UHGV virus genome: UHGV-0105321
Reading direction: 5' to 3' (one strand)
Source: a virus
DNA: 24,512 nucleotides
Shown: one piece after another, positions 1 to 24,512 of the stretch
How the letters are laid out: the number at the start of each line of letters is the position of its first letter
How positions within the stretch are numbered: position 1 is the stretch's first letter
Notes under the pieces: model-generated
Seen by the model: only the letters and a program-made list of their open reading frames with translations
What the model was told of the DNA's origin: nothing
The model's database searches: none
Made by a program: the position numbers and the translations under genes

Positions 1-8183: not shown

Positions 8184-8891
8184 TCACGAACTTTTCAGCC
8201 ACTCCCTTGCCTCGATGTCATCCAGATGGCGAGATTGCTTCAGAATACCAGCTACATACTCCACCTTTGCTACTTGATGATAAGGCAACGTTATAGGCCT
8301 GTGATCCTGGTTAATGCTTGTAAATTGGTATTCTCCATCTCTGTCATAGCCAAGAACCTTAATCATGTTGTGTCCTTCAACGGTTCTGACAAACACCTCA
8401 TCACCCGGGAATACTTTGGTGTTAGGCTCAATGAGTACATATTCTCCTGATTTTATTCTGGGCCACATGCTGTCTCCTTTCACACGAAGACCAAAGGCAT
8501 CTGGATCATCGCTATAAATTTTGAGCCACCCATCGCGCTCTTCGGTCATCTCGATGGCACCATCAACACCAAGAATTGCCTCACCAACCACGCGCACTAA
8601 CCCTTTTTTTAATTTGCCAACAAATGAAAGAGTATCTTCATCATTCGCTCCATTTAACGAAGTGCCGTGCTGAAGCCAAACAACATCAACGTTTAGAAAT
8701 TTCGCAAGCGCATTCATTTTTTCCTGACGCGGTAAAGACTCAGCATTAAACCATTTGCTAACGCCTTTGGACGAAAGAGAAAGGGCACGGGCTATAGCCA
8801 TTCCCCTACCATGTTCATCAAGACCAGCTTCTTTACAGGCTTGCGCTAGCCGCTGGGCGAATTCTTTGCGCACTTTTTCATTCTGAACCAT
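8184..8891 (-). CDS. cI: CI-type prophage repressor: N-terminal HTH plus C-terminal LexA-like S24 self-cleaving domain, 235 aa
   Basis: HTH-like segment GRGMAIARALSLSSKGVSKW; C-terminal GDSMWPRI...GEYVLIEP...GDEVFV...GHNMIKVL typical of the S24 fold; no Shine-Dalgarno before the ATG, as for leaderless lambda cI; divergent from cro. Confidence 0.88.
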   Translation of the reverse strand: MVQNEKVRKEFAQRLAQACKEAGLDEHGRGMAIARALSLSSKGVSKWFNAESLPRQEKMNALAKFLNVDVVWLQHGTSLNGANDEDTLSFVGKLKKGLVRVVGEAILGVDGAIEMTEERDGWLKIYSDDPDAFGLRVKGDSMWPRIKSGEYVLIEPNTKVFPGDEVFVRTVEGHNMIKVLGYDRDGEYQFTSINQDHRPITLPYHQVAKVEYVAGILKQSRHLDDIEAREWLKSS

Positions 8892-8969
8892 GAGTACGAT
8901 ACTAAAGCACTTGCAAAAACTTTCAGTTCAACCATAATACGTACTGAAAGTACGAAAAAGGATATTCCT
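8892..8969. promoter_or_regulatory. OR-type divergent control region: pR candidate (TTGCAA at 8911..8916, 17-nt spacer, ATAATA at 8934..8939) and a perfect 6-3-6 palindrome CGTACTGAAAGTACG (8940..8954)
   Basis: Near-consensus sigma-70 elements at correct spacing upstream of cro; palindrome overlaps the -10/+1 region; related ACTAAAG / CTTTCAGT half-sites further upstream. Confidence 0.6.
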
Positions 8970-9197
8970 ATGCAAAATCTTGATGAGCCGATTAAAGGTG
9001 TCGGCATCCCTGAAGTTGCGAAGGCTTGTGGAGTTAGCGAAAGGGCTGTCTATAAGTGGCTCAAAAACGGCTTCCTCCCTAAGACTGAGTTTTTTGGGAA
9101 AACTAAATACGCATCAAAAATCGAAGAGATTTCTGGTGGCAAATATCAAGCAAGCGAAATGCTTGAAATAAGCAAAAAGAACCTTCTGGCTGCATAA
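8970..9197 (+). CDS. cro: Cro-like HTH regulator, 75 aa
   Basis: Divergent from cI across the operator region; HTH-like VAKACGVSERAVYKWLKNG; AAGGA ribosome-binding site. Confidence 0.75.
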   Translation: MQNLDEPIKGVGIPEVAKACGVSERAVYKWLKNGFLPKTEFFGKTKYASKIEEISGGKYQASEMLEISKKNLLAA

Positions 9198-9204
9198 GTA
9201 ACAC

Positions 9205-9250
9205 CGCTCTTTTCACAATGGACATTCGTCCTACGTCGCTGACAAAGCGA
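9205..9250 (+). promoter_or_regulatory. nutR: boxA-like CGCTCTTTT (9205..9213) and boxB hairpin UCGCU-GACAA-AGCGA (9236..9250)
   Basis: boxA-like element just after the cro stop; boxB stem-loop carries the same GACAA loop as nutL with a different stem. Confidence 0.65.
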
Positions 9251-9335
9251 GTCCCAAGATATCTGACCAACTAAGGCCATATGCGTTTCCACGCATACCT
9301 TTCAACTAGCTATTCACTATTGGAAATCATAAGAA

Positions 9336-9632
9336 ATGACACAAACAAGTTACAGCAAACTATCCCAGCGTGACGTTGATCGCGCAGAAACAGATTTACT
9401 CATCAACCTGTCAGCTCTGACGCAAAGGGGACTGGCAAAGATGATTGGCTGCCATGAATCGAAGGTCAGTCGTACCGACTGGCGATACATCGCGGCGATT
9501 TTATGCGCGTTCCAGATGGCATCTGATATCAGTCCGATCAGCCGGGCTTTCCAGCATGCCATTAACGTTCATGCAAATAAAAAACGTCCGGTTGGGGCCG
9601 GACGTTCTGAGCAAATCCTGATGAATATCTGA
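9336..9632 (+). CDS. cII: CII-like transcriptional activator, 98 aa
   Basis: C-terminal ...NKKRPVGAGRSEQILMNI resembles lambda CII ...NKKRPAATERSEQIQMEF; position after cro and nutR. Confidence 0.85.
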   Translation: MTQTSYSKLSQRDVDRAETDLLINLSALTQRGLAKMIGCHESKVSRTDWRYIAAILCAFQMASDISPISRAFQHAINVHANKKRPVGAGRSEQILMNI

Positions 9633-9697
9633 TATTCAGGCAGGGCATGGAGCAATACACGGGAATAATTCTGCCACATCTGGAAGAATTTCGCCAG

Positions 9698-9765
9698 CAA
9701 CAACACCAACCGCAGCAGCCTGAAGCCGATTGGGTTAACCCGGGAGATACCGGGACCGTCTGCGG
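9698..9765 (+). repeat. Direct-repeat copy 1 (about 68 bp) duplicating an internal segment of the downstream initiator gene
   Basis: CAACAACACCAACCGCAGCAGCCTGAAGCCGATTGGGTTAACCCGGGAGATACCGGGACCGTCTGCGG recurs at 10441..10521 with few substitutions and a 23-nt insertion. Confidence 0.75.
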
Positions 9766-9795
9766 TATGGAGTAAATCTTGTATGCGAGGGGACT

Positions 9796-10872
9796 ATGCG
9801 TAATTACGCAACAATTTCACCTCAGTTCTGGTTAGGCGATACAGGGCGAAAACTAAGGAAGTCTGGTCCGGAATGTATGGTAGTGGCGTTGTATATGATG
9901 ACCTCGCCTCATTCCAATATGCTGGGCCTTTATTACCTGCCTGTTTTGTACATTGCTCACGAAACCGGACTTGCTCCTGAAGGGGCTTCTAAGGGGCTTC
10001 AAATGGCTTGCGAGGCTGGTTTTTGCAGCTATGACCATGATTCTGAGGTTGTATGGGTGCATGAAATGGCAGCATGGCAGGTTGGTGAATCGCTGAAACC
10101 TGGCGATAACCGTTGTGCTGGGGTAAGAAATGAATATTCCGCGTTGCTGGAAAATCCTTTTTTATCATCCTTTTATGATAGATATAAGGATGATTTCCAC
10201 CTGGATGTCAGACGTGAATCATGTCGGAAAATTGAAGCCCCTTCAGAGCCCCTTTCAAGCCAAGAACAGGAACAGGAACAGGAAAGGGATAAAACCCTTC
10301 TGGTCCATGGCGAAAAAATCGCCACGGACCCACAGGGGGATTTTTGTCCTGTTCTGACTGAACGTCCAGGACCAGATGGCACGACACCGGAAGCAGATTC
10401 CGGGCGTTGTGTGCAGCAGGTGCTGATCGTCGAACCGGAGCAACAACGCCAACCGCAGCAGCCTGAAGCCGATTCCGCGATGAGCGGGAAGCCGATTGGG
10501 TTAACCCGGGCGATGCCGGGACCGTCTGCGGGACGAGTTGATTATCCTGACGTGTTCGAACGGGTCTGGCGTGAATATCCGCATCGGGCAGGGTCAAACC
10601 CGAAGAAATCCGCGTTCAATGCCTGGAGGGCCAGATTACGCGAAGGGGTGTCACCGGATGTCGTGCTGGATGGCGTGAGGCGTTACGCAAGATACCTGGA
10701 GGCTACCGGGAAAGCGGGAACTGAATTTGTTCAGCAGGCATCGACGTTTTTTGGCCCGAACAGGAATTTCGAAAATCCGTGGTCGCTGCCGAAGGCTGGC
10801 GCAGTCAGCCTGCGTTGCGTGAATCACATTTCTGAACCGGACACCGAAATTCCGCCGGGTTTCAGGGGGTAA
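9796..10872 (+). CDS. Putative replication initiation protein (O position, not lambda O-like in sequence), 358 aa
   Basis: Located between cII and a DnaC-like loader with good ribosome-binding site; contains QEQEQEQE and short reiterated DNA motifs. Function assigned by position only. Confidence 0.55.
   Translation: MRNYATISPQFWLGDTGRKLRKSGPECMVVALYMMTSPHSNMLGLYYLPVLYIAHETGLAPEGASKGLQMACEAGFCSYDHDSEVVWVHEMAAWQVGESLKPGDNRCAGVRNEYSALLENPFLSSFYDRYKDDFHLDVRRESCRKIEAPSEPLSSQEQEQEQERDKTLLVHGEKIATDPQGDFCPVLTERPGPDGTTPEADSGRCVQQVLIVEPEQQRQPQQPEADSAMSGKPIGLTRAMPGPSAGRVDYPDVFERVWREYPHRAGSNPKKSAFNAWRARLREGVSPDVVLDGVRRYARYLEATGKAGTEFVQQASTFFGPNRNFENPWSLPKAGAVSLRCVNHISEPDTEIPPGFRG
10441..10521 (+). repeat. 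Direct-repeat copy 2, inside the initiator coding sequence
   Basis: Matches 9698..9765; contains an internal GAAGCCGATT duplication. Confidence 0.75.
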
Positions 10873-10878
10873 TCAGCC

Positions 10879-11619
10879 ATGAAAAACATTTCGACAGGAG
10901 GGATTCTTGAACGGGTGCGCCGTCTGGCACCACCGCACGTGGCAGCACCGTTCCGGACGACCGACGAATGGCGGGAATGGCAACTGGCTGAGGGCCGGAA
11001 GCGCAGCGAGGAAGTTAACCGCCAGAATCACCAGACGCGGGTTGAAAAAATCCTGAATCGTTCGGGCATCCAGCCGCTTCACAGGAAGTGCTCATTCGGG
11101 AACTACCGGGTGCAGAACGACGGTCAGCGCCATGCTCTGAGCCAGGCGAAATCCATTGTCGATGAATTAATGACCGGTTATACAAACTTCGTGTTCAGCG
11201 GGAATCCGGGAACCGGAAAAAATCATCTGGCGGCGGCTGTGGGTAATCGTCTGCTGAAGGCCGGTAAATCCGTGATAGTGGTCACCGTGGCGGATGTGAT
11301 GAGCGCGTTACATGCCAGCTATGACGACGGACTGTCAGGGGAAAAATTTTTGCGTGAACTGTGCGAAGTGGACCTCCTGGTTCTTGACGAAATTGGCATC
11401 CAGCGTGAGACGAAAAACGAGCAGGTGGTACTGCACCAGATTGTTGACCGCCGGACGGCATCACTGCGCAGTGTCGGGATGCTGACAAACCTGAATCATG
11501 CCGCAATGAGCACGCTTCTTGGTGAGAGGATTATGGACCGGATGACCATGAACGGTGGTCGTTGGGTGAATTTTAACTGGGAGAGCTGGCGGTCAAACGT
11601 TGGACGTCAGGGTATGTGA
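10879..11619 (+). CDS. DnaC/IstB-like AAA+ helicase loader, 246 aa
   Basis: Walker A GNPGTGKNHLAAA and Walker B LLVLDEIG; follows the initiator gene with a 6-nt gap. Confidence 0.85.
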   Translation: MKNISTGGILERVRRLAPPHVAAPFRTTDEWREWQLAEGRKRSEEVNRQNHQTRVEKILNRSGIQPLHRKCSFGNYRVQNDGQRHALSQAKSIVDELMTGYTNFVFSGNPGTGKNHLAAAVGNRLLKAGKSVIVVTVADVMSALHASYDDGLSGEKFLRELCEVDLLVLDEIGIQRETKNEQVVLHQIVDRRTASLRSVGMLTNLNHAAMSTLLGERIMDRMTMNGGRWVNFNWESWRSNVGRQGM

Positions 11620-11644
11620 GAATTTTTGACGAGGTAAATTTTCG

Positions 11645-11842
11645 ATGGAAACCGTATTGCATGCACTGAAAGCGATGGGAAAAGCCAATTCTGTTGAACT
11701 GGCGGCGCGGCTTGATATCAGCCGTGAAGAAGTTCTCAACGAACTGTGGGAGCTCAAAAAAAATGGCGTTGTTGATAAAACGGGTCACACCTGGTTTCTG
11801 GCTGTCGAAGGTGAAGCCGGGGTACGGAGTATTCCCGTCTGA
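11645..11842 (+). CDS. Small winged-helix-like DNA-binding protein, 65 aa
   Basis: HTH-like segment [35 protein letters not shown] upstream of the ATG. Confidence 0.5.
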
Positions 11843-12074
11843 ACAGGCTCGTAAGGACTGGCAAAATGCCCGCAAAAAACTCTCAAGGGCAAAGTCGAAG
11901 AAACCGGTTGTCGTTGATCCAGACCTTATCCGGGCATTACCAGATGGGGAAATACGGCGCTACGACAGACGCTACAACACAATTTGTCGCGAGTGCCGTA
12001 ACAGCGAAACGATGCAGCGTGTGCTGGCATTCTGGCGAGGGAGTGCAGAGGGATTGATGTTCTCCCCGTCGTGA
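11763..12074 (+). CDS. Hypothetical basic protein (about 103 aa if started at ATG 11763); overlaps the preceding ORF in another frame
   Basis: Long ORF with protein-like composition; start unresolved (ATG 11763 after GGGAG, or GTG 11811); 80-nt out-of-frame overlap with 11645..11842. Confidence 0.35.
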
Positions 12075-12106
12075 ATGACGGGGGCTTACGTGTTCAGAAA
12101 AGTGAT

Positions 12107-12781
12107 TCATATAGAGGCTGAATCTGATCTTTTTTGTTCACGTCTGGCTTCCACTATTGCAGGCAGAGTGAAGGCGTAGACTAAAAACATTTCGGTAAAA
12201 CTCAGGATCTGGCTTGCCTCAATTGGTGTGAAAACTTCATCTGTATGAACTGCTTTATTGGCATCAATTCGTACAATATGAGCCCATTCCTTCATCTGTT
12301 CAGTGATCAGGCCTTTTTTGTAAATCATCTGAATACGTTGCGACAGCGATTCTTTTCCTGCTTCATCGCCGAGCAGTTTTTTCGTGGAGATATCGAGGAC
12401 TCTGCGACAAAGAATAACCACTGTGTCGTACCGCCTCCTCTGTAAATCCTCTTTTGCCTCAACAAAAGTACGGTCTGCAACCGGGGGCGTATATTCTGGT
12501 GCGGTAATTTTTTTGACCACAGGATAGATCTTGCGGAAACGGTACTGGCTATTTCCTGAAATCAGAATATCGAGGTCTTTTTTCTGGCTTTCCGCCATGG
12601 GGCCGTGATAGTGGTCTGATGGGATTTCAACAATAGCAACACCTCCTCGATGACAACTTCTGCATACAAAAGCGACGTTAAAAAAAGGTGTTTTTTCAAT
12701 TTGTTTTTCGGCAAATGCCTCAATAACAGCTCGCTCTTTTAAACAGTGCGGGCATGTGATATCAAAGGAGACTAAACCCAT
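12107..12781 (-). CDS. Zinc-ribbon plus DUF4145-like protein, 224 aa, counter-oriented to the flanking rightward operon
   Basis: N-terminal CPHC...CRSCH; C-terminal half has the pattern I associate with DUF4145 (…EWAHIVRIDANKAVH…); GAGGAA ribosome-binding site before ATG 12779..12781. Confidence 0.7.
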   Translation of the reverse strand: MGLVSFDITCPHCLKERAVIEAFAEKQIEKTPFFNVAFVCRSCHRGGVAIVEIPSDHYHGPMAESQKKDLDILISGNSQYRFRKIYPVVKKITAPEYTPPVADRTFVEAKEDLQRRRYDTVVILCRRVLDISTKKLLGDEAGKESLSQRIQMIYKKGLITEQMKEWAHIVRIDANKAVHTDEVFTPIEASQILSFTEMFLVYAFTLPAIVEARREQKRSDSASI

Positions 12782-13025
12782 GGATATTCCTCGCGAAATT
12801 AAAGAAATTAACGAAATCATTGAGGTTACTGATCGCCCCGAGTTTACCCTCATGCGCCGTTATGAAACAGGAACCGACGAGCAAAAATACATCATGGTTG
12901 CAGCATTGGCTGTGATGGCGATAGAAAGGGAGCGAAGGGAAAAGGACGTAATGGTTATTCCTGCGAGAAATGATTCACCGGATTTGAGATGGCAGGAGCC
13001 GGAGTGGGATGTGGTAATCCGGTGA
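12780..13025 (+). CDS. Hypothetical small protein, 81 aa from ATG 12780
   Basis: AAGGAG 9 nt upstream of the ATG; its start codon overlaps the divergent start of the DUF4145-like gene at a CATG. Could be spurious. Confidence 0.3.
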   Translation: MDIPREIKEINEIIEVTDRPEFTLMRRYETGTDEQKYIMVAALAVMAIERERREKDVMVIPARNDSPDLRWQEPEWDVVIR

Positions 13026-13079
13026 TTGATATTTCTCTGGGGTAAAGCGCCGCCAGAATGACGGCGCGGTAGTGGAGAG

Positions 13080-13388
13080 TTAAACGAAGCGGATCTGGAG
13101 TTTTTTCCCTGTAGCACGGGCGAATTTTTTCAGTGTGGCAAATGATGGGCCGCTTGTACCTGATGCAAGATTGCTTTCCATTCTGGTTATCGCAGTCGCT
13201 TTTGTTCCCATACGTTCAGCAACTTCAGCCTGGGTTAAGCCAGCTTCTTTTCGTGCTGCCAGCATTTCATCAAGTAGTGCGAATTCATCGGCGATGGCGT
13301 CGTATTCTGCTTTTACTGCGGGGTTAGACAACATTTTTTCTACCATTTCATCGTGTGTCATGGTAGGTGGGGTACGTTTACCAGTCAT
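13080..13388 (-). CDS. HTH (XRE-like) antitoxin of a HigA/Gp48 type, 102 aa
   Basis: HTH-like LTQAEVAERMGTKATAITRMESN; overlaps the upstream toxin ORF by 11 nt; toxin-then-antitoxin order. Confidence 0.72.
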   Translation of the reverse strand: MTGKRTPPTMTHDEMVEKMLSNPAVKAEYDAIADEFALLDEMLAARKEAGLTQAEVAERMGTKATAITRMESNLASGTSGPSFATLKKFARATGKKLQIRFV

Positions 13389-13707
13389 GCTTAACCTCCT
13401 TCATTCTGGTTTCAGCTTTTCTAAGCTCGGCAGGTGGAGTTTTTTGCGTTTTCTTTACAAAGCTATGCAACATAATGATTCGCTTTCCTTTTAGCGTGCA
13501 GTAAAAAACACGCCCTATGCCTTCCGAGCCCTTAAGGCGGATTTCAAACAAACCGTCGCCAAATGCCTCTGTATGCGGGGAACCAAGATTAGCTCCGTAA
13601 ATACGCATTTTCTCCGTGTACCGAATGTACCGGGCTTGTAAGGTCTCAGGAAGAGAAAGGATCTCAGCTTCAACCTCGTCACTGTAGTATTCGATAATGT
13701 AGTTCAT
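13378..13707 (-). CDS. RelE/HigB-like (Gp49-like) toxin, about 109 aa from ATG 13707
   Basis: Size and sequence character (…FGDGLFEIRLKGSEGIGRVFYCTLKGKRIIMLHSFVKKTQKTPP…) typical of HigB/Gp49-family toxins paired with a downstream HTH; palindrome AACAAATTTGTT in the promoter region. Start codon uncertain (13707 or 13719). Confidence 0.68.
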   Translation of the reverse strand: MNYIIEYYSDEVEAEILSLPETLQARYIRYTEKMRIYGANLGSPHTEAFGDGLFEIRLKGSEGIGRVFYCTLKGKRIIMLHSFVKKTQKTPPAELRKAETRMKEVKHDW

Positions 13708-13839
13708 GAGAGTAAACATAACAAATTTGTTATATACATTCAAGGTATGTTGACGACAACACATATCCGGGATTATATTCTTCGCACGCCAGCAAAATCT
13801 GGCGTCGGGATTAGCACCCCGGATATCGAAACGGTGCAT

Positions 13840-13861
13840 AACCGCGCTGGCGGTTTTTTTA
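13840..13861 (+). terminator. Intrinsic terminator (stem AACCGC/GCGGTT, loop GCTG, then T7); tR2-like
   Basis: Short GC hairpin directly followed by TTTTTTT on the plus strand, upstream of the nin region. Confidence 0.5.
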
Positions 13862-14024
13862 TGCGCTAAGCACAGTCACATTCGCGATTTATGGCGGGCT
13901 GTGTGGGGGAGCCGAAAGGCTCGCCGGATGTTTCGACCGGTAGTGCTAACCCCGCACAGTTCGCCACCACGATGATTAGCACCTGAAGGTGGTGAGGTAA
14001 AAATTATCGAAACGCGAGGTCGTT

Positions 14025-14699
14025 ATGACTGTTCAAATCTCTGTCAAAAACCTTTCCCCTGTTACCTATAACCAGATTCCGGTAATCACAACTGAGTTGC
14101 TTGCCCGCCTTTATGGAACAGAAACAATCCGTATACAGCAGAATCACCATGAAAATAAATCTCGGTTTATTGAGGGAAAGCACTTCTTTAAAGCTGTTGG
14201 TGATGAACTCAGAAATTTGCGACTAGTTTTAAACGAGTCGCAAAATGAGGTGAAAATCTCTCCCAAAACCCGCTCGCTCATCCTCTGGACAGAACGAGGC
14301 GCAGCCCGCCACGCAAAAATGCTAGAAACCGATCAGGCGTGGGAAGTGTTCGAAAAACTGGAAGACTGCTATTTCAGCCAGGGAAAAACAGCACCAACCG
14401 AACAGCAGCCGCAGATTCAGCCACAATTCACAGCCGAAGAAATCATCCTCCTTTGCTACATGCAACTCTGGATGGAAAAAGCCCAGGACCTTAGCAAGCA
14501 GCTGTACCCCATAATGAAAGAGCTGAACTCCTCATACACGAACAAGCTGTATGACATTGCGTTTGAGACCATCTACATGGTGACGAAGAACAGAGACGCG
14601 CTACTAAGGGAGGTAACACGTCTCGACATGTCAAGTTCCGTTATCCAGCGGGCCATGCCAATGCTGAAAAGCCTGCGGGCAAGACAATTTGAATTCTGA
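14025..14699 (+). CDS. Hypothetical nin-region protein, 224 aa, possibly antirepressor-like
   Basis: Well-formed ORF followed by a terminator; the N-terminal region weakly resembles phage regulatory/antirepressor N-terminal domains by eye. Confidence 0.45.
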   Translation: MTVQISVKNLSPVTYNQIPVITTELLARLYGTETIRIQQNHHENKSRFIEGKHFFKAVGDELRNLRLVLNESQNEVKISPKTRSLILWTERGAARHAKMLETDQAWEVFEKLEDCYFSQGKTAPTEQQPQIQPQFTAEEIILLCYMQLWMEKAQDLSKQLYPIMKELNSSYTNKLYDIAFETIYMVTKNRDALLREVTRLDMSSSVIQRAMPMLKSLRARQFEF

Positions 14700-14705
14700 A
14701 ACTAA

Positions 14706-14726
14706 AGGAGCTTCGGCTCCTTTTTT
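14706..14726 (+). terminator. Intrinsic terminator (GGAGC-TTCG-GCTCC followed by TTTTTTGTT)
   Basis: Perfect 5-bp stem, tetraloop, T-run, immediately after the stop at 14699. Confidence 0.6.
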
Positions 14727-14753
14727 GTTGGGAAAATCCAGTGAGAGGGAATA

Positions 14754-15164
14754 ATGAACCAGACTATCTTCCTCCGAAGTAAGCAGCAGCAACAATTCGC
14801 CATTAACGCCATCCTTGCAACAACTCTCGATAAAGACAAACCCGTTACGATCCGTATCACCGATTACAAGCGTAATCTCGCTCAAAATGCAAAATTTCAC
14901 GCGATGGTCGCTGATATATCCCGCCAGGTTAAGTGGTGCGGCAGGTGGCTAAAACCAGAACAGTGGAAAGTTTTGTTAATCAGCGGTCATGCCGTGGCGA
15001 CAAAACAGGAAGCTGATGTTTTGCCAGGTCTTGAAGGTGAATACGTCAATATCCGCGAAAGCAGTGCGCAGATGAGCGTGAAGCGTATGGCAAGCCTGAT
15101 TGAGTACACAACTTCCTGGGCTGTGGATCAGGGTGTCAGATTTACCGACAGGAGGTATGAATGA
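14754..15164 (+). CDS. ninB: NinB-like recombination protein, 136 aa
   Basis: Segment [32 protein letters not shown] resembles lambda NinB as recalled; first gene of a nin-type block. Confidence 0.75.
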
Positions 15165-15352
15165 GACGACAGCGACGAAGCATCACCGATATCGTCTGTG
15201 AAAACTGCAATTACCTTCCAACCAAACGCTCCCGAAATAAACCCAGGCCAGTCCCCAAAGAATCTGATGTTAAAACCTTCAACTATACGGCTCACCTGTG
15301 GGATATCCGGTGGCTAAGGCGTCGAGCAAGATTTAATTGTCACTCCGGATAG
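15161..15352 (+). CDS. ninE: NinE-like protein, 63 aa
   Basis: N-terminus [11 protein letters not shown]...C.NC.Y matches my memory of NinE-family proteins; start overlaps the ninB stop. Confidence 0.6.
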
Positions 15353-15372
15353 CCTACTGCATGAGGAATAAG

Positions 15373-15666
15373 ATGATGACAAACCTACGCAAAGAAGCGC
15401 GCGGCAGAGAATGCCAGGTACGGATTTACGGCGTATGCAATGGCAACCCTGAAACTACAGTTCTGGCGCATTACCGAATGGCTGGAATTTGCGGAACGGG
15501 AATGAAGCCTGACGACCTGATCGGTGCATGGGCTTGTAGTGACTGCCACGCGGAGATCGACCGACGCACCCGAATTCTCGACAACAACGACGCCAGACTT
15601 TACCACCTGGAAGGCGTGATCAGGACGCAGGCGATATTGCTGAAGGAGGGGAAGATTAAGTCATGA
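15373..15666 (+). CDS. YbcO-like (DUF1364) putative nuclease, 97 aa
   Basis: …LRKEARGRECQVRIYGVCNGNPETTVLAHYRMAGICGTGMKP…CSDCHAEIDRRT closely resembles the DLP12 YbcO family as recalled; GAGGAA ribosome-binding site. Confidence 0.75.
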   Translation: MMTNLRKEARGRECQVRIYGVCNGNPETTVLAHYRMAGICGTGMKPDDLIGAWACSDCHAEIDRRTRILDNNDARLYHLEGVIRTQAILLKEGKIKS

Positions 15667-16025
15667 ATGAATATGAGTTTGTGCTTCCCTGGCCGCCGAC
15701 GGTGAATACCTACTGGCGAAGACGGGGAAGCCAGTACTACATCAGCGATAAAGGCCAGAAATACCGAAAAGACGTACAGCAAATCATCCGGCAACTCAGA
15801 TTAGACATTTTCACTAAATCACGACTTCGCATCACAATTATTGCTGAACCACCAGATTCCCGCCGTCGCGACCTCGATAACATCCTGAAAGGTTTACTCG
15901 ACTCTCTTATCCACGCCGGATTTGCGGAAGACGACGAGCAATTCGATGACATTCGCGTAATTCGCGGCGTGAAAGTGCCTGGCGGTAGAGTGGGGATAAA
16001 AATCACCGAACTGGAGAACATATGA
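15663..16025 (+). CDS. rusA: RusA-type Holliday junction resolvase, 120 aa
   Basis: …FVLPWPP…NTYWRRR…RRRDLDNILKGLLDSLIHAGF…DD…I resembles RusA; start overlaps the upstream stop (ATGA). Confidence 0.85.
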   Translation: MNEYEFVLPWPPTVNTYWRRRGSQYYISDKGQKYRKDVQQIIRQLRLDIFTKSRLRITIIAEPPDSRRRDLDNILKGLLDSLIHAGFAEDDEQFDDIRVIRGVKVPGGRVGIKITELENI

Positions 16026-16222
16026 ACGCCACAATTCAAACAATACCGGAATTGCTTATCCAGGCACGAGGCAATATGACTGAAGTTTCACGAAAACTGA
16101 ACTGTAATCGTGCTACGGTCAGAAAATATGTCGGTGATAAAGAAGGCAAACGGCACGCCGTCGTCAACGGTGTCCTTATGGTTCATCGTGGATGGGATAA
16201 GGGGAAAGCTACTGATGCGTGA
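16022..16222 (+). CDS. ninH: NinH-like protein, 66 aa
   Basis: …TIPELLIQARGNMTEVSRKLNCNRATVRKYVGDKEGKRHAVVNGVLMVHRGW resembles lambda NinH as recalled. Confidence 0.7.
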   Translation: MNATIQTIPELLIQARGNMTEVSRKLNCNRATVRKYVGDKEGKRHAVVNGVLMVHRGWDKGKATDA

Positions 16223-16457
16223 TATTCAGCAGGTGCCTGAACGCATGGCTTTATTCAGGTCGTCTGGAAAAGCGCATGAGCAGCGTAATAGCGGAGTTCA
16301 TGGCGAAGAGTATATGAACAGATTATTCGAATGCTATATGAGACTGAAGCACGGAGATCGCTATGACCTGACATGTGATGCTGACGGTTTCTACTGCCGT
16401 GAAGTTGTGAAACGAATGTTTGAAGTGTGGTGTCATTGTAAAGGATGGGGGCTGTGA
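16215..16457 (+). CDS. Small Cys/His-rich protein, 80 aa; N-terminus MRDIQQVPER resembles the start of Q82/QuuD-type antiterminators
   Basis: ATG 16215 with purine-rich upstream; only the first 10 residues recall Q-family proteins; stop overlaps the next start (TGATG). Confidence 0.4.
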   Translation: MRDIQQVPERMALFRSSGKAHEQRNSGVHGEEYMNRLFECYMRLKHGDRYDLTCDADGFYCREVVKRMFEVWCHCKGWGL

Positions 16458-17071
16458 TGCGGCTAACCCCAGTATTCGGCATGGTTAACTTTATTAATGA
16501 TGCTCATTTCCGCCGCATATGGAGGCATCCGAAGAAAATCATTAACTCTCGTCAGAAAGCATGGGTTCACTACATGCTACAGGTATGGGGAAATGTTAAC
16601 GCTGGTGATGATTCTCCTTGTGGTGCAATTAACGTTATTGGGCGACTGATGATTCGCAGTCAGTGGAGCGATGACAAAGCTAAGCAGATTGAGTCTGTTG
16701 TCATGCGTCTGTATGAAGAAGACGGACTACGTGGAGATGAACTCCATCAGAAAGCCCGAGAACTGGTCATCCCTCAGTCATCGGCAGGTAATATCATTGC
16801 TCTCGCCAAAGAATCCGATGATGCTGCTTTCGTTGAACGTGTGATGGTTGAGACCTTTCATCGTGAAAGCCCTGTCCGTGATGTAGCTATTAGGCGATAT
16901 TGCAATCGCGACAGCACGCAAGATATCGCCAGGATGATTTCTCAGATAACAGGAGTTGATATTCAGTATTGCCGGAGGCGGGTCGTGTGGTGCGAGAGGG
17001 TCCTTGATTCAGAAATGTTTTATGCAATGAAGCGAGAATTGGAGAAAGAACTTCTAGTGATTGCTGGATGA
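16457..17071 (+). CDS. Hypothetical protein, about 204 aa, in the Q position (last gene before the late-promoter region)
   Basis: Translationally coupled to the preceding small ORF; followed by a terminator and promoter-like units. No recognisable lambda-Q zinc motif; function inferred from position only. Confidence 0.45.
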   Translation: MRLTPVFGMVNFINDAHFRRIWRHPKKIINSRQKAWVHYMLQVWGNVNAGDDSPCGAINVIGRLMIRSQWSDDKAKQIESVVMRLYEEDGLRGDELHQKARELVIPQSSAGNIIALAKESDDAAFVERVMVETFHRESPVRDVAIRRYCNRDSTQDIARMISQITGVDIQYCRRRVVWCERVLDSEMFYAMKRELEKELLVIAG

Positions 17072-17231
17072 TGCAAAATATTTTTTGTAAATGCGTTGCT
17101 TTCGAGAAATGAAAGTAGTATGTTTTGTGTATGCTCGGAGCAAAAGCGCACTGAGAAGCGAAAGAGAAATCCTGATTTACCTCGGTCGTCGATAATATTT
17201 AGGATCGGCATACTGGCTAGATTAGGTAAAG

Positions 17232-17260
17232 GCCTCGGCAGAAATGTCGGGGCTTTTTGT
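17232..17260 (+). terminator. Intrinsic terminator (8-bp stem with two G-U pairs, loop AGAAAT, then TTTTTGTTTG)
   Basis: Hairpin 17232..17253 directly followed by a T-run. Confidence 0.5.
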
Positions 17261-17581
17261 TTGCACAACAGGTAAGAGCATTGAACCCGCAGACCTCGTG
17301 GAATTGGTGAAAGGTGTGCGCAGTGCTCTTATCGTTGTGGTGAAGCTCAATGGCGAGCTAGCAGACAGGCGACTGTGAAAATACTAGTCATGTAGCGGAT
17401 CGCCGCGCGTATTGTAATCGGCAGCGCACCGATGGGAGCTGGTTCGATTCCGGCCGCCACAATCCAAACTGAGCCGTAGCCTCTGGGTGTCCTGAATTCA
17501 TCAGTGATAGTTACGCTGCGGCCTTCTACATACGATTTTTGTGAAAAGCGGGTGGCAAGAGGCTGCGAAATTTTTAAATAC

Positions 17582-17804
17582 CTCACAATTCCACAGCTTG
17601 ATGATTGTCTGGCTGCCGGAGAATTTGTTAAAAATTGCATCGCGTGGTGAATCCCCCTCAGCGGCGGGGCATCTGGCAAAGTGTATGATCCAGCGAACAT
17701 GCAAATTCAGTAGCCAGGCTGAATTTACCGGGAGGCACCTGGCACCATGCGACAGACAGAAATTAGGCTATACTTCAGCCCCTCTCCGGAGGGGCTTTTC
17801 TGTG
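17582..17804 (+). repeat. Late-promoter-like unit A: -35 TTGTCT (17605..17610), -10 TAAAAA (17629..17634), conserved hairpin, terminator hairpin 17777..17796 plus T-run
   Basis: Shares block-wise similarity with unit B (18051..18286), including the terminator AGCCCCTCTCCGGAGGGGCU and the motif CACCGGGAGGCACCYGGCACCATGC. Confidence 0.6.
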
Positions 17805-17990
17805 CAGGATGTGTCACAGTTTCCTGAATTCTGAGTACTGTCCTGTTACTCAGGGTGCTATATTTTCTGACGTGATGAAAGTCTGCCGGAAGGCGGAACG
17901 TATCGGAAATGACCCAGTAGAGAAAACGTTGACTCAGATACCGATGCTGAGTTACCGGGAAACCGGCATCACATGACCGCTATCCTTCCA

Positions 17991-18013
17991 GGCTCGCTCC
18001 GGCGGGCCTTTTT
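17991..18013 (+). terminator. Intrinsic terminator (GGCTCGC-TCCG-GCGGGCC followed by TTTTT)
   Basis: 7-bp stem with one G-U pair and a T5 run, between the two repeat units. Confidence 0.45.
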
Positions 18014-18050
18014 ACTGCAGAAAACAGTTTTCCCGTAAAATGCCACGTTA

Positions 18051-18286
18051 CTCACAATTCAGGCTGGCGATTATTGTCTGGCCAGCGGGAAGTTTGTTAA
18101 AAAAATATGGCATGGTGAATCCCCTGTGCGGAGGGGCATATCAGCGACAGGTGTTTGGTCACACCCCTTATCCTTTCTGGTGCGGGTTCAGGTGCTGATA
18201 CTGAACTCACCGGGAGGCACCCGGCACCATGCATGAACGGTACATAGCGCTACTCTCCAGCCCCTCTCCGGAGGGGCTTTCTTGTT
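18051..18286 (+). repeat. Late-promoter-like unit B: -35 TTGTCT (18074..18079), -10 TAAAAA (18098..18103), hairpin, terminator 18259..18286
   Basis: Tandem paralogue of unit A; identical terminator stem; compensatory substitutions in the internal hairpin (CCCCT...AGGGG versus CCCC...GGGG). Confidence 0.6.
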
Positions 18287-18290
18287 GGAT

Positions 18291-18319
18291 AAAAAAAAGC
18301 CCGCGCCGGGAAGCGCGGG
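18291..18319 (-). terminator. Minus-strand intrinsic terminator (stem CCCGCGC/GCGCGGG followed by U8), back-to-back with the unit B terminator
   Basis: A8 run then GC hairpin on the plus strand, which is hairpin plus U8 on the minus strand. Confidence 0.55.
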
Positions 18320-18520
18320 TGGCAAGGAATAAACAACAAAACGTGAAGTGATCAATTTTCAGCTGGCGAATAATACCCGACAGTAATCACTCTGCGCAAC
18401 TGTATGGTCTTTTTCGTATTGCGGGCTGTAGTCATCCTCCTGTTTCTGAACCCTTGTCCATGACTGACGTCAGCCCGCACCTTATCTTGATTGCATACAC
18501 TATCCCTGCCGGGAGGAATA

Positions 18521-18829
18521 ATGGCATTTAAACACTATGACGTGGTCAGGGCATCATCGCCGTCAGACCTCGCAGGAAAACTGACGCAAAAACTGAAGGA
18601 AGGCTGGCAACCCTATGGTAGTCCGATTATCTCAAACGCGGGTTATGGTGCTGAATTTATCCAGGCTATTATGGTTCCGGTGGACGAACGGATGCGAAGA
18701 GCTGGACAACATCCGATCGTAAAACCCACTTTGGTTCATGGGCGCGTCGCGGAATTATTTCCGACCGTCTGGCAACAGCCATTCTTCTGCATGTGGGCAG
18801 AGTGGCAGATTTTGTTTCCGGGAAAGTGA
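18521..18829 (+). CDS. DUF1737-like N-terminal domain ORF (MAFKHYDVV...), about 102 aa as written; probably part of a larger frame-disrupted gene
   Basis: GGGAGGA ribosome-binding site before ATG 18521; N-terminal sequence resembles the DUF1737 domain that I recall at the N-terminus of prophage NanS-p esterases; the ORF runs into an overlapping frame. Confidence 0.5.
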   Translation: MAFKHYDVVRASSPSDLAGKLTQKLKEGWQPYGSPIISNAGYGAEFIQAIMVPVDERMRRAGQHPIVKPTLVHGRVAELFPTVWQQPFFCMWAEWQILFPGK

Positions 18830-19587
18830 CAAAAGCCGCGGTTTCTTCAGGCGGAGGCGTATCGCAACCAGCACAGGAGAGTGGCGATACTCAGCCTGAA
18901 TCCGTTGTCCCGACAAAGATACAGTCAGTGCTGGCTTATGATGCGAATGCGGAAAATGCCGATCTGGCTTCGCAGGGCTGGACGCTGACAGATGTCAAAA
19001 ACACGCTGGTCAGTGACAGTGGTTCAGGTAAAAAAGCCCTTCGTCTTGAAAAACCAGAAAATGGTCTTGCACAGAAAAAGACCTGGAAAGTATCGCACGC
19101 AATTGATGCCGGTAAGGGGAAGGAGCTGTTCGATAACGGCGGTGAAATCACGCTGCGCTTTAAAATCCCCGATGATGTATCTCTCAATGCTTCTGCAAAT
19201 CAATATTCTGCGGGTATTTACTGGCGCGGTAGTGGATGGCCGGGAGCGGAATCAGAGGAGGGTTATATTGCGGCCTTCTATCTGCAGACTGATAAAACAA
19301 ACATCAATGTGATGTATCATGCAAACACCACATCACAGCGGCTTGGTAGTTATGGTCCGTTCGATCACGACTGGCACACGCTGACTTTCCGCTTCCCGGG
19401 TGGTGGCTCGCTGAACGTCACGCCGGTGCTTGATAATGCAGCAGGAAAACCGTTTACGCTGACCAGATGGACGAATGCAGCCTTTGAGGCCAACGCGCTG
19501 GCAATTACGGATATTACCGGAAATGCGGCAACTTACCCTGTGCTGATTGAAAGTCTTACTGTTGGTGTGAATGCCGTAGCAGCATAA
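18793..19587 (+). CDS. Beta-rich putative carbohydrate-binding-like domain ORF, 264 aa, with no in-frame ATG until far downstream; likely continuation of the DUF1737 gene after a frameshift
   Basis: Long ORF with protein-like composition (Gly/Thr/Asn-rich); track start is a GTG; overlaps the upstream frame over 18793..18829. Confidence 0.5.
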   Translation: MGRVADFVSGKVTKAAVSSGGGVSQPAQESGDTQPESVVPTKIQSVLAYDANAENADLASQGWTLTDVKNTLVSDSGSGKKALRLEKPENGLAQKKTWKVSHAIDAGKGKELFDNGGEITLRFKIPDDVSLNASANQYSAGIYWRGSGWPGAESEEGYIAAFYLQTDKTNINVMYHANTTSQRLGSYGPFDHDWHTLTFRFPGGGSLNVTPVLDNAAGKPFTLTRWTNAAFEANALAITDITGNAATYPVLIESLTVGVNAVAA

Positions 19588-19727
19588 CAGACGAAAAAAA
19601 CCGCCAGCAACAGGAATGGAGACTGGCGGAGGTAATCCCAATGGAGAATCTAACGAAAGGATGCTTTCGACATCAATCATTTCTAAATGAAAACAGTTCT
19701 CATTGTCAACAGTAACGGTAATAAACC

Positions 19728-19922
19728 ATGACATTCATCAACCAGTTAATGCTGTACTTCTGTACGGTGGTCTGTGTGTTGTATCTGCTTTCGGGTGGAT
19801 ACAGGGCAGTACGCGACTTCTGGCGCAGACAGATTGACAAAAGGGCCGCTGAGAAAATCAGCGCCACTCAGTCAGCCGGAGCAAAAACAGAAGCCCCACT
19901 CATTCCGGAACAACCTTCTTAA
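19728..19922 (+). CDS. Small membrane protein, 64 aa (one transmembrane helix then a basic segment)
   Basis: Hydrophobic stretch LMLYFCTVVCVLYLLSGGY; weak ribosome-binding site. Confidence 0.4.
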   Translation: MTFINQLMLYFCTVVCVLYLLSGGYRAVRDFWRRQIDKRAAEKISATQSAGAKTEAPLIPEQPS

Positions 19923-19947
19923 TAACCCCTTTCAACGAGAAAATCTC

Positions 19948-20238
19948 ATGACAGATATAAAACAACTGGTCACTGCTGAGGCAGTGAAGGAAGTCATTCG
20001 CTCTGAAGAAGTCAGAAGCGTCCTGAAACAAAAACTCCGCCAGAATCTGGAAGAGCGTCTTGATGCAGAAGTGGATTCAATTCTGGATGAATTGCTTGGT
20101 GCACAGCCGGAACCATCCCCGGAACTGCTTCCGGAACCACAGGCGGAAGATGTCACCACGGAAAATGGTGATATTCAGCCGGAGTCACCGGTGACGGATA
20201 TGACAGACACACAACCCGAACCGGGCACAATGCTGTAA
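19948..20238 (+). CDS. Acidic hypothetical protein, about 96 aa from ATG 19948
   Basis: ORF ends just before a strong terminator at 20250..20281; weak ribosome-binding site; Glu/Pro-rich C-terminus. Confidence 0.4.
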   Translation: MTDIKQLVTAEAVKEVIRSEEVRSVLKQKLRQNLEERLDAEVDSILDELLGAQPEPSPELLPEPQAEDVTTENGDIQPESPVTDMTDTQPEPGTML

Positions 20239-20249
20239 CGGCGGGGCAG

Positions 20250-20281
20250 GGCCATCAGTAAAACACTGATGGCCTTTTTTA
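20250..20281 (+). terminator. Strong intrinsic terminator (9-bp stem GGCCATCAG/CTGATGGCC, 7-nt loop, then T6)
   Basis: Perfect inverted repeat 20250..20258 / 20266..20274 followed by TTTTTT. Confidence 0.7.
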
Positions 20282-22281
20282 TTTCCGGTAGCACAGGTCT
20301 GTCGGGGCGGGGATATGTATCAGATGGAAAAAATATCAACGGGCATATCCAGGTGGCAACCTCATTCCGTTCAGGTACGGTGCAGCGCCTGCATATCTCA
20401 GAGCACGGCAAAATTTGCGCAAAATATCCGGCTAAGGCGAAAGAACTGCGAACCGGTACACTTAATGCCGTCTCTGATGAGTGCATTATTTTTGATGAAT
20501 CCACTGCTGAAGGTGTGGGTGGCGATTTTTACGAGATGAGTACCGTTGATGGTGTTCTGGGTATGGAGGCCAAAACGCGGACTGATCTGTTGGTGATATC
20601 AGATGATCCTGATGATGAAACAGAAAAACTGGCTGAAGCTATTAATGCTGAATTTGCCGATGCTTGCCGCCTTGGAAATATGAATAAAGCCCGTTCTGAT
20701 GCCTATGCGGAACAAATCAAAGCGGGGCTCAGCTGGGTGGAGGTCAGACGGAACAGCGATCCGTTCGGGCCTGAGTTTAAGGTGTCTACTGTCAGCCGGA
20801 ATGAAGTGTTCTGGGACTGGCTCAGCCGGGAGGCTGATTTAAGTGACTGCCGCTGGCTGATGCGCCGCCGCTGGATGGATACCGATGAGGCAAAAGCCAC
20901 ATTTCCGGGAATGGCTCAGGTTATCGATTATGCCATTGATGACTGGCGTGGTTTTGTCGATACCACGGTTACTGAAGGCCAGCCCAGTCCGTTGATGAGT
21001 GCATGGGAAGAGTATCAGTCATGGGATCGACAGCAGAACGAATGGCTTCAGCGTGAACGCCGTCGTGTGCTGCTTCAGGTGGTTTATTACCGTACATTCG
21101 AGCGTCTTCCGGTGATTGAACTCAGTAATGGACGGGTGGTGGCCTTTGATAAAAATAATCTGATGCATGCGGTGGCTGTGGCATCCGGGCGGGTGCAGGT
21201 GAGAGTCGGGCGGGTAAGTCGTATTCGTGAAGCCTGGTTTGTGGGACCGCACTTTATTGTGGATCGCCCCTGCAGTGCGCCGCAGGGGATGTTCCCGCTG
21301 GTTCCCTTCTGGGGATACCGGAAGGATAAAACCGGGGAGCCTTACGGGCTGATTTCCCGGGCCATTCCGGCACAGGATGAGGTGAATTTTCGTCGTATAA
21401 AACTGACGTGGTTGCTTCAGGCCAAACGCGTGATTATGGACGAGGATGCCACCCAGTTGTCAGACAACGATCTGATGGAGCAGATCGAGCGTCCGGATGG
21501 CATTATTAAACTGAATCCGGCCCGAAAAAATCAGAAAAGCGTTGCTGATGTTTTCCGGGTTGAACAGGATTTTCAGGTTGCCAGCCAGCAGTTTCAGGTC
21601 ATGCAGGAGTCGGAAAAACTTATCCAGGACACGATGGGGGTTTATTCCGCATTTCTCGGGCAGGATTCAAATGCATCGTCCGGCGTGGCGATCAGCAACC
21701 TGGTGGAGCAGGGAGCCACAACCCTTGCCGAAATCAACGATAACTACCAGTTTGCCTGCCAGCAGGTGGGAAGGCTGTTGCTCGCTTATCTTCTTGATGA
21801 CCTGAAAAAGCGGCGTAATCATGCGGTGGTGATTAATCGCGATGATCGTCAGCGTCGCCAGACCATTGTCCTCAATGCTGAAGGTGATAATGGTGAACTG
21901 ACCAATGATATTTCAAGGTTAAATACACATATTGCGCTGGCTCCTGTTCAGCAGACACCGGCGTTTAAGGCACAGCTTGCACAGAGAATGTCAGAGGTTA
22001 TTCAGGGGCTGCCGCCTCAGGTGCAGGCTGTTGTGCTCGATCTGTGGGTTAATCTTCTGGATGTGCCGCAGAAACAGGAATTTGTCGAACGTATTCGTGC
22101 GGCGCTGGGGACGCCAAAATCACCGGATGAGATGACTCCGGAAGAGCAGGAAGCGGCAGCACAACAGCAGGCGCTGGAGCAACAGCAGGCAGAACTTCAG
22201 ATGCGCGAAATGACAGGCCGGGTGCGTGAGGCATTTCGCCGTCGTGTTGCGGAGACTGAACAGCATGGCGGAACTGACTGA
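20269..22281 (+). CDS. Large late-region structural protein, up to 670 aa, with portal-like character (tentative); true start unresolved
   Basis: Uninterrupted frame ending in a Gln/Ala/Glu-rich helical tail (…EEQEAAAQQQALEQQQAELQ…) as seen in portal proteins; the annotated 5' end overlaps the terminator hairpin and no in-frame start has a good ribosome-binding site. Confidence 0.5.
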   Translation: MAFFISGSTGLSGRGYVSDGKNINGHIQVATSFRSGTVQRLHISEHGKICAKYPAKAKELRTGTLNAVSDECIIFDESTAEGVGGDFYEMSTVDGVLGMEAKTRTDLLVISDDPDDETEKLAEAINAEFADACRLGNMNKARSDAYAEQIKAGLSWVEVRRNSDPFGPEFKVSTVSRNEVFWDWLSREADLSDCRWLMRRRWMDTDEAKATFPGMAQVIDYAIDDWRGFVDTTVTEGQPSPLMSAWEEYQSWDRQQNEWLQRERRRVLLQVVYYRTFERLPVIELSNGRVVAFDKNNLMHAVAVASGRVQVRVGRVSRIREAWFVGPHFIVDRPCSAPQGMFPLVPFWGYRKDKTGEPYGLISRAIPAQDEVNFRRIKLTWLLQAKRVIMDEDATQLSDNDLMEQIERPDGIIKLNPARKNQKSVADVFRVEQDFQVASQQFQVMQESEKLIQDTMGVYSAFLGQDSNASSGVAISNLVEQGATTLAEINDNYQFACQQVGRLLLAYLLDDLKKRRNHAVVINRDDRQRRQTIVLNAEGDNGELTNDISRLNTHIALAPVQQTPAFKAQLAQRMSEVIQGLPPQVQAVVLDLWVNLLDVPQKQEFVERIRAALGTPKSPDEMTPEEQEAAAQQQALEQQQAELQMREMTGRVREAFRRRVAETEQHGGTD

Positions 22282-22828
22282 TTTTTTACCGTATGTCCGT
22301 CGCCATATCAGTGGTCCGCTGAACATTATGATGACGGATGCGTTATCCATGTCGGCAGTGGCATTCTGCCGTCAGTCCCTGTTGTGCCGCCGTGAAGCCA
22401 CGCTGTCACCGCCAGCCGGAGAGGACTGTGTGCTGCCATATGACGCGGAGAATGAAGAGTGCGTACATATTATTCGTATCCTCGCTGACGGGCGTGAGCT
22501 TTTTGCCGGTCATGATGTGGAAATCCGCCCGGGGCGGGTAATGCATTTTGCCTGTTCGCCCGGAGAGGTGAGTGTGCTTTATGCCGTTGCTCCGAAAGCA
22601 GGGAGCCGTCAGGTGCAGGATGAACTGCGGGCATGGTCTGAAGAAGTGGCTGCAGGGGCGCTTGAACGGTTGTTCATGCAGACCGGGGTTTCATGGTCAG
22701 ACCCGTCGCGCGCACAGTATTTCTCTGTGCTGTTTTCTGAGGGTATCCGTCGGGCATATCGCGACACACTGGCGACAAGTCCGTACTCCTCATACCGCAA
22801 TCCTGTCCGCAGACAAAGGTTTTACTGA
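22265..22828 (+). CDS. Hypothetical late protein, about 187 aa from ATG 22265
   Basis: GGAG upstream; overlaps the end of the large ORF by 17 nt; stop overlaps the next start (TGATG). Confidence 0.55.
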   Translation: MAELTDFLPYVRRHISGPLNIMMTDALSMSAVAFCRQSLLCRREATLSPPAGEDCVLPYDAENEECVHIIRILADGRELFAGHDVEIRPGRVMHFACSPGEVSVLYAVAPKAGSRQVQDELRAWSEEVAAGALERLFMQTGVSWSDPSRAQYFSVLFSEGIRRAYRDTLATSPYSSYRNPVRRQRFY

Positions 22829-23478
22829 TGACGACGATTACTGAAATCATCGGACGAGTGAACACGCAACTGGTTGACCCGATGATGGTGCGCTGGCCTC
22901 TGGCTGAGCTGTGTGATTATTACAATGATGCTGTGCGGGCGGTGATTCTGGCAAGGCCGGATGCAGGCGCAAGTCTGGAGACGCTGAATTGTGTTCCTGG
23001 TGCACGTCAGACTTTGCCTGATGGCGCAATACAGCTTCTTGACGTGATATGCCTCAGCGATGGCAGTGCTATAAAACCGCAATCCCGTGAGGTGCTTGAT
23101 GCACAGTATCCCGACTGGCACATGCTGAGGGGGAAACCGGAATGCTTTATCAGCAGTGACCTTGCCCCGCGCGTGTTCTGGCTGTTTCCGGCACCGGAGG
23201 AGGCTGTGAGTGTTGATGCTGTGGTCAGCCGCATTCCGGAGGCGGTGTATGTTCTGACGCAGGATGATGACACGCCTGTACCGCTGGAAGAGGCTTATGT
23301 TAACCCGCTGGTTGACTGGATGTTGTTTCGTGCATTCAGCAAGGATGCAGCCGGTGGTGCAGAGTCAGGACTGGCAGCACAACATTATCAGAGTTTTGTT
23401 GAGCAGCTCGGGATTAAACAGGGTGCAGACAGTGCATTGTCTGCCCGCAAGAAGGTGTTTAACGGAGGTGGAATGTGA
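22828..23478 (+). CDS. Hypothetical late protein, 216 aa
   Basis: ATG coupled to the upstream stop; stop overlaps the GTG start of the tail fiber gene. Confidence 0.6.
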
Positions 23479-24512
23479 GTGTTGTTGTTTCGGGGACGCT
23501 GAAATCTCCTGATGGTGAGGCGATATCAGGCGCAAATATTACCCTGACGGCGCTGACAGTTTCACCGGATGCGCTCAGCGGCACCAGTGCGTCAGCAGTG
23601 ACTCGTGACGGCGGGTATTACGGAATGACGCTGGAGCCGGGGGAGTATGCGGTTTCTGTGACGGTGAAAGGGAAGACTGCTGTCTACGGACGTGTGCGTA
23701 TTGAGGGGACTGAAAGTACGGTGACGCTCAATATGCTGTTACGCCGCAGTCTTGTTGAGGTGAGCATACCCGGAGAACTGCTGACAGATTTCCGGCAGAT
23801 ACAGAACAATGTGGCGGATGACCTTGCCACGATTCGTCGTCTGAACGAAGACACGGCGGTGAAAAATAATCAGGCTTCACAGTCGAAGGAAAGCGCTGCT
23901 GCCAGTGCGAAGACTGCATCAGAAAGCGCGAAGGCTGCGACCAGCAAAGCGACGGAGTCTGCACAAAAAGCCAGTGAGGCTGCAGAGGCGGCGACCCGGG
24001 CAGGTGAGTCTGAAAAGGCAGCGGCAGCTGACGCTAAAGAGGCCAGACAACATGCTGAAACCGCCAGAGTGGCTCAGGAGGCCGCCGGAGACGTTCTTAA
24101 ACGTGCTGAGGCTGCTACAGTTAGTGCTGAAGAAGCCAGACGTATGGCTGAGAATGCACGAGGACCTAAAGGCGATACAGGGCCGAAAGGTGATGCTGGT
24201 CCTCGTGGTGAAACAGGTCCGGCGGGTCCGCGTGGGGAGAAAGGTGAGCAGGGAGAGCGCGGACCTCAGGGCATACCGGGCCAGAAAGGTGATACAGGAG
24301 AACGGGGACCTCAGGGAGTGCAGGGGCCAGCTGGCCCACGTGGTGCGACCGGGCCACAGGGAGCAATGGGGCCGCGTGGTGAAACCGGGGCCAGAGGCGA
24401 AAAAGGAGACCCGGGGGGGCCTCAGGGACCAAAGGGGGATGCTGGTCCGAGAGGTGAGCCGGGGCCGAAAGGTGACACCGGCCCACGTGGAGAGGCCGGA
24501 CCACCCGGACCA
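23475..24512 (+). CDS. stf: Side tail fiber (Stf-like) protein, N-terminal 346 codons; continues beyond the window
   Basis: GTG start after GGAGGTG; N-terminus [27 protein letters not shown]... resembles lambda Stf (MAVKISGVLKDGTGKPV...); Ala/Ser/Glu-rich coiled segment, then collagen-like Gly-X-Y repeats from about 24166 to the window end. Confidence 0.85.

Follow-up and report, generated by a model that had tools for sequence, protein, structure and literature searches.

A contracted tandem array of rep-linker DNA between cII and rep, and a predicted iteron origin in another part of rep

The segment of the replication initiator-type gene rep that recurs between cII and rep in the window (the whole stretch of viral DNA analysed, 24,512 nt of UHGV virus genome UHGV-0105321) represents a tandem array, specific to this lineage, in its contracted one-copy form. 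It is probably a non-functional by-product of the duplication of rep-linker DNA, which formed an array and was reduced here to a single unit, and the scar is probably an ordinary one, neutral to mildly harmful. The duplication itself is of little importance, being an unstable and lineage-restricted scar; the negative result of the search for iterons within it, together with the by-product of that search, is the more useful outcome.

Structure of the repeat pair and of Rep

The junction is flanked by the genes originally proposed, a cII gene and an initiator-type gene, and contains the following features.

9336-9632, plus strand: cII gene (Pfam Phage_CII, E 1e-25)
9647-9775, plus strand: apparently incidental 42-codon ORF (PHROG 2751), made by the oop/p_o region and the repeat copy
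9696-9765, plus strand: upstream (intergenic) copy of the rep-linker segment, the one unit left of an array whose relatives' versions number 2-3 units
9796-10872, plus strand: rep, replication initiator-type gene of 358 aa (PHROG 1701, 3729)
10439-10531, plus strand: source copy within rep, coding for residues 215-246 of the linker, which is predicted to be disordered
10465-10474 and 10488-10497, plus strand: GAAGCCGATT direct repeat within the source copy
10879-11619, plus strand: DnaC-like helicase loader gene, downstream partner of rep

The duplication in the cII-initiator intergenic region exists, with slightly wider limits than first noted: in a global alignment, the 70 nt at 9696-9765 match the 93 nt at 10439-10531 at 67 of 70 positions with a single 23-nt gap, and the pair was also recovered in the form of two collinear blocks, one of 36 nt (97%) and one of 49 nt (92%). 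The BLAST E-values of the two blocks in locus L011, whose Rep is 100% identical to that of the window, were 1e-13 and 2e-16, so the match is far beyond chance. The 23-nt gap corresponds to one GAAGCCGATT plus the 13 nt between the GAAGCCGATT copies at 10465 and 10488, which bears out the earlier observation that the internal segment holds a duplication of its own; a further GAAGCCGATT copy with 1 mismatch lies at 10390, and a CCCGG-N6-CCGGG element is present in both copies of the segment (9738-9755 and 10504-10521). The 63 bp to the left of the upstream copy and the sequence to the left of the gene copy share ~32% identity (ungapped, manual count), and the homology of the two copies therefore begins at AGCAACAAC. 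In the window the segment is not arranged in tandem: there is one upstream unit and the dispersed gene copy ~750 bp away.

Rep is laid out as a folded N-terminal domain, a disordered linker (residues 145-247, pLDDT <50) and a helical C-terminal domain with a DnaT-like tail, and its linker has already accommodated a compensated frameshift and changes in (EQ)n length. The PHROG names for the gene are 'DnaD-like helicase loader' and 'replication initiation protein'. A Pfam search of Rep returned no family at E <= 0.01, hence no Phage_rep_O N-terminal domain. The annotation as DnaT (primosomal protein I) found in some records was rejected at 15.6 bits against a cut-off of 201, with only the last 24-28 residues aligning to the DnaT model (E 0.008-0.03). 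Comparing the Rep model with PDB folds gave weak winged-helix-type matches only (E of at least 0.09), which are suggestive of a DNA-binding domain without amounting to proof.

Copy number of the upstream array among relatives

Relatives of the window carry the upstream segment in several head-to-tail units. Two units with a 90-bp period, the usual state among close relatives, are present in PhiR5_2, POCJ13, 75/02 Stx and phiSTEC1589-Stx1c, and three units in TOE17 (3 × 90 bp) and 23CRST049 (3 × 113 bp), for which TRF reported 90 bp × 2.7 copies at 99% (locus L009) and 113 bp × 2.7 copies at 98% (locus L008). A nested 16-bp micro-repeat is also variable among relatives. A census of 5426 complete E. 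coli genomes found the region in 81, with one copy in 9, two copies in ~66 and other forms in 6.

As expected of a variable-number tandem repeat, the units are head-to-tail in relatives and their number differs between otherwise identical genomes: over 3198 nt, the one-copy SCPM-O-B-9427 and the two-copy O104:H4 2011C-3493 show 0 mismatches, and a single clean 90-bp indel is all that separates them. The cII gene and the first 470 nt of rep in the window are identical to those of ML35, a two-copy genome, and the SCPM/O104 background is 4.4% different from the window in cII. One-copy alleles thus occur on two distinct backgrounds, so contraction has been recurrent. The inter-unit spacer TGAAGATGTGCAGTCACACCAATGTGCAGTC of multi-copy relatives is missing from the window, and simple duplication of the one-copy form therefore cannot have yielded the form with two. 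In two-copy relatives, this spacer also has a LexA-box-like CTG-N10-CAG (11 of 16 consensus positions), which is missing from the window.

In a comparison of related prophages for presence or absence of the upstream copy, as initially suggested, upstream copies were confined to loci with a 96-100% identical rep, which have one to three of them, and were found in 0 of 74 more distant loci, including relatives of <=70% identity. No zero-copy allele was seen among close relatives, where 78 E. coli genomes have the rep 5' half and 81 have the upstream region; one copy could be needed, or there could be no homology for the precise deletion of the last copy. The sequences compared are 93-100% identical, so that weak selection could easily be missed.

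How the upstream copy arose

I propose that ~70-113 bp of DNA encoding the disordered linker was copied from the resident rep into the interval that separates the oop/p_o region from the ribosome-binding site of rep. The copied segment would then have become a short tandem array with units of 113 or 90 bp, growing and shrinking by unequal homologous recombination or replication slippage, and the one-copy allele of the window is the product of a 90-bp deletion between two units. The duplication has had three consequences, namely a small ORF whose length and frame vary, a longer cII-rep leader, and direct repeats of 70-93 bp flanking the part of rep with the N-terminal domain and the predicted origin. 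Because direct repeats flank this part, recombination between them can delete it and inactivate replication. In E. coli strain SW071619 recombination has joined the upstream and gene copies into one, and rep, having lost its 5' half, is annotated as a pseudogene without N-terminus; the scar thereby explains one route of replication-gene loss in these prophages.

The upstream copies bear indels specific to the rep of the resident lineage and are therefore derived from the resident rep. They have the +1 base of the window lineage (CCGGGACCG), and those of L008 also show the lineage's 23-nt, not 24-nt, spacing. The linker segment also exists in rep genes without any upstream copy, those of the Tritos type and of loci L016-L025. 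Lineage variants are common to upstream and gene copies (all four L008 copies read GATGCC, those of the window lineage GAAGCC), and I attribute them to gene conversion, while selection for identity would fit too. The inter-unit spacer is only weakly similar to positions 10409-10450 of the gene; the comparison suggests, without proving it, an original unit of ~112 nt of gene sequence. The upstream neighbourhood of the 68-70% identical relatives (L016-L025) is unrelated to that of the window, and the pre-duplication state is not reconstructable there.

The original prediction placed a possible recombination scar at a mosaic joint between the immunity and replication modules. A recombination scar is broadly right, but the repeat does not sit on that joint: at the cII stop codon (~9632), which marks the replication module's left mosaic boundary, homology to other lambdoid phages is lost, and ~63 bp of oop/p_o-like sequence follow before the repeat begins.

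The linker is itself a real mosaic joint. Tritos-type phages share with the window only positions 10391-10872 (82% nt) and have a rep with a different N-terminal domain and different iterons (GTCACG); at this 82%, linker-coding DNA is common to rep genes whose N-terminal domains and iterons are unrelated. Such comparisons show that the N-terminal domain and its own iterons move as one cassette, exchanged by way of the DNA that encodes the disordered linker. It is conceivable, if rather unlikely, that the upstream linker DNA and the start of the small ORF are the remnant of an earlier rep gene. The present ribosome-binding site, N-terminal domain and iteron cassette would then have recombined in via the shared linker and displaced an older N-terminal domain and origin; the two repeat copies flank exactly the exchangeable cassette (9766-10438), and the small-ORF ATG lies inside the oop 5' region, near the lambda O start. 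However, the upstream copies carry the indels of the resident rep, and the last upstream unit of L008 differs from the gene copy at ~1 of 93 positions. Given this near-identity, a displaced foreign gene must have been nearly identical or have been homogenised later. Moreover, no rep protein beginning with MEQYTGIILPHLEEF was found among 5.8 billion proteins searched, which yielded small ORFs only, and a single replacement event does not predict the tandem array form. Duplication from the resident rep remains the preferred reading, and its molecular route is what I infer from these comparisons.

The cII-rep leader

Two further features, both on the minus strand, occupy the region between the cII 3' end and the repeat.

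9576-9660, minus strand: putative oop-like antisense RNA, with a terminator stem-loop (9608-9581) and T-run; putative 5' end at ~9660, from the lambda alignment
9668-9696, minus strand: putative p_o-like promoter, with an extended -10 TGgCAGAAT (hexamer 9673-9668) and a -35 TGGCGA (9696-9691), from the lambda alignment

When aligned with the lambda cII-O junction, the window has an intrinsic terminator within the cII 3' end and a predicted RNA body antisense to cII, as for oop. The p_o-like hexamers TGGCGA/CAGAAT (extended TG) align with lambda TTGAGT/CATAAT, and both are unchanged in L008. A consensus promoter scan reported no promoter, the p_o-like hexamers being below threshold, and a search of Rfam families over 8800-11000 at a permissive threshold found no oop and only chance-level matches to MIR7532 and AgvB, the latter scoring 20.7 bits (cut-off 56) and lying mostly over the terminator. 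A search by eye for a CII box (TTGC-N6-TTGC) found none.

The repeat copy begins directly upstream of the p_o-like -35, and 30 nt separate it from the rep start; it may have a regulatory side-effect. A cis-regulatory spacer or contingency locus, in which the number of units tunes rep translation or p_o activity and thus prophage stability, is nevertheless improbable. Its appeal lies in the position of the repeat next to the inferred -35, in the recurrent shifts of copy number on identical backgrounds, in the lack of a zero-copy allele, and in the tight packing of the small ORF between cII and rep, where a stop 20 nt before the rep ATG could couple translation of the two. This coupling is not conserved, however, since the ORFs of relatives end in varying frames and places, ~290 nt before rep in L008. 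The leader is also without significant RNA structure (for instance an occluded ribosome-binding site), with z = -1.5 and -0.9 for the one- and two-copy folds, the promoter scan adds no support, and the upstream array is confined to one narrow lineage.

A bolder and highly doubtful version would have the array as a contingency locus that sets initiator translation or the level of anti-cII RNA, and hence the balance of lysogeny and induction of Eru4-type prophages, with the flanking repeats serving as a built-in replication off-switch by deletion of the origin cassette. If true, the contingency-locus reading would bear on prophages some of which carry Shiga toxin genes.

Iterons and the predicted replication origin

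It was originally proposed that the duplicated segment may carry iteron-like initiator-binding sequence, by analogy with the lambda origin inside O. The analogy of an origin inside the initiator gene appears correct, with the origin in another part of the gene than the flagged segment: the replication origin is predicted to lie in rep at two iteron clusters and an AT-rich stretch, away from the duplicated segment.

9980-10011, plus strand: iteron cluster 1, predicted initiator-binding sites, with AAGGGGCTTCT and AAGGGGCTTCA (9980-10000) and a degenerate third unit; 11-bp period
10130-10200, no strand: AT-rich stretch between the clusters, candidate unwinding region (GC minimum of 33% at 10140-10199)
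10234-10264, minus strand: iteron cluster 2, inverted relative to cluster 1, with AAGGGGCTTC (10234-10243) and AAGGGGCTCT (10245-10254), then a degenerate unit

The conserved iterons of the family are AAGGGGCTTC with 11-bp spacing, and they form two intragenic clusters in all 80 of the 80 related loci. The orientation of cluster 2 differs between lineages, and some distant rep lineages, making up 16 of the 80 loci, have a third AAGGGGCTTC cluster just 5' of the rep ATG. The AAGGGGCTTC clusters lie 200-450 bp upstream of the flagged gene segment. This family-wide AAGGGGCTTC signature is a directly testable origin prediction for Eru4-type Stx-phage replication modules.

A position matrix built from 172 distinct family iterons was scanned over the window. 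The GAAGCCGATT sites scored 5-6.8 bits, compared with 18-19.6 bits for true iterons, and sites of at least 5 bits occur elsewhere in the window at 0.9 per kb, so the duplicated segment was rejected as a set of iterons, its scores being those of the background. The iteron periodicity and the adjacent AT-rich region, which had been suggested as checks on the repeat, were not found either. TRF found no periodic array in the flagged segment, where GAAGCCGATT occurs only twice, 23 bp apart, in the gene and once upstream; the gene copy lies in DNA of 62-67% GC and the upstream copy in DNA of 55-57% GC, with no AT-rich neighbour, and the AT-rich minimum is found at 10140-10199 instead.

It is thus most improbable that Rep binds the duplicated segment upstream and within the gene, be it for origin function or autoregulation. 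True, GAAGCCGATT shares 8 of 10 positions with the reverse complement of a genuine iteron (GAAGCCCCTT), the three GAAGCCGATT-type sites rank 5th-7th in 9600-10900 on the family matrix, and the segment holds an 18-bp imperfect palindrome. Yet both mismatches of GAAGCCGATT to the iteron sit in the nearly invariant GGGG core, the segment is without the 11-bp periodicity, and GAAGCCGAT repeats are also present in Tritos-type genes with a different DNA-binding domain and different iterons. All 74 of the more distant loci without an upstream copy, finally, retain AAGGGGCTTC clusters.

The small open reading frame

The ORF at 9647-9775 was regarded as incidental in the original prediction, and comparison with relatives agrees. 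Its homologues are 42, 46, 51, 58, 62, 72, 76, 88 or 102 aa long with at least four C-terminal frames, and a search of 5.8 billion proteins gave only 10 clusters, all of them small E. coli ORFs. The possibility of a longer protein with the same N-terminus, as a remnant of an older gene, was rejected in the same way, only small E. coli ORFs being matched. The ORF stops early in L008, the 23CRST049 locus, ~290 nt before rep; it is unannotated there, and my own translation reads 37 codons. Over the first 28 codons, all five substitutions relative to L008 are nonsynonymous and none is synonymous, which are small numbers; this amounts to ~0.076 per nonsynonymous site, compared with 0.005-0.025 in neighbouring genes, whose pN/pS is 0.1-0.5. 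These comparisons support an incidental ORF that is apparently without constraint.

A real gene encoding a functional, linker-like peptide is scarcely credible: the ORF has a PHROGs family entry and is annotated in several records, an AGG/GAGGG motif lies 5' of its ATG in the window and L008, and its first ~28 residues are largely conserved, but lengths and C-terminal frames are inconsistent among homologues known from E. coli only, there is no Pfam or NCBIfam match, and the few substitutions relative to L008 are all nonsynonymous. Codons 1-17 would be conserved because the oop 5' end and the p_o hexamers overlap them on the opposite strand. The scar thus explains an over-annotated 'hypothetical protein' (PHROG 2751).

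Comparison with known systems

The cII-rep-dnaC region of the window is 97% identical to, and in the same gene order as, the Eru4 region of the Stx phages 75/02 Stx and POCJ13; the type phage, Shigella phage 75/02 Stx, has two upstream units, whereas the window has one. Eru modules have been classified by their proteins, and nothing is stated to be known about Eru phage replication (Fagerlund et al., 2022; PMC8951638). The words 'repeat' and 'iteron' do not occur in the texts of the Eru papers, including PMC8951638. Literature searches with the iteron sequence gave unrelated papers only, and those on POCJ13 or Eru4 with iterons or origin gave nothing on this module, in each case among the matches listed.

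The upstream array resembles variable-number tandem repeats and partial gene duplications of bacteria and phages in its head-to-tail units of 90 or 113 bp, its 98-99% identity and its 1-3 copies, and in the observed deletion between dispersed copies. It differs in that the unit derives from coding sequence inside the neighbouring gene, with an extra copy ~750 bp away, and in that the window itself holds a contracted single unit only.

Within the stretch of gene O that encodes the linker, the lambda origin (NC_001416) has four 18-bp iterons and an AT-rich region. Like O, rep has reiterated short sites and an AT-rich stretch in its own coding sequence, downstream of cII and oop. Unlike those of O, its sites are AAGGGGCTTC with 11-bp spacing in two clusters around the AT-rich stretch, and they lie in the part that encodes the N-terminal domain; Rep also lacks the Phage_rep_O Pfam domain, and its partner is a DnaC-like ATPase, not lambda P.

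Conserved linker or 'boundary' sequences are the joints of module exchange in lambdoid phages under the modular theory of Susskind and Botstein, and the classical ones are single conserved junctions, not duplicated arrays. The rep linker DNA, shared at 82%, behaves as such a recombination joint, but the joint sequence has here also been copied upstream of rep.

P1-type and other iteron plasmids have iteron sets on both sides of the initiator gene. The third AAGGGGCTTC cluster 5' of the rep ATG gives the 16 loci concerned, of distant lineages, a similar arrangement, whereas the upstream element of the window lineage is a linker copy that scores as background on the iteron matrix.

A partial duplication of rep with variable copy number

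The original prediction reported a segment shared by the cII-rep intergenic region and the interior of rep, and this repeat is real. A global alignment of the upstream and gene copies gave 67 identical positions out of 70 with a single 23-nt gap; locally, the match splits into two collinear blocks, one of 36 nt at 97% identity and one of 49 nt at 92%. The gene segment has GAAGCCGATT at 10465 and again at 10488; one of these plus the 13 nt between them make up the gap. The duplicated segment is best regarded as a partial gene duplication, specific to this lineage, that behaves as a variable-number tandem repeat.

Features of the duplicated region
9336-9632: cII (Pfam Phage_CII)
9647-9775: 42-codon small ORF enclosing the intergenic copy
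9696-9765: upstream copy, between cII and rep
9796-10872 (+): rep, the replication gene (PHROG 1701/3729)
10439-10531: gene copy, within rep

The region was 97-99% identical to that of the phages PhiR5_2, phiSTEC1589-Stx1c, POCJ13 and 75/02 Stx. Each of these four carries two upstream units in tandem, with a period of 90 bp, and a small ORF of 72 codons. Three 90-bp units precede rep in E. coli TOE17; there are also three in E. coli 23CRST049, but these are 113 bp long and keep the 23-nt segment. Among 5426 complete E. coli genomes, the region was present in 81 (one-copy form in 9, two-copy in ~66, other forms in 6) and the rep 5' half in 78, so that no rep allele lacking the upstream copy was seen in this set.

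The spacer TGAAGATGTGCAGTCACACCAATGTGCAGTC is part of the two-copy form and is missing from the window. The window form therefore arose from the array by a 90-bp contraction rather than giving rise to it. Such contraction has recurred: one-copy SCPM-O-B-9427 and two-copy O104:H4 2011C-3493 were identical over 3198 nt except for a clean 90-bp indel, and the window shares an identical cII and the first 470 nt of rep with ML35 (two copies), whose cII differs by 4.4% from that of the O104:H4 background. In SW071619 (L007 2563-2974), the upstream copy is fused with the gene copy and the rep 5' half is gone, having been lost via recombination between the two; the annotation of SW071619 lists rep as a pseudogene without its N-terminus. 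A second decayed rep allele, annotated as frameshifted, was found in E. coli G1/2 (L093 1664-2757). Over its full length, the window matched PhiR5_2 (PV340546.1) with 99.2% identity across 89% of its length, in 8 pieces covering 33.6 kb of PhiR5_2, so the two differ by several kilobases of insertions and deletions.

Source of the upstream copies

An AlphaFold model of Rep built from 26 homologues showed a folded N-terminal domain (residues 10-134), a stretch with pLDDT <50 (residues 145-247) and a helical C-terminal domain (residues 250-320), which places the gene copy, encoding residues 215-246, within a predicted disordered linker. The linker and C-terminal half (from ~10391) also occur in Tritos-type phages, at 82% nucleotide identity, and in a group of more distant loci (L016-L025) with 68-70% overall identity in rep; no upstream copy was present in the Tritos-type phages or L016-L025 loci examined.

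A compensated frameshift (10475-10525) distinguishes the rep linker of the window lineage from that of Tritos-type phages (L005) and L016-L025: 23 instead of 24 nt lie between the GAAGCCGAT repeats, and one additional base is present at CCGGGACCG, with the result that ~17 codons are translated in a different frame (MSGKPIGLTRAMPGPSAG vs IQREADRVVPENTGQPVG). The upstream copy of the window is without the 23 nt, and the small ORF reads the ancestral frame there (EADWVNPGDTGTVCG). Since the extra base at CCGGGACCG is common to the upstream copies, and those of 23CRST049 also have the 23-nt state, the upstream copies derive from the lineage's own rep gene. Variants that mark one genome recur in both its upstream and its gene copies: GATGCC stands in each of the four that 23CRST049 has, and GAAGCC in those of the window lineage. 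This pattern fits gene conversion between the repeats.

The first upstream copy may have arisen by tandem partial duplication followed by deletion; another possible route is that it was left over from an exchange of the N-terminal cassette. The duplication had been proposed to be a recombination scar marking a joint between the immunity and replication modules; the scar holds, its position on that joint does not. Position ~10391 is a mosaic joint inside linker-coding DNA: in rep, what Tritos-type phages share is confined to the linker and the C-terminal half. The N-terminal domain of Tritos-type Rep is unrelated to that of the window and has its own intragenic iterons (GTCACG at ~10-bp spacing, in two clusters 260 bp apart, L005 2037-2075 and 2297-2345), which indicates that DNA-binding domain and iterons move jointly as a cassette.

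The small ORF and the cII-rep junction

A search of 5.8 billion proteins using the 72-aa form as query returned ten clusters, all from E. coli. Homologues ranged from 42 to 102 aa and ended in four or more different reading frames, and in 23CRST049, where no small ORF is annotated, my own translation ended after 37 codons. Over the first 28 codons, 23CRST049 and the window differ by five substitutions, all of them nonsynonymous; neighbouring genes had a pN of 0.005-0.025. These results bear out the earlier view that the ORF is incidental. Its conserved first 17 codons overlap an opposite-strand region aligning with the lambda cII-O junction, and this overlap with an oop/p_o-like region, rather than a protein product, would explain their conservation.

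Inferred features of the junction
9576-9660 (-): oop-like antisense RNA, inferred start near 9660, aligning with the lambda cII-O junction
9608..9581 (-): terminator of the oop-like RNA
9673..9668 (-): p_o-like -10, CAGAAT (aligned to lambda CATAAT)
9696..9691 (-): p_o-like -35, TGGCGA (aligned to lambda TTGAGT)

The lambda hexamers are my reading of the lambda sequence, in whose record p_o is unannotated. Rfam searches gave nothing above chance in this region and just a weak AgvB match for the oop-like RNA, and folding of the leader RNA gave z = -1.5 (one-copy form) and -0.9 (two-copy form). Given that it adjoins the putative p_o -35 and that the rep start is 30 nt away, the upstream copy may have a regulatory side-effect, although no observation requires one.

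Predicted iterons and replication origin

The 24.5-kb window contains three exact copies of the 10-mer AAGGGGCTTC, all within rep, and the two clusters to which they belong lie on either side of the point of lowest GC content in the region (33% at 10140-10199).

Features of the predicted origin
9980 and 9991 (+), 10234 (-): exact AAGGGGCTTC matches
10245 (-): AAGGGGCTTC copy with two mismatches
9980-10011 (+): iteron cluster 1, 11-bp spacing
10130-10200: AT-rich stretch between the clusters
10234-10264 (-): iteron cluster 2, 11-bp spacing

In 80 related IMG/VR loci (N-terminal domain 48-100% identical), the motif was found near both +185 and +440 of rep without exception, with at least two copies at both places in 74. 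Successive matches were spaced by 11 bp in 194 cases and by 10 or 12 bp in 10 cases each, and motif density was 15.9 per kb in the clusters vs 0.65 per kb elsewhere in the loci. Cluster 2 was inverted in 52 loci, direct in 17 and mixed in 11; since it keeps its position while the strand flips, the motif is under selection at the DNA level. I interpret the clusters as initiator binding sites and predict a replication origin at about 9980-10264.

A third AAGGGGCTTC cluster just upstream of the rep ATG, a possible autoregulatory site, was found in 16 of the 80 loci and is absent from the window lineage; loci carrying it (at -50 to -10) include L026, L027, L037 and L042. Directly after cluster 2 lies a (GAACAG)n microsatellite (10264-10284) encoding an (EQ)n run. 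It occupies the same position in L001-L004, 23CRST049 (L008) and TOE17 (L009), with unit numbers varying among close relatives (rep of 358-362 aa, matched lengths 663-687 bp), and may belong to the origin, as it is kept at the DNA level across the family.

The duplicated segment itself had been suggested to carry iteron-like initiator-binding sequence, a reading that I rejected. Scored with a matrix of 172 distinct family iteron sites, the window iterons reached 18-19.6 bits (13.1 for the degenerate fourth), against 5-6.8 bits for the GAAGCCGATT sites of the segment, a background level reached 0.9 times per kb elsewhere in the window. The 62-67% GC of the gene segment and the presence of its GAAGCCGAT repeats in Tritos-type genes, whose iterons are GTCACG, also count against it; the iterons of the family lie elsewhere in rep.

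Replication module and other elements

The module is of the 'Eru4' type of Stx-phage replication regions (type phage 75/02 Stx). According to the paper defining the Eru types, nothing is known about the replication of Eru phages, and neither 'repeat' nor 'iteron' occurs in its text (PMC8951638). For this initiator family, the predicted origin is a more useful result than the duplication. Rep resembles lambda O in having its predicted origin repeats inside its own gene, but is not a member of the lambda O family, since it lacks the Phage_rep_O domain. Fold matches to the N-terminal domain were weak and of winged-helix type (E at least 0.09). Similarity to DnaT is limited to the last 24-28 residues; this C-terminal tail (…NHISEPDTEIPPGFRG, residues ~334-358, window 10795-10872) resembles the DnaT C-terminus with E of 0.008-0.03, which explains the annotation 'primosomal protein I' in some records.

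Elsewhere in the window, 13773-13971 (+) is a P1/P7-type antisense immunity element, with Rfam gathering-level matches to isrK, C4 antisense RNA and its a1/b1 targets; next to it, the other strand carries a toxin-antitoxin-like pair of genes. The sRNA family STnc100 is present twice in tandem, at 17612-17805 and 18081-18289 (+), with 139 and 130 bits.

Follow-up and report, generated by a model that had tools for sequence, protein, structure and literature searches.

A zinc-ribbon and DUF4145 gene carried against the early operon of a lambdoid prophage: a candidate abortive-infection RNase related to RAZR

Introduction

Why would a temperate phage carry, in the middle of its early region, a lone gene that is transcribed in the opposite direction? 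This question is raised by a 224-aa reading frame in the window, the 24,512-nt stretch of virus genome UHGV-0105321 that is analysed here. The window is a lambdoid E. coli prophage of the Stx-phage type (Sepvirinae). Phage PhiR5_2 matches the region at 99.6% identity, and the Shigella phages 75/02 Stx and POCJ13 match it at ~92%; all three have the gene in the same place (96.9–99.6% protein identity). The original prediction, made from the sequence without database searches, suggested a role in defense, possibly by abortive infection. Here, we examine what the protein is, how it is carried, and which function its relatives point to.

Prophages are familiar carriers of such functions. The rexAB genes of phage lambda are prophage-expressed accessory genes that abort infection by other phages, and old/tin of phage P2 are likewise prophage accessory genes, located at variable hot spots, that exclude other phages. 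The proteins and their chemistry are unrelated to those of the gene studied here, and the comparison is one of genomic role only.

The protein comparison that matters most is with RAZR (PD-T7-4), an E. coli protein characterized by Zhang et al. as a ring-activated zinc-finger RNase (Nature 2026; PDB 9Y9C, 9Y6U). Its N terminus forms a Cys4 zinc ribbon, and the DUF4145 domain at its C terminus is a divergent HEPN RNase (PMC13017515). RAZR is inactive as linear oligomers. Upon infection, 24 copies assemble around rings of ~170 Å formed by a phage Erf-like protein or a T7-type portal, resulting in an active enzyme that cleaves RNA non-specifically and aborts the infection (PMC13017515). The substitutions R146A and H154A abolish defense, whose mode is abortive infection; the linker (residues 66–79) is required for oligomerization and defense; and inter-dimer salt bridges of D179, D180 and R184 are needed for activation, with V21 also at the interface (PMC13017515). 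Variability in RAZR is greatest in the zinc-finger domain, which determines phage specificity. RAZR functions without an antitoxin (PMC13017515).

Gene structure and domain organization

The gene and its parts lie on the minus strand of the window:

12107..12781, minus strand: zinc-ribbon and DUF4145/HEPN coding sequence, 224 aa (open reading frame and translation; stop codon 12107-12109)
12787..12792, minus strand: Shine-Dalgarno-like GAGGAA, 5 nt 5′ of the ATG (read from the sequence)
12626..12781, minus strand: Cys4 zinc ribbon, residues 1-52 (invariant Cys, AF2 strands)
12752-12754 (C10), 12743-12745 (C13), 12662-12664 (C40) and 12653-12655 (C43), minus strand: zinc-ribbon Cys codons
12524..12625, minus strand: variable insert, residues 53-86, one helix and one strand (AF2 and column identity)
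12482..12523, minus strand: proline-rich linker, residues 87-100, with P87, P95 and P99 (prolines invariant within the family)
12137..12481, minus strand: HEPN-fold DUF4145 domain, residues 101-215
12245-12271, minus strand: putative catalytic motif R171-x3-N175-x3-H179

The reading frame is intact (N-terminal sequence MGLVSFDITCPHC) and contains the motifs from which a zinc-ribbon protein had been predicted: CPHC at residues 10–13 and CRSCH at residues 40–44, followed by VRIDANKAVH at residues 170–179. The same frame stays open further upstream to an ATG at 12853, which would give a protein of 248 aa. Since the Met at 12781 is the start in 20 aligned homologues, bar one obviously over-extended call, ATG 12781 is taken to be the correct start. 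The GAGGAA that had been proposed as the gene's own ribosome-binding site is indeed found ahead of it (12792-12787).

The assignment to DUF4145, originally made from VRIDANKAVH, was borne out by a Pfam search. DUF4145 (PF13643, clan KNTase_C/HEPN) matches residues 118–197 with an E-value of 3.9e-9 and 36.9 bits (gathering cut-off 23.1), spanning profile positions 11–88 of 88. DUF4145 was placed in the HEPN superfamily by Anantharaman et al., who also listed its fusions to zinc ribbons and recorded it from dsDNA viruses (PMC3710099). None of the NCBIfam models covers the 224-aa protein. In PHROGs, the whole protein falls in phrog_1305 (E 6e-63), a family annotated as 'DNA binding protein'; we looked for an experimental basis for this label and found none. 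Against the alleles of three related phages dN/dS is ~0.2–0.3, a value of little power that stems from 2–10 substitutions.

A large family with a predicted HEPN fold

A word-indexed search returned 52 homologues at E<=1e-3, all carrying a precomputed PF13643 annotation. An exhaustive profile search of 50%-identity cluster representatives returned 3,325 at E<=1e-3 and 1,402 at E<=1e-10, and the best 150 of the 3,325 are mostly 205–230 aa long and match end to end. Because hundreds of full-length homologues share the invariant Cys and R/N/H positions, the reading frame is not a chance one. Positions that are invariant among 21 relatives (36–70% identity) include C10, C13, C40, C43, R126, D130, W166, R171, N175 and H179, and among 42 more distant relatives (23–51% identity) the four Cys and R171/N175/H179 are invariant or at least 90% conserved. 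The linker prolines P87, P95 and P99 are invariant in the family alignment, as is a hydrophobic patch formed by F195, F199, Y202, F204, L206 and P207. Mean pairwise column identity is 0.48 in the zinc ribbon, 0.22 in the insert and 0.66 in the HEPN domain. Judged by the alignment, the N-terminal half thus evolves much faster than the putative nuclease half.

An AF2 model built from 21 family members (mean pLDDT 87.7, pTM 0.75) has four beta strands in the zinc-ribbon region (pLDDT 85–95), and its DUF4145 region adopts the four-helix up-down fold of the HEPN superfamily. The least confident part of the model is the catalytic loop (residues 173–177, pLDDT <50). Arg and His are spaced as R-x7-H with N175 between them, which differs from the canonical HEPN motif (Rx4-6H) and equals the DUF4145/RAZR spacing (R146...H154). 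Other comparisons were less informative: a single-sequence phmmer search of PDB sequences gave no match even at E 10, the family profile had weak, non-significant matches to the RPB9 zinc ribbon, and a viral structure library returned two significant matches, both unnamed, with nothing interpretable.

A relative of RAZR, not a member

A search of defense-system profile collections, which had been suggested as a check of the defense reading, does not call the gene. The sole PADLOC match is to the PD-T7-4 profile (15.3 bits, E 0.0025) and is partial, covering residues 85–183; four true RAZR homologues match this profile over their full length with 254–339 bits. For direct comparison, the RAZR sequence was reassembled from database fragments, giving a protein of 219 aa with R146 and H154 whose length equals that of the 9Y9C chain. 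BLASTP aligns the two proteins over 141 aa (24% identity, pairwise E 4e-5), covering the linker and the HEPN domain, in a register that places R171 on R146 and H179 on H154. Alignment of the two families by hhalign gave a probability of 86.8% and an E-value of 4.3e-6 over 99 columns, and the family profile meets the RAZR chain 9Y9C (9y9c_OA) at E 0.17 and 14.7 bits with R/N/H in register. Judged by that score, RAZR proper is too distant to belong to the family set of the 224-aa protein. The two are nevertheless linked, because 23 of the 42 diverse family members that were sampled match the PD-T7-4 model at E<=0.01 (best E 3.7e-9). The zinc-ribbon halves of the two proteins have no statistical alignment by hhalign, and 9Y9C was not among the 50 Foldseek matches listed.

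Both are single-gene proteins of ~220 aa that carry a Cys4 zinc ribbon, a linker and a DUF4145/HEPN domain in the same order. The zinc ribbons read CPHC-x26-CRSC in the 224-aa protein and CPHC-x29-CSHC in RAZR; BLASTP and hhalign align the linker prolines P87/P95/P99 with P66/P74/P79; and the strand order of the zinc ribbon matches between the AF2 models, in which the order of elements is equal (a short strand, four strands, a linker, and five or six helices). Sequence change is fastest in the N-terminal half of both families (mean pairwise column identity in the RAZR alignment: 0.40 in the zinc-finger domain and 0.77 in the HEPN domain), and both are carried by mobile elements.

In other respects they differ. 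The 224-aa protein has ~25 extra residues after the zinc ribbon, including a helix at 61–68. RAZR D179/D180/R184 correspond to V201/Y202/L206, hence the charge pair is absent from the 224-aa protein and the invariant hydrophobic Y202/F204/L206 stand in place of the RAZR salt bridge. Since the salt-bridge residues are not kept, a RAZR-type filament or ring assembly is unsupported residue by residue. RAZR genes are usually located at an island's edge, where they overlap an integrase gene, whereas the gene studied here is an internal, counter-oriented lambdoid moron. On these alignments, we regard the 224-aa protein as a relative of RAZR but not a member of its family, belonging instead to a sister family of its own.

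As a side observation, the RAZR family includes many database entries of just 146–182 aa that start at or after the second CxxC (e.g. MHVSVCLCCSEE), so that the first zinc knuckle is missing. Either their starts have been mis-called or they are truncated variants; members of full length have 206–221 aa.

Two other phage-defense proteins share domains with the 224-aa protein. DS-38 (working name HEP2, WP_001313577.1), a phage-validated single protein of E. coli found by DefensePredictor, also combines a zinc finger with a HEPN domain and is reported to align with PD-T7-4 in the HEPN domain only (bioRxiv 10.1101/2025.01.08.631726; PMC13092281). Identity with DS-38 was considered and rejected on length and accession, as its gene has 1,101 bp (~366 aa, versus 224 aa). 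Within the part of the DefensePredictor tables covered here, WP_032144013 is absent. BxaP, a BREX-associated protein that protects against T4 in an Abi-like mode, likewise contains DUF4145/HEPN (PMC10799925); its DUF4145 is N-terminal and fused to a HEAT-like domain, it has no zinc ribbon, and it is linked to BREX, not to a prophage.

An exchangeable cassette in the early region

The rightward genes of the early region run in the order cI, cro, cII, O-like, DnaC-like loader and DUF1627/DUF977 genes, after which the leftward DUF4145 gene is found. Beyond it lie a small rightward ORF, a leftward HigB/HigA-like pair, and the rightward genes ant, ninB, rusA and ninH. From this gene order, the DUF4145 gene sits antisense within the rightward early operon, with the replication module on one side and the nin module on the other, as had been described in the original prediction. 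The genes that it opposes and the segment in which it travels are:

9796-11619, plus strand: O-like and DnaC-like genes
14025-15164, plus strand: ant and ninB genes
12034..12783, no strand: exchangeable cassette, 750 bp (blastn against phiSTEC1589-Stx1c)

Comparison with related prophages, proposed earlier as a way to find out whether the insert is variable, gave a clear answer. In blastn against phiSTEC1589-Stx1c, homology stops at 12033 and restarts at 12784 (97.9% identity), placing the cassette boundary at 12783/12784; in place of 12034-12783 this phage has 884 bp of unrelated DNA with other ORFs. Of 5,426 complete E. coli genomes, 37 have the DUF4145 gene, always on the chromosome, while the left flank segment is found in 1,179 and the right one in 48. 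Four relatives (43–53% identity) whose contexts were read are each lone, counter-oriented genes in a lambdoid prophage, at the replication|ninB boundary (Atlantibacter, Yersinia) or at the lysis|terminase boundary. A Burkholderia phage has a 34%-identical copy, again counter-oriented in the early region, and a relative with 26% identity is located in the P2-like phage Cartapus, flanked by cos and the portal gene. This P2 locus is a hot spot for anti-phage systems (PMC9122126), so that a distant relative of the 224-aa protein occupies the hot spot of old/tin. The DUF4145 gene is a discrete accessory cassette of the moron type.

This behavior bears on the PHROG label. Taken at its word, 'DNA binding protein' would suggest a nucleic-acid-binding regulator or an RNA-processing factor that serves the phage itself, for example by acting on early transcripts at the replication–nin junction. 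Such a factor is hard to reconcile with a gene that is missing from ~97% of the prophages sharing the replication-module flank, that is replaced by unrelated DNA in a close relative, and whose homologues lie at quite different sites elsewhere. Moreover, its transcription runs opposite to that of the very operon on which it would act. Given also that no experimental basis was found for the label, we consider a regulatory role improbable.

One E. coli genome, S1-CAM-02-A (NZ_CP145707.1, ~2543328-2543702), matches only the 5′ part of the gene (query bases 301-675). Here, the gene is possibly interrupted by an IS21-like ISEc10 element found in the same prophage.

Neighboring genes

Upstream of the DUF4145 gene, the following features are found:

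12780..13025, plus strand: small ORF, 81 aa, phrog_8371 (PHROG E 7.9e-56)
13080-13388, minus strand: HigA-like antitoxin, HTH_3 (Pfam E 3.6e-11)
13378-13707, minus strand: HigB-like toxin, Gp49 family (PF05973 E 1.2e-26)

The RefSeq and GenBank annotations of the HigB/HigA-like genes match these assignments. The gene had been described as sitting next to a toxin–antitoxin pair on the same strand: the pair is nearby and on that strand, but it is not immediately adjacent, being separated by 298 bp that contain the conserved small ORF. The start codons of this ORF (12780, plus) and of the DUF4145 gene (12781, minus) overlap in the palindrome CCATGG (window 12779-12782). An AAGGAG is located 9 nt 5′ of the phrog_8371 ATG, within codons 3–6 of the DUF4145 gene, hence each of the two overlapping genes carries the other's Shine-Dalgarno sequence (GAGGAA, AAGGAG) within its first codons. 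The dN/dS of the phrog_8371 ORF likewise rests on 2–10 substitutions, too few to tell a coding from a mainly regulatory stretch.

With these neighbors, the gene might be taken for the toxin of a toxin–antitoxin or addiction module that stabilizes the prophage, senses no phage, and is neutralized by the phrog_8371 ORF or the HigA-like repressor. HEPN is the classic toxin domain of HEPN–MNT pairs, such toxins are among the structural matches of the 224-aa protein, the HigBA-like pair is close, and the start overlaps a small conserved ORF. Each candidate partner was nonetheless rejected. The phrog_8371 ORF is retained in phages with and without the DUF4145 cassette and thus outlasts its replacement. 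The HigBA-like pair is complete in itself and forms a cassette of its own, which is swapped independently in phiSTEC1589-Stx1c (window 13071-13748), and it was not found beside the four homologues whose context was read; we therefore do not regard it as a partner. Across the same four contexts the neighbors are wholly different, with no MNT gene and no conserved neighbor. HEPN–MNT toxins (PDB 7AE2/7AE6, 5YEP) furthermore lack a zinc ribbon, pair with an MNT antitoxin and contain an Rx4-6H motif, whereas the 224-aa protein has R-x7-H spacing and no partner gene. RAZR, its nearest characterized relative, needs no antitoxin (PMC13017515). Taken together, an addiction toxin seems unlikely, about as much so as a regulator.

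In the phiSTEC1589-Stx1c locus (5893-6622), the slot of the HigBA-like pair holds another leftward pair (95 aa and 122 aa). Two accessory slots thus neighbor each other, with a conserved 287-bp segment between them. Two weak matches to defense profiles were also seen in this neighborhood: the HigB-like protein (13378-13839) to the C-terminal part of Menshen NsnC (E 9e-8), and the Ant-like protein (ORF6N and P22_AR_C, 14025-14699) to the PADLOC candidate PDC-S05 (E 2.5e-7). Both probably reflect shared domains rather than membership in these systems.

Expression

The cassette boundary lies at the start codon, which places both the ribosome-binding site and any promoter within the conserved flank carrying the phrog_8371 ORF; the GAGGAA (12787-12792) falls in this flank, outside the swapped cassette. 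Scans for sigma-70 promoters, standard and relaxed, of the 360 bp upstream of the DUF4145 gene gave none that is convincing, and only a weak hairpin was seen, after higA. Scanning the upstream regions of two homologues for promoters was no more informative. With no convincing sigma-70 promoter seen, lysogen expression is an assumption of our reading and its weakest point; read-through from the higBA-like operon into the DUF4145 gene is possible.

The orientation of the gene also bears on a role in counter-defense or host takeover, in which the protein might degrade RNAs of the host or of competitors, or act as a decoy for a host system. Variable cassettes in early regions also carry anti-defense genes, and a gene for a 'Ren-like exclusion protein' adjoins. 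Transcription against the early operon, however, favors expression in the lysogen over lytic expression, and the conserved HEPN motif and RAZR-like build suit a defense effector. We know of no anti-defense family with a zinc-ribbon and HEPN architecture. Of the alternatives considered here, counter-defense therefore strikes us as the least probable.

Deletions and mosaicism elsewhere in the window

The window prophage has lost several segments. Relative to PhiR5_2, 75/02 Stx and the G1/2 prophage, 783 bp are missing within 11645-12074 (junction 11820-11824, with a 5-bp overlap), which fuses the first ~60 codons of DUF1627/YdaW to the last part of DUF977 (LygF, 'Ren-like'). Because of this deletion, the DUF1627/YdaW and DUF977 genes are destroyed or fused. 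Three further deletions relative to the E. coli G1/2 prophage are found in 18664-20545: ~0.9 kb at 18669, inside a SASA esterase gene; ~3.1 kb at 20347, comprising holin, lysozyme, Rz and part of terminase; and ~1.3 kb at 20545. From its gene content, the prophage is predicted to be incapable of lysis or packaging, with a P22-type portal ORF (20269-22281) remaining. The DUF4145 gene and the toxin–antitoxin pair are intact in this prophage, which has lost lysis and terminase genes.

The immunity region (6407-9189) has no equivalent in the G1/2 prophage, which is otherwise 97–99.9% identical. It comprises a cI-like repressor (8184-8891) and the leftward genes that lie beyond, one of them a DUF3024 gene (7782-8123). 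The immunity module seems to have been replaced by mosaic exchange.

Proposed function

The reading that we favor, at a probability of roughly 0.6, is that the DUF4145 gene is a moron of the prophage whose product acts on its own as an abortive-infection (superinfection-exclusion) RNase with a build like that of RAZR/PD-T7-4. The defense reading of the original prediction is supported by this analysis and sharpened by the RAZR architecture. In the mechanism that we propose, the protein would be made in the lysogen and held inactive. The variable zinc ribbon and insert would then bind some protein that the incoming phage makes; as with RAZR, this may be a large oligomeric assembly. Binding would set the HEPN domains into the geometry of an active dimer or oligomer. 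Non-specific cutting of RNA would subsequently halt translation, so that the infecting phage could not spread. What the analysis establishes is the architecture, the fold, the conserved motif, the homology to RAZR and the moron-like carriage; lysogen expression, recognition of a phage, oligomer formation and RNA cleavage belong to the proposal.

A protein of this kind might also be triggered by the ring-forming proteins of its own prophage. Two such proteins are encoded in the window:

82-867: Bet
20269-22281: P22-type portal ORF

Prophage induction may silence the gene, given its antisense position within the pR early operon, and silencing would prevent self-triggering by these rings. According to its authors, RAZR escapes autoimmunity since the host has no protein ring of the right size (PMC13017515). 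A bolder extension of the favored reading, which we hold only tentatively and think rather doubtful, is that the 224-aa protein represents a large, unrecognized sister family of RAZR in temperate phages, with another sensor (zinc ribbon and hypervariable insert) and a hydrophobic oligomer interface. As its carrier encodes portal and Bet rings, such a family would have to tell self from foreign rings or be shut off by antisense transcription from pR upon induction.

Implications

If the gene proves non-defensive, it is an ordinary uncharacterized moron. If the extended reading is true, it would show how an immune protein that senses rings or assemblies avoids autoimmunity in a cell that makes such assemblies; a sister family in lambdoid and Stx-converting prophages with rings of their own would be a natural test of the no-autoimmunity argument made for RAZR. 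Since the profiles of defense finders miss the family, prophage immunity in E. coli, Shigella and other Enterobacterales would be under-counted. In Stx phages, an exclusion gene expressed in the lysogen could shape the co-infection of toxigenic strains.

Follow-up and report, generated by a model that had tools for sequence, protein, structure and literature searches.

The two overlapping minus-strand genes at 13080–13707 of the window (the whole stretch of DNA analysed here, 24,512 nucleotides of UHGV virus genome UHGV-0105321) most likely form a self-contained type II toxin-antitoxin (TA) cassette, in which a Gp49/Tad-type HigB toxin is paired with an XRE-HTH antitoxin of the HigA/Ata kind, and which would repress its own transcription, express its toxin from a leaderless cistron and promote retention of the prophage that carries it. 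The cassette is a counter-oriented moron in a lambdoid E. coli prophage, with the replication genes to one side of it and the nin region to the other; TA pairs are frequent among prophage morons. In terms of class the pair is ordinary, belonging to the Gp49/HigB (Tad-Ata) group, and RefSeq and the record of phage PhiR5_2 already label it RelE/ParE or HigB/HigA. Our reading is based on protein family, fold and catalytic residues, on gene order, and on the conservation and covariation of the operator.

The toxin gene (13378..13707, minus strand, 109 aa, MNYIIEYY...KHDW, RelE/ParE superfamily) comes first and overlaps the antitoxin gene (13080..13388, minus strand, 102 aa) by 11 nt (13378–13388). 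Both sets of coordinates given in the earlier note were right, as were its HigB/RelE-like and HTH assignments, and the toxin-first order and overlap, which it had likened to HigBA/Gp49-Gp48 modules, are seen in the window's own ORFs. A longer toxin frame of 153 aa (13378..13839) was dropped since its upstream extension is not conserved among related loci; this extension is antisense to the isrK RNA gene, and one related locus (L006) has a stop codon immediately 5' of MNY. Toxin homologues are 107–111 aa long and the RefSeq annotation in strain G1/2 is exactly 330 nt, which, together with the unconserved extension, makes the 109-aa call correct. The 76- and 87-aa starts chosen by PGAP were likewise dropped for the window, given the length of the homologues, a Pfam match that already starts at residue 15, and the conservation of residues 1–33; in an alignment of 34 homologues Y8, L19 and P20 are invariant.

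The toxin scores 94.3 bits with Pfam Gp49 (PF05973; cutoff 23.9), over profile positions 2–90 of 90, and the same domain is present in all 120 homologues listed out of >2,300 found. Identity is 60–79% across phyla, from Enterobacterales to Nitrospirota. Gp49 was the only Pfam match at E ≤ 0.01, which sets the protein apart from the classical HigB family (Proteus/E. coli K-12), and its score of 21.9 bits against NCBIfam TIGR02683 (upstrm_HI1419 RelE/ParE toxin) is below the cutoff of 62.85. The AF2 model (pLDDT 85) runs through a strand, two helices, four strands and a helix, giving the RelE-like arrangement of an antiparallel beta-sheet packed on N-terminal helices, with an extra C-terminal helix. 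Foldseek placed 6AF3/6AF4 and 7AWK/7NBU first (TM 0.74–0.78; S. pneumoniae HigB 0.75–0.77 among the top matches), followed by RelE, YoeB and YafQ.

The residues expected of an RNase of this type are in place. Toxin E55, R57, R66, F83 and K85 align with E66, R68, R73, F90 and K92 of Streptococcus pneumoniae HigB, where mutagenesis has shown that R68, R73, F90 and K92 matter for RNase activity (PMC7984235). The spacing F83-x-K85-x-x-Q88-K89 equals that of F93/K95/Q98/K99 in Mycobacterium tuberculosis HigB-TAC (HigB1), a proven A-site mRNase that depends on the ribosome (PMC9098466). E55, R57, R66, F83, K85 and K89 are invariant in the 34 homologues; S. pneumoniae HigB D61 is not conserved in the window toxin, where the aligned residue is G50. 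We infer from homologues in which such activities have been assayed (PMC7984235, PMC9098466, PMC5906591) that the RelE-fold, Gp49/Tad-type HigB of the window would be toxic and ribosome-dependent.

The antitoxin matches Pfam HTH_3 (43.4 bits, cutoff 23) and phrog_1373, a transcriptional regulator (E = 2.7e-36). Its top PDB match is the HigA chain 6AF3_B (E = 0.0014), and that of the toxin, by sequence, is S. pneumoniae HigB 6AF3_A. One HigBA complex thus supplies the best PDB match of each protein. The Pfam matches likewise bear out both family assignments, and the possibility raised beforehand, that homology might place the proteins in unrelated families, falls away. In 70 of 71 related loci the toxin gene is succeeded by one that encodes an HTH partner of 89–109 aa, and the two overlap by 4–26 nt.

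A perfect palindrome just upstream of the toxin start had been proposed as a likely autoregulatory operator. The sequence in question, AACAAATTTGTT, is found exactly at 13720–13731 and is longer than had been described, extending to the perfect 16-mer ATAACAAATTTGTTAT at 13718–13733, with a TAACA-N4-TGTTA core at 13719–13732. This is the sole perfect 16-bp palindrome in the window, but its uniqueness is not significant, because 64 of 200 shuffled windows hold at least one (mean 0.36); perfect 12-mer palindromes number 6 against 5.7 expected. The significance of the palindrome lies in its conservation across related loci: the core recurs in 66 of 71, from several phyla; in 60 of these 66 the start codon is 10–11 nt away, and the farther-upstream flanks of the core-bearing loci are unrelated. 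The arm variants TAGCA/TGCTA and TACCA/TGGTA co-occur with altered recognition helices in the antitoxin, a covariation that comprises two or three independent changes only. Within the window, 13718–13733 is the only match to the predicted HigA site at ≤1 mismatch. Because the core is conserved, overlaps the -10 element and has arms that covary with the recognition helix, the 16-bp palindrome is very probably the autoregulatory operator, and comparison of loci thus lends the earlier proposal strong support. An operator for this cross-phylum HigBA subclade can now be defined as TAACA-N4-TGTTA overlapping the -10, and its natural variants, paired with changes in the recognition helix, offer a ready system for HTH-operator co-evolution.

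The candidate higBA promoter, read from the sequence, consists of a -35 element TTGAAT (13738..13743, minus strand) and a -10 element TATGTT (13715..13720, minus strand; 7 nt upstream of the toxin ATG) separated by 17 nt. The palindrome lies in this spacer and overlaps the -10, in keeping with its previously suggested place amid -35/-10-like elements: the first two bases of the -10 are the last two of the 14-bp core (13719–13732). The hexamers match the consensus at only 8 of 12 positions, which is why a generic promoter scan missed them. Variants from E. coli and Shigella retain the -35, reading either TTGAAT or TTGCGC. Of 66 related loci, 47 have a TTG placed 17 nt upstream of the -10, and 65 have TAnnnT in the -10 position, where it overlaps the right arm of the core. 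The distance between the -10 and the start codon is 6 or 7 nt in 60 of the 66 (41 and 19 loci, respectively); the related loci share an inherited promoter and genes and so do not count as independent samples. A Shine-Dalgarno 4-mer precedes 0 of 70 toxin starts vs 69 of 70 antitoxin starts. That of the window's antitoxin, AAGGAGG (13395..13401, minus strand), is located within the C-terminal MKE codons of the toxin.

This arrangement suggests that the toxin mRNA is leaderless and the toxin weakly translated, where leaderless translation is something we infer from spacing alone. The absence of a Shine-Dalgarno sequence at the toxin beside its presence at the antitoxin also suggests a way in which TA operons of reverse order may fix the ratio of their two proteins. 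Two points complicate the leaderless reading. A toxin start could be placed in 66 related genome loci, and in 28 of them it is GTG, a codon that initiates leaderless translation poorly in E. coli. In addition, in the copy on Acinetobacter baumannii plasmid p3ABAYE (66% identity) the start lies 27 nt downstream of the -10-like element, implying a leader of ~20 nt. This homologue was also considered as an experimentally studied relative and dropped, as the paper mentions neither AYE nor a mapped transcription start; M. tuberculosis higB1 was dropped as a leaderless precedent, its P1 being 51 nt upstream (PMC3968373). It may be that the toxin cistron is hard-wired as leaderless throughout this Gp49-HigBA subclade, with operator, -10 and start packed into ~30 bp at fixed spacing, no Shine-Dalgarno at the toxin, and the antitoxin Shine-Dalgarno embedded in conserved MKE codons, a generalisation towards which our doubt slightly outweighs our belief. 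If it is true, a leaderless toxin would be a general, sequence-encoded way for toxin-first operons to keep antitoxin in excess, which was called an open question in a study of A. baumannii HigBA (PMC5906591).

We suggest the following course of events. In the lysogen, the sigma-70 promoter (TTGAAT, 17 nt, TATGTT) would drive toxin and antitoxin as one operon. The toxin would act as a ribosome-dependent mRNA endonuclease cutting the A-site codon, and the antitoxin would bind and neutralise it. A dimer of the antitoxin, with or without the toxin as co-repressor, would sit on the 16-bp palindrome; the position of this site, in the spacer and over part of the -10, would make the operon self-repressing. 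The toxin cistron, beginning 6–7 nt past the -10 and devoid of a Shine-Dalgarno, would probably be leaderless or nearly so and poorly translated, and the strong AAGGAGG of the antitoxin would then yield an antitoxin excess despite the toxin gene being first. Loss of the cassette, or a block to its expression, would free the toxin, thus favouring retention of the prophage segment; the same release could abort infection by other phages.

Several readings of the same region compete with this one. One would put both ORFs and the palindrome down to chance in the A+T-rich sequence of an intergenic or moron region; it could draw on the frequency of 16-bp palindromes in shuffles of 24.5 kb and on the weakness of the promoter hexamers; with both proteins well above the Pfam gathering thresholds, the large number of toxin homologues, and the palindrome at the same position in loci whose farther-upstream flanks are unrelated, comparison of sequences has already refuted it, and we give it practically no credence. 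In a second reading the pair serves mainly to regulate transcription or to confer anti-addiction immunity; selection would act on the HTH protein, and the toxin, weak or silenced, would be mostly its co-repressor. Of the 12 complete E. coli genomes that carry the window allele, nine show a single-base difference within 69 nt spanning the toxin start. In the four sequences read, from three of these nine genomes and phage PhiR5_2, the difference changes ATG to ATA at the toxin start and leaves the remainder of the toxin ORF intact; ATA is probably present in all nine. Toxin expression may thus be dispensable. The exact antitoxin sequence is found on at least 1000 contigs vs 683 for the exact toxin, and M. 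tuberculosis HigB2 and HigB3, members of the Gp49-type family, are non-toxic (PMC9098466). However, the toxin ATG is intact in the window and in more distant variants, and the catalytic residues and indeed the whole toxin are conserved at the level of identity given above across phyla, which argues for selection on an active toxin. We regard this second reading as unlikely. Should the leaderless architecture be real, the ATG-to-ATA allele would amount to a one-step natural off-switch of the toxin.

A further reading joins the pair to its neighbour. The earlier note had described a roughly 1.7-kb counter-oriented island made of the TA pair and an adjacent DUF4145-like gene. The adjacent gene is real: at 12107..12781 (minus strand, 224 aa) it matches Pfam DUF4145 with 36.6 bits vs a cutoff of 23.1, and its product has a beta-rich N-terminal domain in the model, an N-terminal Cys4 zinc ribbon (C10, C13, C40 and C43, invariant in 31 homologues) and a C-terminal DUF4145/HEPN domain in which R171 and H179 are invariant. 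It is RAZR (PD-T7-4)-like in architecture, although the similarity to PD-T7-4 is marginal (PADLOC E = 0.0025; profile vs 9y9c E = 0.34). The 1.7 kb do not form a single counter-oriented block, since a plus-strand ORF of 81 aa (12780..13025; phrog_8371, E = 7.9e-56) lies in between; it has no Pfam match and is hypothetical in RefSeq and phage records. A G+C-rich hairpin at 13047..13067, between the convergent higA and plus-strand ORF, has an RNA fold of -19.1 kcal/mol (z = -4.9) and lacks a clean U-tract; the TA transcript probably ends there. The O157 locus with a different cassette shares most of the hairpin stretch (window 13048–13073).

On this reading, the TA pair and the DUF4145 gene would be one co-transcribed or co-regulated anti-phage island, with two RNases acting by abortive infection. 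The two modules are on the same strand, ~300 bp apart, and occur together in 19 complete E. coli genomes, and RAZR, whose architecture the neighbour has, is a proven abortive-infection RNase (PMC13017515). Yet RAZR acts as a single gene (PMC13017515), and the plus-strand ORF and strong hairpin separate the neighbour from the TA pair. Moreover, the TA pair occurs without the DUF4145 gene in other prophage contexts (L005–L007), the DUF4145 gene adjoins a ParD-type cassette in other strains, e.g. 2013C-4282, and no PADLOC model gave a meaningful full-length match to either TA protein. A joint island is quite improbable, and we conclude that adjacency is the only link between what are separate modules, the TA pair being the self-contained cassette set out at the beginning.

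Exchange of cassettes at this site is apparent in O157/Stx phages, where a different TA set is found between the same flanks, with junctions at ~13748 and ~13148. These positions indicate that promoter and operator travel with the TA genes. Immediately next to the TA promoter is an IsrK/C4 RNA unit. A promoter-like TTGACG-18-TATATT (13750..13779, plus strand; 10 of 12 matches in the promoter scan) lies back-to-back with the higBA promoter, and its predicted start at ~13786 is the 5' end of a match to the isrK sRNA and its terminator (13786..13860, plus strand; Rfam RF01394, 75.8 bits vs a gathering threshold of 50). Overlapping isrK is a c4-a1b1 match (13773–13825, plus strand; RF03163, 46.9 bits vs 46.7). 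The terminator scan placed the isrK terminator at 13840–13855 followed by a T-run; a previous candidate at 13840–13861 (plus strand), a tR2-like early-right terminator, was dropped because Rfam identifies it as the IsrK terminator and the unit has its own promoter at 13750–13779. A C4 antisense RNA follows at 13887..13971 (plus strand; RF01695, 75.1 bits vs a gathering threshold of 45), upstream of an ORF6N/antirepressor-like gene (14025–14699) with ORF6N and P22_AR_C domains. The locus is thus a swap site in lambdoid/Stx phages, beside a RAZR-like HEPN gene and an IsrK/C4-controlled antirepressor unit, which bears on prophage stability and on the annotation of defence hotspots in pathogenic E. 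coli.

The known systems closest to the window pair include the Tad-Ata, N15 gp49-gp48 and SXT modules (COG4679-COG5606), which also combine a PF05973 toxin, encoded first, with an XRE-HTH partner and are borne by mobile elements or prophages. The window toxin shares 43% identity, over 83% of its length, with N15 gp49, the protein on which the family was founded. Modules of the Tad-Ata type stabilise their own replicons, according to Dziewit et al. 2007 (cited through PMC2701414 and PMC5906591). The window pair differs from them in belonging to a distinct, tightly conserved subclade (60–79% identity) with its own TAACA-N4-TGTTA operator. S. pneumoniae HigBA (6AF3/6AF4) is the top PDB sequence match of both proteins and the top fold match of the toxin, including the extra C-terminal helix, although identity to the window pair is only ~20% and the system is chromosomal, whereas ours is prophage-borne. 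There, HigA and HigBA bind palindromes in their own promoter (PMC7984235), which holds four palindromes in place of the single 16-bp site seen here.

M. tuberculosis HigB1 (Rv1955, 7AWK/7NBU) is similar in fold (TM 0.76–0.78) and shares F-x-K-x-x-Q-K and the E/R residues, and in 7NBU it is ribosome-bound. The TAC system, however, needs a third gene, a SecB-like chaperone (PMC9098466), which has no counterpart at the window locus, and, unlike in the window, the higB1 promoters are ≥51 nt upstream and HigA1 binds over the -35 element (PMC3968373). Classical HigBA (Proteus vulgaris Rts1, E. coli K-12, Vibrio cholerae) shares the reverse gene order and likewise couples an HTH antitoxin to an mRNase of the RelE superfamily, but its toxin is of a different family (Foldseek E = 0.06–0.17, TM ~0.5 vs the window toxin; E = 0.08–0.17 for the P. 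vulgaris HigB structures). For the leaderless architecture suggested here, a precedent is provided by paaR2-paaA2-parE2 of the O157:H7 prophage CP-933P, likewise a TA system of a lambdoid E. coli prophage, whose first gene has been shown experimentally to be leaderless (PMC8630535). That system has three components, including an unrelated ParE-type toxin and antitoxin, is located in the immunity region, and its leaderless gene is the regulator. Lastly, the DUF4145 neighbour has its counterpart in RAZR (9y9c), with which it shares a Cys4 zinc ribbon joined to a DUF4145/HEPN domain, an R-x7-H motif (R146/H154 in RAZR, R171/H179 here) and a length of ~220 aa.

The toxin and antitoxin genes occupy two minus-strand ORFs, 13378..13707 (109 aa) and 13080..13388 (102 aa), which overlap by 11 nt with the toxin first, exactly as the earlier note had placed them. 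In profile searches the toxin matched Pfam Gp49 (PF05973) over the whole domain with 94.3 bits and its partner matched HTH_3 with 43.4 bits; when each protein was searched separately against PDB sequences, the top matches were chains A and B of the S. pneumoniae HigBA complex 6AF3, in support of the proposed TA families. In an AlphaFold2 model (pLDDT 85), the toxin folds into a RelE-type sheet with two helices at the N-terminus and one additional helix at the C-terminus, and it superposes best on S. pneumoniae HigB (TM 0.75-0.77), followed by a group of M. tuberculosis HigB1 structures including the ribosome-bound 7NBU (TM 0.76-0.78) and then by RelE, YoeB and YafQ. The classical Proteus/E. 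coli K-12 HigB was considered as an identity for the toxin and rejected, there being no match to its Pfam family and only weak structural similarity.

Residue equivalences, taken from a HMMER alignment and the numbering of PMC7984235, place E66, R68, R73, F90 and K92 of pneumococcal HigB at E55, R57, R66, F83 and K85 of the window toxin; R68, R73, F90 and K92 are important for RNase activity by mutagenesis (PMC7984235). The spacing of F83-x-K85-x-x-Q88-K89 is identical to that of F93/K95/Q98/K99 in M. tuberculosis HigB-TAC, which cleaves the A-site codon on the ribosome (PMC9098466). Across 34 homologues, E55, R57, R66, F83, K85 and K89 are invariant. A mechanical reading would extend the toxin ORF upstream as far as 13839 (153 aa). 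This extension was rejected: it is not conserved in variants, one of which (locus L006) has a stop codon directly before MNY, it runs antisense to the isrK RNA gene, and toxin homologues are only 107-111 aa long. In strain G1/2, RefSeq annotates exactly the 330-nt toxin gene.

The palindrome reported upstream of the toxin, AACAAATTTGTT, is present exactly at 13720-13731 and proved larger than claimed, lying inside the perfect 16-mer ATAACAAATTTGTTAT (13718-13733), the sole perfect palindrome of that length in the window. As 64 of 200 shuffled windows held at least one perfect 16-bp palindrome, one per 24.5 kb is not significant alone, and its meaning derives from conservation across related loci and not from rarity. 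Five E. coli and Shigella variants with differing flanks further upstream were aligned, and a wider set of 66 loci with a placeable toxin start (out of 80 fetched from other genera, spanning Betaproteobacteria, Nitrospirota, Acidobacteriota and Deltaproteobacteria) was examined, giving 71 loci in total. The 14-bp core TAACA-N4-TGTTA is present in 66 of the 71. In the window the palindrome lies in the 17-nt spacer of a predicted minus-strand promoter (-35 TTGAAT at 13738-13743, conserved in position across related loci; -10 TATGTT at 13715-13720) and overlaps its -10. The first two bases of a TAnnnT -10 hexamer are the last two of the core in 65/66 loci, and in 47/66 a TTG precedes the -10 at a distance of 17 nt.

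The arms of the core are changed symmetrically to TAGCA...TGCTA in three or four loci and to TACCA...TGGTA in one (L055, L070, L072, L082 and L067). Exactly these loci carry the antitoxin recognition helix GVS[AT]PVVSRLE or GSTAPAVSRLE in place of the usual GT[KQHR]A[PT]A[VI][AT]R[LM]E, a covariation that amounts to only two or three independent events. Arm changes tracking helix changes are what is predicted of a dimeric repressor acting at the site, and together with the conservation of the core they support the earlier operator proposal: the palindrome is very probably the autoregulatory operator of the antitoxin. A scan of the window revealed no second core site. We conclude that the main interpretation of the earlier note was borne out, and that the locus is a bona fide-looking Gp49/Tad-type HigBA cassette with a palindromic putative operator conserved across loci.

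The distance from the -10 hexamer to the toxin start codon is 6 nt in 41 loci and 7 nt in 19, the intervening bases being variable in sequence and constant in number; a Shine-Dalgarno 4-mer precedes the toxin start in 0/70 loci and the antitoxin start in 69/70, all of these loci being related by shared ancestry and thus not independent samples. In the window, the antitoxin Shine-Dalgarno sequence AAGGAGG (13395-13401, minus strand) lies in the codons for the conserved toxin residues MKE. The simplest reading of this arrangement is a probable leaderless toxin cistron, with transcription beginning at or adjacent to the toxin start codon. Counting against it is the GTG found at the toxin start position in 28 of 66 related loci, and in an Acinetobacter plasmid copy (66% identity) the -10-like element stands 27 nt ahead of the start codon, which implies a leader of ~20 nt. 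If the toxin cistron is indeed leaderless, the toxin would be translated inefficiently and the antitoxin efficiently via its own Shine-Dalgarno sequence, which would explain antitoxin excess in a toxin-first operon; how operons of this class maintain that excess has been stated as unknown (PMC5906591). Leaderless translation has been proven for paaR2, in a TA locus of an E. coli prophage (PMC8630535).

The toxin start codon (13705-13707) is polymorphic. Among 12 complete E. coli genomes with the window allele, G1/2, G6/7 and G8 match the window around the start, and the other nine differ by a single base within a 69-nt stretch around it. Three of the nine were read (L001, L008 and L010); in these, as in phage PhiR5_2 (L004), the ATG has become ATA in an otherwise intact toxin gene, for which PGAP places the start at an ATG further upstream (113 aa) or at M34 (76 aa). 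The window itself keeps an intact ATG. ATA is probably the derived state, since more distant variants retain ATG. If the message is leaderless, the change would switch off the toxin but spare the antitoxin. It may be a naturally occurring allele that silences the toxin.

As a lambdoid prophage, the window carries on its plus strand exo/bet/gam/recE, kil, a cI-like repressor, cro, cII, O-like and DnaC-like genes upstream of the TA pair; downstream of the pair come an ORF6N antirepressor-like gene, ninB, ninE, rusA, ninH, and genes for lysis and terminase. In O157:H7 (L002, 3001-4096) and many Stx phages, the flanks shared with the window enclose other genes, namely one for a ParD-family antitoxin, an ORF of 90 aa that belongs to no known family, and an HTH gene of the HigA family. 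Homology between window and O157 breaks at ~13748, just outside the -35, and at ~13148, and O157 retains the last 71 nt of a window-type antitoxin gene as a non-coding remnant (3679-3749). From these comparisons the TA pair is a cassette at an exchange site, and as the break lies just beyond the -35, promoter and putative operator travel with the genes. Elsewhere in the prophage, three close relatives (L001, L003 and L004) have ~790 bp that the window lacks at ~11816-11824, a deletion that joins the first ~57 codons of a DUF1627 gene to a remnant of a DUF977 (Ren-like/LygF) gene. Past the nin genes, the leader region of the late genes holds two tandem copies of the STnc100 sRNA family (RF02076; 17612-17805 and 18081-18289, plus strand; 139 and 130 bits).

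Beyond the higBA promoter, three plus-strand RNA elements exceed their Rfam gathering scores within the 320 bp that separate the start of the toxin gene from the ORF6N/P22_AR_C antirepressor-like gene (14025-14699): c4-a1b1 (13773-13825), the Hfq-binding sRNA isrK with its terminator (13786-13860) and C4 antisense RNA (13887-13971). A strong promoter-like site, TTGACG-18-TATATT (13750-13779, plus strand), implies a transcription start at ~13786, the 5' end of isrK, so that the isrK and higBA promoters would stand back-to-back, their -35 hexamers 6 bp apart. IsrK of Gifsy-1 governs how a downstream ORF and an antirepressor-like protein are translated (PMC4825925).

The accessory island proposed in the earlier note stood only in part: the neighbour is a DUF4145 gene by profile match (12107-12781, minus strand), but it stands outside the TA unit. 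Between them lie a plus-strand 81-aa ORF (12780-13025; phrog_8371, no Pfam match) and, where this ORF and the antitoxin gene converge, a G+C-rich 9-bp hairpin (13047-13067; -19.1 kcal/mol, z = -4.9) followed by no U-tract on either strand. Most of the hairpin stretch is common to the O157 locus, placing it in the phage backbone and not in the cassette. The ORF and the DUF4145 gene are divergent with starts overlapping by 2 nt, so that the promoter of each must sit inside the other. The two modules also occur separately, the TA pair without DUF4145 in P22-like and e14-like prophages, and the DUF4145 gene in 36 complete genomes of E. coli, in some of which the ParD-type cassette replaces the TA pair. 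The DUF4145 protein, with ~50 clusters of its family found in Enterobacterales, has a Cys4 zinc ribbon with invariant cysteines (C10, C13, C40, C43) and an invariant HEPN pair, R171-x7-H179. This architecture is common to RAZR (PD-T7-4), an RNase of the zinc-finger HEPN type, which forms assemblies around ring proteins of phages and causes infection to abort (PMC13017515); sequence similarity is marginal, and we therefore call the protein RAZR-like in architecture and not a member.

The exact toxin sequence occurs in 683 contigs and the exact antitoxin in at least 1000, RefSeq labelling them "type II toxin-antitoxin system RelE/ParE family toxin" and "helix-turn-helix domain-containing protein" and the PhiR5_2 record naming them HigB and HigA; our literature search found no experimental paper on this pair. 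It is thus already labelled in databases and belongs to a well-known kind of system. What is added to these labels is the family-wide putative operator, its covariation with the recognition helix, the toxin cistron that is probably leaderless, the ATA allele, and a site of cassette exchange with a RAZR-like gene on one side and an IsrK/C4 unit on the other. Among known systems, gp49 of phage N15, the founder of the family, shares 43% identity with the toxin, which falls in the Tad-Ata / COG4679-COG5606 class, described as RelE-like with the toxin gene always first (PMC2701414, PMC5906591).

Follow-up and report, generated by a model that had tools for sequence, protein, structure and literature searches.

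A probable tandem array of STnc100-family small RNA genes, with a shared and apparently pseudoknotted core, among the morons of a lambdoid prophage

Downstream of its Q-like late antiterminator gene, the virus genome UHGV-0105321 carries two closely similar units, each combining a promoter-like sequence, an internal hairpin and the same terminator, and the question that this locus raises is whether they are duplicated late-promoter cassettes or genes for small RNAs. Having analyzed the whole stretch of 24,512 nucleotides (hereafter the window), we put the probability at about three in four that three paralogous sRNA genes of the STnc100 family, each transcribed on its own, follow one another head to tail from 17.6 to 18.3 kb, among the morons of a lambdoid prophage of the Stx-phage-like kind. 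The array has the order A-C′-B and a period of ~235 bp, with the Q-like gene upstream and DUF1737/nanS-p-like and portal genes downstream; its site would be 3′ of the Q gene and that gene’s own pR′/tR′ and 5′ of remnant late genes. The features of the region are:

16445..17071, + strand: gene for a Q-like late antiterminator of 208 aa (phrog_753, “anti-termination protein Q-like”, E 3.5e-68)
17106..17258, + strand: candidate pR′, short leader and tR′, from reading and folding the sequence
17336..17462, + strand: tRNA-like relic carrying an insertion of 74 nt (26.5 bits with the Rfam tRNA model, whose threshold is 29)
17605..17800, + strand: unit A, STnc100-family RNA gene (Rfam RF02076, 138.7 bits over 17612-17805, E ~1e-31)
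~17856-18014, + strand: unit C′, divergent middle unit (STnc100 30.0 bits, E 2.7e-4)
18074..18283, + strand: unit B, STnc100-family RNA gene (RF02076, 129.8 bits over 18081-18289, E ~1e-28)
18291..18350, − strand: candidate convergent small RNA gene of ~58 nt (minus-strand terminator at 18300-18319 followed by U8, as read from the sequence)

The shared architecture described for the two units by the first-pass annotation is borne out, all of its elements being present in the sequence far beyond chance; the count needs to be raised to three by the divergent C′ between them. Units A and B are 78% identical over the 268 columns of their pairwise alignment, with the similarity setting in at CTCACAATTC (17583 and 18052), and their terminator hairpins are identical. 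Both are full-length matches to the STnc100 model, with full-model scores at ~3 times its gathering threshold of 47 bits. Unit A also scores 59.5 bits with our own covariance model R1 and has a fold z-score of -3.1; R1 is a mini-core model from which the insert was excised, so that it breaks up unit B and gives low scores to members with long inserts, and it was kept out of the family-wide alignment. At permissive thresholds, no other Rfam family was recovered for the units, be it a riboswitch, a ribozyme, AsxR or AgvB. Comparisons with tRNA-like or RNase P substrates, HK022 put-like elements, retrons and known self-cleaving ribozymes were set aside for want of shared features or of Rfam matches.

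Members of this family have been published under the names EcOnc27/sRNA103/PasD as Hfq-bound, Northern-verified sRNAs encoded between PR′ and the lysis genes; there are 11 copies in EDL933, one of them Northern-verified, and RpoD is bound at the Salmonella copies. The window units lie in the corresponding part of a lambdoid prophage, between Q/PR′ and the lysis or late genes, and related loci are arranged alike. In EHEC, EcOnc27/sRNA103 is an Hfq-binding sRNA adjoining stx2B (PMC4104026; PMC7873438), and in Stx2 phages an STnc100-type gene directly follows stx2B and is paired with a convergent small RNA. Units A and B resemble it in their full-length matches and their position between PR′ and the lysis genes, but the window differs in having three tandem copies, one of them below the Rfam threshold, and no stx. 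PasD1 and PasD2 of EPEC E2348/69, which we liken to the units by description only, are Northern-verified, Hfq-dependent prophage sRNAs, abundant in RIL-seq, linked to Q and holin/lysozyme genes and reported to be structurally homologous to STnc100; in contrast to these, the copies in the window are adjacent. The units can be largely explained as hitherto unannotated representatives of a published prophage sRNA family at its published location. This favors the part of the first-pass annotation that saw small RNA genes downstream of Q in a cluster of short transcription units.

Such arrays are not peculiar to this genome: two copies were found in 17 of 121 IMG/VR/phage loci and four in one further locus, Superficieibacter and Leclercia have arrays of 2-4 copies, and across the Enterobacteriaceae the core is conserved and often occurs in arrays of that size. 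The full A-C′-B array is covered to at least 80% in 584 of 5426 complete E. coli genomes. As clustering of the ORFs around the units is noisy owing to overlapping spurious ORFs, it was used for the Q, lysis and moron context alone. OmrA/B, PrrF1/2 and Qrr are likewise clusters of neighboring RNA paralogs that have a scaffold in common and differ in their variable parts; the family described here, unlike them, has in common a large, apparently pseudoknotted fold instead of a seed or terminator. It also differs from tandem riboswitches in that each unit carries its own promoter.

Each unit appears to be composed of an extended −10 sigma-70 promoter, a structured core of 100-125 nt beginning at +1, a variable single-stranded linker of 17-26 nt and an intrinsic terminator. 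In the window, these flanking elements are placed as follows:

17605-17634, + strand: unit A promoter, with −35 TTGTCT at 17605-17610, an 18-nt spacer ending in TTTGT and −10 TAAAAA at 17629-17634 (extended −10 TGtTAAAAA, its TG at 17626-17627); predicted +1 at ~17642
17751-17776, + strand: unit A linker
17777-17800, + strand: unit A terminator, hairpin AGCCCCTCTCCGGAGGGGCT at 17777-17796 followed by TTTT
18074-18103, + strand: unit B promoter, with TTGTCT at 18074-18079 and TAAAAA at 18098-18103; predicted +1 at ~18110
18259-18283, + strand: unit B terminator, its 20-nt hairpin (18259-18278) the same as in unit A

The −35 and −10 hexamers of the window units each match the consensus at 4/6 positions, and a generic sigma-70 consensus scan did not list the promoters of A and B. 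The only calls of that scan inside the units were two minus-strand sites, TTAACA-16-GACAAT, which we disregarded as the reverse of a conserved TGTTAA region. Across the family, at least 8 of 12 sigma-70 positions are matched in 116 of 144 distinct units, whereas shuffling the sequence upstream leaves 27 of 144 with such a match, and the end of the −10 element lies 9-11 nt upstream of GGUGAA; in other genera, near-consensus promoters of the form TTGACn-17/18-TAnnnT stand at an equal distance from the core. Of 81 E. coli-type units, 72 have a terminator that begins ~25 nt past the core. In an uninduced lysogen each unit of this locus would be expected to yield a discrete RNA of ~145-175 nt. Termination and Hfq binding may nevertheless be weak, given that the U-tracts are short or interrupted (UUUUCUG, UUUCUUGUU).

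The core is closed by a helix, P1, and contains hairpin P2, which is near-invariant, the variable arm P3, and hairpins P4 and P5, the latter invariant; the loop of P4 is predicted to pair with a strand (S1) of the P3 arm in a covarying loop-loop pseudoknot:

17642-17649/17743-17750: unit A P1; P2 (GC hairpin) at 17653-17669; P3 base at 17669-17671/17700-17702
17673-17677 with 17713-17717: unit A pseudoknot, S1 CUGGC with P4 loop GCCAG
17703-17711/17718-17726: unit A P4; P5 at 17728-17742
17727-17750: unit A conserved motif, ACCGGGAGGCACCTGGCACCATGC
18110-18117/18225-18232: unit B P1; P2 (GC hairpin) at 18121-18136; P3 base at 18136-18138/18181-18183
18139-18146 with 18193-18200: unit B pseudoknot, S1 UAUCAGCG with P4 loop UGCUGAUA
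18184-18191/18201-18208: unit B P4; P5 at 18210-18224
18209-18232: unit B copy of the conserved motif

That an internal hairpin differs in sequence between the copies while keeping its pairing had been noticed from the letters alone, and it holds for P4, whose arms (AAAUUCAGU/GCUGAAUUU in A, GGGUUCAG/CUGAACUC in B) differ by two compensated substitutions and a third on one side only. The motif reported for both units is likewise present in each, except that its supposed leading C is a T in unit A. Family-wide, 91.2% of the cells at paired positions in the alignment can pair, versus 78.3% in shuffles (0 of 500 being as high) and 43-47% when the partners are slid; one pair of P1 is GC in 18 sequences and AU in 17, and two-sided changes affect 8 of the 9 pairs of P4. 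RNAalifold independently finds P1, P2, P4 and P5, together with a P3 base pair that is AU in 18 and GC in 15. A column-based count for the pseudoknot on the MAFFT alignment (58.8% paired) is blurred by register shifts of 1-2 nt, and we hence compared the helix and its energy for own and other partners: the mean is -8.7 kcal/mol with the own partner versus -4.8 kcal/mol for mismatched ones; 0 of 5000 permutations attained the own-partner mean, and the strands comprise 44 different sequences. The near-invariant nucleotides fall in the junctions and loops (GGUGAAU, CUnnGCG, GCG, CACC and GGAGGCACC). The Rfam STnc100 consensus differs from this description in including promoter DNA and lacking the pseudoknot. 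What is conserved is a folded core and not a single-stranded seed, which is unusual for base-pairing sRNAs.

The middle unit, C′, is masked by a spurious 55-aa ORF (17809-17976) and scores 20.5 bits (E 1.3e-3) with the full R1 model, and the same parts can be recognized in it:

17856-17864: extended −10 TGcTATATT; predicted +1 at ~17871
17872-17877/17967-17972: P1, GUGAUG/CAUCAC; P2 at 17883-17896
17901-17906 with 17941-17946: predicted pseudoknot, S1 UAUCGG with P4 loop CCGAUG
17930-17937/17947-17954: P4; P5 (CCGG-GAAA-CCGG) at 17955-17966
17990-18014: terminator (hairpin 17990-18009)

It was found in 15 loci, each time flanked by two STnc100 units, and in a variant with 90% identity a U-A pair of P2 has become C-G, a compensatory change that preserves the stem.

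A further version of the core lies elsewhere in the window, on the minus strand ahead of kilR (assigned by phrog_294; ATG at 4037), from which it is separated by ~32 nt:

4219-4268, − strand: DicF-like RNA preceding the leader core (Rfam DicF 29.5 bits, below threshold)
4070..4199, − strand: core homologue in the kilR leader, without promoter or terminator of its own (R1 partial match, E 1.9e-3; fold z = -2.7)
4199-4191/4078-4070, − strand: its P1, GAUGCGGUG/CACCGCAUC, followed by the GGUGAAU junction; predicted pseudoknot of S1 CAGUUAA with P4 loop UUAACUG; P5 CCUGG-AGGUA-CCAGG

As this element reaches 28.3 bits and C′ 30.0 bits with the Rfam STnc100 model (threshold 47), we call both relatives rather than members of the family. 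Counting each different upstream sequence once, 32 of 36 keep the core ahead of kilR, with covarying P4 (73 of 79 loci). In K-12, a core of like architecture lies between dicF and dicB in Qin and upstream of kilR in Rac, and the homologous fold is present in the kilR and dicB leaders of 84% of complete E. coli genomes, K-12 included. These leaders share the core architecture and conserved junction motifs with the units but differ in the sequence of the P2 stem and in leading, without promoter or terminator of their own, straight to an SD/AUG; they score 28-34 bits against the Rfam threshold and are unannotated in RefSeq. Beyond kilR and dicB, the core serves as an mRNA leader for a MarR-type gene and an OMP gene, and for kilR, dicB and the MarR-type gene the SD/AUG follows 31-45 nt past the core with no terminator. 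The presence of the pseudoknotted core in front of kilR and dicB is possibly a new point.

This distribution bears on what the core does. One could propose that it is a cis-acting regulatory or sensor domain, responding to a protein, a small molecule or an RNA and gating downstream expression, with the stand-alone sRNAs as its terminated form, in the manner of riboswitch-derived sRNAs. Its covarying stems, variable arm and pseudoknot around near-invariant junctions and loops do follow the conservation pattern of an aptamer, the core is followed either by a terminator or by an SD/AUG at comparable positions, and the tandem arrays precede holin-endolysin genes. Nevertheless, we consider this unlikely: on inspection of several genera, the terminators and SD regions have no shared complementarity to the core, and thus no conserved alternative pairing that could form a competing expression platform; each unit has its own promoter; and the relatives give discrete terminated RNAs. 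The heterogeneity of the downstream genes argues against a metabolite riboswitch in particular. The terminator stem resembles P2 in E. coli units, and riboswitch-type switching was not adopted on this ground, as the resemblance is not conserved in other genera.

Less probable still is that the array is mainly a transcriptional insulator, whose terminators and occupying promoters shield lethal late genes from read-through out of pR′ or the morons, the RNAs being by-products. The region is rich in terminators, with 11 terminator-like sites between 16900 and 18600 against 1.8 expected from shuffles, and with six terminators within 1.1 kb: five on the + strand (tR′ and four from the scan) and one convergent. 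Among the additional ones named at the outset, that at 17232 is the candidate tR′ and that at 17991 belongs to C′ itself, while that at 18291 lies on the minus strand. In several genera, moreover, arrays of 2-4 units directly precede holin-endolysin-spanin genes. Yet insulation requires no conserved pseudoknotted RNA of ~110 nt, the terminators are the least conserved portion of the units, and in other genera ~40% of the copies lack a terminator in the ~110 nt examined, several running straight into an ORF.

The proposal that the units are two copies of a late-promoter cassette (pR′, Q-loading qut and tR′), giving abortive late leaders like the lambda 6S RNA or StxS, has not stood up and is very improbable. 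Lambda has, in pR′-6S RNA-tR′, a promoter, a short RNA and a terminator downstream of Q, and the window units are like it in having a constitutive-type promoter and a terminated RNA of ~160 nt at such a site; StxS, an Hfq-dependent sRNA, is further an example of a pR′ leader with sRNA activity. In contrast to these systems, the window has a separate candidate for this role directly after Q:

17106-17134, + strand: candidate pR′ promoter, TTGCTT, 17 nt, TATGTT
17228-17257, + strand: tR′ hairpin (13 bp, GAAA loop, z = -3.55 on folding), its 3′ arm being a U-run that continues to ~17258

The consensus scan did not list this promoter, and the 208-aa Q-like protein had no match in Pfam or to a solved Q structure in the PDB. 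Still, in all related loci inspected, and with every Q type, a promoter-leader-terminator unit lies directly 3′ of Q and thus between Q and the RNA gene, and that of the 273-aa Q type has a lambda-like AACGATGGG pause motif. The RNA gene itself follows 378-3478 bp downstream of Q across ~170 related loci, behind at least five unrelated Q families (160, 190, 231, 273 and 208 aa) and often past stx, tRNA or methylase morons; neither its promoter nor its early transcribed region covaries with the Q family. Moreover, distant genera conserve the transcribed core and not the promoter region, and the core recurs in the pL operon, a long way from any Q.

Finally, it is scarcely credible that the region instead encodes small proteins, for although a 97-aa ORF (17541-17834), the 55-aa ORF and a minus-strand ORF (17347-17700) are present, with two annotated as hypothetical proteins in PV340546, the minus-strand one annotated in phage PhiR5_2 and the 55-aa one matching phrog_23557, they overlap RNA genes matched by covariance models, have no Pfam or PHROG function, belong in the case of phrog_23557 to a group made up of this element alone, and, in the C′ variant, have differences that cluster in P2 with the pairing preserved. 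Public phage records thus list the RNA genes as hypothetical proteins, which can be corrected.

Two neighbors of the array deserve mention. The candidate minus-strand gene abuts unit B and has homologous segments in the related loci L086 and L036, while in L045 the corresponding position is occupied by AgvB. Convergent dyads of an sRNA and an anti-sRNA (Tree et al. 2014) have been described for AsxR and AgvB with EcOnc27 and EcOnc06 (PMC4104026; PMC7873438), and the candidate sits at the place of the anti-sRNA in these dyads; unlike those anti-sRNAs, it goes unmatched by the Rfam AgvB and AsxR models (RF02702, RF02703), its homologues being the L086 and L036 partners. On the other side, the tRNA-like relic lies where related loci have intact tRNA genes, and a search of the whole window with ARAGORN gave neither a tRNA nor a tmRNA.

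Returning to the array of STnc100-family sRNA genes, its action may be envisaged by analogy. The RNAs of relatives appear as discrete species in Northern blots, Hfq cross-linking and RIL-seq, and the window units are assumed to behave alike: each transcript would begin at the first base of the closing helix P1, bind Hfq and pair in trans with mRNAs via its variable parts, and during lytic growth Q-modified polymerase from pR′ would read through all of the terminators. Our best guess for the core, given that the fold doubles as the 5′ leader of mRNAs, is a nuclease-resistant or factor-binding 5′ domain. By the same token, as the core serves as an mRNA leader elsewhere, its selected function may be cis-acting or structural and Hfq binding incidental.

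In our literature search, we found no earlier report of the core pseudoknot, of its Enterobacteriaceae-wide conservation and arrays, or of the copies in the kilR and dicB leaders. We tentatively raise the broader possibility, to which we assign rather low odds, that the core represents an unrecognized class of structured RNA domains in the Enterobacteriaceae, defined by P1-P5 and the GGUGAAU, CUnnGCG and GGAGGCACC motifs, of which STnc100/PasD/EcOnc27 are only the stand-alone form; it might be a factor-binding, ligand-binding or self-processing module placed before prophage genes that kill or arrest the cell when mistimed (holin/endolysin, kilR, dicB), as well as before some regulators and membrane proteins. 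If true, the dicF-dicB and kilR leaders of K-12 would belong with the tandem arrays to one regulatory system. The conserved fold, its spread and arrays across the Enterobacteriaceae and its copies in the two leaders bear on a question left by the literature (PMC7873438), namely why lambdoid prophages retain such sRNA genes in the interval from PR′ to the lysis genes. Genetics on the K-12 dicB and kilR leaders could directly address the function of the core.

The window is a lambdoid, Stx-phage-like E. coli prophage, 99.7% identical across the units considered here to phage PhiR5_2, whose annotation of this region holds hypothetical proteins only. The first-pass annotation had recognized two units, each with promoter-like hexamers, a hairpin, a shared motif and a terminator, and all these parts were recovered in place, with the correction that the motif, present in both units, has T as its first base in unit A. 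As read from the sequence, they are:

17605-17610 and 17629-17634 (+): unit A, TTGTCT and TAAAAA, 18-nt spacer
17653-17669, 17727-17750 and 17777-17796 (+): unit A, GC hairpin, motif and terminator
18074-18079 and 18098-18103 (+): unit B, TTGTCT and TAAAAA
18121-18136, 18209-18232 and 18259-18278 (+): unit B, GC hairpin, motif and terminator

The similarity begins at CTCACAATTC and amounts to 78% identity over 268 alignment columns; the 20-nt terminators are identical, and a scan of the region counted 11 terminator-like sites where shuffles predict 1.8. Searches with covariance models assign both units to the Rfam family RF02076 (STnc100; gathering score 47 bits), with 138.7 bits for unit A (17612-17805) and 129.8 bits for unit B (18081-18289), which bears out the earlier suggestion of small RNA genes downstream of the Q position. 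Positions 1 to about 28 of this model are promoter DNA.

A permissive Rfam search returned a third STnc100-like match (17841-18016; 30 bits, E 2.7e-4), and R1, our own covariance model of the STnc100 core with the variable insert excised, matches 17870-17974 across its full model length. By eye, this middle unit, C', possesses every part of an STnc100-type unit:

17856-17864 (+): extended -10, TGcTATATT
within C' (+): P1, GUGAUG/CAUCAC, and P2, CUGCC-GGAA-GGCGG
within C' (+): P4 hairpin, its loop CCGAUG pairing with UAUCGG, and P5, CCGG-GAAA-CCGG
17990-18009 (+): terminator

Unit C' was found in 15 related loci, invariably flanked by two STnc100 units, and a 90%-identical variant retains P2 via a compensatory change; hence, the 55-aa ORF (phrog_23557) overlapping it is probably not a gene. 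The tandem repeat is real, but the apparent pair, with its spacing of about 470 bp, is an array of three units repeating every 235 bp or so, in which the divergent C' lies between A and B. Three ORFs overlapping the RNA genes, at 17347-17700 (-), 17541-17834 (+) and 17809-17976 (+), of which two are PhiR5_2 hypothetical proteins and one defines phrog_23557, are probably annotation artefacts. Other E. coli prophage arrays comprise four copies in 1.1 kb (locus L005) or two copies 269 bp apart (L051).

Conservation across genera is confined to about 100-125 nt. In a nested-helix test, for which the variable arm was removed from 40 sequences sharing less than 92% identity, 91.2% of helix cells were paired, versus 78.3% in shuffled controls (0 of 500 as high) and 43-47% when partners were slid. 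At one pair of P1, GC occurs in 18 sequences and AU in 17, eight of nine P4 pairs have changes on both sides, and P2 and P5 are almost invariant in sequence; RNAalifold independently recovered the same helices together with a P3 arm base (AU 18, GC 15). The P4 loop also pairs with the 5-10 nt following P2 in a pseudoknot that the RF02076 consensus line does not show. Its longest helix has a mean length of 6.1 bp within an RNA versus 4.4 bp between different RNAs, and its duplex energy a mean of -8.7 versus -4.8 kcal/mol, a value reached by 0 of 5000 permutations; the strands comprise 44 different sequences. The pairings are CUGGC/GCCAG in A, UAUCGG/CCGAUG in C' and UAUCAGCG/UGCUGAUA in B.

Just 5' of the core, at a fixed distance, lies a predicted sigma-70 promoter (at least 8/12 matches in 116 of 144 distinct units, versus 27 of 144 with shuffled upstream sequence). 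The end of the -10 is 9-11 nt 5' of GGUGAA, and other genera display TTGACn-17/18-TAnnnT, then 6 nt, then G. Given this fixed distance, the RNA should begin at the base of P1. Past the core, the linker is variable, and 72 of 81 E. coli-type units have a terminator starting about 25 nt from the end of the core.

The alternative that the units are pR'/qut/tR'-like cassettes was not borne out, as Q appears to have a separate promoter and terminator and the Q genes upstream of such units belong to at least five unrelated families. The ORF 16445-17071 encodes a 208-aa Q-like antiterminator, which matches phrog_753 and has no relative in Pfam or PDB, and 17106-17258 bears TTGCTT-17-TATGTT and a 13-bp GAAA-loop terminator, which we infer to be its pR'/tR'-type unit. 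Among 120 IMG/VR loci fetched by the 3' motif and 53 loci from one-genome-per-species contigs, the Q genes of these families sit 378-3478 bp upstream of the RNA gene, which is often preceded by morons such as tRNA genes, a methylase or TerB. Even where the two lie closest together, a promoter, short leader and terminator belonging to Q come directly after it and precede the RNA unit; for the 273-aa Q type, that promoter unit includes a lambda-like AACGATGGG element. The gene order in other genera is Q, pR'/tR', one to four RNA units and holin-endolysin-spanin; in Superficieibacter and Leclercia (L129, L165), arrays of 3-4 cores lie directly 5' of endolysin and spanin genes.

In the window, 17336-17462 (+) resembles a tRNA whose acceptor, D and T arms are intact and whose anticodon region is interrupted by 74 inserted nucleotides; its 26.5 bits fall short of the Rfam tRNA threshold of 29, and ARAGORN does not call it. 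Related phages have two or three intact tRNA genes there. The interval 18491-20268, between the RNA array and a portal gene of P22 type (20269-22281), contains only DUF1737, DUF6645 and DUF826 ORFs, the first two being pieces of a nanS-p-like gene. Since the holin, endolysin, spanin and terminase genes of PhiR5_2 are missing here, the prophage looks defective in its late region. Elsewhere, above-threshold Rfam matches at 13773-13971 (+), namely c4-a1b1 (13773-13825), isrK (13786-13860) and C4 antisense RNA (13887-13971), sit just 5' of a gene for an ORF6N/P22AR-type antirepressor (14025-14699). Together they form a module for antirepressor control, of the P1/P7 immI-like or Gifsy IsrK type, within a lambdoid prophage, and the same pair occurs in the related locus L086. 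Between the replication genes and this module, an ORF for a Gp49/HigB-like toxin is inserted together with a neighbouring antitoxin (13378-13839, -, and neighbours; HigB/HigA in the PhiR5_2 annotation).

The terminator noted at 18291 exists, but on the minus strand (18300-18319 plus U8), where it would end a convergent transcript:

18291-18350 (-): candidate small RNA, about 58 nt, strong terminator with 8-bp stem and U8

Other loci contain segments homologous to this candidate, which corresponds in position to AgvB in locus L045. Its placement is that of the anti-sRNAs AsxR and AgvB; the Rfam models of these two gave no match to it.

R1 also matched the minus strand at 4079-4122, within a fuller structured element that is a homologue of the STnc100 core and lies 5' of kilR:

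4070-4199 (-): kilR-leader element; P1 GAUGCGGUG/CACCGCAUC, GGUGAAU junction, CUnnGCG loop motif, 7-bp pseudoknot CAGUUAA/UUAACUG, P4, and P5 CCUGG-AGGUA-CCAGG
3816-4037 (-): kilR

The element is without promoter or terminator of its own, scores 28.3 bits with Rfam STnc100 (below threshold), lies 3' of a DicF-like RNA (4219-4268, -; 29.5 bits, below the threshold of 48) and leaves about 32 nt between its end and the kilR start codon. It is kept 5' of kilR in 73 of the 79 IMG/VR loci examined, where P4 shows compensatory changes and one arm is hypervariable, and 4559 of the 5426 complete E. coli genomes (84%) carry it, unannotated. E. coli K-12 W3110 has two copies (L259 2522-2633; L260 19174-19284), one 5' of kilR in the Rac prophage and the other separating dicF from dicB in Qin, the latter with 34.4 bits for STnc100. 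In other genera, about 40% of core copies have no terminator in the approximately 110 nt examined, and the core directly precedes, among others, genes for MarR-type regulators (L126 3137-3273, L161 1830-2017 and L158 2459-2608, from Kosakonia and Enterobacter; SD/AUG 31-45 nt past P1, without terminator), an outer-membrane protein (L160) and small membrane proteins (L163, L172, L174).

The STnc100-type family, its location and the pairing with convergent sRNAs are already published. EDL933 has 11 family copies, one Northern-verified (PMC5331693); the Hfq-binding sRNA EcOnc27/sRNA103 is a copy just downstream of stx2B (PMC12711010, PMC7873438); PasD1/2 of EPEC are Hfq-dependent relatives (PMC8550237, bioRxiv 10.64898/2026.05.13.724894); and Tree et al. 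(2014) reported convergent gene/short anti-sRNA pairs downstream of PR' in eight Sakai prophages (Sp5 and seven others). A review (PMC7873438) calls the reason for placing these genes between the late promoter and the lysis genes “unclear”. The following went undescribed in the literature that we searched: the tandem triple array (the copies in the Pas preprint, bioRxiv 10.64898/2026.05.13.724894, are not tandem), the sub-threshold middle paralogue, the core pseudoknot, the Enterobacteriaceae-wide spread with fixed promoter geometry, and the kilR and dicB leader homologues; these may be new, which absence from searches does not prove.

Relatives are expressed constitutively in lysogens as discrete, Hfq-dependent RNAs with many RNA partners. 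We propose that A, C' and B would be three autonomous genes, with RNAs of about 159, 144 and 174 nt acting in trans via their variable regions, and that during lytic growth Q-modified polymerase would read through all the terminators. The occurrence of one fold both as sRNA body and as mRNA leader could suit a riboswitch-like domain; however, inspection found no conserved switching between the core and terminators or SD sequences, and the downstream genes are diverse, so we consider this improbable. Such double use argues for a structural or factor-binding role of the conserved fold, possibly in 5'-end protection, as a protein platform or as a sensor.

Follow-up and report, generated by a model that had tools for sequence, protein, structure and literature searches.

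Two overlapping reading frames in a decaying lambdoid prophage are very probably the remains of one NanS-p-type sialate O-acetylesterase gene with a 907-bp internal deletion

Do two overlapping reading frames in the viral genome UHGV-0105321 form a new two-part protein, or are they the broken ends of one known gene? The window in which we addressed this question is the whole 24,512-nucleotide stretch of DNA that was analyzed, and the genes, reading frames, and RNA matches placed below lie on its plus strand. The first frame, ORF1, runs from an ATG at 18521 to a TGA at 18827–18829 and specifies a 102-aa product (TTG 18491 is a possible alternative start); a Shine-Dalgarno motif read from the sequence, GGGAGGA (18511–18517), stands 3 nt before the ATG. 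The second, ORF2, is listed as running from GTG 18793 to 19587 and encodes 264 aa, although its frame is open from 18655, not merely from 18793. A preliminary description of the locus had noted that a second long frame overlaps the first and that it lacks an in-frame ATG for about 170 codons, and both observations hold: the overlap is 37 nt, in different frames, and ORF2 reaches an in-frame ATG only at codon 174 (19312). Earlier candidate starts are limited to the GTG codons at 18793, 18802, 18826, and 18928, and the GTG at 18826 overlaps the ORF1 stop at 18827 in the sequence GTGA. On inspection of the sequence, none of the GTG codons has a Shine-Dalgarno motif at a usable distance.

Profile and structure searches assign the two frames to known domains. 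Residues 3–51 of ORF1 match DUF1737 (Pfam PF08410; E = 4.3e-17), positions 19135–19467 in the ORF2 frame match DUF6645 (Pfam; E = 1.5e-27), and the C-terminal domain of ORF2 matches the NanS-p structure PDB 6yp6 (E = 2.9e-44), bearing out the DUF1737-like start and the beta-type domain that had been read from the letters alone. The Pfam SASA esterase model matches neither ORF1 nor ORF2, neither contains an esterase motif as translated, and an NCBIfam scan returned no family either for the split proteins or for the intact protein introduced below. The region therefore shows the DUF1737 domain and the lectin-like C-terminal domain of NanS-p and lacks its central SGNH/SASA esterase, and in place of one continuous ORF of ~636–657 aa, as is usual for NanS-p, it holds two overlapping ORFs in different frames.

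The origin of this arrangement becomes apparent from complete genomes. A megablast search of window positions 18300–19800 against 5,426 complete E. coli genomes, with hits kept at ≥80% query coverage, recovered 20 records at 99.2–99.9% identity, every one of which (20/20) aligns in two pieces, occupying ~2408 bp in the record versus 1501 bp in the window. Most of these records carry a single 1974-bp coding sequence annotated as “SASA family carbohydrate esterase” (WP_016237845.1, 657 aa), and the deletion allele is present in no complete genome of the collection. Pairwise blastn against one intact-allele record (L001) aligns window 18300–18669 with L001 3001–3370 at 99.7% identity and window 18664–19800 with L001 4272–5408 at 99.9% identity, leaving the window without 907 bp relative to the intact gene. 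The junction falls on a 3-nt microhomology, TAT, at 18667–18669, equivalent to L001 3368–3370 on the left and 4275–4277 on the right. An imperfect CC(A)GGCTAT repeat is found near both breakpoints (left, CCAGGCTAT; right, CCGGCTAT, 7 nt upstream of the breakpoint); judged from the sequence, repeat and microhomology would fit slipped or illegitimate recombination. The DNA removed amounts to codons 51–351 plus one base, and the reading frame shifts because 907 = 3 × 302 + 1.

Both ORFs thus derive from one ancestral NanS-p-type gene, as had been suspected: they align in two pieces to a single 657-aa gene, with flanks 99.7–99.9% identical. The earlier picture of a frame-disrupted, esterase-less nanS-p-like gene was essentially right, but the lesion is of another kind and in another place, being a 907-bp deletion at 18667–18669 and not a frameshift near 18793–18829. 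A small or homopolymer indel at 18793–18829 was considered and rejected, as both frames align gap-free to the intact gene there and the frame changes at 18667–18669.

The intact allele is common. The exact protein occurs on 448 contigs, its 90% cluster has 387 members, and its hosts are non-Stx lambdoid prophages of commensal and extraintestinal E. coli, along with the induced phages PhiR5_2 and PhiR12_3; the gene of PhiR12_3 (ECOR13 host) is 99.5% identical to it, and PhiR5_2 covers the DNA query completely at 99.3% identity. Pfam finds DUF1737 (residues 3–53), SASA, and DUF6645 in WP_016237845.1, while structure matches assign residues 71–391 to the fold of E. coli NanS/YjhS (PDB 3pt5; E = 3.3e-118) and residues 437–653 to that of NanS-p (PDB 6yp6; E = 1.3e-43). 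These matches show a predicted ancestral plan of DUF1737, a NanS-like SGNH type II esterase (~71–391), a linker, and a lectin-like jelly-roll domain (~437–653), which by domain assignment is the published NanS-p architecture. The Stx-phage NanS-p proteins (933W L0105/z1466, VT2-Sakai orf42, and phi24B vb_24B_21/gp84) are experimentally shown Neu5,9Ac2 esterases. The ancestral gene shares their three-domain plan and their place, with Q (or stx) on one side and the lysis genes on the other. Protein identity to them is ~58–59% over the full length of the intact allele, which represents a divergent subtype with no stx upstream. Its C-terminal domain matches the crystal structure of the phi24B protein, in which the lectin-like domain spans residues 423–645 of vb_24B_21 (PDB 6yp6) and Y510, Y515, Y540, and F611 have been proposed as the aromatic residues of the sugar site. 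According to a 2026 preprint, DUF1737 of phi24B gp84 decorates the capsid; Tyr42 serves as its anchor, and the domain ends near Gly54. Chromosomal NanS (YjhS), whose catalytic residues are Ser19 and His301 (PMC9063846), is matched by the intact esterase domain and has neither DUF1737 nor the lectin domain.

The window copy keeps the two ends of this plan. Codons 1–50 (18521–18670) are the native 5′ end of nanS-p, with the DUF1737 residue Tyr42, and are identical to WP_016237845.1 at 50/50 residues. Beyond them ORF1 reads esterase-stub and linker DNA in the wrong frame, giving a tail of 52 nonsense codons before the TGA (18671–18829) that aligns with no NanS-p in an alignment of NanS-p proteins. 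The frame from 18664, in turn, is identical at 307 of 307 positions to intact residues 351–657. It retains a 3′ esterase stub of 40 aa (18667–18786, in the ORF2 frame; intact residues 352–391), which matches residues 292–331 of PDB 3pt5 (E = 3.4e-06) and includes the block IV RKTH motif (intact 369–372); the His372 of this motif (codon 18727–18729) lies upstream of every start in the ORF2 frame, and this stub of the last ~40 residues, presumably untranslated, is all that the window has in common with chromosomal NanS. ORF2 as listed corresponds to intact residues 394–657, that is, linker and C-terminal domain. The lectin-like jelly-roll domain, similar to carbohydrate-binding modules, extends over 18922–19572 (PDB 6yp6; E = 2.9e-44), and the four proposed sugar-site aromatics are conserved as Tyr531 (19204), Tyr536 (19219), Tyr556 (19279), and Phe624 (19483) in the numbering of the intact allele.

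What has been lost is residues 51–351, nearly the whole of the NanS-like SGNH esterase domain with its blocks I–III. Against the 634 positions of phrog_143, ORF1 covers 1–56 and ORF2 covers 405–631, with the gap between them uncovered. The GQSN motif (residues 85–88), which carries the nucleophile equivalent to NanS Ser19, falls inside the deleted 907 bp, in keeping with the earlier remark that no SGNH-esterase motif is visible. No esterase can be made because the GQSN nucleophile and SGNH blocks I–III are lost, and with the nucleophile deleted, de-O-acetylation of Neu5,9Ac2 and mucin is predicted to be absent; since the catalytic domain is gone, the activity that defines the Stx-phage enzymes would have no means of existing here. 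The suggestion that a carbohydrate-binding domain had replaced the esterase finds no support: the C-terminal domain is the normal lectin-like one of NanS-p, shared with the intact allele at 100% identity, and the esterase has simply been deleted. We conclude that the region is very probably a pseudogene, in which one 907-bp internal deletion has inactivated a prophage gene for a NanS-p-type sialate O-acetylesterase.

The preliminary description had raised sequencing error as an a priori possibility, and nothing else speaks for an artefact, whether a small indel error or a misassembly of two contigs. A look-up of the exact protein places the 102-aa ORF1 product on 8–9 contigs from at least six assemblies (five ENA metagenome assemblies and one NCBI assembly), of which ERZ917765 is a human gut metagenome by its record name. 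Among the carriers, L004 is 100% identical to window 9190–24512, L007 and L008 match the window through the junction at 100% identity, and L005 and L006 are 99.7–99.98% identical to the window. The exact 40-nt junction gave zero matches in genome, metagenome, and viral contig collections, the allele being found by the exact-protein look-up instead. Homopolymer errors and k-mer graph collapses do not yield a 907-bp gap with 3-nt junction homology, and the same junction recurs in at least six assemblies from different samples, with contig names that point to different assemblers. Found as it is in different samples, such a gap is no error of sequencing or assembly, and we regard an artefact as having next to no probability. 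The allele is nonetheless rare, with 8 contigs for the frameshifted product versus 448 for the exact intact protein.

The genomic setting is that of a NanS-p gene, in the late region after Q and before the lysis cassette, and the cargo position after Q noted earlier is confirmed. Upstream lies a Q-like late antiterminator gene (16445–17071; phrog_753, “anti-termination protein Q-like,” E = 3.5e-68), which follows ninH in related prophages. Downstream are a DUF1378 gene (19728–19922) and a DUF826 gene (19834–20238), as annotated in intact relatives (L001 and L003), a pair that matches phrog_494 and phrog_311/8301, and then the first 11 codons of a class II holin gene (20315–20347). The Q-like gene is separated from nanS-p by 1.45 kb of noncoding DNA that, at the site of the tRNAs and stx of Stx phages, holds a tandem pair of the Rfam sRNA STnc100, at 17612–17805 (138.7 bits; terminator-like hairpin at 17777–17796) and 18081–18289 (129.8 bits; terminator-like hairpin at 18259–18278). 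No tRNA was found between Q and nanS-p, and there is no stx among the ORFs or annotated genes there. The Q-like gene and two STnc100 copies upstream, and DUF1378 and DUF826 downstream, are shared with the intact allele, from which the window copy differs by the absence of the 907 bp (residues 51–351) and the resulting frameshift; their flanks are 99.7–99.9% identical, and residues 1–50 and 351–657 are the same in both.

The lesion in nanS-p is one of several in this element. An alignment with the intact G6/7 prophage of E. coli (L003) reveals four further deletions in the window, of 788 bp at ~11823, 3078 bp at 20346/47, 1282 bp at ~20543, and 3535 bp at 22222–24, with junction microhomologies of 2–3 nt (TA, TA, TA, and GTG, respectively). 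The five deletions, spread over ~15 kb, remove 9.6 kb in all, each at a microhomology of 2–3 nt that contains TA in four of the five. Surviving segments are ~97–99.9% identical to L003, and 99.0–99.9% around the nanS-p, holin, and portal junctions, so that the ratio of deletions to substitutions in the window prophage is very high. The four further deletions take out the holin gene after codon 11 (it is severed by the 3078-bp deletion), the lysozyme and lysis protein genes, and a gene labelled “terminase” that in L003 is a frameshifted pseudogene. They also remove most of a 568-aa ORF in the large-terminase position, trim the portal gene at both ends, and eliminate the major capsid gene (Phage_capsid_3 in L003). 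Because lysis, terminase, portal-end, and capsid genes have been removed, the prophage is cryptic and cannot form virions. The capsid-decorating role proposed for DUF1737 would have no cognate capsid in the window element; ORF1 keeps Tyr42 yet is cut at residue 50.

Several other features of the element accompany this decay. The carrier contig L005 (ENA ERZ15609685) has deletions 2–4 and lacks the 788-bp deletion (window 11820), and at site 5 (window 22224–23061) it has a larger deletion, from L003 28082 to 32452 versus 28080 to 31613 in the window, with the left breakpoint within 2 nt; such a pattern points to a circulating lineage that decays step by step, or to a breakpoint prone to deletion. 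A 670-aa ORF (20269–22281) is chimeric: its first ~25 codons are out-of-frame holin-region sequence, followed by a 200-bp fragment from the large-terminase position, fused in frame to a portal gene missing its start and its end (P22_portal, residues 92–653), and it finishes in downstream head-gene sequence; it would be misannotated as a portal protein. Window 6407–9189 has no close match in the G6/7 prophage, which is otherwise nearly identical, and over this segment L004 agrees at its 5′ end with G6/7 and not with the window; by these alignments, a module has been exchanged at the immunity region (the repressor/KilA-N side), a case of mosaicism within the lineage. Positions 13773–13971 give Rfam matches to isrK, to C4 antisense RNA, and to the a1/b1 target of the latter, immediately upstream of an ORF6N/antirepressor-type gene (14025–14699), and 13773–14699 as a whole looks like a P1/P7-style C4-controlled antirepressor module in a lambdoid prophage. 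In E. coli G8 (L002 1722–3697), codon 273 of the same nanS-p allele, in the esterase domain, carries an independent inactivating lesion, a 2-bp insertion or a complex change, and the RefSeq annotation is that of a frameshifted pseudogene. The IS-interrupted CTR3/“sequence 16” of O157 Stx2a phages is, like G8, another independent nanS-p disruption; those lesions are an IS insertion and a small indel, whereas that in the window is a large microhomology deletion of the catalytic domain.

We also considered whether the two frames might be rejoined by recoding. ORF1 contains just one in-phase heptamer of the form X XXY YYZ, G GGA AAG (18820–18826), directly before its TGA (18820–18829 with the stop), and the −1 frame at this point is that of ORF2. 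GGGAAAG is the slippery sequence of lambda G/GT (PMC3296357), and the lectin domain downstream, with its four aromatic site residues, is intact. If ~1–5% of ORF1 ribosomes slipped −1 here, they would salvage a ~355-aa protein composed of DUF1737, a 52-aa junk linker, and the lectin domain, an esterase-less capsid-binding or glycan-binding protein. The heptamer, however, already exists in the intact gene as S-G-K-V codons and is missing from three other nanS-p alleles (VT2-Sakai, phage 86, and Stx1_132418). NanS-p homologues are single ORFs, so that of the features of a lambda G/GT-type −1 site the in-phase heptamer at the overlap is present, but neither the site nor the two-frame arrangement is conserved among the homologues. 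Shuffling the 160-nt tail produces an in-phase heptamer in 16% of cases, and one with Y = A or T in 7.6%, a chance expectation of 8–16% with which the heptamer at the ORF1 end is compatible. Downstream, predicted RNA structure is not better than in shuffles (z = −0.64), giving no sign of a stimulatory element. The deletion is, moreover, too recent for selection to have shaped anything, and the prophage has no capsid gene whose product could be decorated. Salvage by recoding is accordingly very unlikely; the programmed frameshifting raised earlier is not needed for the arrangement, with a heptamer that is present at the ORF1 end and not conserved.

A second way in which both frames could be functional is as two separately translated proteins, the DUF1737 protein of ORF1 and a free lectin domain from ORF2, the latter made by termination–reinitiation at GTGA (GTG 18826/TGA 18827). 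Public gene callers do start ORF2 at GTG 18826 (253 aa) or GTG 18802 (261 aa); PHROG contains a stand-alone family for the C-terminal domain (phrog_3591) and short DUF1737 families (phrog_2036 and phrog_9498); and the preprint on phi24B gp84 reports that most DUF1737 proteins are single-domain. A search with the C-terminal domain for natural in-frame DUF1737–DUF6645 proteins lacking the esterase returned only 9 clusters, mostly partial fragments, which speak neither for nor against such proteins. The stand-alone families may themselves be annotation products of disrupted genes. Against a functional two-part variant also stand the lack of a Shine-Dalgarno motif at a usable distance from any GTG, the nonsense sequence of the ORF1 tail, the rarity of the allele (8 contigs against 448 intact), and the fact that the 907-bp deletion of a single ORF wholly explains the arrangement. 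We consider this reading highly improbable, and the proposal of a new two-part protein finds no support, both ORFs being ends of one gene.

In the pseudogene reading, illegitimate recombination at the TAT microhomology would have removed codons 51–351 and one base. Translation from the native Shine-Dalgarno motif and ATG 18521 would then give 102 aa, DUF1737 cut at residue 50 followed by 52 nonsense residues, and ORF1 is probably still translated in late transcription as this truncated DUF1737 peptide with its nonsense tail. The distal codons of ORF2 would be untranslated or translated at trace level only. The lesion appears recent and neutral, one step in a decay by deletion that is still under way in a cryptic phi24B/933W-like prophage. 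A mutation-free C-terminal domain could mean maintenance, but a deletion that happened very recently would leave it just as clean, and we take the flawless ORF2 to reflect recency of the deletion, and not selection. In the one diverged carrier, L006, ORF2 has three substitutions, all nonsynonymous by codon position, too few for a test of selection. Nothing in the data contradicts the pseudogene reading. Given the in-phase heptamer and GTG 18826 at the ORF1 stop, low-level expression of the lectin domain could still occur; that the remnant is not fully silent, with a −1 slip or GTG reinitiation yielding a lectin-domain protein, DUF1737-fused or free, is a small chance. Were it true, it would be a case of accidental “saviour” recoding, with an enzyme turned into a pure glycan- or capsid-binding protein.

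The window copy is a nanS-p pseudogene of a known family, neither an esterase nor a new type of protein, and it offers nothing new in kind. The finding carries little biological weight and is useful mainly for annotation: gene callers report a “DUF1737” protein and a “DUF6645” protein, which between them make up a single dead nanS-p gene. As a case of prophage decay by short-microhomology deletions the locus is clean and datable, with more than 99.7% identity around the nanS-p junction. The ability of E. coli strains to grow on O-acetylated mucin sialic acids is inferred from how many nanS-p copies they carry, and the window copy should not be included in such a count.

Follow-up and report, generated by a model that had tools for sequence, protein, structure and literature searches.

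A probable cryptic prophage of the Stx-converting phage type with four deletions in its late operon

The window analysed here is an entire 24.5-kb metagenome contig (24,512 nucleotides; NODE_1213, short-read assembly, coverage 13x), and it carries most of what its sequence identifies as a lambdoid prophage of the short-tailed Stx-converting-phage type, a non-Stx member residing in ynfG of E. coli. The late operon of this prophage has very probably (we put it at about 93%) been gutted by four separate illegitimate-recombination deletions, which would make the element an ordinary cryptic Stx-type prophage. A defective prophage is an outcome already familiar, and the element is neither a satellite nor a new structural module. 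Its apparently odd late region is a clean negative: the prophage is defective in the textbook manner, and the sequence records its history base by base.

Gene content of the late region

The gene for the Q-like late antiterminator is intact (16445..17071, + strand; PHROG 753 'anti-termination protein Q-like', E=3.5e-68). It has no match in Pfam, and it is 95.8% identical to and colinear with its counterpart in L001, an intact non-Stx relative. The spacer that follows contains two copies of the sRNA STnc100 (17612-17805 and 18081-18289, + strand; Rfam RF02076, 138.7 and 129.8 bits) and is also colinear with L001. In Stx phages, the spacer between Q and the esterase gene nanS-p carries stx and tRNAs of the ileZ/argN/argO type. 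A tRNA scan of the spacer between Q and the esterase gene in the window, where tRNAs of this type were expected, found none, and the stx operon is absent downstream of Q, the spacer consisting of just the two STnc100 copies.

The nanS-p-type esterase gene is present in two pieces. In the intact protein (657 aa), residues 83-274 form the SASA esterase domain, and this domain is deleted entirely in the window. The N-terminal remnant (DUF1737; 18521..18829, + strand), recognised with Pfam and by comparison with L001, encodes about 50 native residues and then an out-of-frame tail, while the C-terminal remnant (residues 394-657, DUF6645; 18793..19587, + strand) is detached from its start and 98.9% identical to the same residues of the L001 protein. 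Two intact small genes come next, encoding a DUF1378 small membrane-type protein (19728..19922, + strand; Pfam PF07125, E=7e-36), which is annotated alike in the relatives, and a DUF826 protein (19948..20238, + strand; Pfam PF05696, E=8e-25). A terminator-like hairpin with a 12-bp stem and a T-run (20248..20276, + strand) lies in a block with 99.3% identity to L001. It belongs to the phage's own sequence, where it is found directly upstream of the holin gene, and the ATG of a large chimeric ORF (see below) falls within it.

The sequence-only reading had reported no holin, endolysin, Rz, terminase or capsid gene between Q and the tail fiber gene (23475). The gene and Pfam tables agree, as there are no holin, lysozyme, Rz, terminase or capsid domains among the called genes of the contig, and all features that had been listed for this region (a DUF1737 gene, two small ORFs, a terminator, a portal-like ORF, two further ORFs and stf) were found in their places. 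The absence of the late genes is not an annotation gap, because the end of the DUF826 gene and the start of the tail fiber gene are 12.0 kb apart in L001 and 3.2 kb apart in the window. The 12.0 kb of L001 encode holin, lysozyme, Rz, Rha, the small and large terminase subunits (TerS and TerL), portal, a 335-aa protein, the major capsid protein and four more head proteins. The more than 15 kb of lysis and morphogenesis genes that had been expected here was an overestimate, this phage type having about 12 kb judging from L001.

Deletions relative to intact relatives

Alignment of the late region with intact prophages gave five colinear blocks of 95.8-100% identity. In its intact form, the region is shared with the isolated phages PhiR5_2 and PhiR12_3 at 98.5-99.1% identity (PhiR12_3 has a genome of 61,979 bp); a literature search on these two phages found nothing relevant. 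Many Stx2a-converting phages share 97% of the length of the intact 12.8-kb late region at about 90% identity, and 171 phage records match at least 80% of the intact module.

The blocks are separated by four deletions (J1 to J4) that amount to 9,680 bp, and all are clean, with end points defined to the base. J1 (18667-18669; 907 bp, microhomology TAT) causes a frameshift and destroys the nanS-p esterase. J2 (20346-20347; 3,955 bp, microhomology TA) removed the holin gene from codon 12, the genes for lysozyme, Rz, Rha and TerS, two small ORFs, and residues 1-153 of TerL. J3 (20541-20542; 1,283 bp, microhomology TA) took residues 219-568 of TerL together with residues 1-77 of the portal protein. 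J4 (22222-22224; 3,535 bp, microhomology GTG) removed portal residues 639-714, the 335-aa protein (PHROG 479), the major capsid protein, a 130-aa virion protein and residues 1-133 of a 153-aa head-module protein. We established the identities of the lost genes on the intact relative using its annotation, Pfam and PHROGs (holin, Phage_lysozyme, Rz, Rha, TerS as PHROG 370 and TerL as PHROG 2), with Pfam also identifying the P22_portal and Phage_capsid_3/N4-gp56 capsid genes among those lost or cut. A fifth deletion, J0, lies in the early region (11823..11824, + strand), where 788 bp are missing relative to the G1/2 prophage, again with TA microhomology. It extends from about codon 60 of a DUF1627 gene into a DUF977 gene and creates a 65-aa ORF (11645-11842). 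A short terminal inverted repeat (TAACCG...CGGTTA) was seen in the J0-deleted segment only.

In comparison with functional relatives, the four late-region deletions have thus removed genes essential for lytic growth. The lysis cassette of a functional phage (holin, endolysin and Rz) is missing, TerS is gone completely and TerL is reduced to residues 154-218, the portal protein is not full length, and the capsid gene was lost with J4. The late region now consists of Q, the two STnc100 sRNAs, the DUF1378 and DUF826 genes, a fusion ORF that is junk, and the genes for one virion protein, the adaptor and the tail fiber. The internal deletion, and with it the cryptic prophage, that the sequence-only reading had suggested is supported at base resolution against relatives of 99-100% identity, with the correction that there are four deletions and not one. 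Homology searches of the ORFs for lysis or packaging genes agreed with it too: none is hidden in them, and all they contain of this kind is 11 codons of the holin gene and a TerL fragment of 65 residues. A morphogenesis module in normal order outside the window, which had been left as a possibility, is excluded because the genes that bound this module in the relatives, DUF826 and the adaptor gene, are both inside the window. A Walker-A regular expression did not find the classical motif even in the intact TerL, and a Walker motif is therefore unhelpful as a test for this terminase family.

The chimeric ORF and the genes downstream

The large ORF that had been described as portal-like (670 aa; 20269..22281, + strand) does contain a portal core, with a P22_portal match (E=7.5e-110) of its residues 92-653 to profile positions 54-585 of 594, but it is a fusion of three gene fragments, all joined in frame. 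Residues 1-26 are not native coding sequence. The first 11 codons of the holin gene S (20315..20347, + strand) run up to J2. Residues 27-91 correspond to an internal TerL fragment of 197 bp (20346..20542, + strand; residues 154-218 of 568), which is 100% identical to L001 11810-12006. Residues 92-650 are the portal core (20541..22224, + strand; residues 78-638 of 714) between J3 and J4, and residues 651-670 come from the very end of the 153-aa head-module protein (PHROG 482; its last 20 residues). The exact 670-aa protein is on record in 5 public contigs. The "portal protein" that automatic pipelines report is accordingly an artefact of a three-gene fusion and should be annotated as a pseudogene.

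Both ORFs behind it, which had been noted as unknown, are present and could be identified. The first encodes an intact virion structural protein of 187 aa (22265..22828, + strand; PHROG 437, E=6.7e-76) that matches L001 18547-19110; like Q, and like TerS and TerL in the relatives, it has no Pfam match. The second encodes an intact head-to-tail adaptor of the SU10 adaptor family (22828..23478, + strand; Pfam PF24175, E=8.8e-32; PHROG 399), whose counterpart in L001 is annotated as 'phage adaptor protein'. The last gene is the 5' part of the tail fiber gene (23475..24512, + strand; Pfam phage_tail_N, CarboxypepD_reg and Collagen), which is cut by the contig end within collagen-like repeats. Rightward, the element is seen up to this gene, where all contigs break; in three assemblies, the break is at the end point of the window or at most about 70 bp away.

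Integration site and extent of the element

We reached the left end through a lineage-specific 187-aa allele, a look-up with the Bet protein having given other genomes only. Beyond the left edge of the window there are exo, DUF4222, int and host genes and nothing else. In scaffold_64, a contig with junctions identical to those of the window, the gene order is bet-exo-DUF4222-int(387 aa)-ynfG'-ynfH-dmsD-clcB, and int adjoins the host genes, as in a cryptic prophage integrated in the chromosome. The integrase is intact, and the ynfG site is common to the element and its intact relatives. From int to the contig end, the element measures at least 26 kb, and it has kept int, the immunity region, the replication genes, Q, the adaptor and the tail fiber. 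The immunity module of the window differs from that of some relatives, and a 237-aa early gene carries the nonsense mutation Q188* in the window and its lineage.

Together, the deletions inactivate the nanS-p esterase and deprive the element of the complete lysis cassette, of Rha and of both subunits of the terminase. The portal gene has lost its two ends, and the genes for the 335-aa protein (encoded ahead of the capsid), the major capsid protein and two other head proteins are gone. With this gene content, the element is predicted to be unable to lyse the cell, package DNA or build heads, and it would therefore be inherited vertically as a cryptic prophage. It may still supply immunity, functions in recombination and a toxin-antitoxin pair, and incoming relatives may find homologous DNA in it to recombine with. 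Selection probably favoured the loss of the lytic functions, since the cost of induction would go with them.

Junctions in other assemblies

About ten independent assemblies, from metagenomes or isolates, have identical junctions. The chimeric protein and the ORFs specific to J0 and J1 occur in contigs from different assemblers and about ten samples, including two NCBI genome assemblies (the carrier isolates include GCA_027984225.1 and GCA_029113065.1), and the carrier contigs are 100% or nearly 100% identical at the junctions. Queries spanning J0 to J4 found no carrier and no intermediate among 5,426 complete E. coli genomes, so that all junction evidence comes from short-read assemblies. An exact 37-mer across J3 had 0 matches in the GTDB species representatives, the JGI metagenomes and IMG/VR, and the lineage is absent from these collections; it is present in an exact-protein index.

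Several of the sister contigs differ from the window in their deletions or in other modules. L007 has J1 to J3, lacks J0, and has a larger last deletion (J4') that also takes the 187-aa gene and most of the adaptor. L033 has an additional 1,234-bp deletion in kil-recE with 8-bp microhomology. J0 is also found in L016 and L019, contigs that are merely 87% identical to the window. Scaffold_64 has the junctions of the window and a different immunity module. It was compared with L033 for signs of different hosts, which would mean that the defective element had been transferred; the 75 mismatches form a recombination patch in bet/exo, with 1 mismatch in the host flank, and favour neither answer. 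The additional deletions in sister contigs indicate that the decay was stepwise, and a lineage found at several stages of decay in gut metagenomes (the window, L007 and L033) offers a natural series on the speed and mechanism of prophage inactivation.

Junction sequences

Microhomology of at least 2 bp is present at all five junctions (p about 1e-4 under random break points in a simulation). At four of the five, it contains TA (p about 9e-6 given at least 2 bp, or about 1e-4 when 16 dinucleotides are allowed for). The left break points of J4 and J4' agree within 2 bp, and the left sides of J0 and J3 both have GTA|ACCG, with GTAC created at both junctions. We propose that the deletions arose by microhomology-mediated joining, through either end-joining after breaks or template switching during replication. 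The mechanism is not fully explained in this way, because generic microhomology joining predicts neither the TA excess nor the coincidence of J4 and J4', and the TA bias gives a modest, testable clue to how illegitimate recombination proceeds. A transposon or site-specific origin of the TA junctions was considered and rejected, as the eight break sites have no common 4-mer and no IS or recombinase gene is found at any junction.

Alternative explanations

Several related lambdoid prophages often co-occur in E. coli strains, the window is a short-read metagenome contig at 13x, and the junctions are in no complete genome, all of which would fit gaps that are artefacts of metagenome assembly (chimeric joins of related prophages or collapsed repeats). 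We regard this as extremely improbable, since the overlap at the junctions is just 2-3 bp, well under any assembler k-mer, identical junctions were obtained in MEGAHIT, SPAdes-type, scaffolded and Logan assemblies of different samples and in two NCBI genomes, and the ERZ15609685 contigs with the two halves of the element are equally covered (27.1x and 27.5x). It is next to impossible that the late region is complete and conceals an unfamiliar lysis and morphogenesis module in unannotated ORFs. Several ORFs do lack a Pfam match (Q and the 187-aa ORF, or TerS and TerL in the relatives), but every ORF is a known gene of the Stx-type phage module or a fragment of one, and the intact relatives need 12 kb more genes exactly at the junctions; the surviving ORFs are those of the known head/adaptor module of short-tailed Stx-type phages, and the unfamiliar structural module offered by the sequence-only reading falls away. 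Its other option was a satellite-like element. Phage satellites (PICI, cf-PICI and P4-like) are compact, with roughly 7-20 kb of whole genes and functions for exploiting a helper, and have a packaging signal or small terminase of their own by which helper capsids package them. The window contains neither a compact whole-gene element with helper functions nor TerS. A satellite, or one in the making, that depends on a helper and is packaged by a related intact Stx-type phage would be consistent with the persistence of the deleted form in about ten samples, with the retention of the genes named above from int to the tail fiber, and with the mobilisation of defective O157 prophages by co-resident prophages (PMC2669165). 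Against it, useless late remnants are kept (197 bp of terL, a portal without residues 1-77 and 639-714, and a frameshifted esterase), and the small-terminase gene with its surroundings, by position the expected region of the pac site (unmapped in this phage type), is deleted. The element also has at least 26 kb with 99-100% identity to a full-size phage and no compact dedicated architecture, and the gene and Pfam tables contain no genes for capsid remodelling, redirecting or helper interference. Most of the adaptor gene is already lost in the sister lineage L007, which argues against selection for its retention. What remains are colinear leftovers of a full-size phage, non-functional fragments included, and we consider a satellite very improbable.

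Within the preferred reading of a late operon gutted by illegitimate recombination, J1 to J3 and perhaps J0 could have come from one TA-preferring process and not from independent random events, with serial template switching in one replication or repair episode, or an enzyme crossing over at the TA dinucleotide, as candidates. The TA-containing junctions, the sequence shared by J0 and J3 and the reused left break point of J4 and J4' point in this direction, as do the fragments, which are still colinear and in unchanged orientation, and the fact that J1, J2 and J3 are never apart in any contig of sufficient length. We find this variant rather unlikely, as nothing longer than NTAN is common to the eight sites, the junctions have neither transposon ends nor a recombinase gene, the history of J0 is its own (backgrounds with just 87% identity to the window have it and L007 does not), the later deletions of the lineage are non-TA (TGGC or TG, and TGACCCGG), and the pattern was spotted after the fact in a sample of five. 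It is decidedly unlikely that the deletions are the footprint of a TA-preferring process that disarmed the lytic module of the prophage in one or a few steps, with the disarmed element then spreading by recombination. The signs listed for such a footprint are TA at four of five junctions, the J4/J4' reuse and J0 in the 87%-identical backgrounds. Spread among gut E. coli by recombination is suggested by the occurrence of the same junctions with different immunity modules.

Comparison with known phages and prophages

The isolated phages PhiR12_3 (PV340552) and PhiR5_2 (PV340546) and the ynfG prophages of JNEC-KY204 and G1/2 share a late-region backbone of 98.5-100% nucleotide identity with the window and the gene order Q, nanS-p, DUF1378, DUF826, lysis, terminase, portal, capsid, adaptor and tail fiber. 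All four also have the integrase and the ynfG site in common with the element. They contain 9,680 bp of late-region sequence, in four blocks, and 788 bp of early-region sequence that are missing from the window. Short-tailed Stx2a/Stx1a-converting phages of the 933W and Sakai Sp5 type have the same lysis/head module as the intact relatives (P22-like portal, N4-gp56/Phage_capsid_3 capsid and SU10-type adaptor), and in both their type and that of the window a nanS-p-type esterase is encoded downstream of Q; the window differs from them in having no stx and no tRNAs and in the deletion of most of the lysis/head module.

Among the prophages of K-12, DLP12, Rac and Qin are defective lambdoid prophages that are fixed in the chromosome. 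Lambdoid prophages with multiple defects are an established finding in E. coli (PMC2669165; PMC6379469). Those of O157 Sakai (Sp) have likewise lost lytic and morphogenesis genes by deletions and point mutations (PMC2669165, PMC6379469) and, like the element described here, retain regulatory, recombination and accessory genes. Defective O157 prophages can still be released through prophage-prophage interactions (PMC2669165). Compared with the defective prophages of O157 and K-12, the element is young in its decay, with flanks that are 99-100% identical to functional phages, and small, clean deletions are clustered in one operon with no IS elements involved. It differs from these cryptic prophages also in that its sister lineages have been caught at differing steps of decay.

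Gene content of the window

The window, 24,512 bp long, is an entire public metagenome contig (ENA ERZ1303586, NODE_1213_length_24512) and contains the early and regulatory regions of a lambdoid prophage together with a portion of its late region. The early set consists of bet, gam, recE, kil and N and the genes for an S24 repressor, a Cro-like protein and CII. Next come replication genes (O-like and DnaC-like), DUF4145 and a toxin-antitoxin pair (Gp49/HTH), and after them an ORF6N antirepressor under isrK/C4 control, ninB, ybcO, rusA, ninH and Q. From the Q-like antiterminator (16445-17071, PHROG 753) onwards, we detected a DUF1737 ORF (18521-18829), a DUF6645 ORF (18793-19587), DUF1378 (19728-19922), DUF826 (19948-20238), a strong terminator-like hairpin (20248-20276), a 670-aa ORF with a P22_portal match (20269-22281), downstream of it a 187-aa virion protein (PHROG 437), an SU10-type adaptor, and a tail fiber that starts at 23475 and reaches the contig end at 24512. 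The features listed in the sequence-only reading, including the hairpin, are all present where it had placed them (Pfam, PHROGs), and the absence it reported holds: no holin, lysozyme, Rz, terminase or capsid domain was found in any gene on the contig.

Deletions relative to intact prophages

Using megablast with window 16400-24512 as query, we found 16 of 5,426 complete E. coli genomes that cover this interval at 99-99.8% identity, the match being split in each into 5-6 pieces over about 17 kb. The intact relative in E. coli JNEC-KY204 (L001; annotation confirmed with Pfam and PHROGs) encodes, in order, the Q-like gene, a nanS-p-type SASA esterase (657 aa), DUF1378, DUF826, a class II holin, lysozyme, two small ORFs, Rz, Rha, a 268-aa TerS (PHROG 370), the terminase (568 aa), the portal (714 aa), a 335-aa protein, an N4-gp56-family major capsid protein, three small head proteins, the adaptor and the tail fiber. 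Base-level alignment showed that the late region of the window is the L001 sequence minus four blocks, 9,680 bp in all, in agreement with the internal deletion of a cryptic prophage that had been proposed. The unfamiliar structural module offered as an alternative is not supported, the late ORFs being genes or fragments of the short-tailed Stx-converting-phage type (L001 alignment, Pfam, PHROGs). In the usual gene order, the lost genes belong between DUF826 and the adaptor, hence within the window, and a complete morphogenesis module just outside it is therefore excluded; downstream of the tail fiber, intact relatives carry tail and adhesin genes only.

The first late junction, J1 (18667-18669, 907 bp deleted, TAT microhomology), causes a frameshift and takes out esterase residues ~50-393, including the entire SASA domain (83-274). 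J2 (20346-20347, 3,955 bp, TA) removes holin codon 12 through TerL residue 153, and J3 (20541-20542, 1,283 bp, TA) removes TerL 219-568 and portal 1-77. J4 (22222-22224, 3,535 bp, GTG) cuts off the end of the portal (639-714) and the first 133 residues of a 153-aa protein, and takes out the 335-aa protein, the capsid protein and a virion protein of 130 aa. A fifth, early junction, J0 (11823-11824, 788 bp, TA), located by aligning the full window with the G1/2 prophage (L002), truncates both DUF1627 and DUF977.

As the window is L001 sequence minus the four late blocks, the 670-aa "portal-like" ORF is a chimera of gene fragments. Its residues 27-91 equal TerL 154-218, residues 92-650 equal portal 78-638, and residues 651-670 equal the C-terminus of the 153-aa protein. 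Residues 1-26 correspond to no native coding sequence; the ATG is part of the terminator hairpin, precedes the holin start and is out of frame with it. The native holin start (20315) now begins a 74-codon junk ORF.

Origin of the junctions

None of J0-J4 occurs in the 5,426 complete E. coli genomes, and a 37-mer spanning J3 had no match in GTDB representatives, JGI metagenomes or IMG/VR. In an exact-protein index, however, proteins specific to the junctions turned up across many independent assemblies: the chimeric ORF protein in five contigs, and the J1-specific 102-aa ORF and the J0-specific 65-aa ORF in nine contigs each. The junction-bearing contigs come from human-gut-type metagenomes and from MEGAHIT, SPAdes-type, scaffolded and Logan assemblies; among NCBI genome assemblies, GCA_029113065.1 contains the J1 ORF and GCA_027984225.1 the Q188* ORF, an allele described below. 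Compared directly, the contigs match the window at 100% identity across the junctions. The joins cannot be assembler-made, because the overlap is only 2-3 bp; the junctions are real and inherited.

At all five junctions, colinear sequence is joined at 2-3 bp microhomologies, with no IS elements, inserted bases or inversions, and microhomology of at least 2 bp at five out of five is non-random (p ~1e-4). The deletions probably arose through illegitimate recombination, whether by microhomology-mediated end joining at breaks or by switches of template in replication. It is unlikely that one specific process, or a complex event that occurred once, produced them, but three observations leave room for this: TA-containing microhomology at four of the five junctions (J0-J3), J1-J3 that are never separated, and a break point that J4 shares with the final deletion of a sister contig. 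In simulated random deletions of the intact prophage, TA occurred in only 3.7% of junctions having at least 2 bp of microhomology, and therefore four or more out of five has p ~9e-6, or ~1e-4 when the post-hoc choice among 16 dinucleotides is allowed for. J0 and J3 also have GTA|ACCG in common on the left side and both create GTAC. Against a specific process, the NTAN contexts of the TA junctions share no longer motif, and neither transposon or IS ends nor a recombinase gene that explains them was found.

Decay history of the lineage

The deleted lineage has in common a nonsense mutation, Q188* (5213-5215, in the minus-strand ORF 5063-5776), that cuts a 237-aa early-region protein to 187 aa and served as a marker to retrieve lineage contigs. 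The sister contig L007 (ERZ15609685), at 99.98% identity to the window, carries J1-J3 but not J0, and its DUF977 is accordingly intact. In place of J4 is a larger deletion that additionally removes the 187-aa gene along with two-thirds of the adaptor, and its left break point (L007 10715-10718) lies at most 2 bp from window J4 (22222-22224): either a second deletion began at the old junction or one site broke twice. Another sister contig, L033, from the isolate assembly GCA_027984225.1, is 100% identical to the window apart from a further deletion of 1,234 bp that begins in kil and ends in recE (junction at L033 1752-1759, equivalent to window 2886-4119) at an 8-bp microhomology, TGACCCGG, which, unlike the TA junctions, is classic slipped mispairing.

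The 170.7-kb sister contig scaffold_64 (ERZ28596679) has all five junctions and is 100% identical over 9190-16505, but its immunity block (window 6407-9189) is unrelated, with flanks 99-100% identical. The window encodes here a 206-aa ORF, a 144-aa ORF, DUF3024, a 235-aa S24 repressor and a 75-aa HTH protein, and scaffold_64 encodes KilA-N/BstA, a 237-aa CI and a 66-aa Cro. The recombinational swap therefore postdates the deletions.

The DUF1627-DUF977 fusion at J0 (65-aa ORF, window 11645-11842) is identical in two contigs whose overall identity to the window is only ~87% (L016 3426-3623 and L019 825-1022). J0 is therefore no private event but an old, truncated allele that circulates in the lambdoid pool; it is nonetheless absent from the 5,426 complete E. 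coli genomes.

Boundaries of the element

Boundary mapping, advised in the sequence-only reading, succeeded on the left: scaffold_64 continues leftward with bet, exo, DUF4222 and an intact 387-aa integrase, then host ynfG' (truncated), ynfH, dmsD and clcB, and the ynfG site is also used by intact relatives. The right end is not visible. Independent assemblies all break at window 24512 or within ~70 bp of it, where the tail fiber gene has its collagen-like repeats, and therefore the distal tail genes and attR were never assembled contiguously.

Regulatory RNAs and accessory genes

In Stx phages, the position between Q and the esterase holds tRNAs and stx. We found two tandem-spaced copies of the STnc100 sRNA (Rfam RF02076) in this spacer (17612-17805, 139 bits, and 18081-18289, 130 bits), each with a terminator-like hairpin at its end. 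Directly upstream of the ORF6N/P22_AR_C antirepressor gene (14025-14699) are isrK (13786-13860), a c4-a1b1 target and the C4 antisense RNA (13887-13971), forming a P1/P7-style, antisense-controlled module (13773-14699), here within a lambdoid prophage. The Gp49/HigB-type toxin (153 aa) and HTH antitoxin (102 aa; 13080-13839, minus strand) are kept intact, as is the adjoining DUF4145 gene (12107-12853). These are candidate accessory or defence cargo, and may partly account for retention of the defective element.

Functional consequences and classification

With holin, endolysin and spanin gone, there would be no lysis; with TerS and TerL gone and a portal without both ends, no packaging; and with the capsid protein gone, no heads. 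The esterase is predicted to be dead. The repressor, Cro, CII, the replication and recombination genes, the toxin-antitoxin pair, the antirepressor, Q and int all appear undamaged. The element should remain able to confer immunity, and induction may lead to its excision or replication, but without complementation it would be a dead end. Preferential loss of genes of this kind is usually explained by selection against induction cost (PMC6379469), and defective lambdoid prophages can stay biologically active via interactions with co-resident prophages (PMC2669165).

We conclude that the element is a defective (cryptic) lambdoid prophage, whose backbone is a non-Stx member of the short-tailed Stx-converting-phage type; both the phenomenon and the phage family are known, and they are recorded here with unusual precision. 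The satellite-like element that had also been suggested is not supported: in contrast to a phage satellite, the element is not compact, is made of gene fragments and has lost the TerS region. It differs from a functional short-tailed Stx-converting-type phage in having no intact lysis, terminase, portal or capsid genes.

Follow-up and report, generated by a model that had tools for sequence, protein, structure and literature searches.

The 670-codon open reading frame (ORF) at positions 20269-22281 of the window (the whole 24,512-nt stretch of DNA analyzed here, from the virus genome UHGV-0105321) is very probably a chimeric pseudogene, and the prophage that carries it would be a defective lambdoid one of the Sepvirinae type (933W/POCJ13-like) from a gut E. 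coli lineage. The ORF consists of 26 junk codons followed by 65 codons of the terminase large subunit gene (terL), 561 portal codons and 18 codons of a phrog_482 gene, the last three parts all being in frame by protein alignment. It is a case of ordinary prophage decay, not a gene missing its start. Several microhomology-mediated deletions would have taken out the lysis cassette, terS and the scaffold and capsid genes, leaving only a small part of terL and a portal gene trimmed at both ends. The features concerned are as follows.

11823..11824: joint J0, microhomology TA; about 790 bp lost, DUF1627 codon ~60 joined to DUF977 out of frame
18667..18669: joint J1, microhomology TAT; 907 bp lost, out of frame, in a SASA-family sialate O-acetylesterase (nanS-like) gene
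19948..20238, plus strand: DUF826 gene, 96 aa, the last intact gene 5′ of the terminator (PF05696, E=8e-25)
20248..20282, plus strand: native intrinsic terminator separating the DUF826 and holin genes (hairpin, T-run, fold energy)
20269..22281, plus strand: chimeric ORF, 670 aa (open reading frame listing; exact protein on 4-5 public contigs)
20304..20347, plus strand: class II holin remnant, with ribosome-binding site GGGGCGGGGA, ATG at 20315 and codons 1-11, MYQMEKISTGI (alignment to L002/L003)
20315..20539, plus strand: 74-codon ORF from the holin ATG, holin codons 1-11 and then terL out of frame (ORF listing)
20346..20347: joint J2, holin/terL, microhomology TA; 3274 bp lost (L003 17258-20531)
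20347..20541, plus strand: internal terL fragment, codons 154-218, in the TerL frame (nucleotide and protein alignment)
20541..20542: joint J3, terL/portal, microhomology TA; 1282 bp lost, fusion in frame
20542..22224, plus strand: portal gene fragment, codons 78-638 of 714 (alignment, PF16510, phrog_156 portal)
22222..22224: joint J4, portal/phrog_482, microhomology GTG; 3535 bp lost, fusion in frame
22225..22281, plus strand: phrog_482 gene remnant, last 18 codons and stop of the gene at L003 26822-27283
22265..22828, plus strand: intact virion structural gene, 187 aa, phrog_437 (annotation and profile match)

Comparison with intact relatives

The intact relatives compared are a prophage of E. 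coli SCU-104 and the phage POCJ13 (Sepvirinae), which are 99-100% identical to the retained DNA. In blastn comparisons with intact prophages the window falls into collinear blocks separated by gaps of 907, 3274, 1282 and 3535 bp. These blocks are 99.3-100% identical to the intact prophage L003, and L001 and L002 agree with L003 on the missing DNA. The free phage POCJ13 and the prophages L001 and L003 have these genes in their intact order, DUF826-holin-lysozyme-...-terS-terL-portal (714 aa). The deletions could thus be located to base level; the five joints, J0 to J4, are clean and lie within about 10.5 kb of the window.

J1 leaves two ORFs, 18521-18829 and 18826-19587. J2 is out of frame with the holin and has lost the remaining part of the holin gene, the lysozyme gene, small ORFs, the spanin/lysis protein gene, terS and the first 459 nt of terL. 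At J3, terL codons 219-568 are missing together with portal codons 1-77. J4 has lost the end of the portal gene (codons 639-714), most of the 153-aa phrog_482 gene and the genes between them (335 aa; N4-gp56-type major capsid; 130 aa). J3 and J4 are in frame by happenstance. Since the retained DNA is 99.5-100% identical to the intact relatives, the 670-codon frame is still open.

These alignments support the original prediction, that a deletion junction or fusion had produced a 5′-truncated gene without its own start, and revise its details. A junction is indeed present within 20250-20563, but there are two, at 20346-20347 and 20541-20542. The remainder of the gene had been thought to be joined to the terminator; it is joined instead to holin codon 11, and the terminator is a native element with the same sequence in intact relatives. 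The truncation is not confined to the 5′ end, as the gene is also 3′-truncated, its reading frame continuing into the last 18 codons of the phrog_482 gene.

Terminator and holin remnant

The terminator has a 12-bp stem (20248-20276) with 6 GC pairs and a 5-nt loop, followed by TTTTTTATTT. Its RNA fold has an energy of -22.6 kcal/mol (z = -4.3 versus shuffles), and none of 200 shuffles is equally stable. It therefore combines the G+C-rich hairpin, U-tract and above-chance stability of a Rho-independent terminator. The same sequence is found in the intact prophage L003 (17158-17192), and its place, past the DUF826 gene and ahead of the holin, is conserved in the intact relatives. A DUF826 protein is annotated at the corresponding place in L002, L003 and POCJ13.

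The holin remnant is the sole survivor of the lysis cassette. The left alignment to L002 and L003 stops after the first 33 nt of the class II holin gene as annotated, and the holin Shine-Dalgarno (SD) sequence and ATG (20304-20317) lie 38 nt past the terminator tail. The holin ribosome-binding site and the ATG at 20315 are native. The 74-codon ORF that starts at this ATG ends with a TGA (20537-20539) which overlaps an ATG of the chimera at 20536 (ATGA).

Composition of the chimeric ORF

As noted, the 670-codon frame opens in the 3′ arm of the terminator: the ORF spans 20269-22281 and the hairpin 20248-20282. The frame is in fact open already from 20248. Codons 1-26 run through the terminator and the spacer and then, in the wrong frame, through holin codons 1-11. 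They are stop-free by chance, being non-coding and out-of-frame DNA that reaches the native terminator.

Codons 27-91 are TerL residues 154-218. The terL fragment aligns to L003 20530-20730 over 201 nt with 0 mismatches and 1 gap (99.5%), and its protein is identical to TerL 154-218 over all 65 residues. The single gap is an edge effect at the 5′ end of the alignment and no frameshift. The first 90 codons had been described as protein-like, and they do contain real coding sequence, but it comes from another gene: the stretch CIIFDESTAEG corresponds to TerL residues about 196-206. In the separate comparison of the two parts of the ORF that had been proposed, residues 25-87 match only a TerL-fragment PHROG, phrog_26724 (positions 128-190 of 192), and PF16510 starts at ORF residue 92. 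The N-terminal segment is thus internal TerL and not the genuine N-terminus of a family. Phage-collection matches to the fragment are annotated as terminase large subunit. A TerL protein has an ATPase and a nuclease domain in about 570 aa, and only residues 154-218 are left here. Compared with TerL of POCJ13 (gp48; WP_000143995, 568 aa; phrog_2 / phrog_26724), ORF residues 27-91 retain 65 of 568 residues. The IIFDES stretch within them is Walker-B-like in our own reading of the motif; the upstream ATPase part, with a Walker-A-like segment, and the whole nuclease half are lost.

Codons 92-652 are residues 78-638 of the portal found in short-tailed lambdoid phages of the Sepvirinae (Stx-like), examples of which are Shigella phage POCJ13 gp49 and E. 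coli WP_032298132 (714 aa, PF16510, with PDB 8jov as a solved relative). The portal fragment is 100% identical in DNA sequence to the gene of the SCU-104 prophage, the match to L003 22008-23691 covering 1684 nt. In a profile search, ORF residues 92-653 match PF16510 (P22_portal) with E=7.5e-110 and 368.6 bits, covering profile positions 54-585 of 594, versus 7-594 in the intact L003 protein. Unlike the Sepvirinae portal, which is about 714 aa long in this clade, the ORF lacks the first 77 residues (1-77), including the conserved N-terminal block, and the last 76 (639-714), and has foreign sequence at both ends. It also lacks the portal's own start and ribosome-binding site; the native start (L003 21778), which in relatives overlaps the terL stop, lies in deleted DNA. 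The partner terminase, scaffold and major capsid genes are deleted as well (L003 17258-20531, 20731-22012 and 23692-27226). Homologues of the same length, which would be expected of an intact gene, were not found: the portal homologues, on at least 1000 contigs, have 714 aa, not 670.

Codons 653-670 are the end of the downstream phrog_482 gene. The overlap between the phrog_437 gene and the end of the chimera is exactly the one that intact relatives have between phrog_437 and phrog_482, and the exact 187-aa protein of the phrog_437 gene occurs on 865 contigs.

Starts and potential expression

The first ATG of the ORF lies at 20269, inside the 3′ arm of the terminator hairpin, so the ATGs at 20536 and 20563, which had been called the first in frame, are strictly not so. 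Further in-frame starts include the GTGs at 20353, 20380 and 20515 and the ATGs at 20536 and 20563, among others. The reported absence of SD sequences is borne out: duplex energies with the anti-SD range from +0.7 to -4.9 kcal/mol for the in-frame starts, and none has a usable SD; real starts score -7.0 (holin, 20315), -8.1 (native terL) and -5.5 (native portal). The value of -4.9 kcal/mol (start 20536) is due to a GGUGG sited too far upstream. Among 15 billion proteins in a public collection, those starting at 20353, 20536, 20563 and 20680 and the 74-aa ORF from the holin ATG are absent; only the 20269 version is present, which reflects the choice of a gene caller and is no evidence for a start.

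Late Q-antiterminated transcripts may still cross the terminator. Ribosomes would then initiate at the holin site, and their product would be an out-of-frame peptide of 74 residues, so that the chimera would be made little or not at all. Given the missing start and the missing partner genes, the chimera is probably unexpressed and functionless. Some expression would still be allowed by the ATGA at 20536-20539 and by two joints being in frame, for which the chance is about 1/9.

Two other readings of the ORF were considered. One is an expressed relic, in which termination at the ATGA after 74 codons is followed by reinitiation and gives low levels of a 581-residue portal without the N-terminal 77 and C-terminal 76 residues; when related phages superinfect, such a truncated portal could poison their portal rings. 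Both the SD and the ATG of the holin have survived (-7.0 kcal/mol), the stop/start overlap is present in the sequence, J3 and J4 are in frame, and the portal part carries no mutation relative to the intact gene, although 100% identity is equally expected after a recent deletion. However, the ATGA encodes the TerL residues E-M-S and so was not made by the deletion, and J2 is out of frame with the holin, which argues against selection for expression. Moreover, J3 cuts the conserved N-terminal block of the portal family, which makes folding doubtful, and the lineage of the sister contig L008 already has an altered 3′ fusion. We regard this reading as very unlikely. The other, a genuine gene with an unrecognized start or a novel N-terminal domain, is less probable still and can practically be dismissed. 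It would involve, for example, initiation at a non-canonical codon, or ribosomes that start on the holin and make a programmed -1 shift at the GAAAAAAT run. The long open frame, the A6 run in holin codons 5-7 and the holin frame at +1 relative to the ORF are in line with it. Against it, the N-terminal segment is an internal TerL piece with 65 of 65 residues identical, the family is 714 aa long with native starts 77 codons upstream, and no in-frame start has an SD. The alignments already refute it. As for the programmed frameshift itself, G_GAA_AAA does not fit the X_XXY_YYZ pattern of a slippery heptamer, and intact holin genes, which need no shift, contain this run too.

Distribution and reality of the joints

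The exact 670-aa protein is found on 4-5 contigs (ENA, Logan) from independent gut metagenome assemblies. The contigs L004, L005 and L006 are 100% identical to the window across the overlap. The sister contig L008 has J1-J3 in common with the window; J0 is absent from it, and a different joint, J4′, stands in place of J4. The left breakpoints of J4 and J4′ are within 2 bp of each other.

Among 5426 complete E. coli genomes, none matches window positions 18000-22400 over their full length; the left part of this segment matches ...DUF826/holin and its right part terL/portal. A composite 360-nt query of J1, J3 and J4 against complete E. coli genomes reached a best cover of 18%, or half a joint, and intermediates were not found. 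The exact J2 joint has 0 matches in the GTDB species representatives (one genome per species) and in IMG/VR, J3 has 0 in JGI metagenomes and IMG/VR, and J1 and J4 have 0 in IMG/VR. No intermediate forms thus come from these collections, and with a single genome for each species the GTDB result carries little weight. In a phage collection, positions 20200-20700 match only through the 200-nt terL island, and no record crosses either joint.

The possibility that short-read assemblers joined several related prophages must be weighed here. All carriers of the chimera are short-read assemblies (metagenome or draft contigs), related lambdoid prophages are numerous in E. coli, with up to 15 matching places per genome, and none of the four joints tested occurs in any of the 5426 complete genomes. 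Nevertheless, an assembly artefact is highly improbable. The four joints are 100% identical across assemblers and projects (MEGAHIT k127, a 170-kb scaffolded ENA assembly, Logan, and a SPAdes node with coverage 27), they share only 2-3 bp, far less than any assembler k-mer, and J1 is also present on a contig of an NCBI draft genome. On this evidence the joints appear to be real DNA.

Possible mechanism of the deletions

The deletions would have arisen by RecA-independent illegitimate recombination, either through alternative end-joining (A-EJ) after double-strand breaks or through slipped or template-switch replication. At least three separate events are suggested, because L008 is without J0 and has a different J4. 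For the same reason one catastrophic event was rejected as the sole origin of all joints; J1-J3 could stem from a single event. The probability of a microhomology of at least 2 bp at a random joint is 0.16, and that of finding it at all four large joints J1-J4 is about 6e-4. A-EJ in E. coli produces kilobase deletions with 1-9 nt (often 1-3 nt) of microhomology and is RecBCD-dependent (10.1101/605246). The 2-3 nt seen at the present joints are similar. Microhomologies of 2-3 bp are at the low end for slipped mispairing.

TA lies within the microhomology of J0, J1, J2 and J3, that is, four of the five large joints, which plain end-joining does not predict. To our knowledge, a TA preference has not been described for A-EJ. 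An enzyme preferring TA sites, such as one with a serine-recombinase-type 2-bp crossover acting at pseudo-sites, or a TA-targeting transposase or nuclease, might thus have made the deletions; this bears on the mechanism only. TA occurs in 2.9% of simulated random joints with 2-3 bp of microhomology, so that four of five has a probability of about 3e-6, or about 5e-5 once any dinucleotide is allowed. The left sites of J0 and J3 both read GTA|ACCG, and on their left sides J4 and J4′ break at most 2 bp apart. However, the pattern was spotted post hoc with n = 5, no consensus emerges from the eight parental sites, and terminal inverted repeats are absent from the deleted segments. In addition, J4 and J4′ are not TA joints, and no candidate enzyme was found in the window. 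Such an enzyme is unlikely. The broader proposal that the TA joints J0-J3 and the J4/J4′ breakpoint are scars of a TA-preferring activity, which disarmed an Stx-like prophage by serial excision, is equally doubtful, as is its secondary element, that the in-frame truncated portal, made by way of the holin RBS and the ATGA restart, might hamper related phages. Transposon-like excision was rejected, as the deleted segments lack terminal inverted repeats and the window region contains no IS. An origin by restriction and ligation through a TA overhang was rejected too: the parental tetranucleotides GTAA, CTAT, ATAG, GTAA / TTAC, GTAT, GTAT, CTAC share no palindromic site.

Implications

The chimeric pseudogene and its surroundings resemble decaying "grounded" or cryptic lambdoid prophages of E. 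coli, in which internal deletions remove lysis and morphogenesis genes and truncated, fused late-gene remnants are left behind. DLP12, Rac and Qin are K-12 examples of such prophages. Judging from gene annotations, the immunity, replication, nin, regulatory and some tail genes of the present prophage appear to be retained. Grounded prophages are known to decay by deletion (PMC6379469). Compared with cryptic prophages in general, the decay seen here is very recent, its flanks being 99-100% identical to intact phages; IS elements are uninvolved, and the joints show the TA bias.

Automated callers annotate the ORF as a 670-aa P22-type portal, and it sits in a portal cluster of public protein collections whose representative is an intact 714-aa protein. 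It is really a relic of a three-gene fusion and should serve neither as a portal sequence nor as a sign that a prophage is intact. It does provide a base-resolved snapshot of very recent prophage inactivation, in which five deletions remove lysis, packaging and head genes, and the sister contigs show that this decay is continuing. Should the TA bias at the joints turn out to be general, it would indicate that prophages in E. coli erode by a specific mechanism.

Deletions relative to intact prophages

When positions 18000-22400 were compared by megablast with 5426 complete E. coli genomes, no record covered the full query. The matches were to "...SASA esterase, DUF1378, DUF826, class II holin" on the left, up to about 20350, and to "terminase large subunit, portal protein" on the right, beginning at about 20346. 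In direct blastn comparisons, the window is collinear with the intact prophages of strains cM8a, G6/7 and SCU-104 at 99-100% identity, with blocks absent. POCJ13 (Diegovirus, in the Sepvirinae), an intact free phage, has the ancestral order: DUF826, then holin and lysozyme, ..., an Rz-like spanin, ..., the small and large terminase genes, the 2145-bp portal gene, ..., and the major head protein. Read at base level relative to the SCU-104 prophage, the window shows five clean deletions, which removed 0.8-3.5 kb each; microhomology at every joint is 2-3 bp, and the DNA around the joints is near-identical.

Large deletion joints in the window
J0: 11823-24, microhomology TA, about 790 bp missing, DUF1627 3′ part to DUF977 5′ part
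J1: 18667-69, microhomology TAT, 907 bp missing, within the sialate O-acetylesterase (nanS-like) gene
J2: 20346-47, microhomology TA, 3274 bp missing, holin codon 12 to terL nt 459
J3: 20541-42, microhomology TA, 1282 bp missing, terL codon 219 to portal codon 77
J4: 22222-24, microhomology GTG, 3535 bp missing, portal codon 639 to codon 135 of the 153-aa phrog_482 gene

A deletion junction or fusion had been proposed at 20250-20563, at the 5′ end of a 670-codon frame (20269..22281, + strand in the ORF listing of the window). The extra DNA carried at the joints by the collinear relatives supports this reading, with corrections: the interval holds two joints, J2 and J3, rather than one, and the gene is truncated not only at its 5′ end, as predicted, but also at its 3′ end, where it is fused as well (J4).

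Elsewhere, J0 is an out-of-frame fusion of DUF1627 codon ~60 to DUF977. J1, also out of frame, splits the esterase (SASA/nanS-like, 657 aa in relatives) into a DUF1737 stub (18521-18829) and a DUF6645 fragment (18826-19587). A 1.1-kb segment at 6652-7742 (ORFs 6660-7280 and 7277-7765, minus strand) stands in place of the 1.7-kb Ser/Thr kinase module of the ES5 prophage, which is otherwise 98.8% identical; it was rejected as a deletion joint, the replacement being ordinary lambdoid mosaicism.

Composition of the chimeric ORF

Alignment with the SCU-104 prophage proteins divides the 670-aa product into four segments.

Segments of the chimeric product
Residues 1-26: no gene's coding sequence; terminator 3′ arm and T-tract (MAFFIS), spacer with the holin Shine-Dalgarno, holin codons 1-11 off-frame
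Residues 27-91: TerL 154-218, 65/65 residues identical
Residues 92-652: portal 78-638, DNA 100% identical to the SCU-104 prophage (1684 nt)
Residues 653-670: C-terminus of the phrog_482 protein

PF16510 (P22_portal) matches residues 92-653 at profile positions 54-585 of 594, compared with 7-594 in the intact 714-aa protein. In the same type of profile search nothing in Pfam matched residues 1-91, and their sole PHROG match is phrog_26724 (positions 128-190 of 192), which intact TerL matches across its residues 21-214. The N-terminal codons had been described as protein-like, and they do code for CIIFDESTAEG, but the identity with TerL 154-218 makes this a terminase motif and not a portal one. 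When membership of the P22-type portals was tested, the profile match was present, while full length, an own start and the genomic context were each lacking. The chimera is homologous to the P22-type portal family, though probably not a functional member of it; it is not a terminase either. It is a chimeric pseudogene from prophage erosion, a known kind of which this is a new instance.

Terminator, start sites and function

20248-20276: intrinsic terminator just upstream of the ORF; 12-bp stem with arms AGGGCCATCAGT/ACTGATGGCCTT, 5-nt loop, then TTTTTTATTT
20248: point from which the chimeric frame is already open
20315: holin ATG, start of a 74-codon holin′ ORF with its stop at TGA 20537-39

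The terminator is strong (RNA fold -22.6 kcal/mol, z = -4.3; 0/200 shuffles equally stable) and, as had been noticed, the frame opens in its 3′ arm, where the first ATG (20269) lies. The remaining in-frame starts are GTG 20353, 20380 and 20515, ATG 20536 and 20563, and more further 3′. Anti-Shine-Dalgarno pairing of these starts ranges from +0.7 to -4.9 kcal/mol, the best value (ATG 20536) being due to GGUGG 14-18 nt upstream, an excessive distance; genuine starts reach -7.0 for holin, -8.1 for native terL, -5.5 for native portal and -8.3 for capsid. Because its starts pair weakly compared with genuine ones nearby, the chimera has no credible start, in agreement with the original prediction.

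The suggestion that the remainder of the gene was joined to the terminator does not hold. The hairpin, T-tract, spacer, GGGGCGGGGA Shine-Dalgarno and ATG 20315 are the same at every base as 17158-17257 of the SCU-104 prophage, where they stand 5′ of the class II holin gene (MYQMEKISTGIAYG...); thus the deletion did not fuse the gene to the terminator. The partner is the holin 5′ end, and the J2 fusion reads as terL nt 460 onto holin codon 11. The chimeric frame reaches the terminator because 26 codons there are stop-free by chance (about 0.3 at 61/64 per codon, our own arithmetic). Holin is read in the +1 frame with respect to the chimera, so ribosomes loading at the sole good RBS would read 74 codons, MYQMEKISTGI and then off-frame terL. 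The stop of this ORF overlaps, as ATGA (20536-20539), the first ATG that lies internally and in frame in the chimera, ATG 20536. This is a candidate termination-reinitiation site, possibly giving low-level translation into the portal part; the same bases belong to TerL codons Glu-Met-Ser and predate the deletion.

Most probably the ORF has no function, since it lacks a start and partner genes and J3 cuts a conserved block, shared with the solved portal 8jov (NLIAP|TVDGVLG). That the frame is still open is due to the recency of the deletions and to two joints that are by chance in frame (chance about 1/9); J0, J1 and J2 are off-frame.

Occurrence in public data

The exact 670-aa sequence was found on 4-5 public contigs (ENA and Logan), including ERZ917765 k127_80997 (human gut metagenome, PRJEB12123), ERZ28596679 scaffold_64 (170,736 bp, its end coinciding with the window end) and a Logan contig of SRR29490183. 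These are 100% identical to the window across overlaps of 4.3 to 14.2 kb. A 102-aa product specific to J1 occurs on 8-9 contigs, one of them an NCBI draft genome contig, and a 65-aa product specific to J0 on 5. In these assembled contigs, repeats could not have led assemblers to make the joints, because these have only 2-3 bp in common. Judging from megablast coverage, J2 is absent from the 5426 complete E. coli genomes; J1, J3 and J4 are likewise absent from complete E. coli genomes, where the best cover of a composite query was half a joint. J2 was not found in IMG/VR or GTDB representatives, J3 in IMG/VR or JGI metagenomes, or J1 and J4 in IMG/VR. The other members of the cluster holding the 670-aa sequence are 714-aa portals, on at least 1000 contigs. 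The chimera already stands in databases as "portal", an annotation that needs correcting.

Every carrier contig breaks within about 100 bp after the 24460-24467 region of the tail-fibre gene, where a 45-bp (15-codon) in-frame length difference from SCU-104 lies within collagen-like GXY repeats; the repeats are the probable cause.

Other features of the window

Two diverged copies of the STnc100 sRNA family (Rfam RF02076; 17612-17805 and 18081-18289, 139 and 130 bits) lie in the late-promoter region, with the putative Q gene on one side and the esterase gene on the other. In Stx phages this is the site of tRNAs and stx; no tRNA genes occur in the window. Rfam matches to c4-a1b1, isrK and C4 antisense RNA (P1/P7-type immunity RNA module) at 13773-13971 adjoin, upstream, an ORF6N/P22_AR_C antirepressor-like gene (14025-14699). 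The O-like replication gene contains short (about 30-45 bp) cross-matching repeats at 9696-9765 and 10439-10531, which resemble an iteron/origin region; their copy number or spacing is unlike that in the ES5 and SCU-104 prophages.

Origin and order of the deletions

For random joints, the probability of at least 2 bp of microhomology is 0.16. All four of J1-J4 reach this (about 6e-4), which indicates microhomology-assisted joining. The deletions were probably made by RecA-independent illegitimate recombination; slipped or template-switch replication is an alternative. Alternative end-joining in E. coli works with 1-9 nt of microhomology (1-3 nt where Cas9 has cut) and is RecBCD-dependent (10.1101/605246).

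The deletions appear to have been stepwise, because a metagenome-derived sister contig (ERZ15609685 NODE_2526) carries J1, J2 and J3 exactly, but has no J0 and another J4. Its DUF977 gene is intact, so J0 is younger than J1-J3 or independent in origin. The alternative joint, J4′, connects SCU-104 prophage positions 23693 and 28063 (microhomology TGGC, 655-aa product, contig positions 10700-10730), reaching a point 836 bp farther downstream than J4 (compared with window 22222-23061). The left breakpoints of J4 and J4′ coincide within 2 bp; this could reflect a site that breaks repeatedly, or a secondary deletion that began precisely where the old joint lay.

TA is present in the microhomologies of J0, J1, J2 and J3, four of the five large joints. 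When 400,000 random deletions were simulated on the SCU-104 prophage, where TA is the rarest dinucleotide (3.7%), only 2.9% of 2-3 bp microhomologies contained TA; P for four of five joints is about 3e-6, or about 5e-5 when any dinucleotide is allowed. J0 and J3 have the same left site (GTA|ACCG). No terminal inverted repeats, common site consensus or shared palindromic restriction-type site were found at the joints. We assign no mechanism to the TA bias or to the common J4/J4′ breakpoint; of all the elements, the TA bias alone may merit a systematic follow-up.

Decay by deletion is well documented for "grounded" prophages (PMC6379469). With its holin, endolysin, spanin, terminase and head genes lost, this prophage is unable to lyse or package, and the locus captures at good resolution the ongoing disarmament of a prophage.
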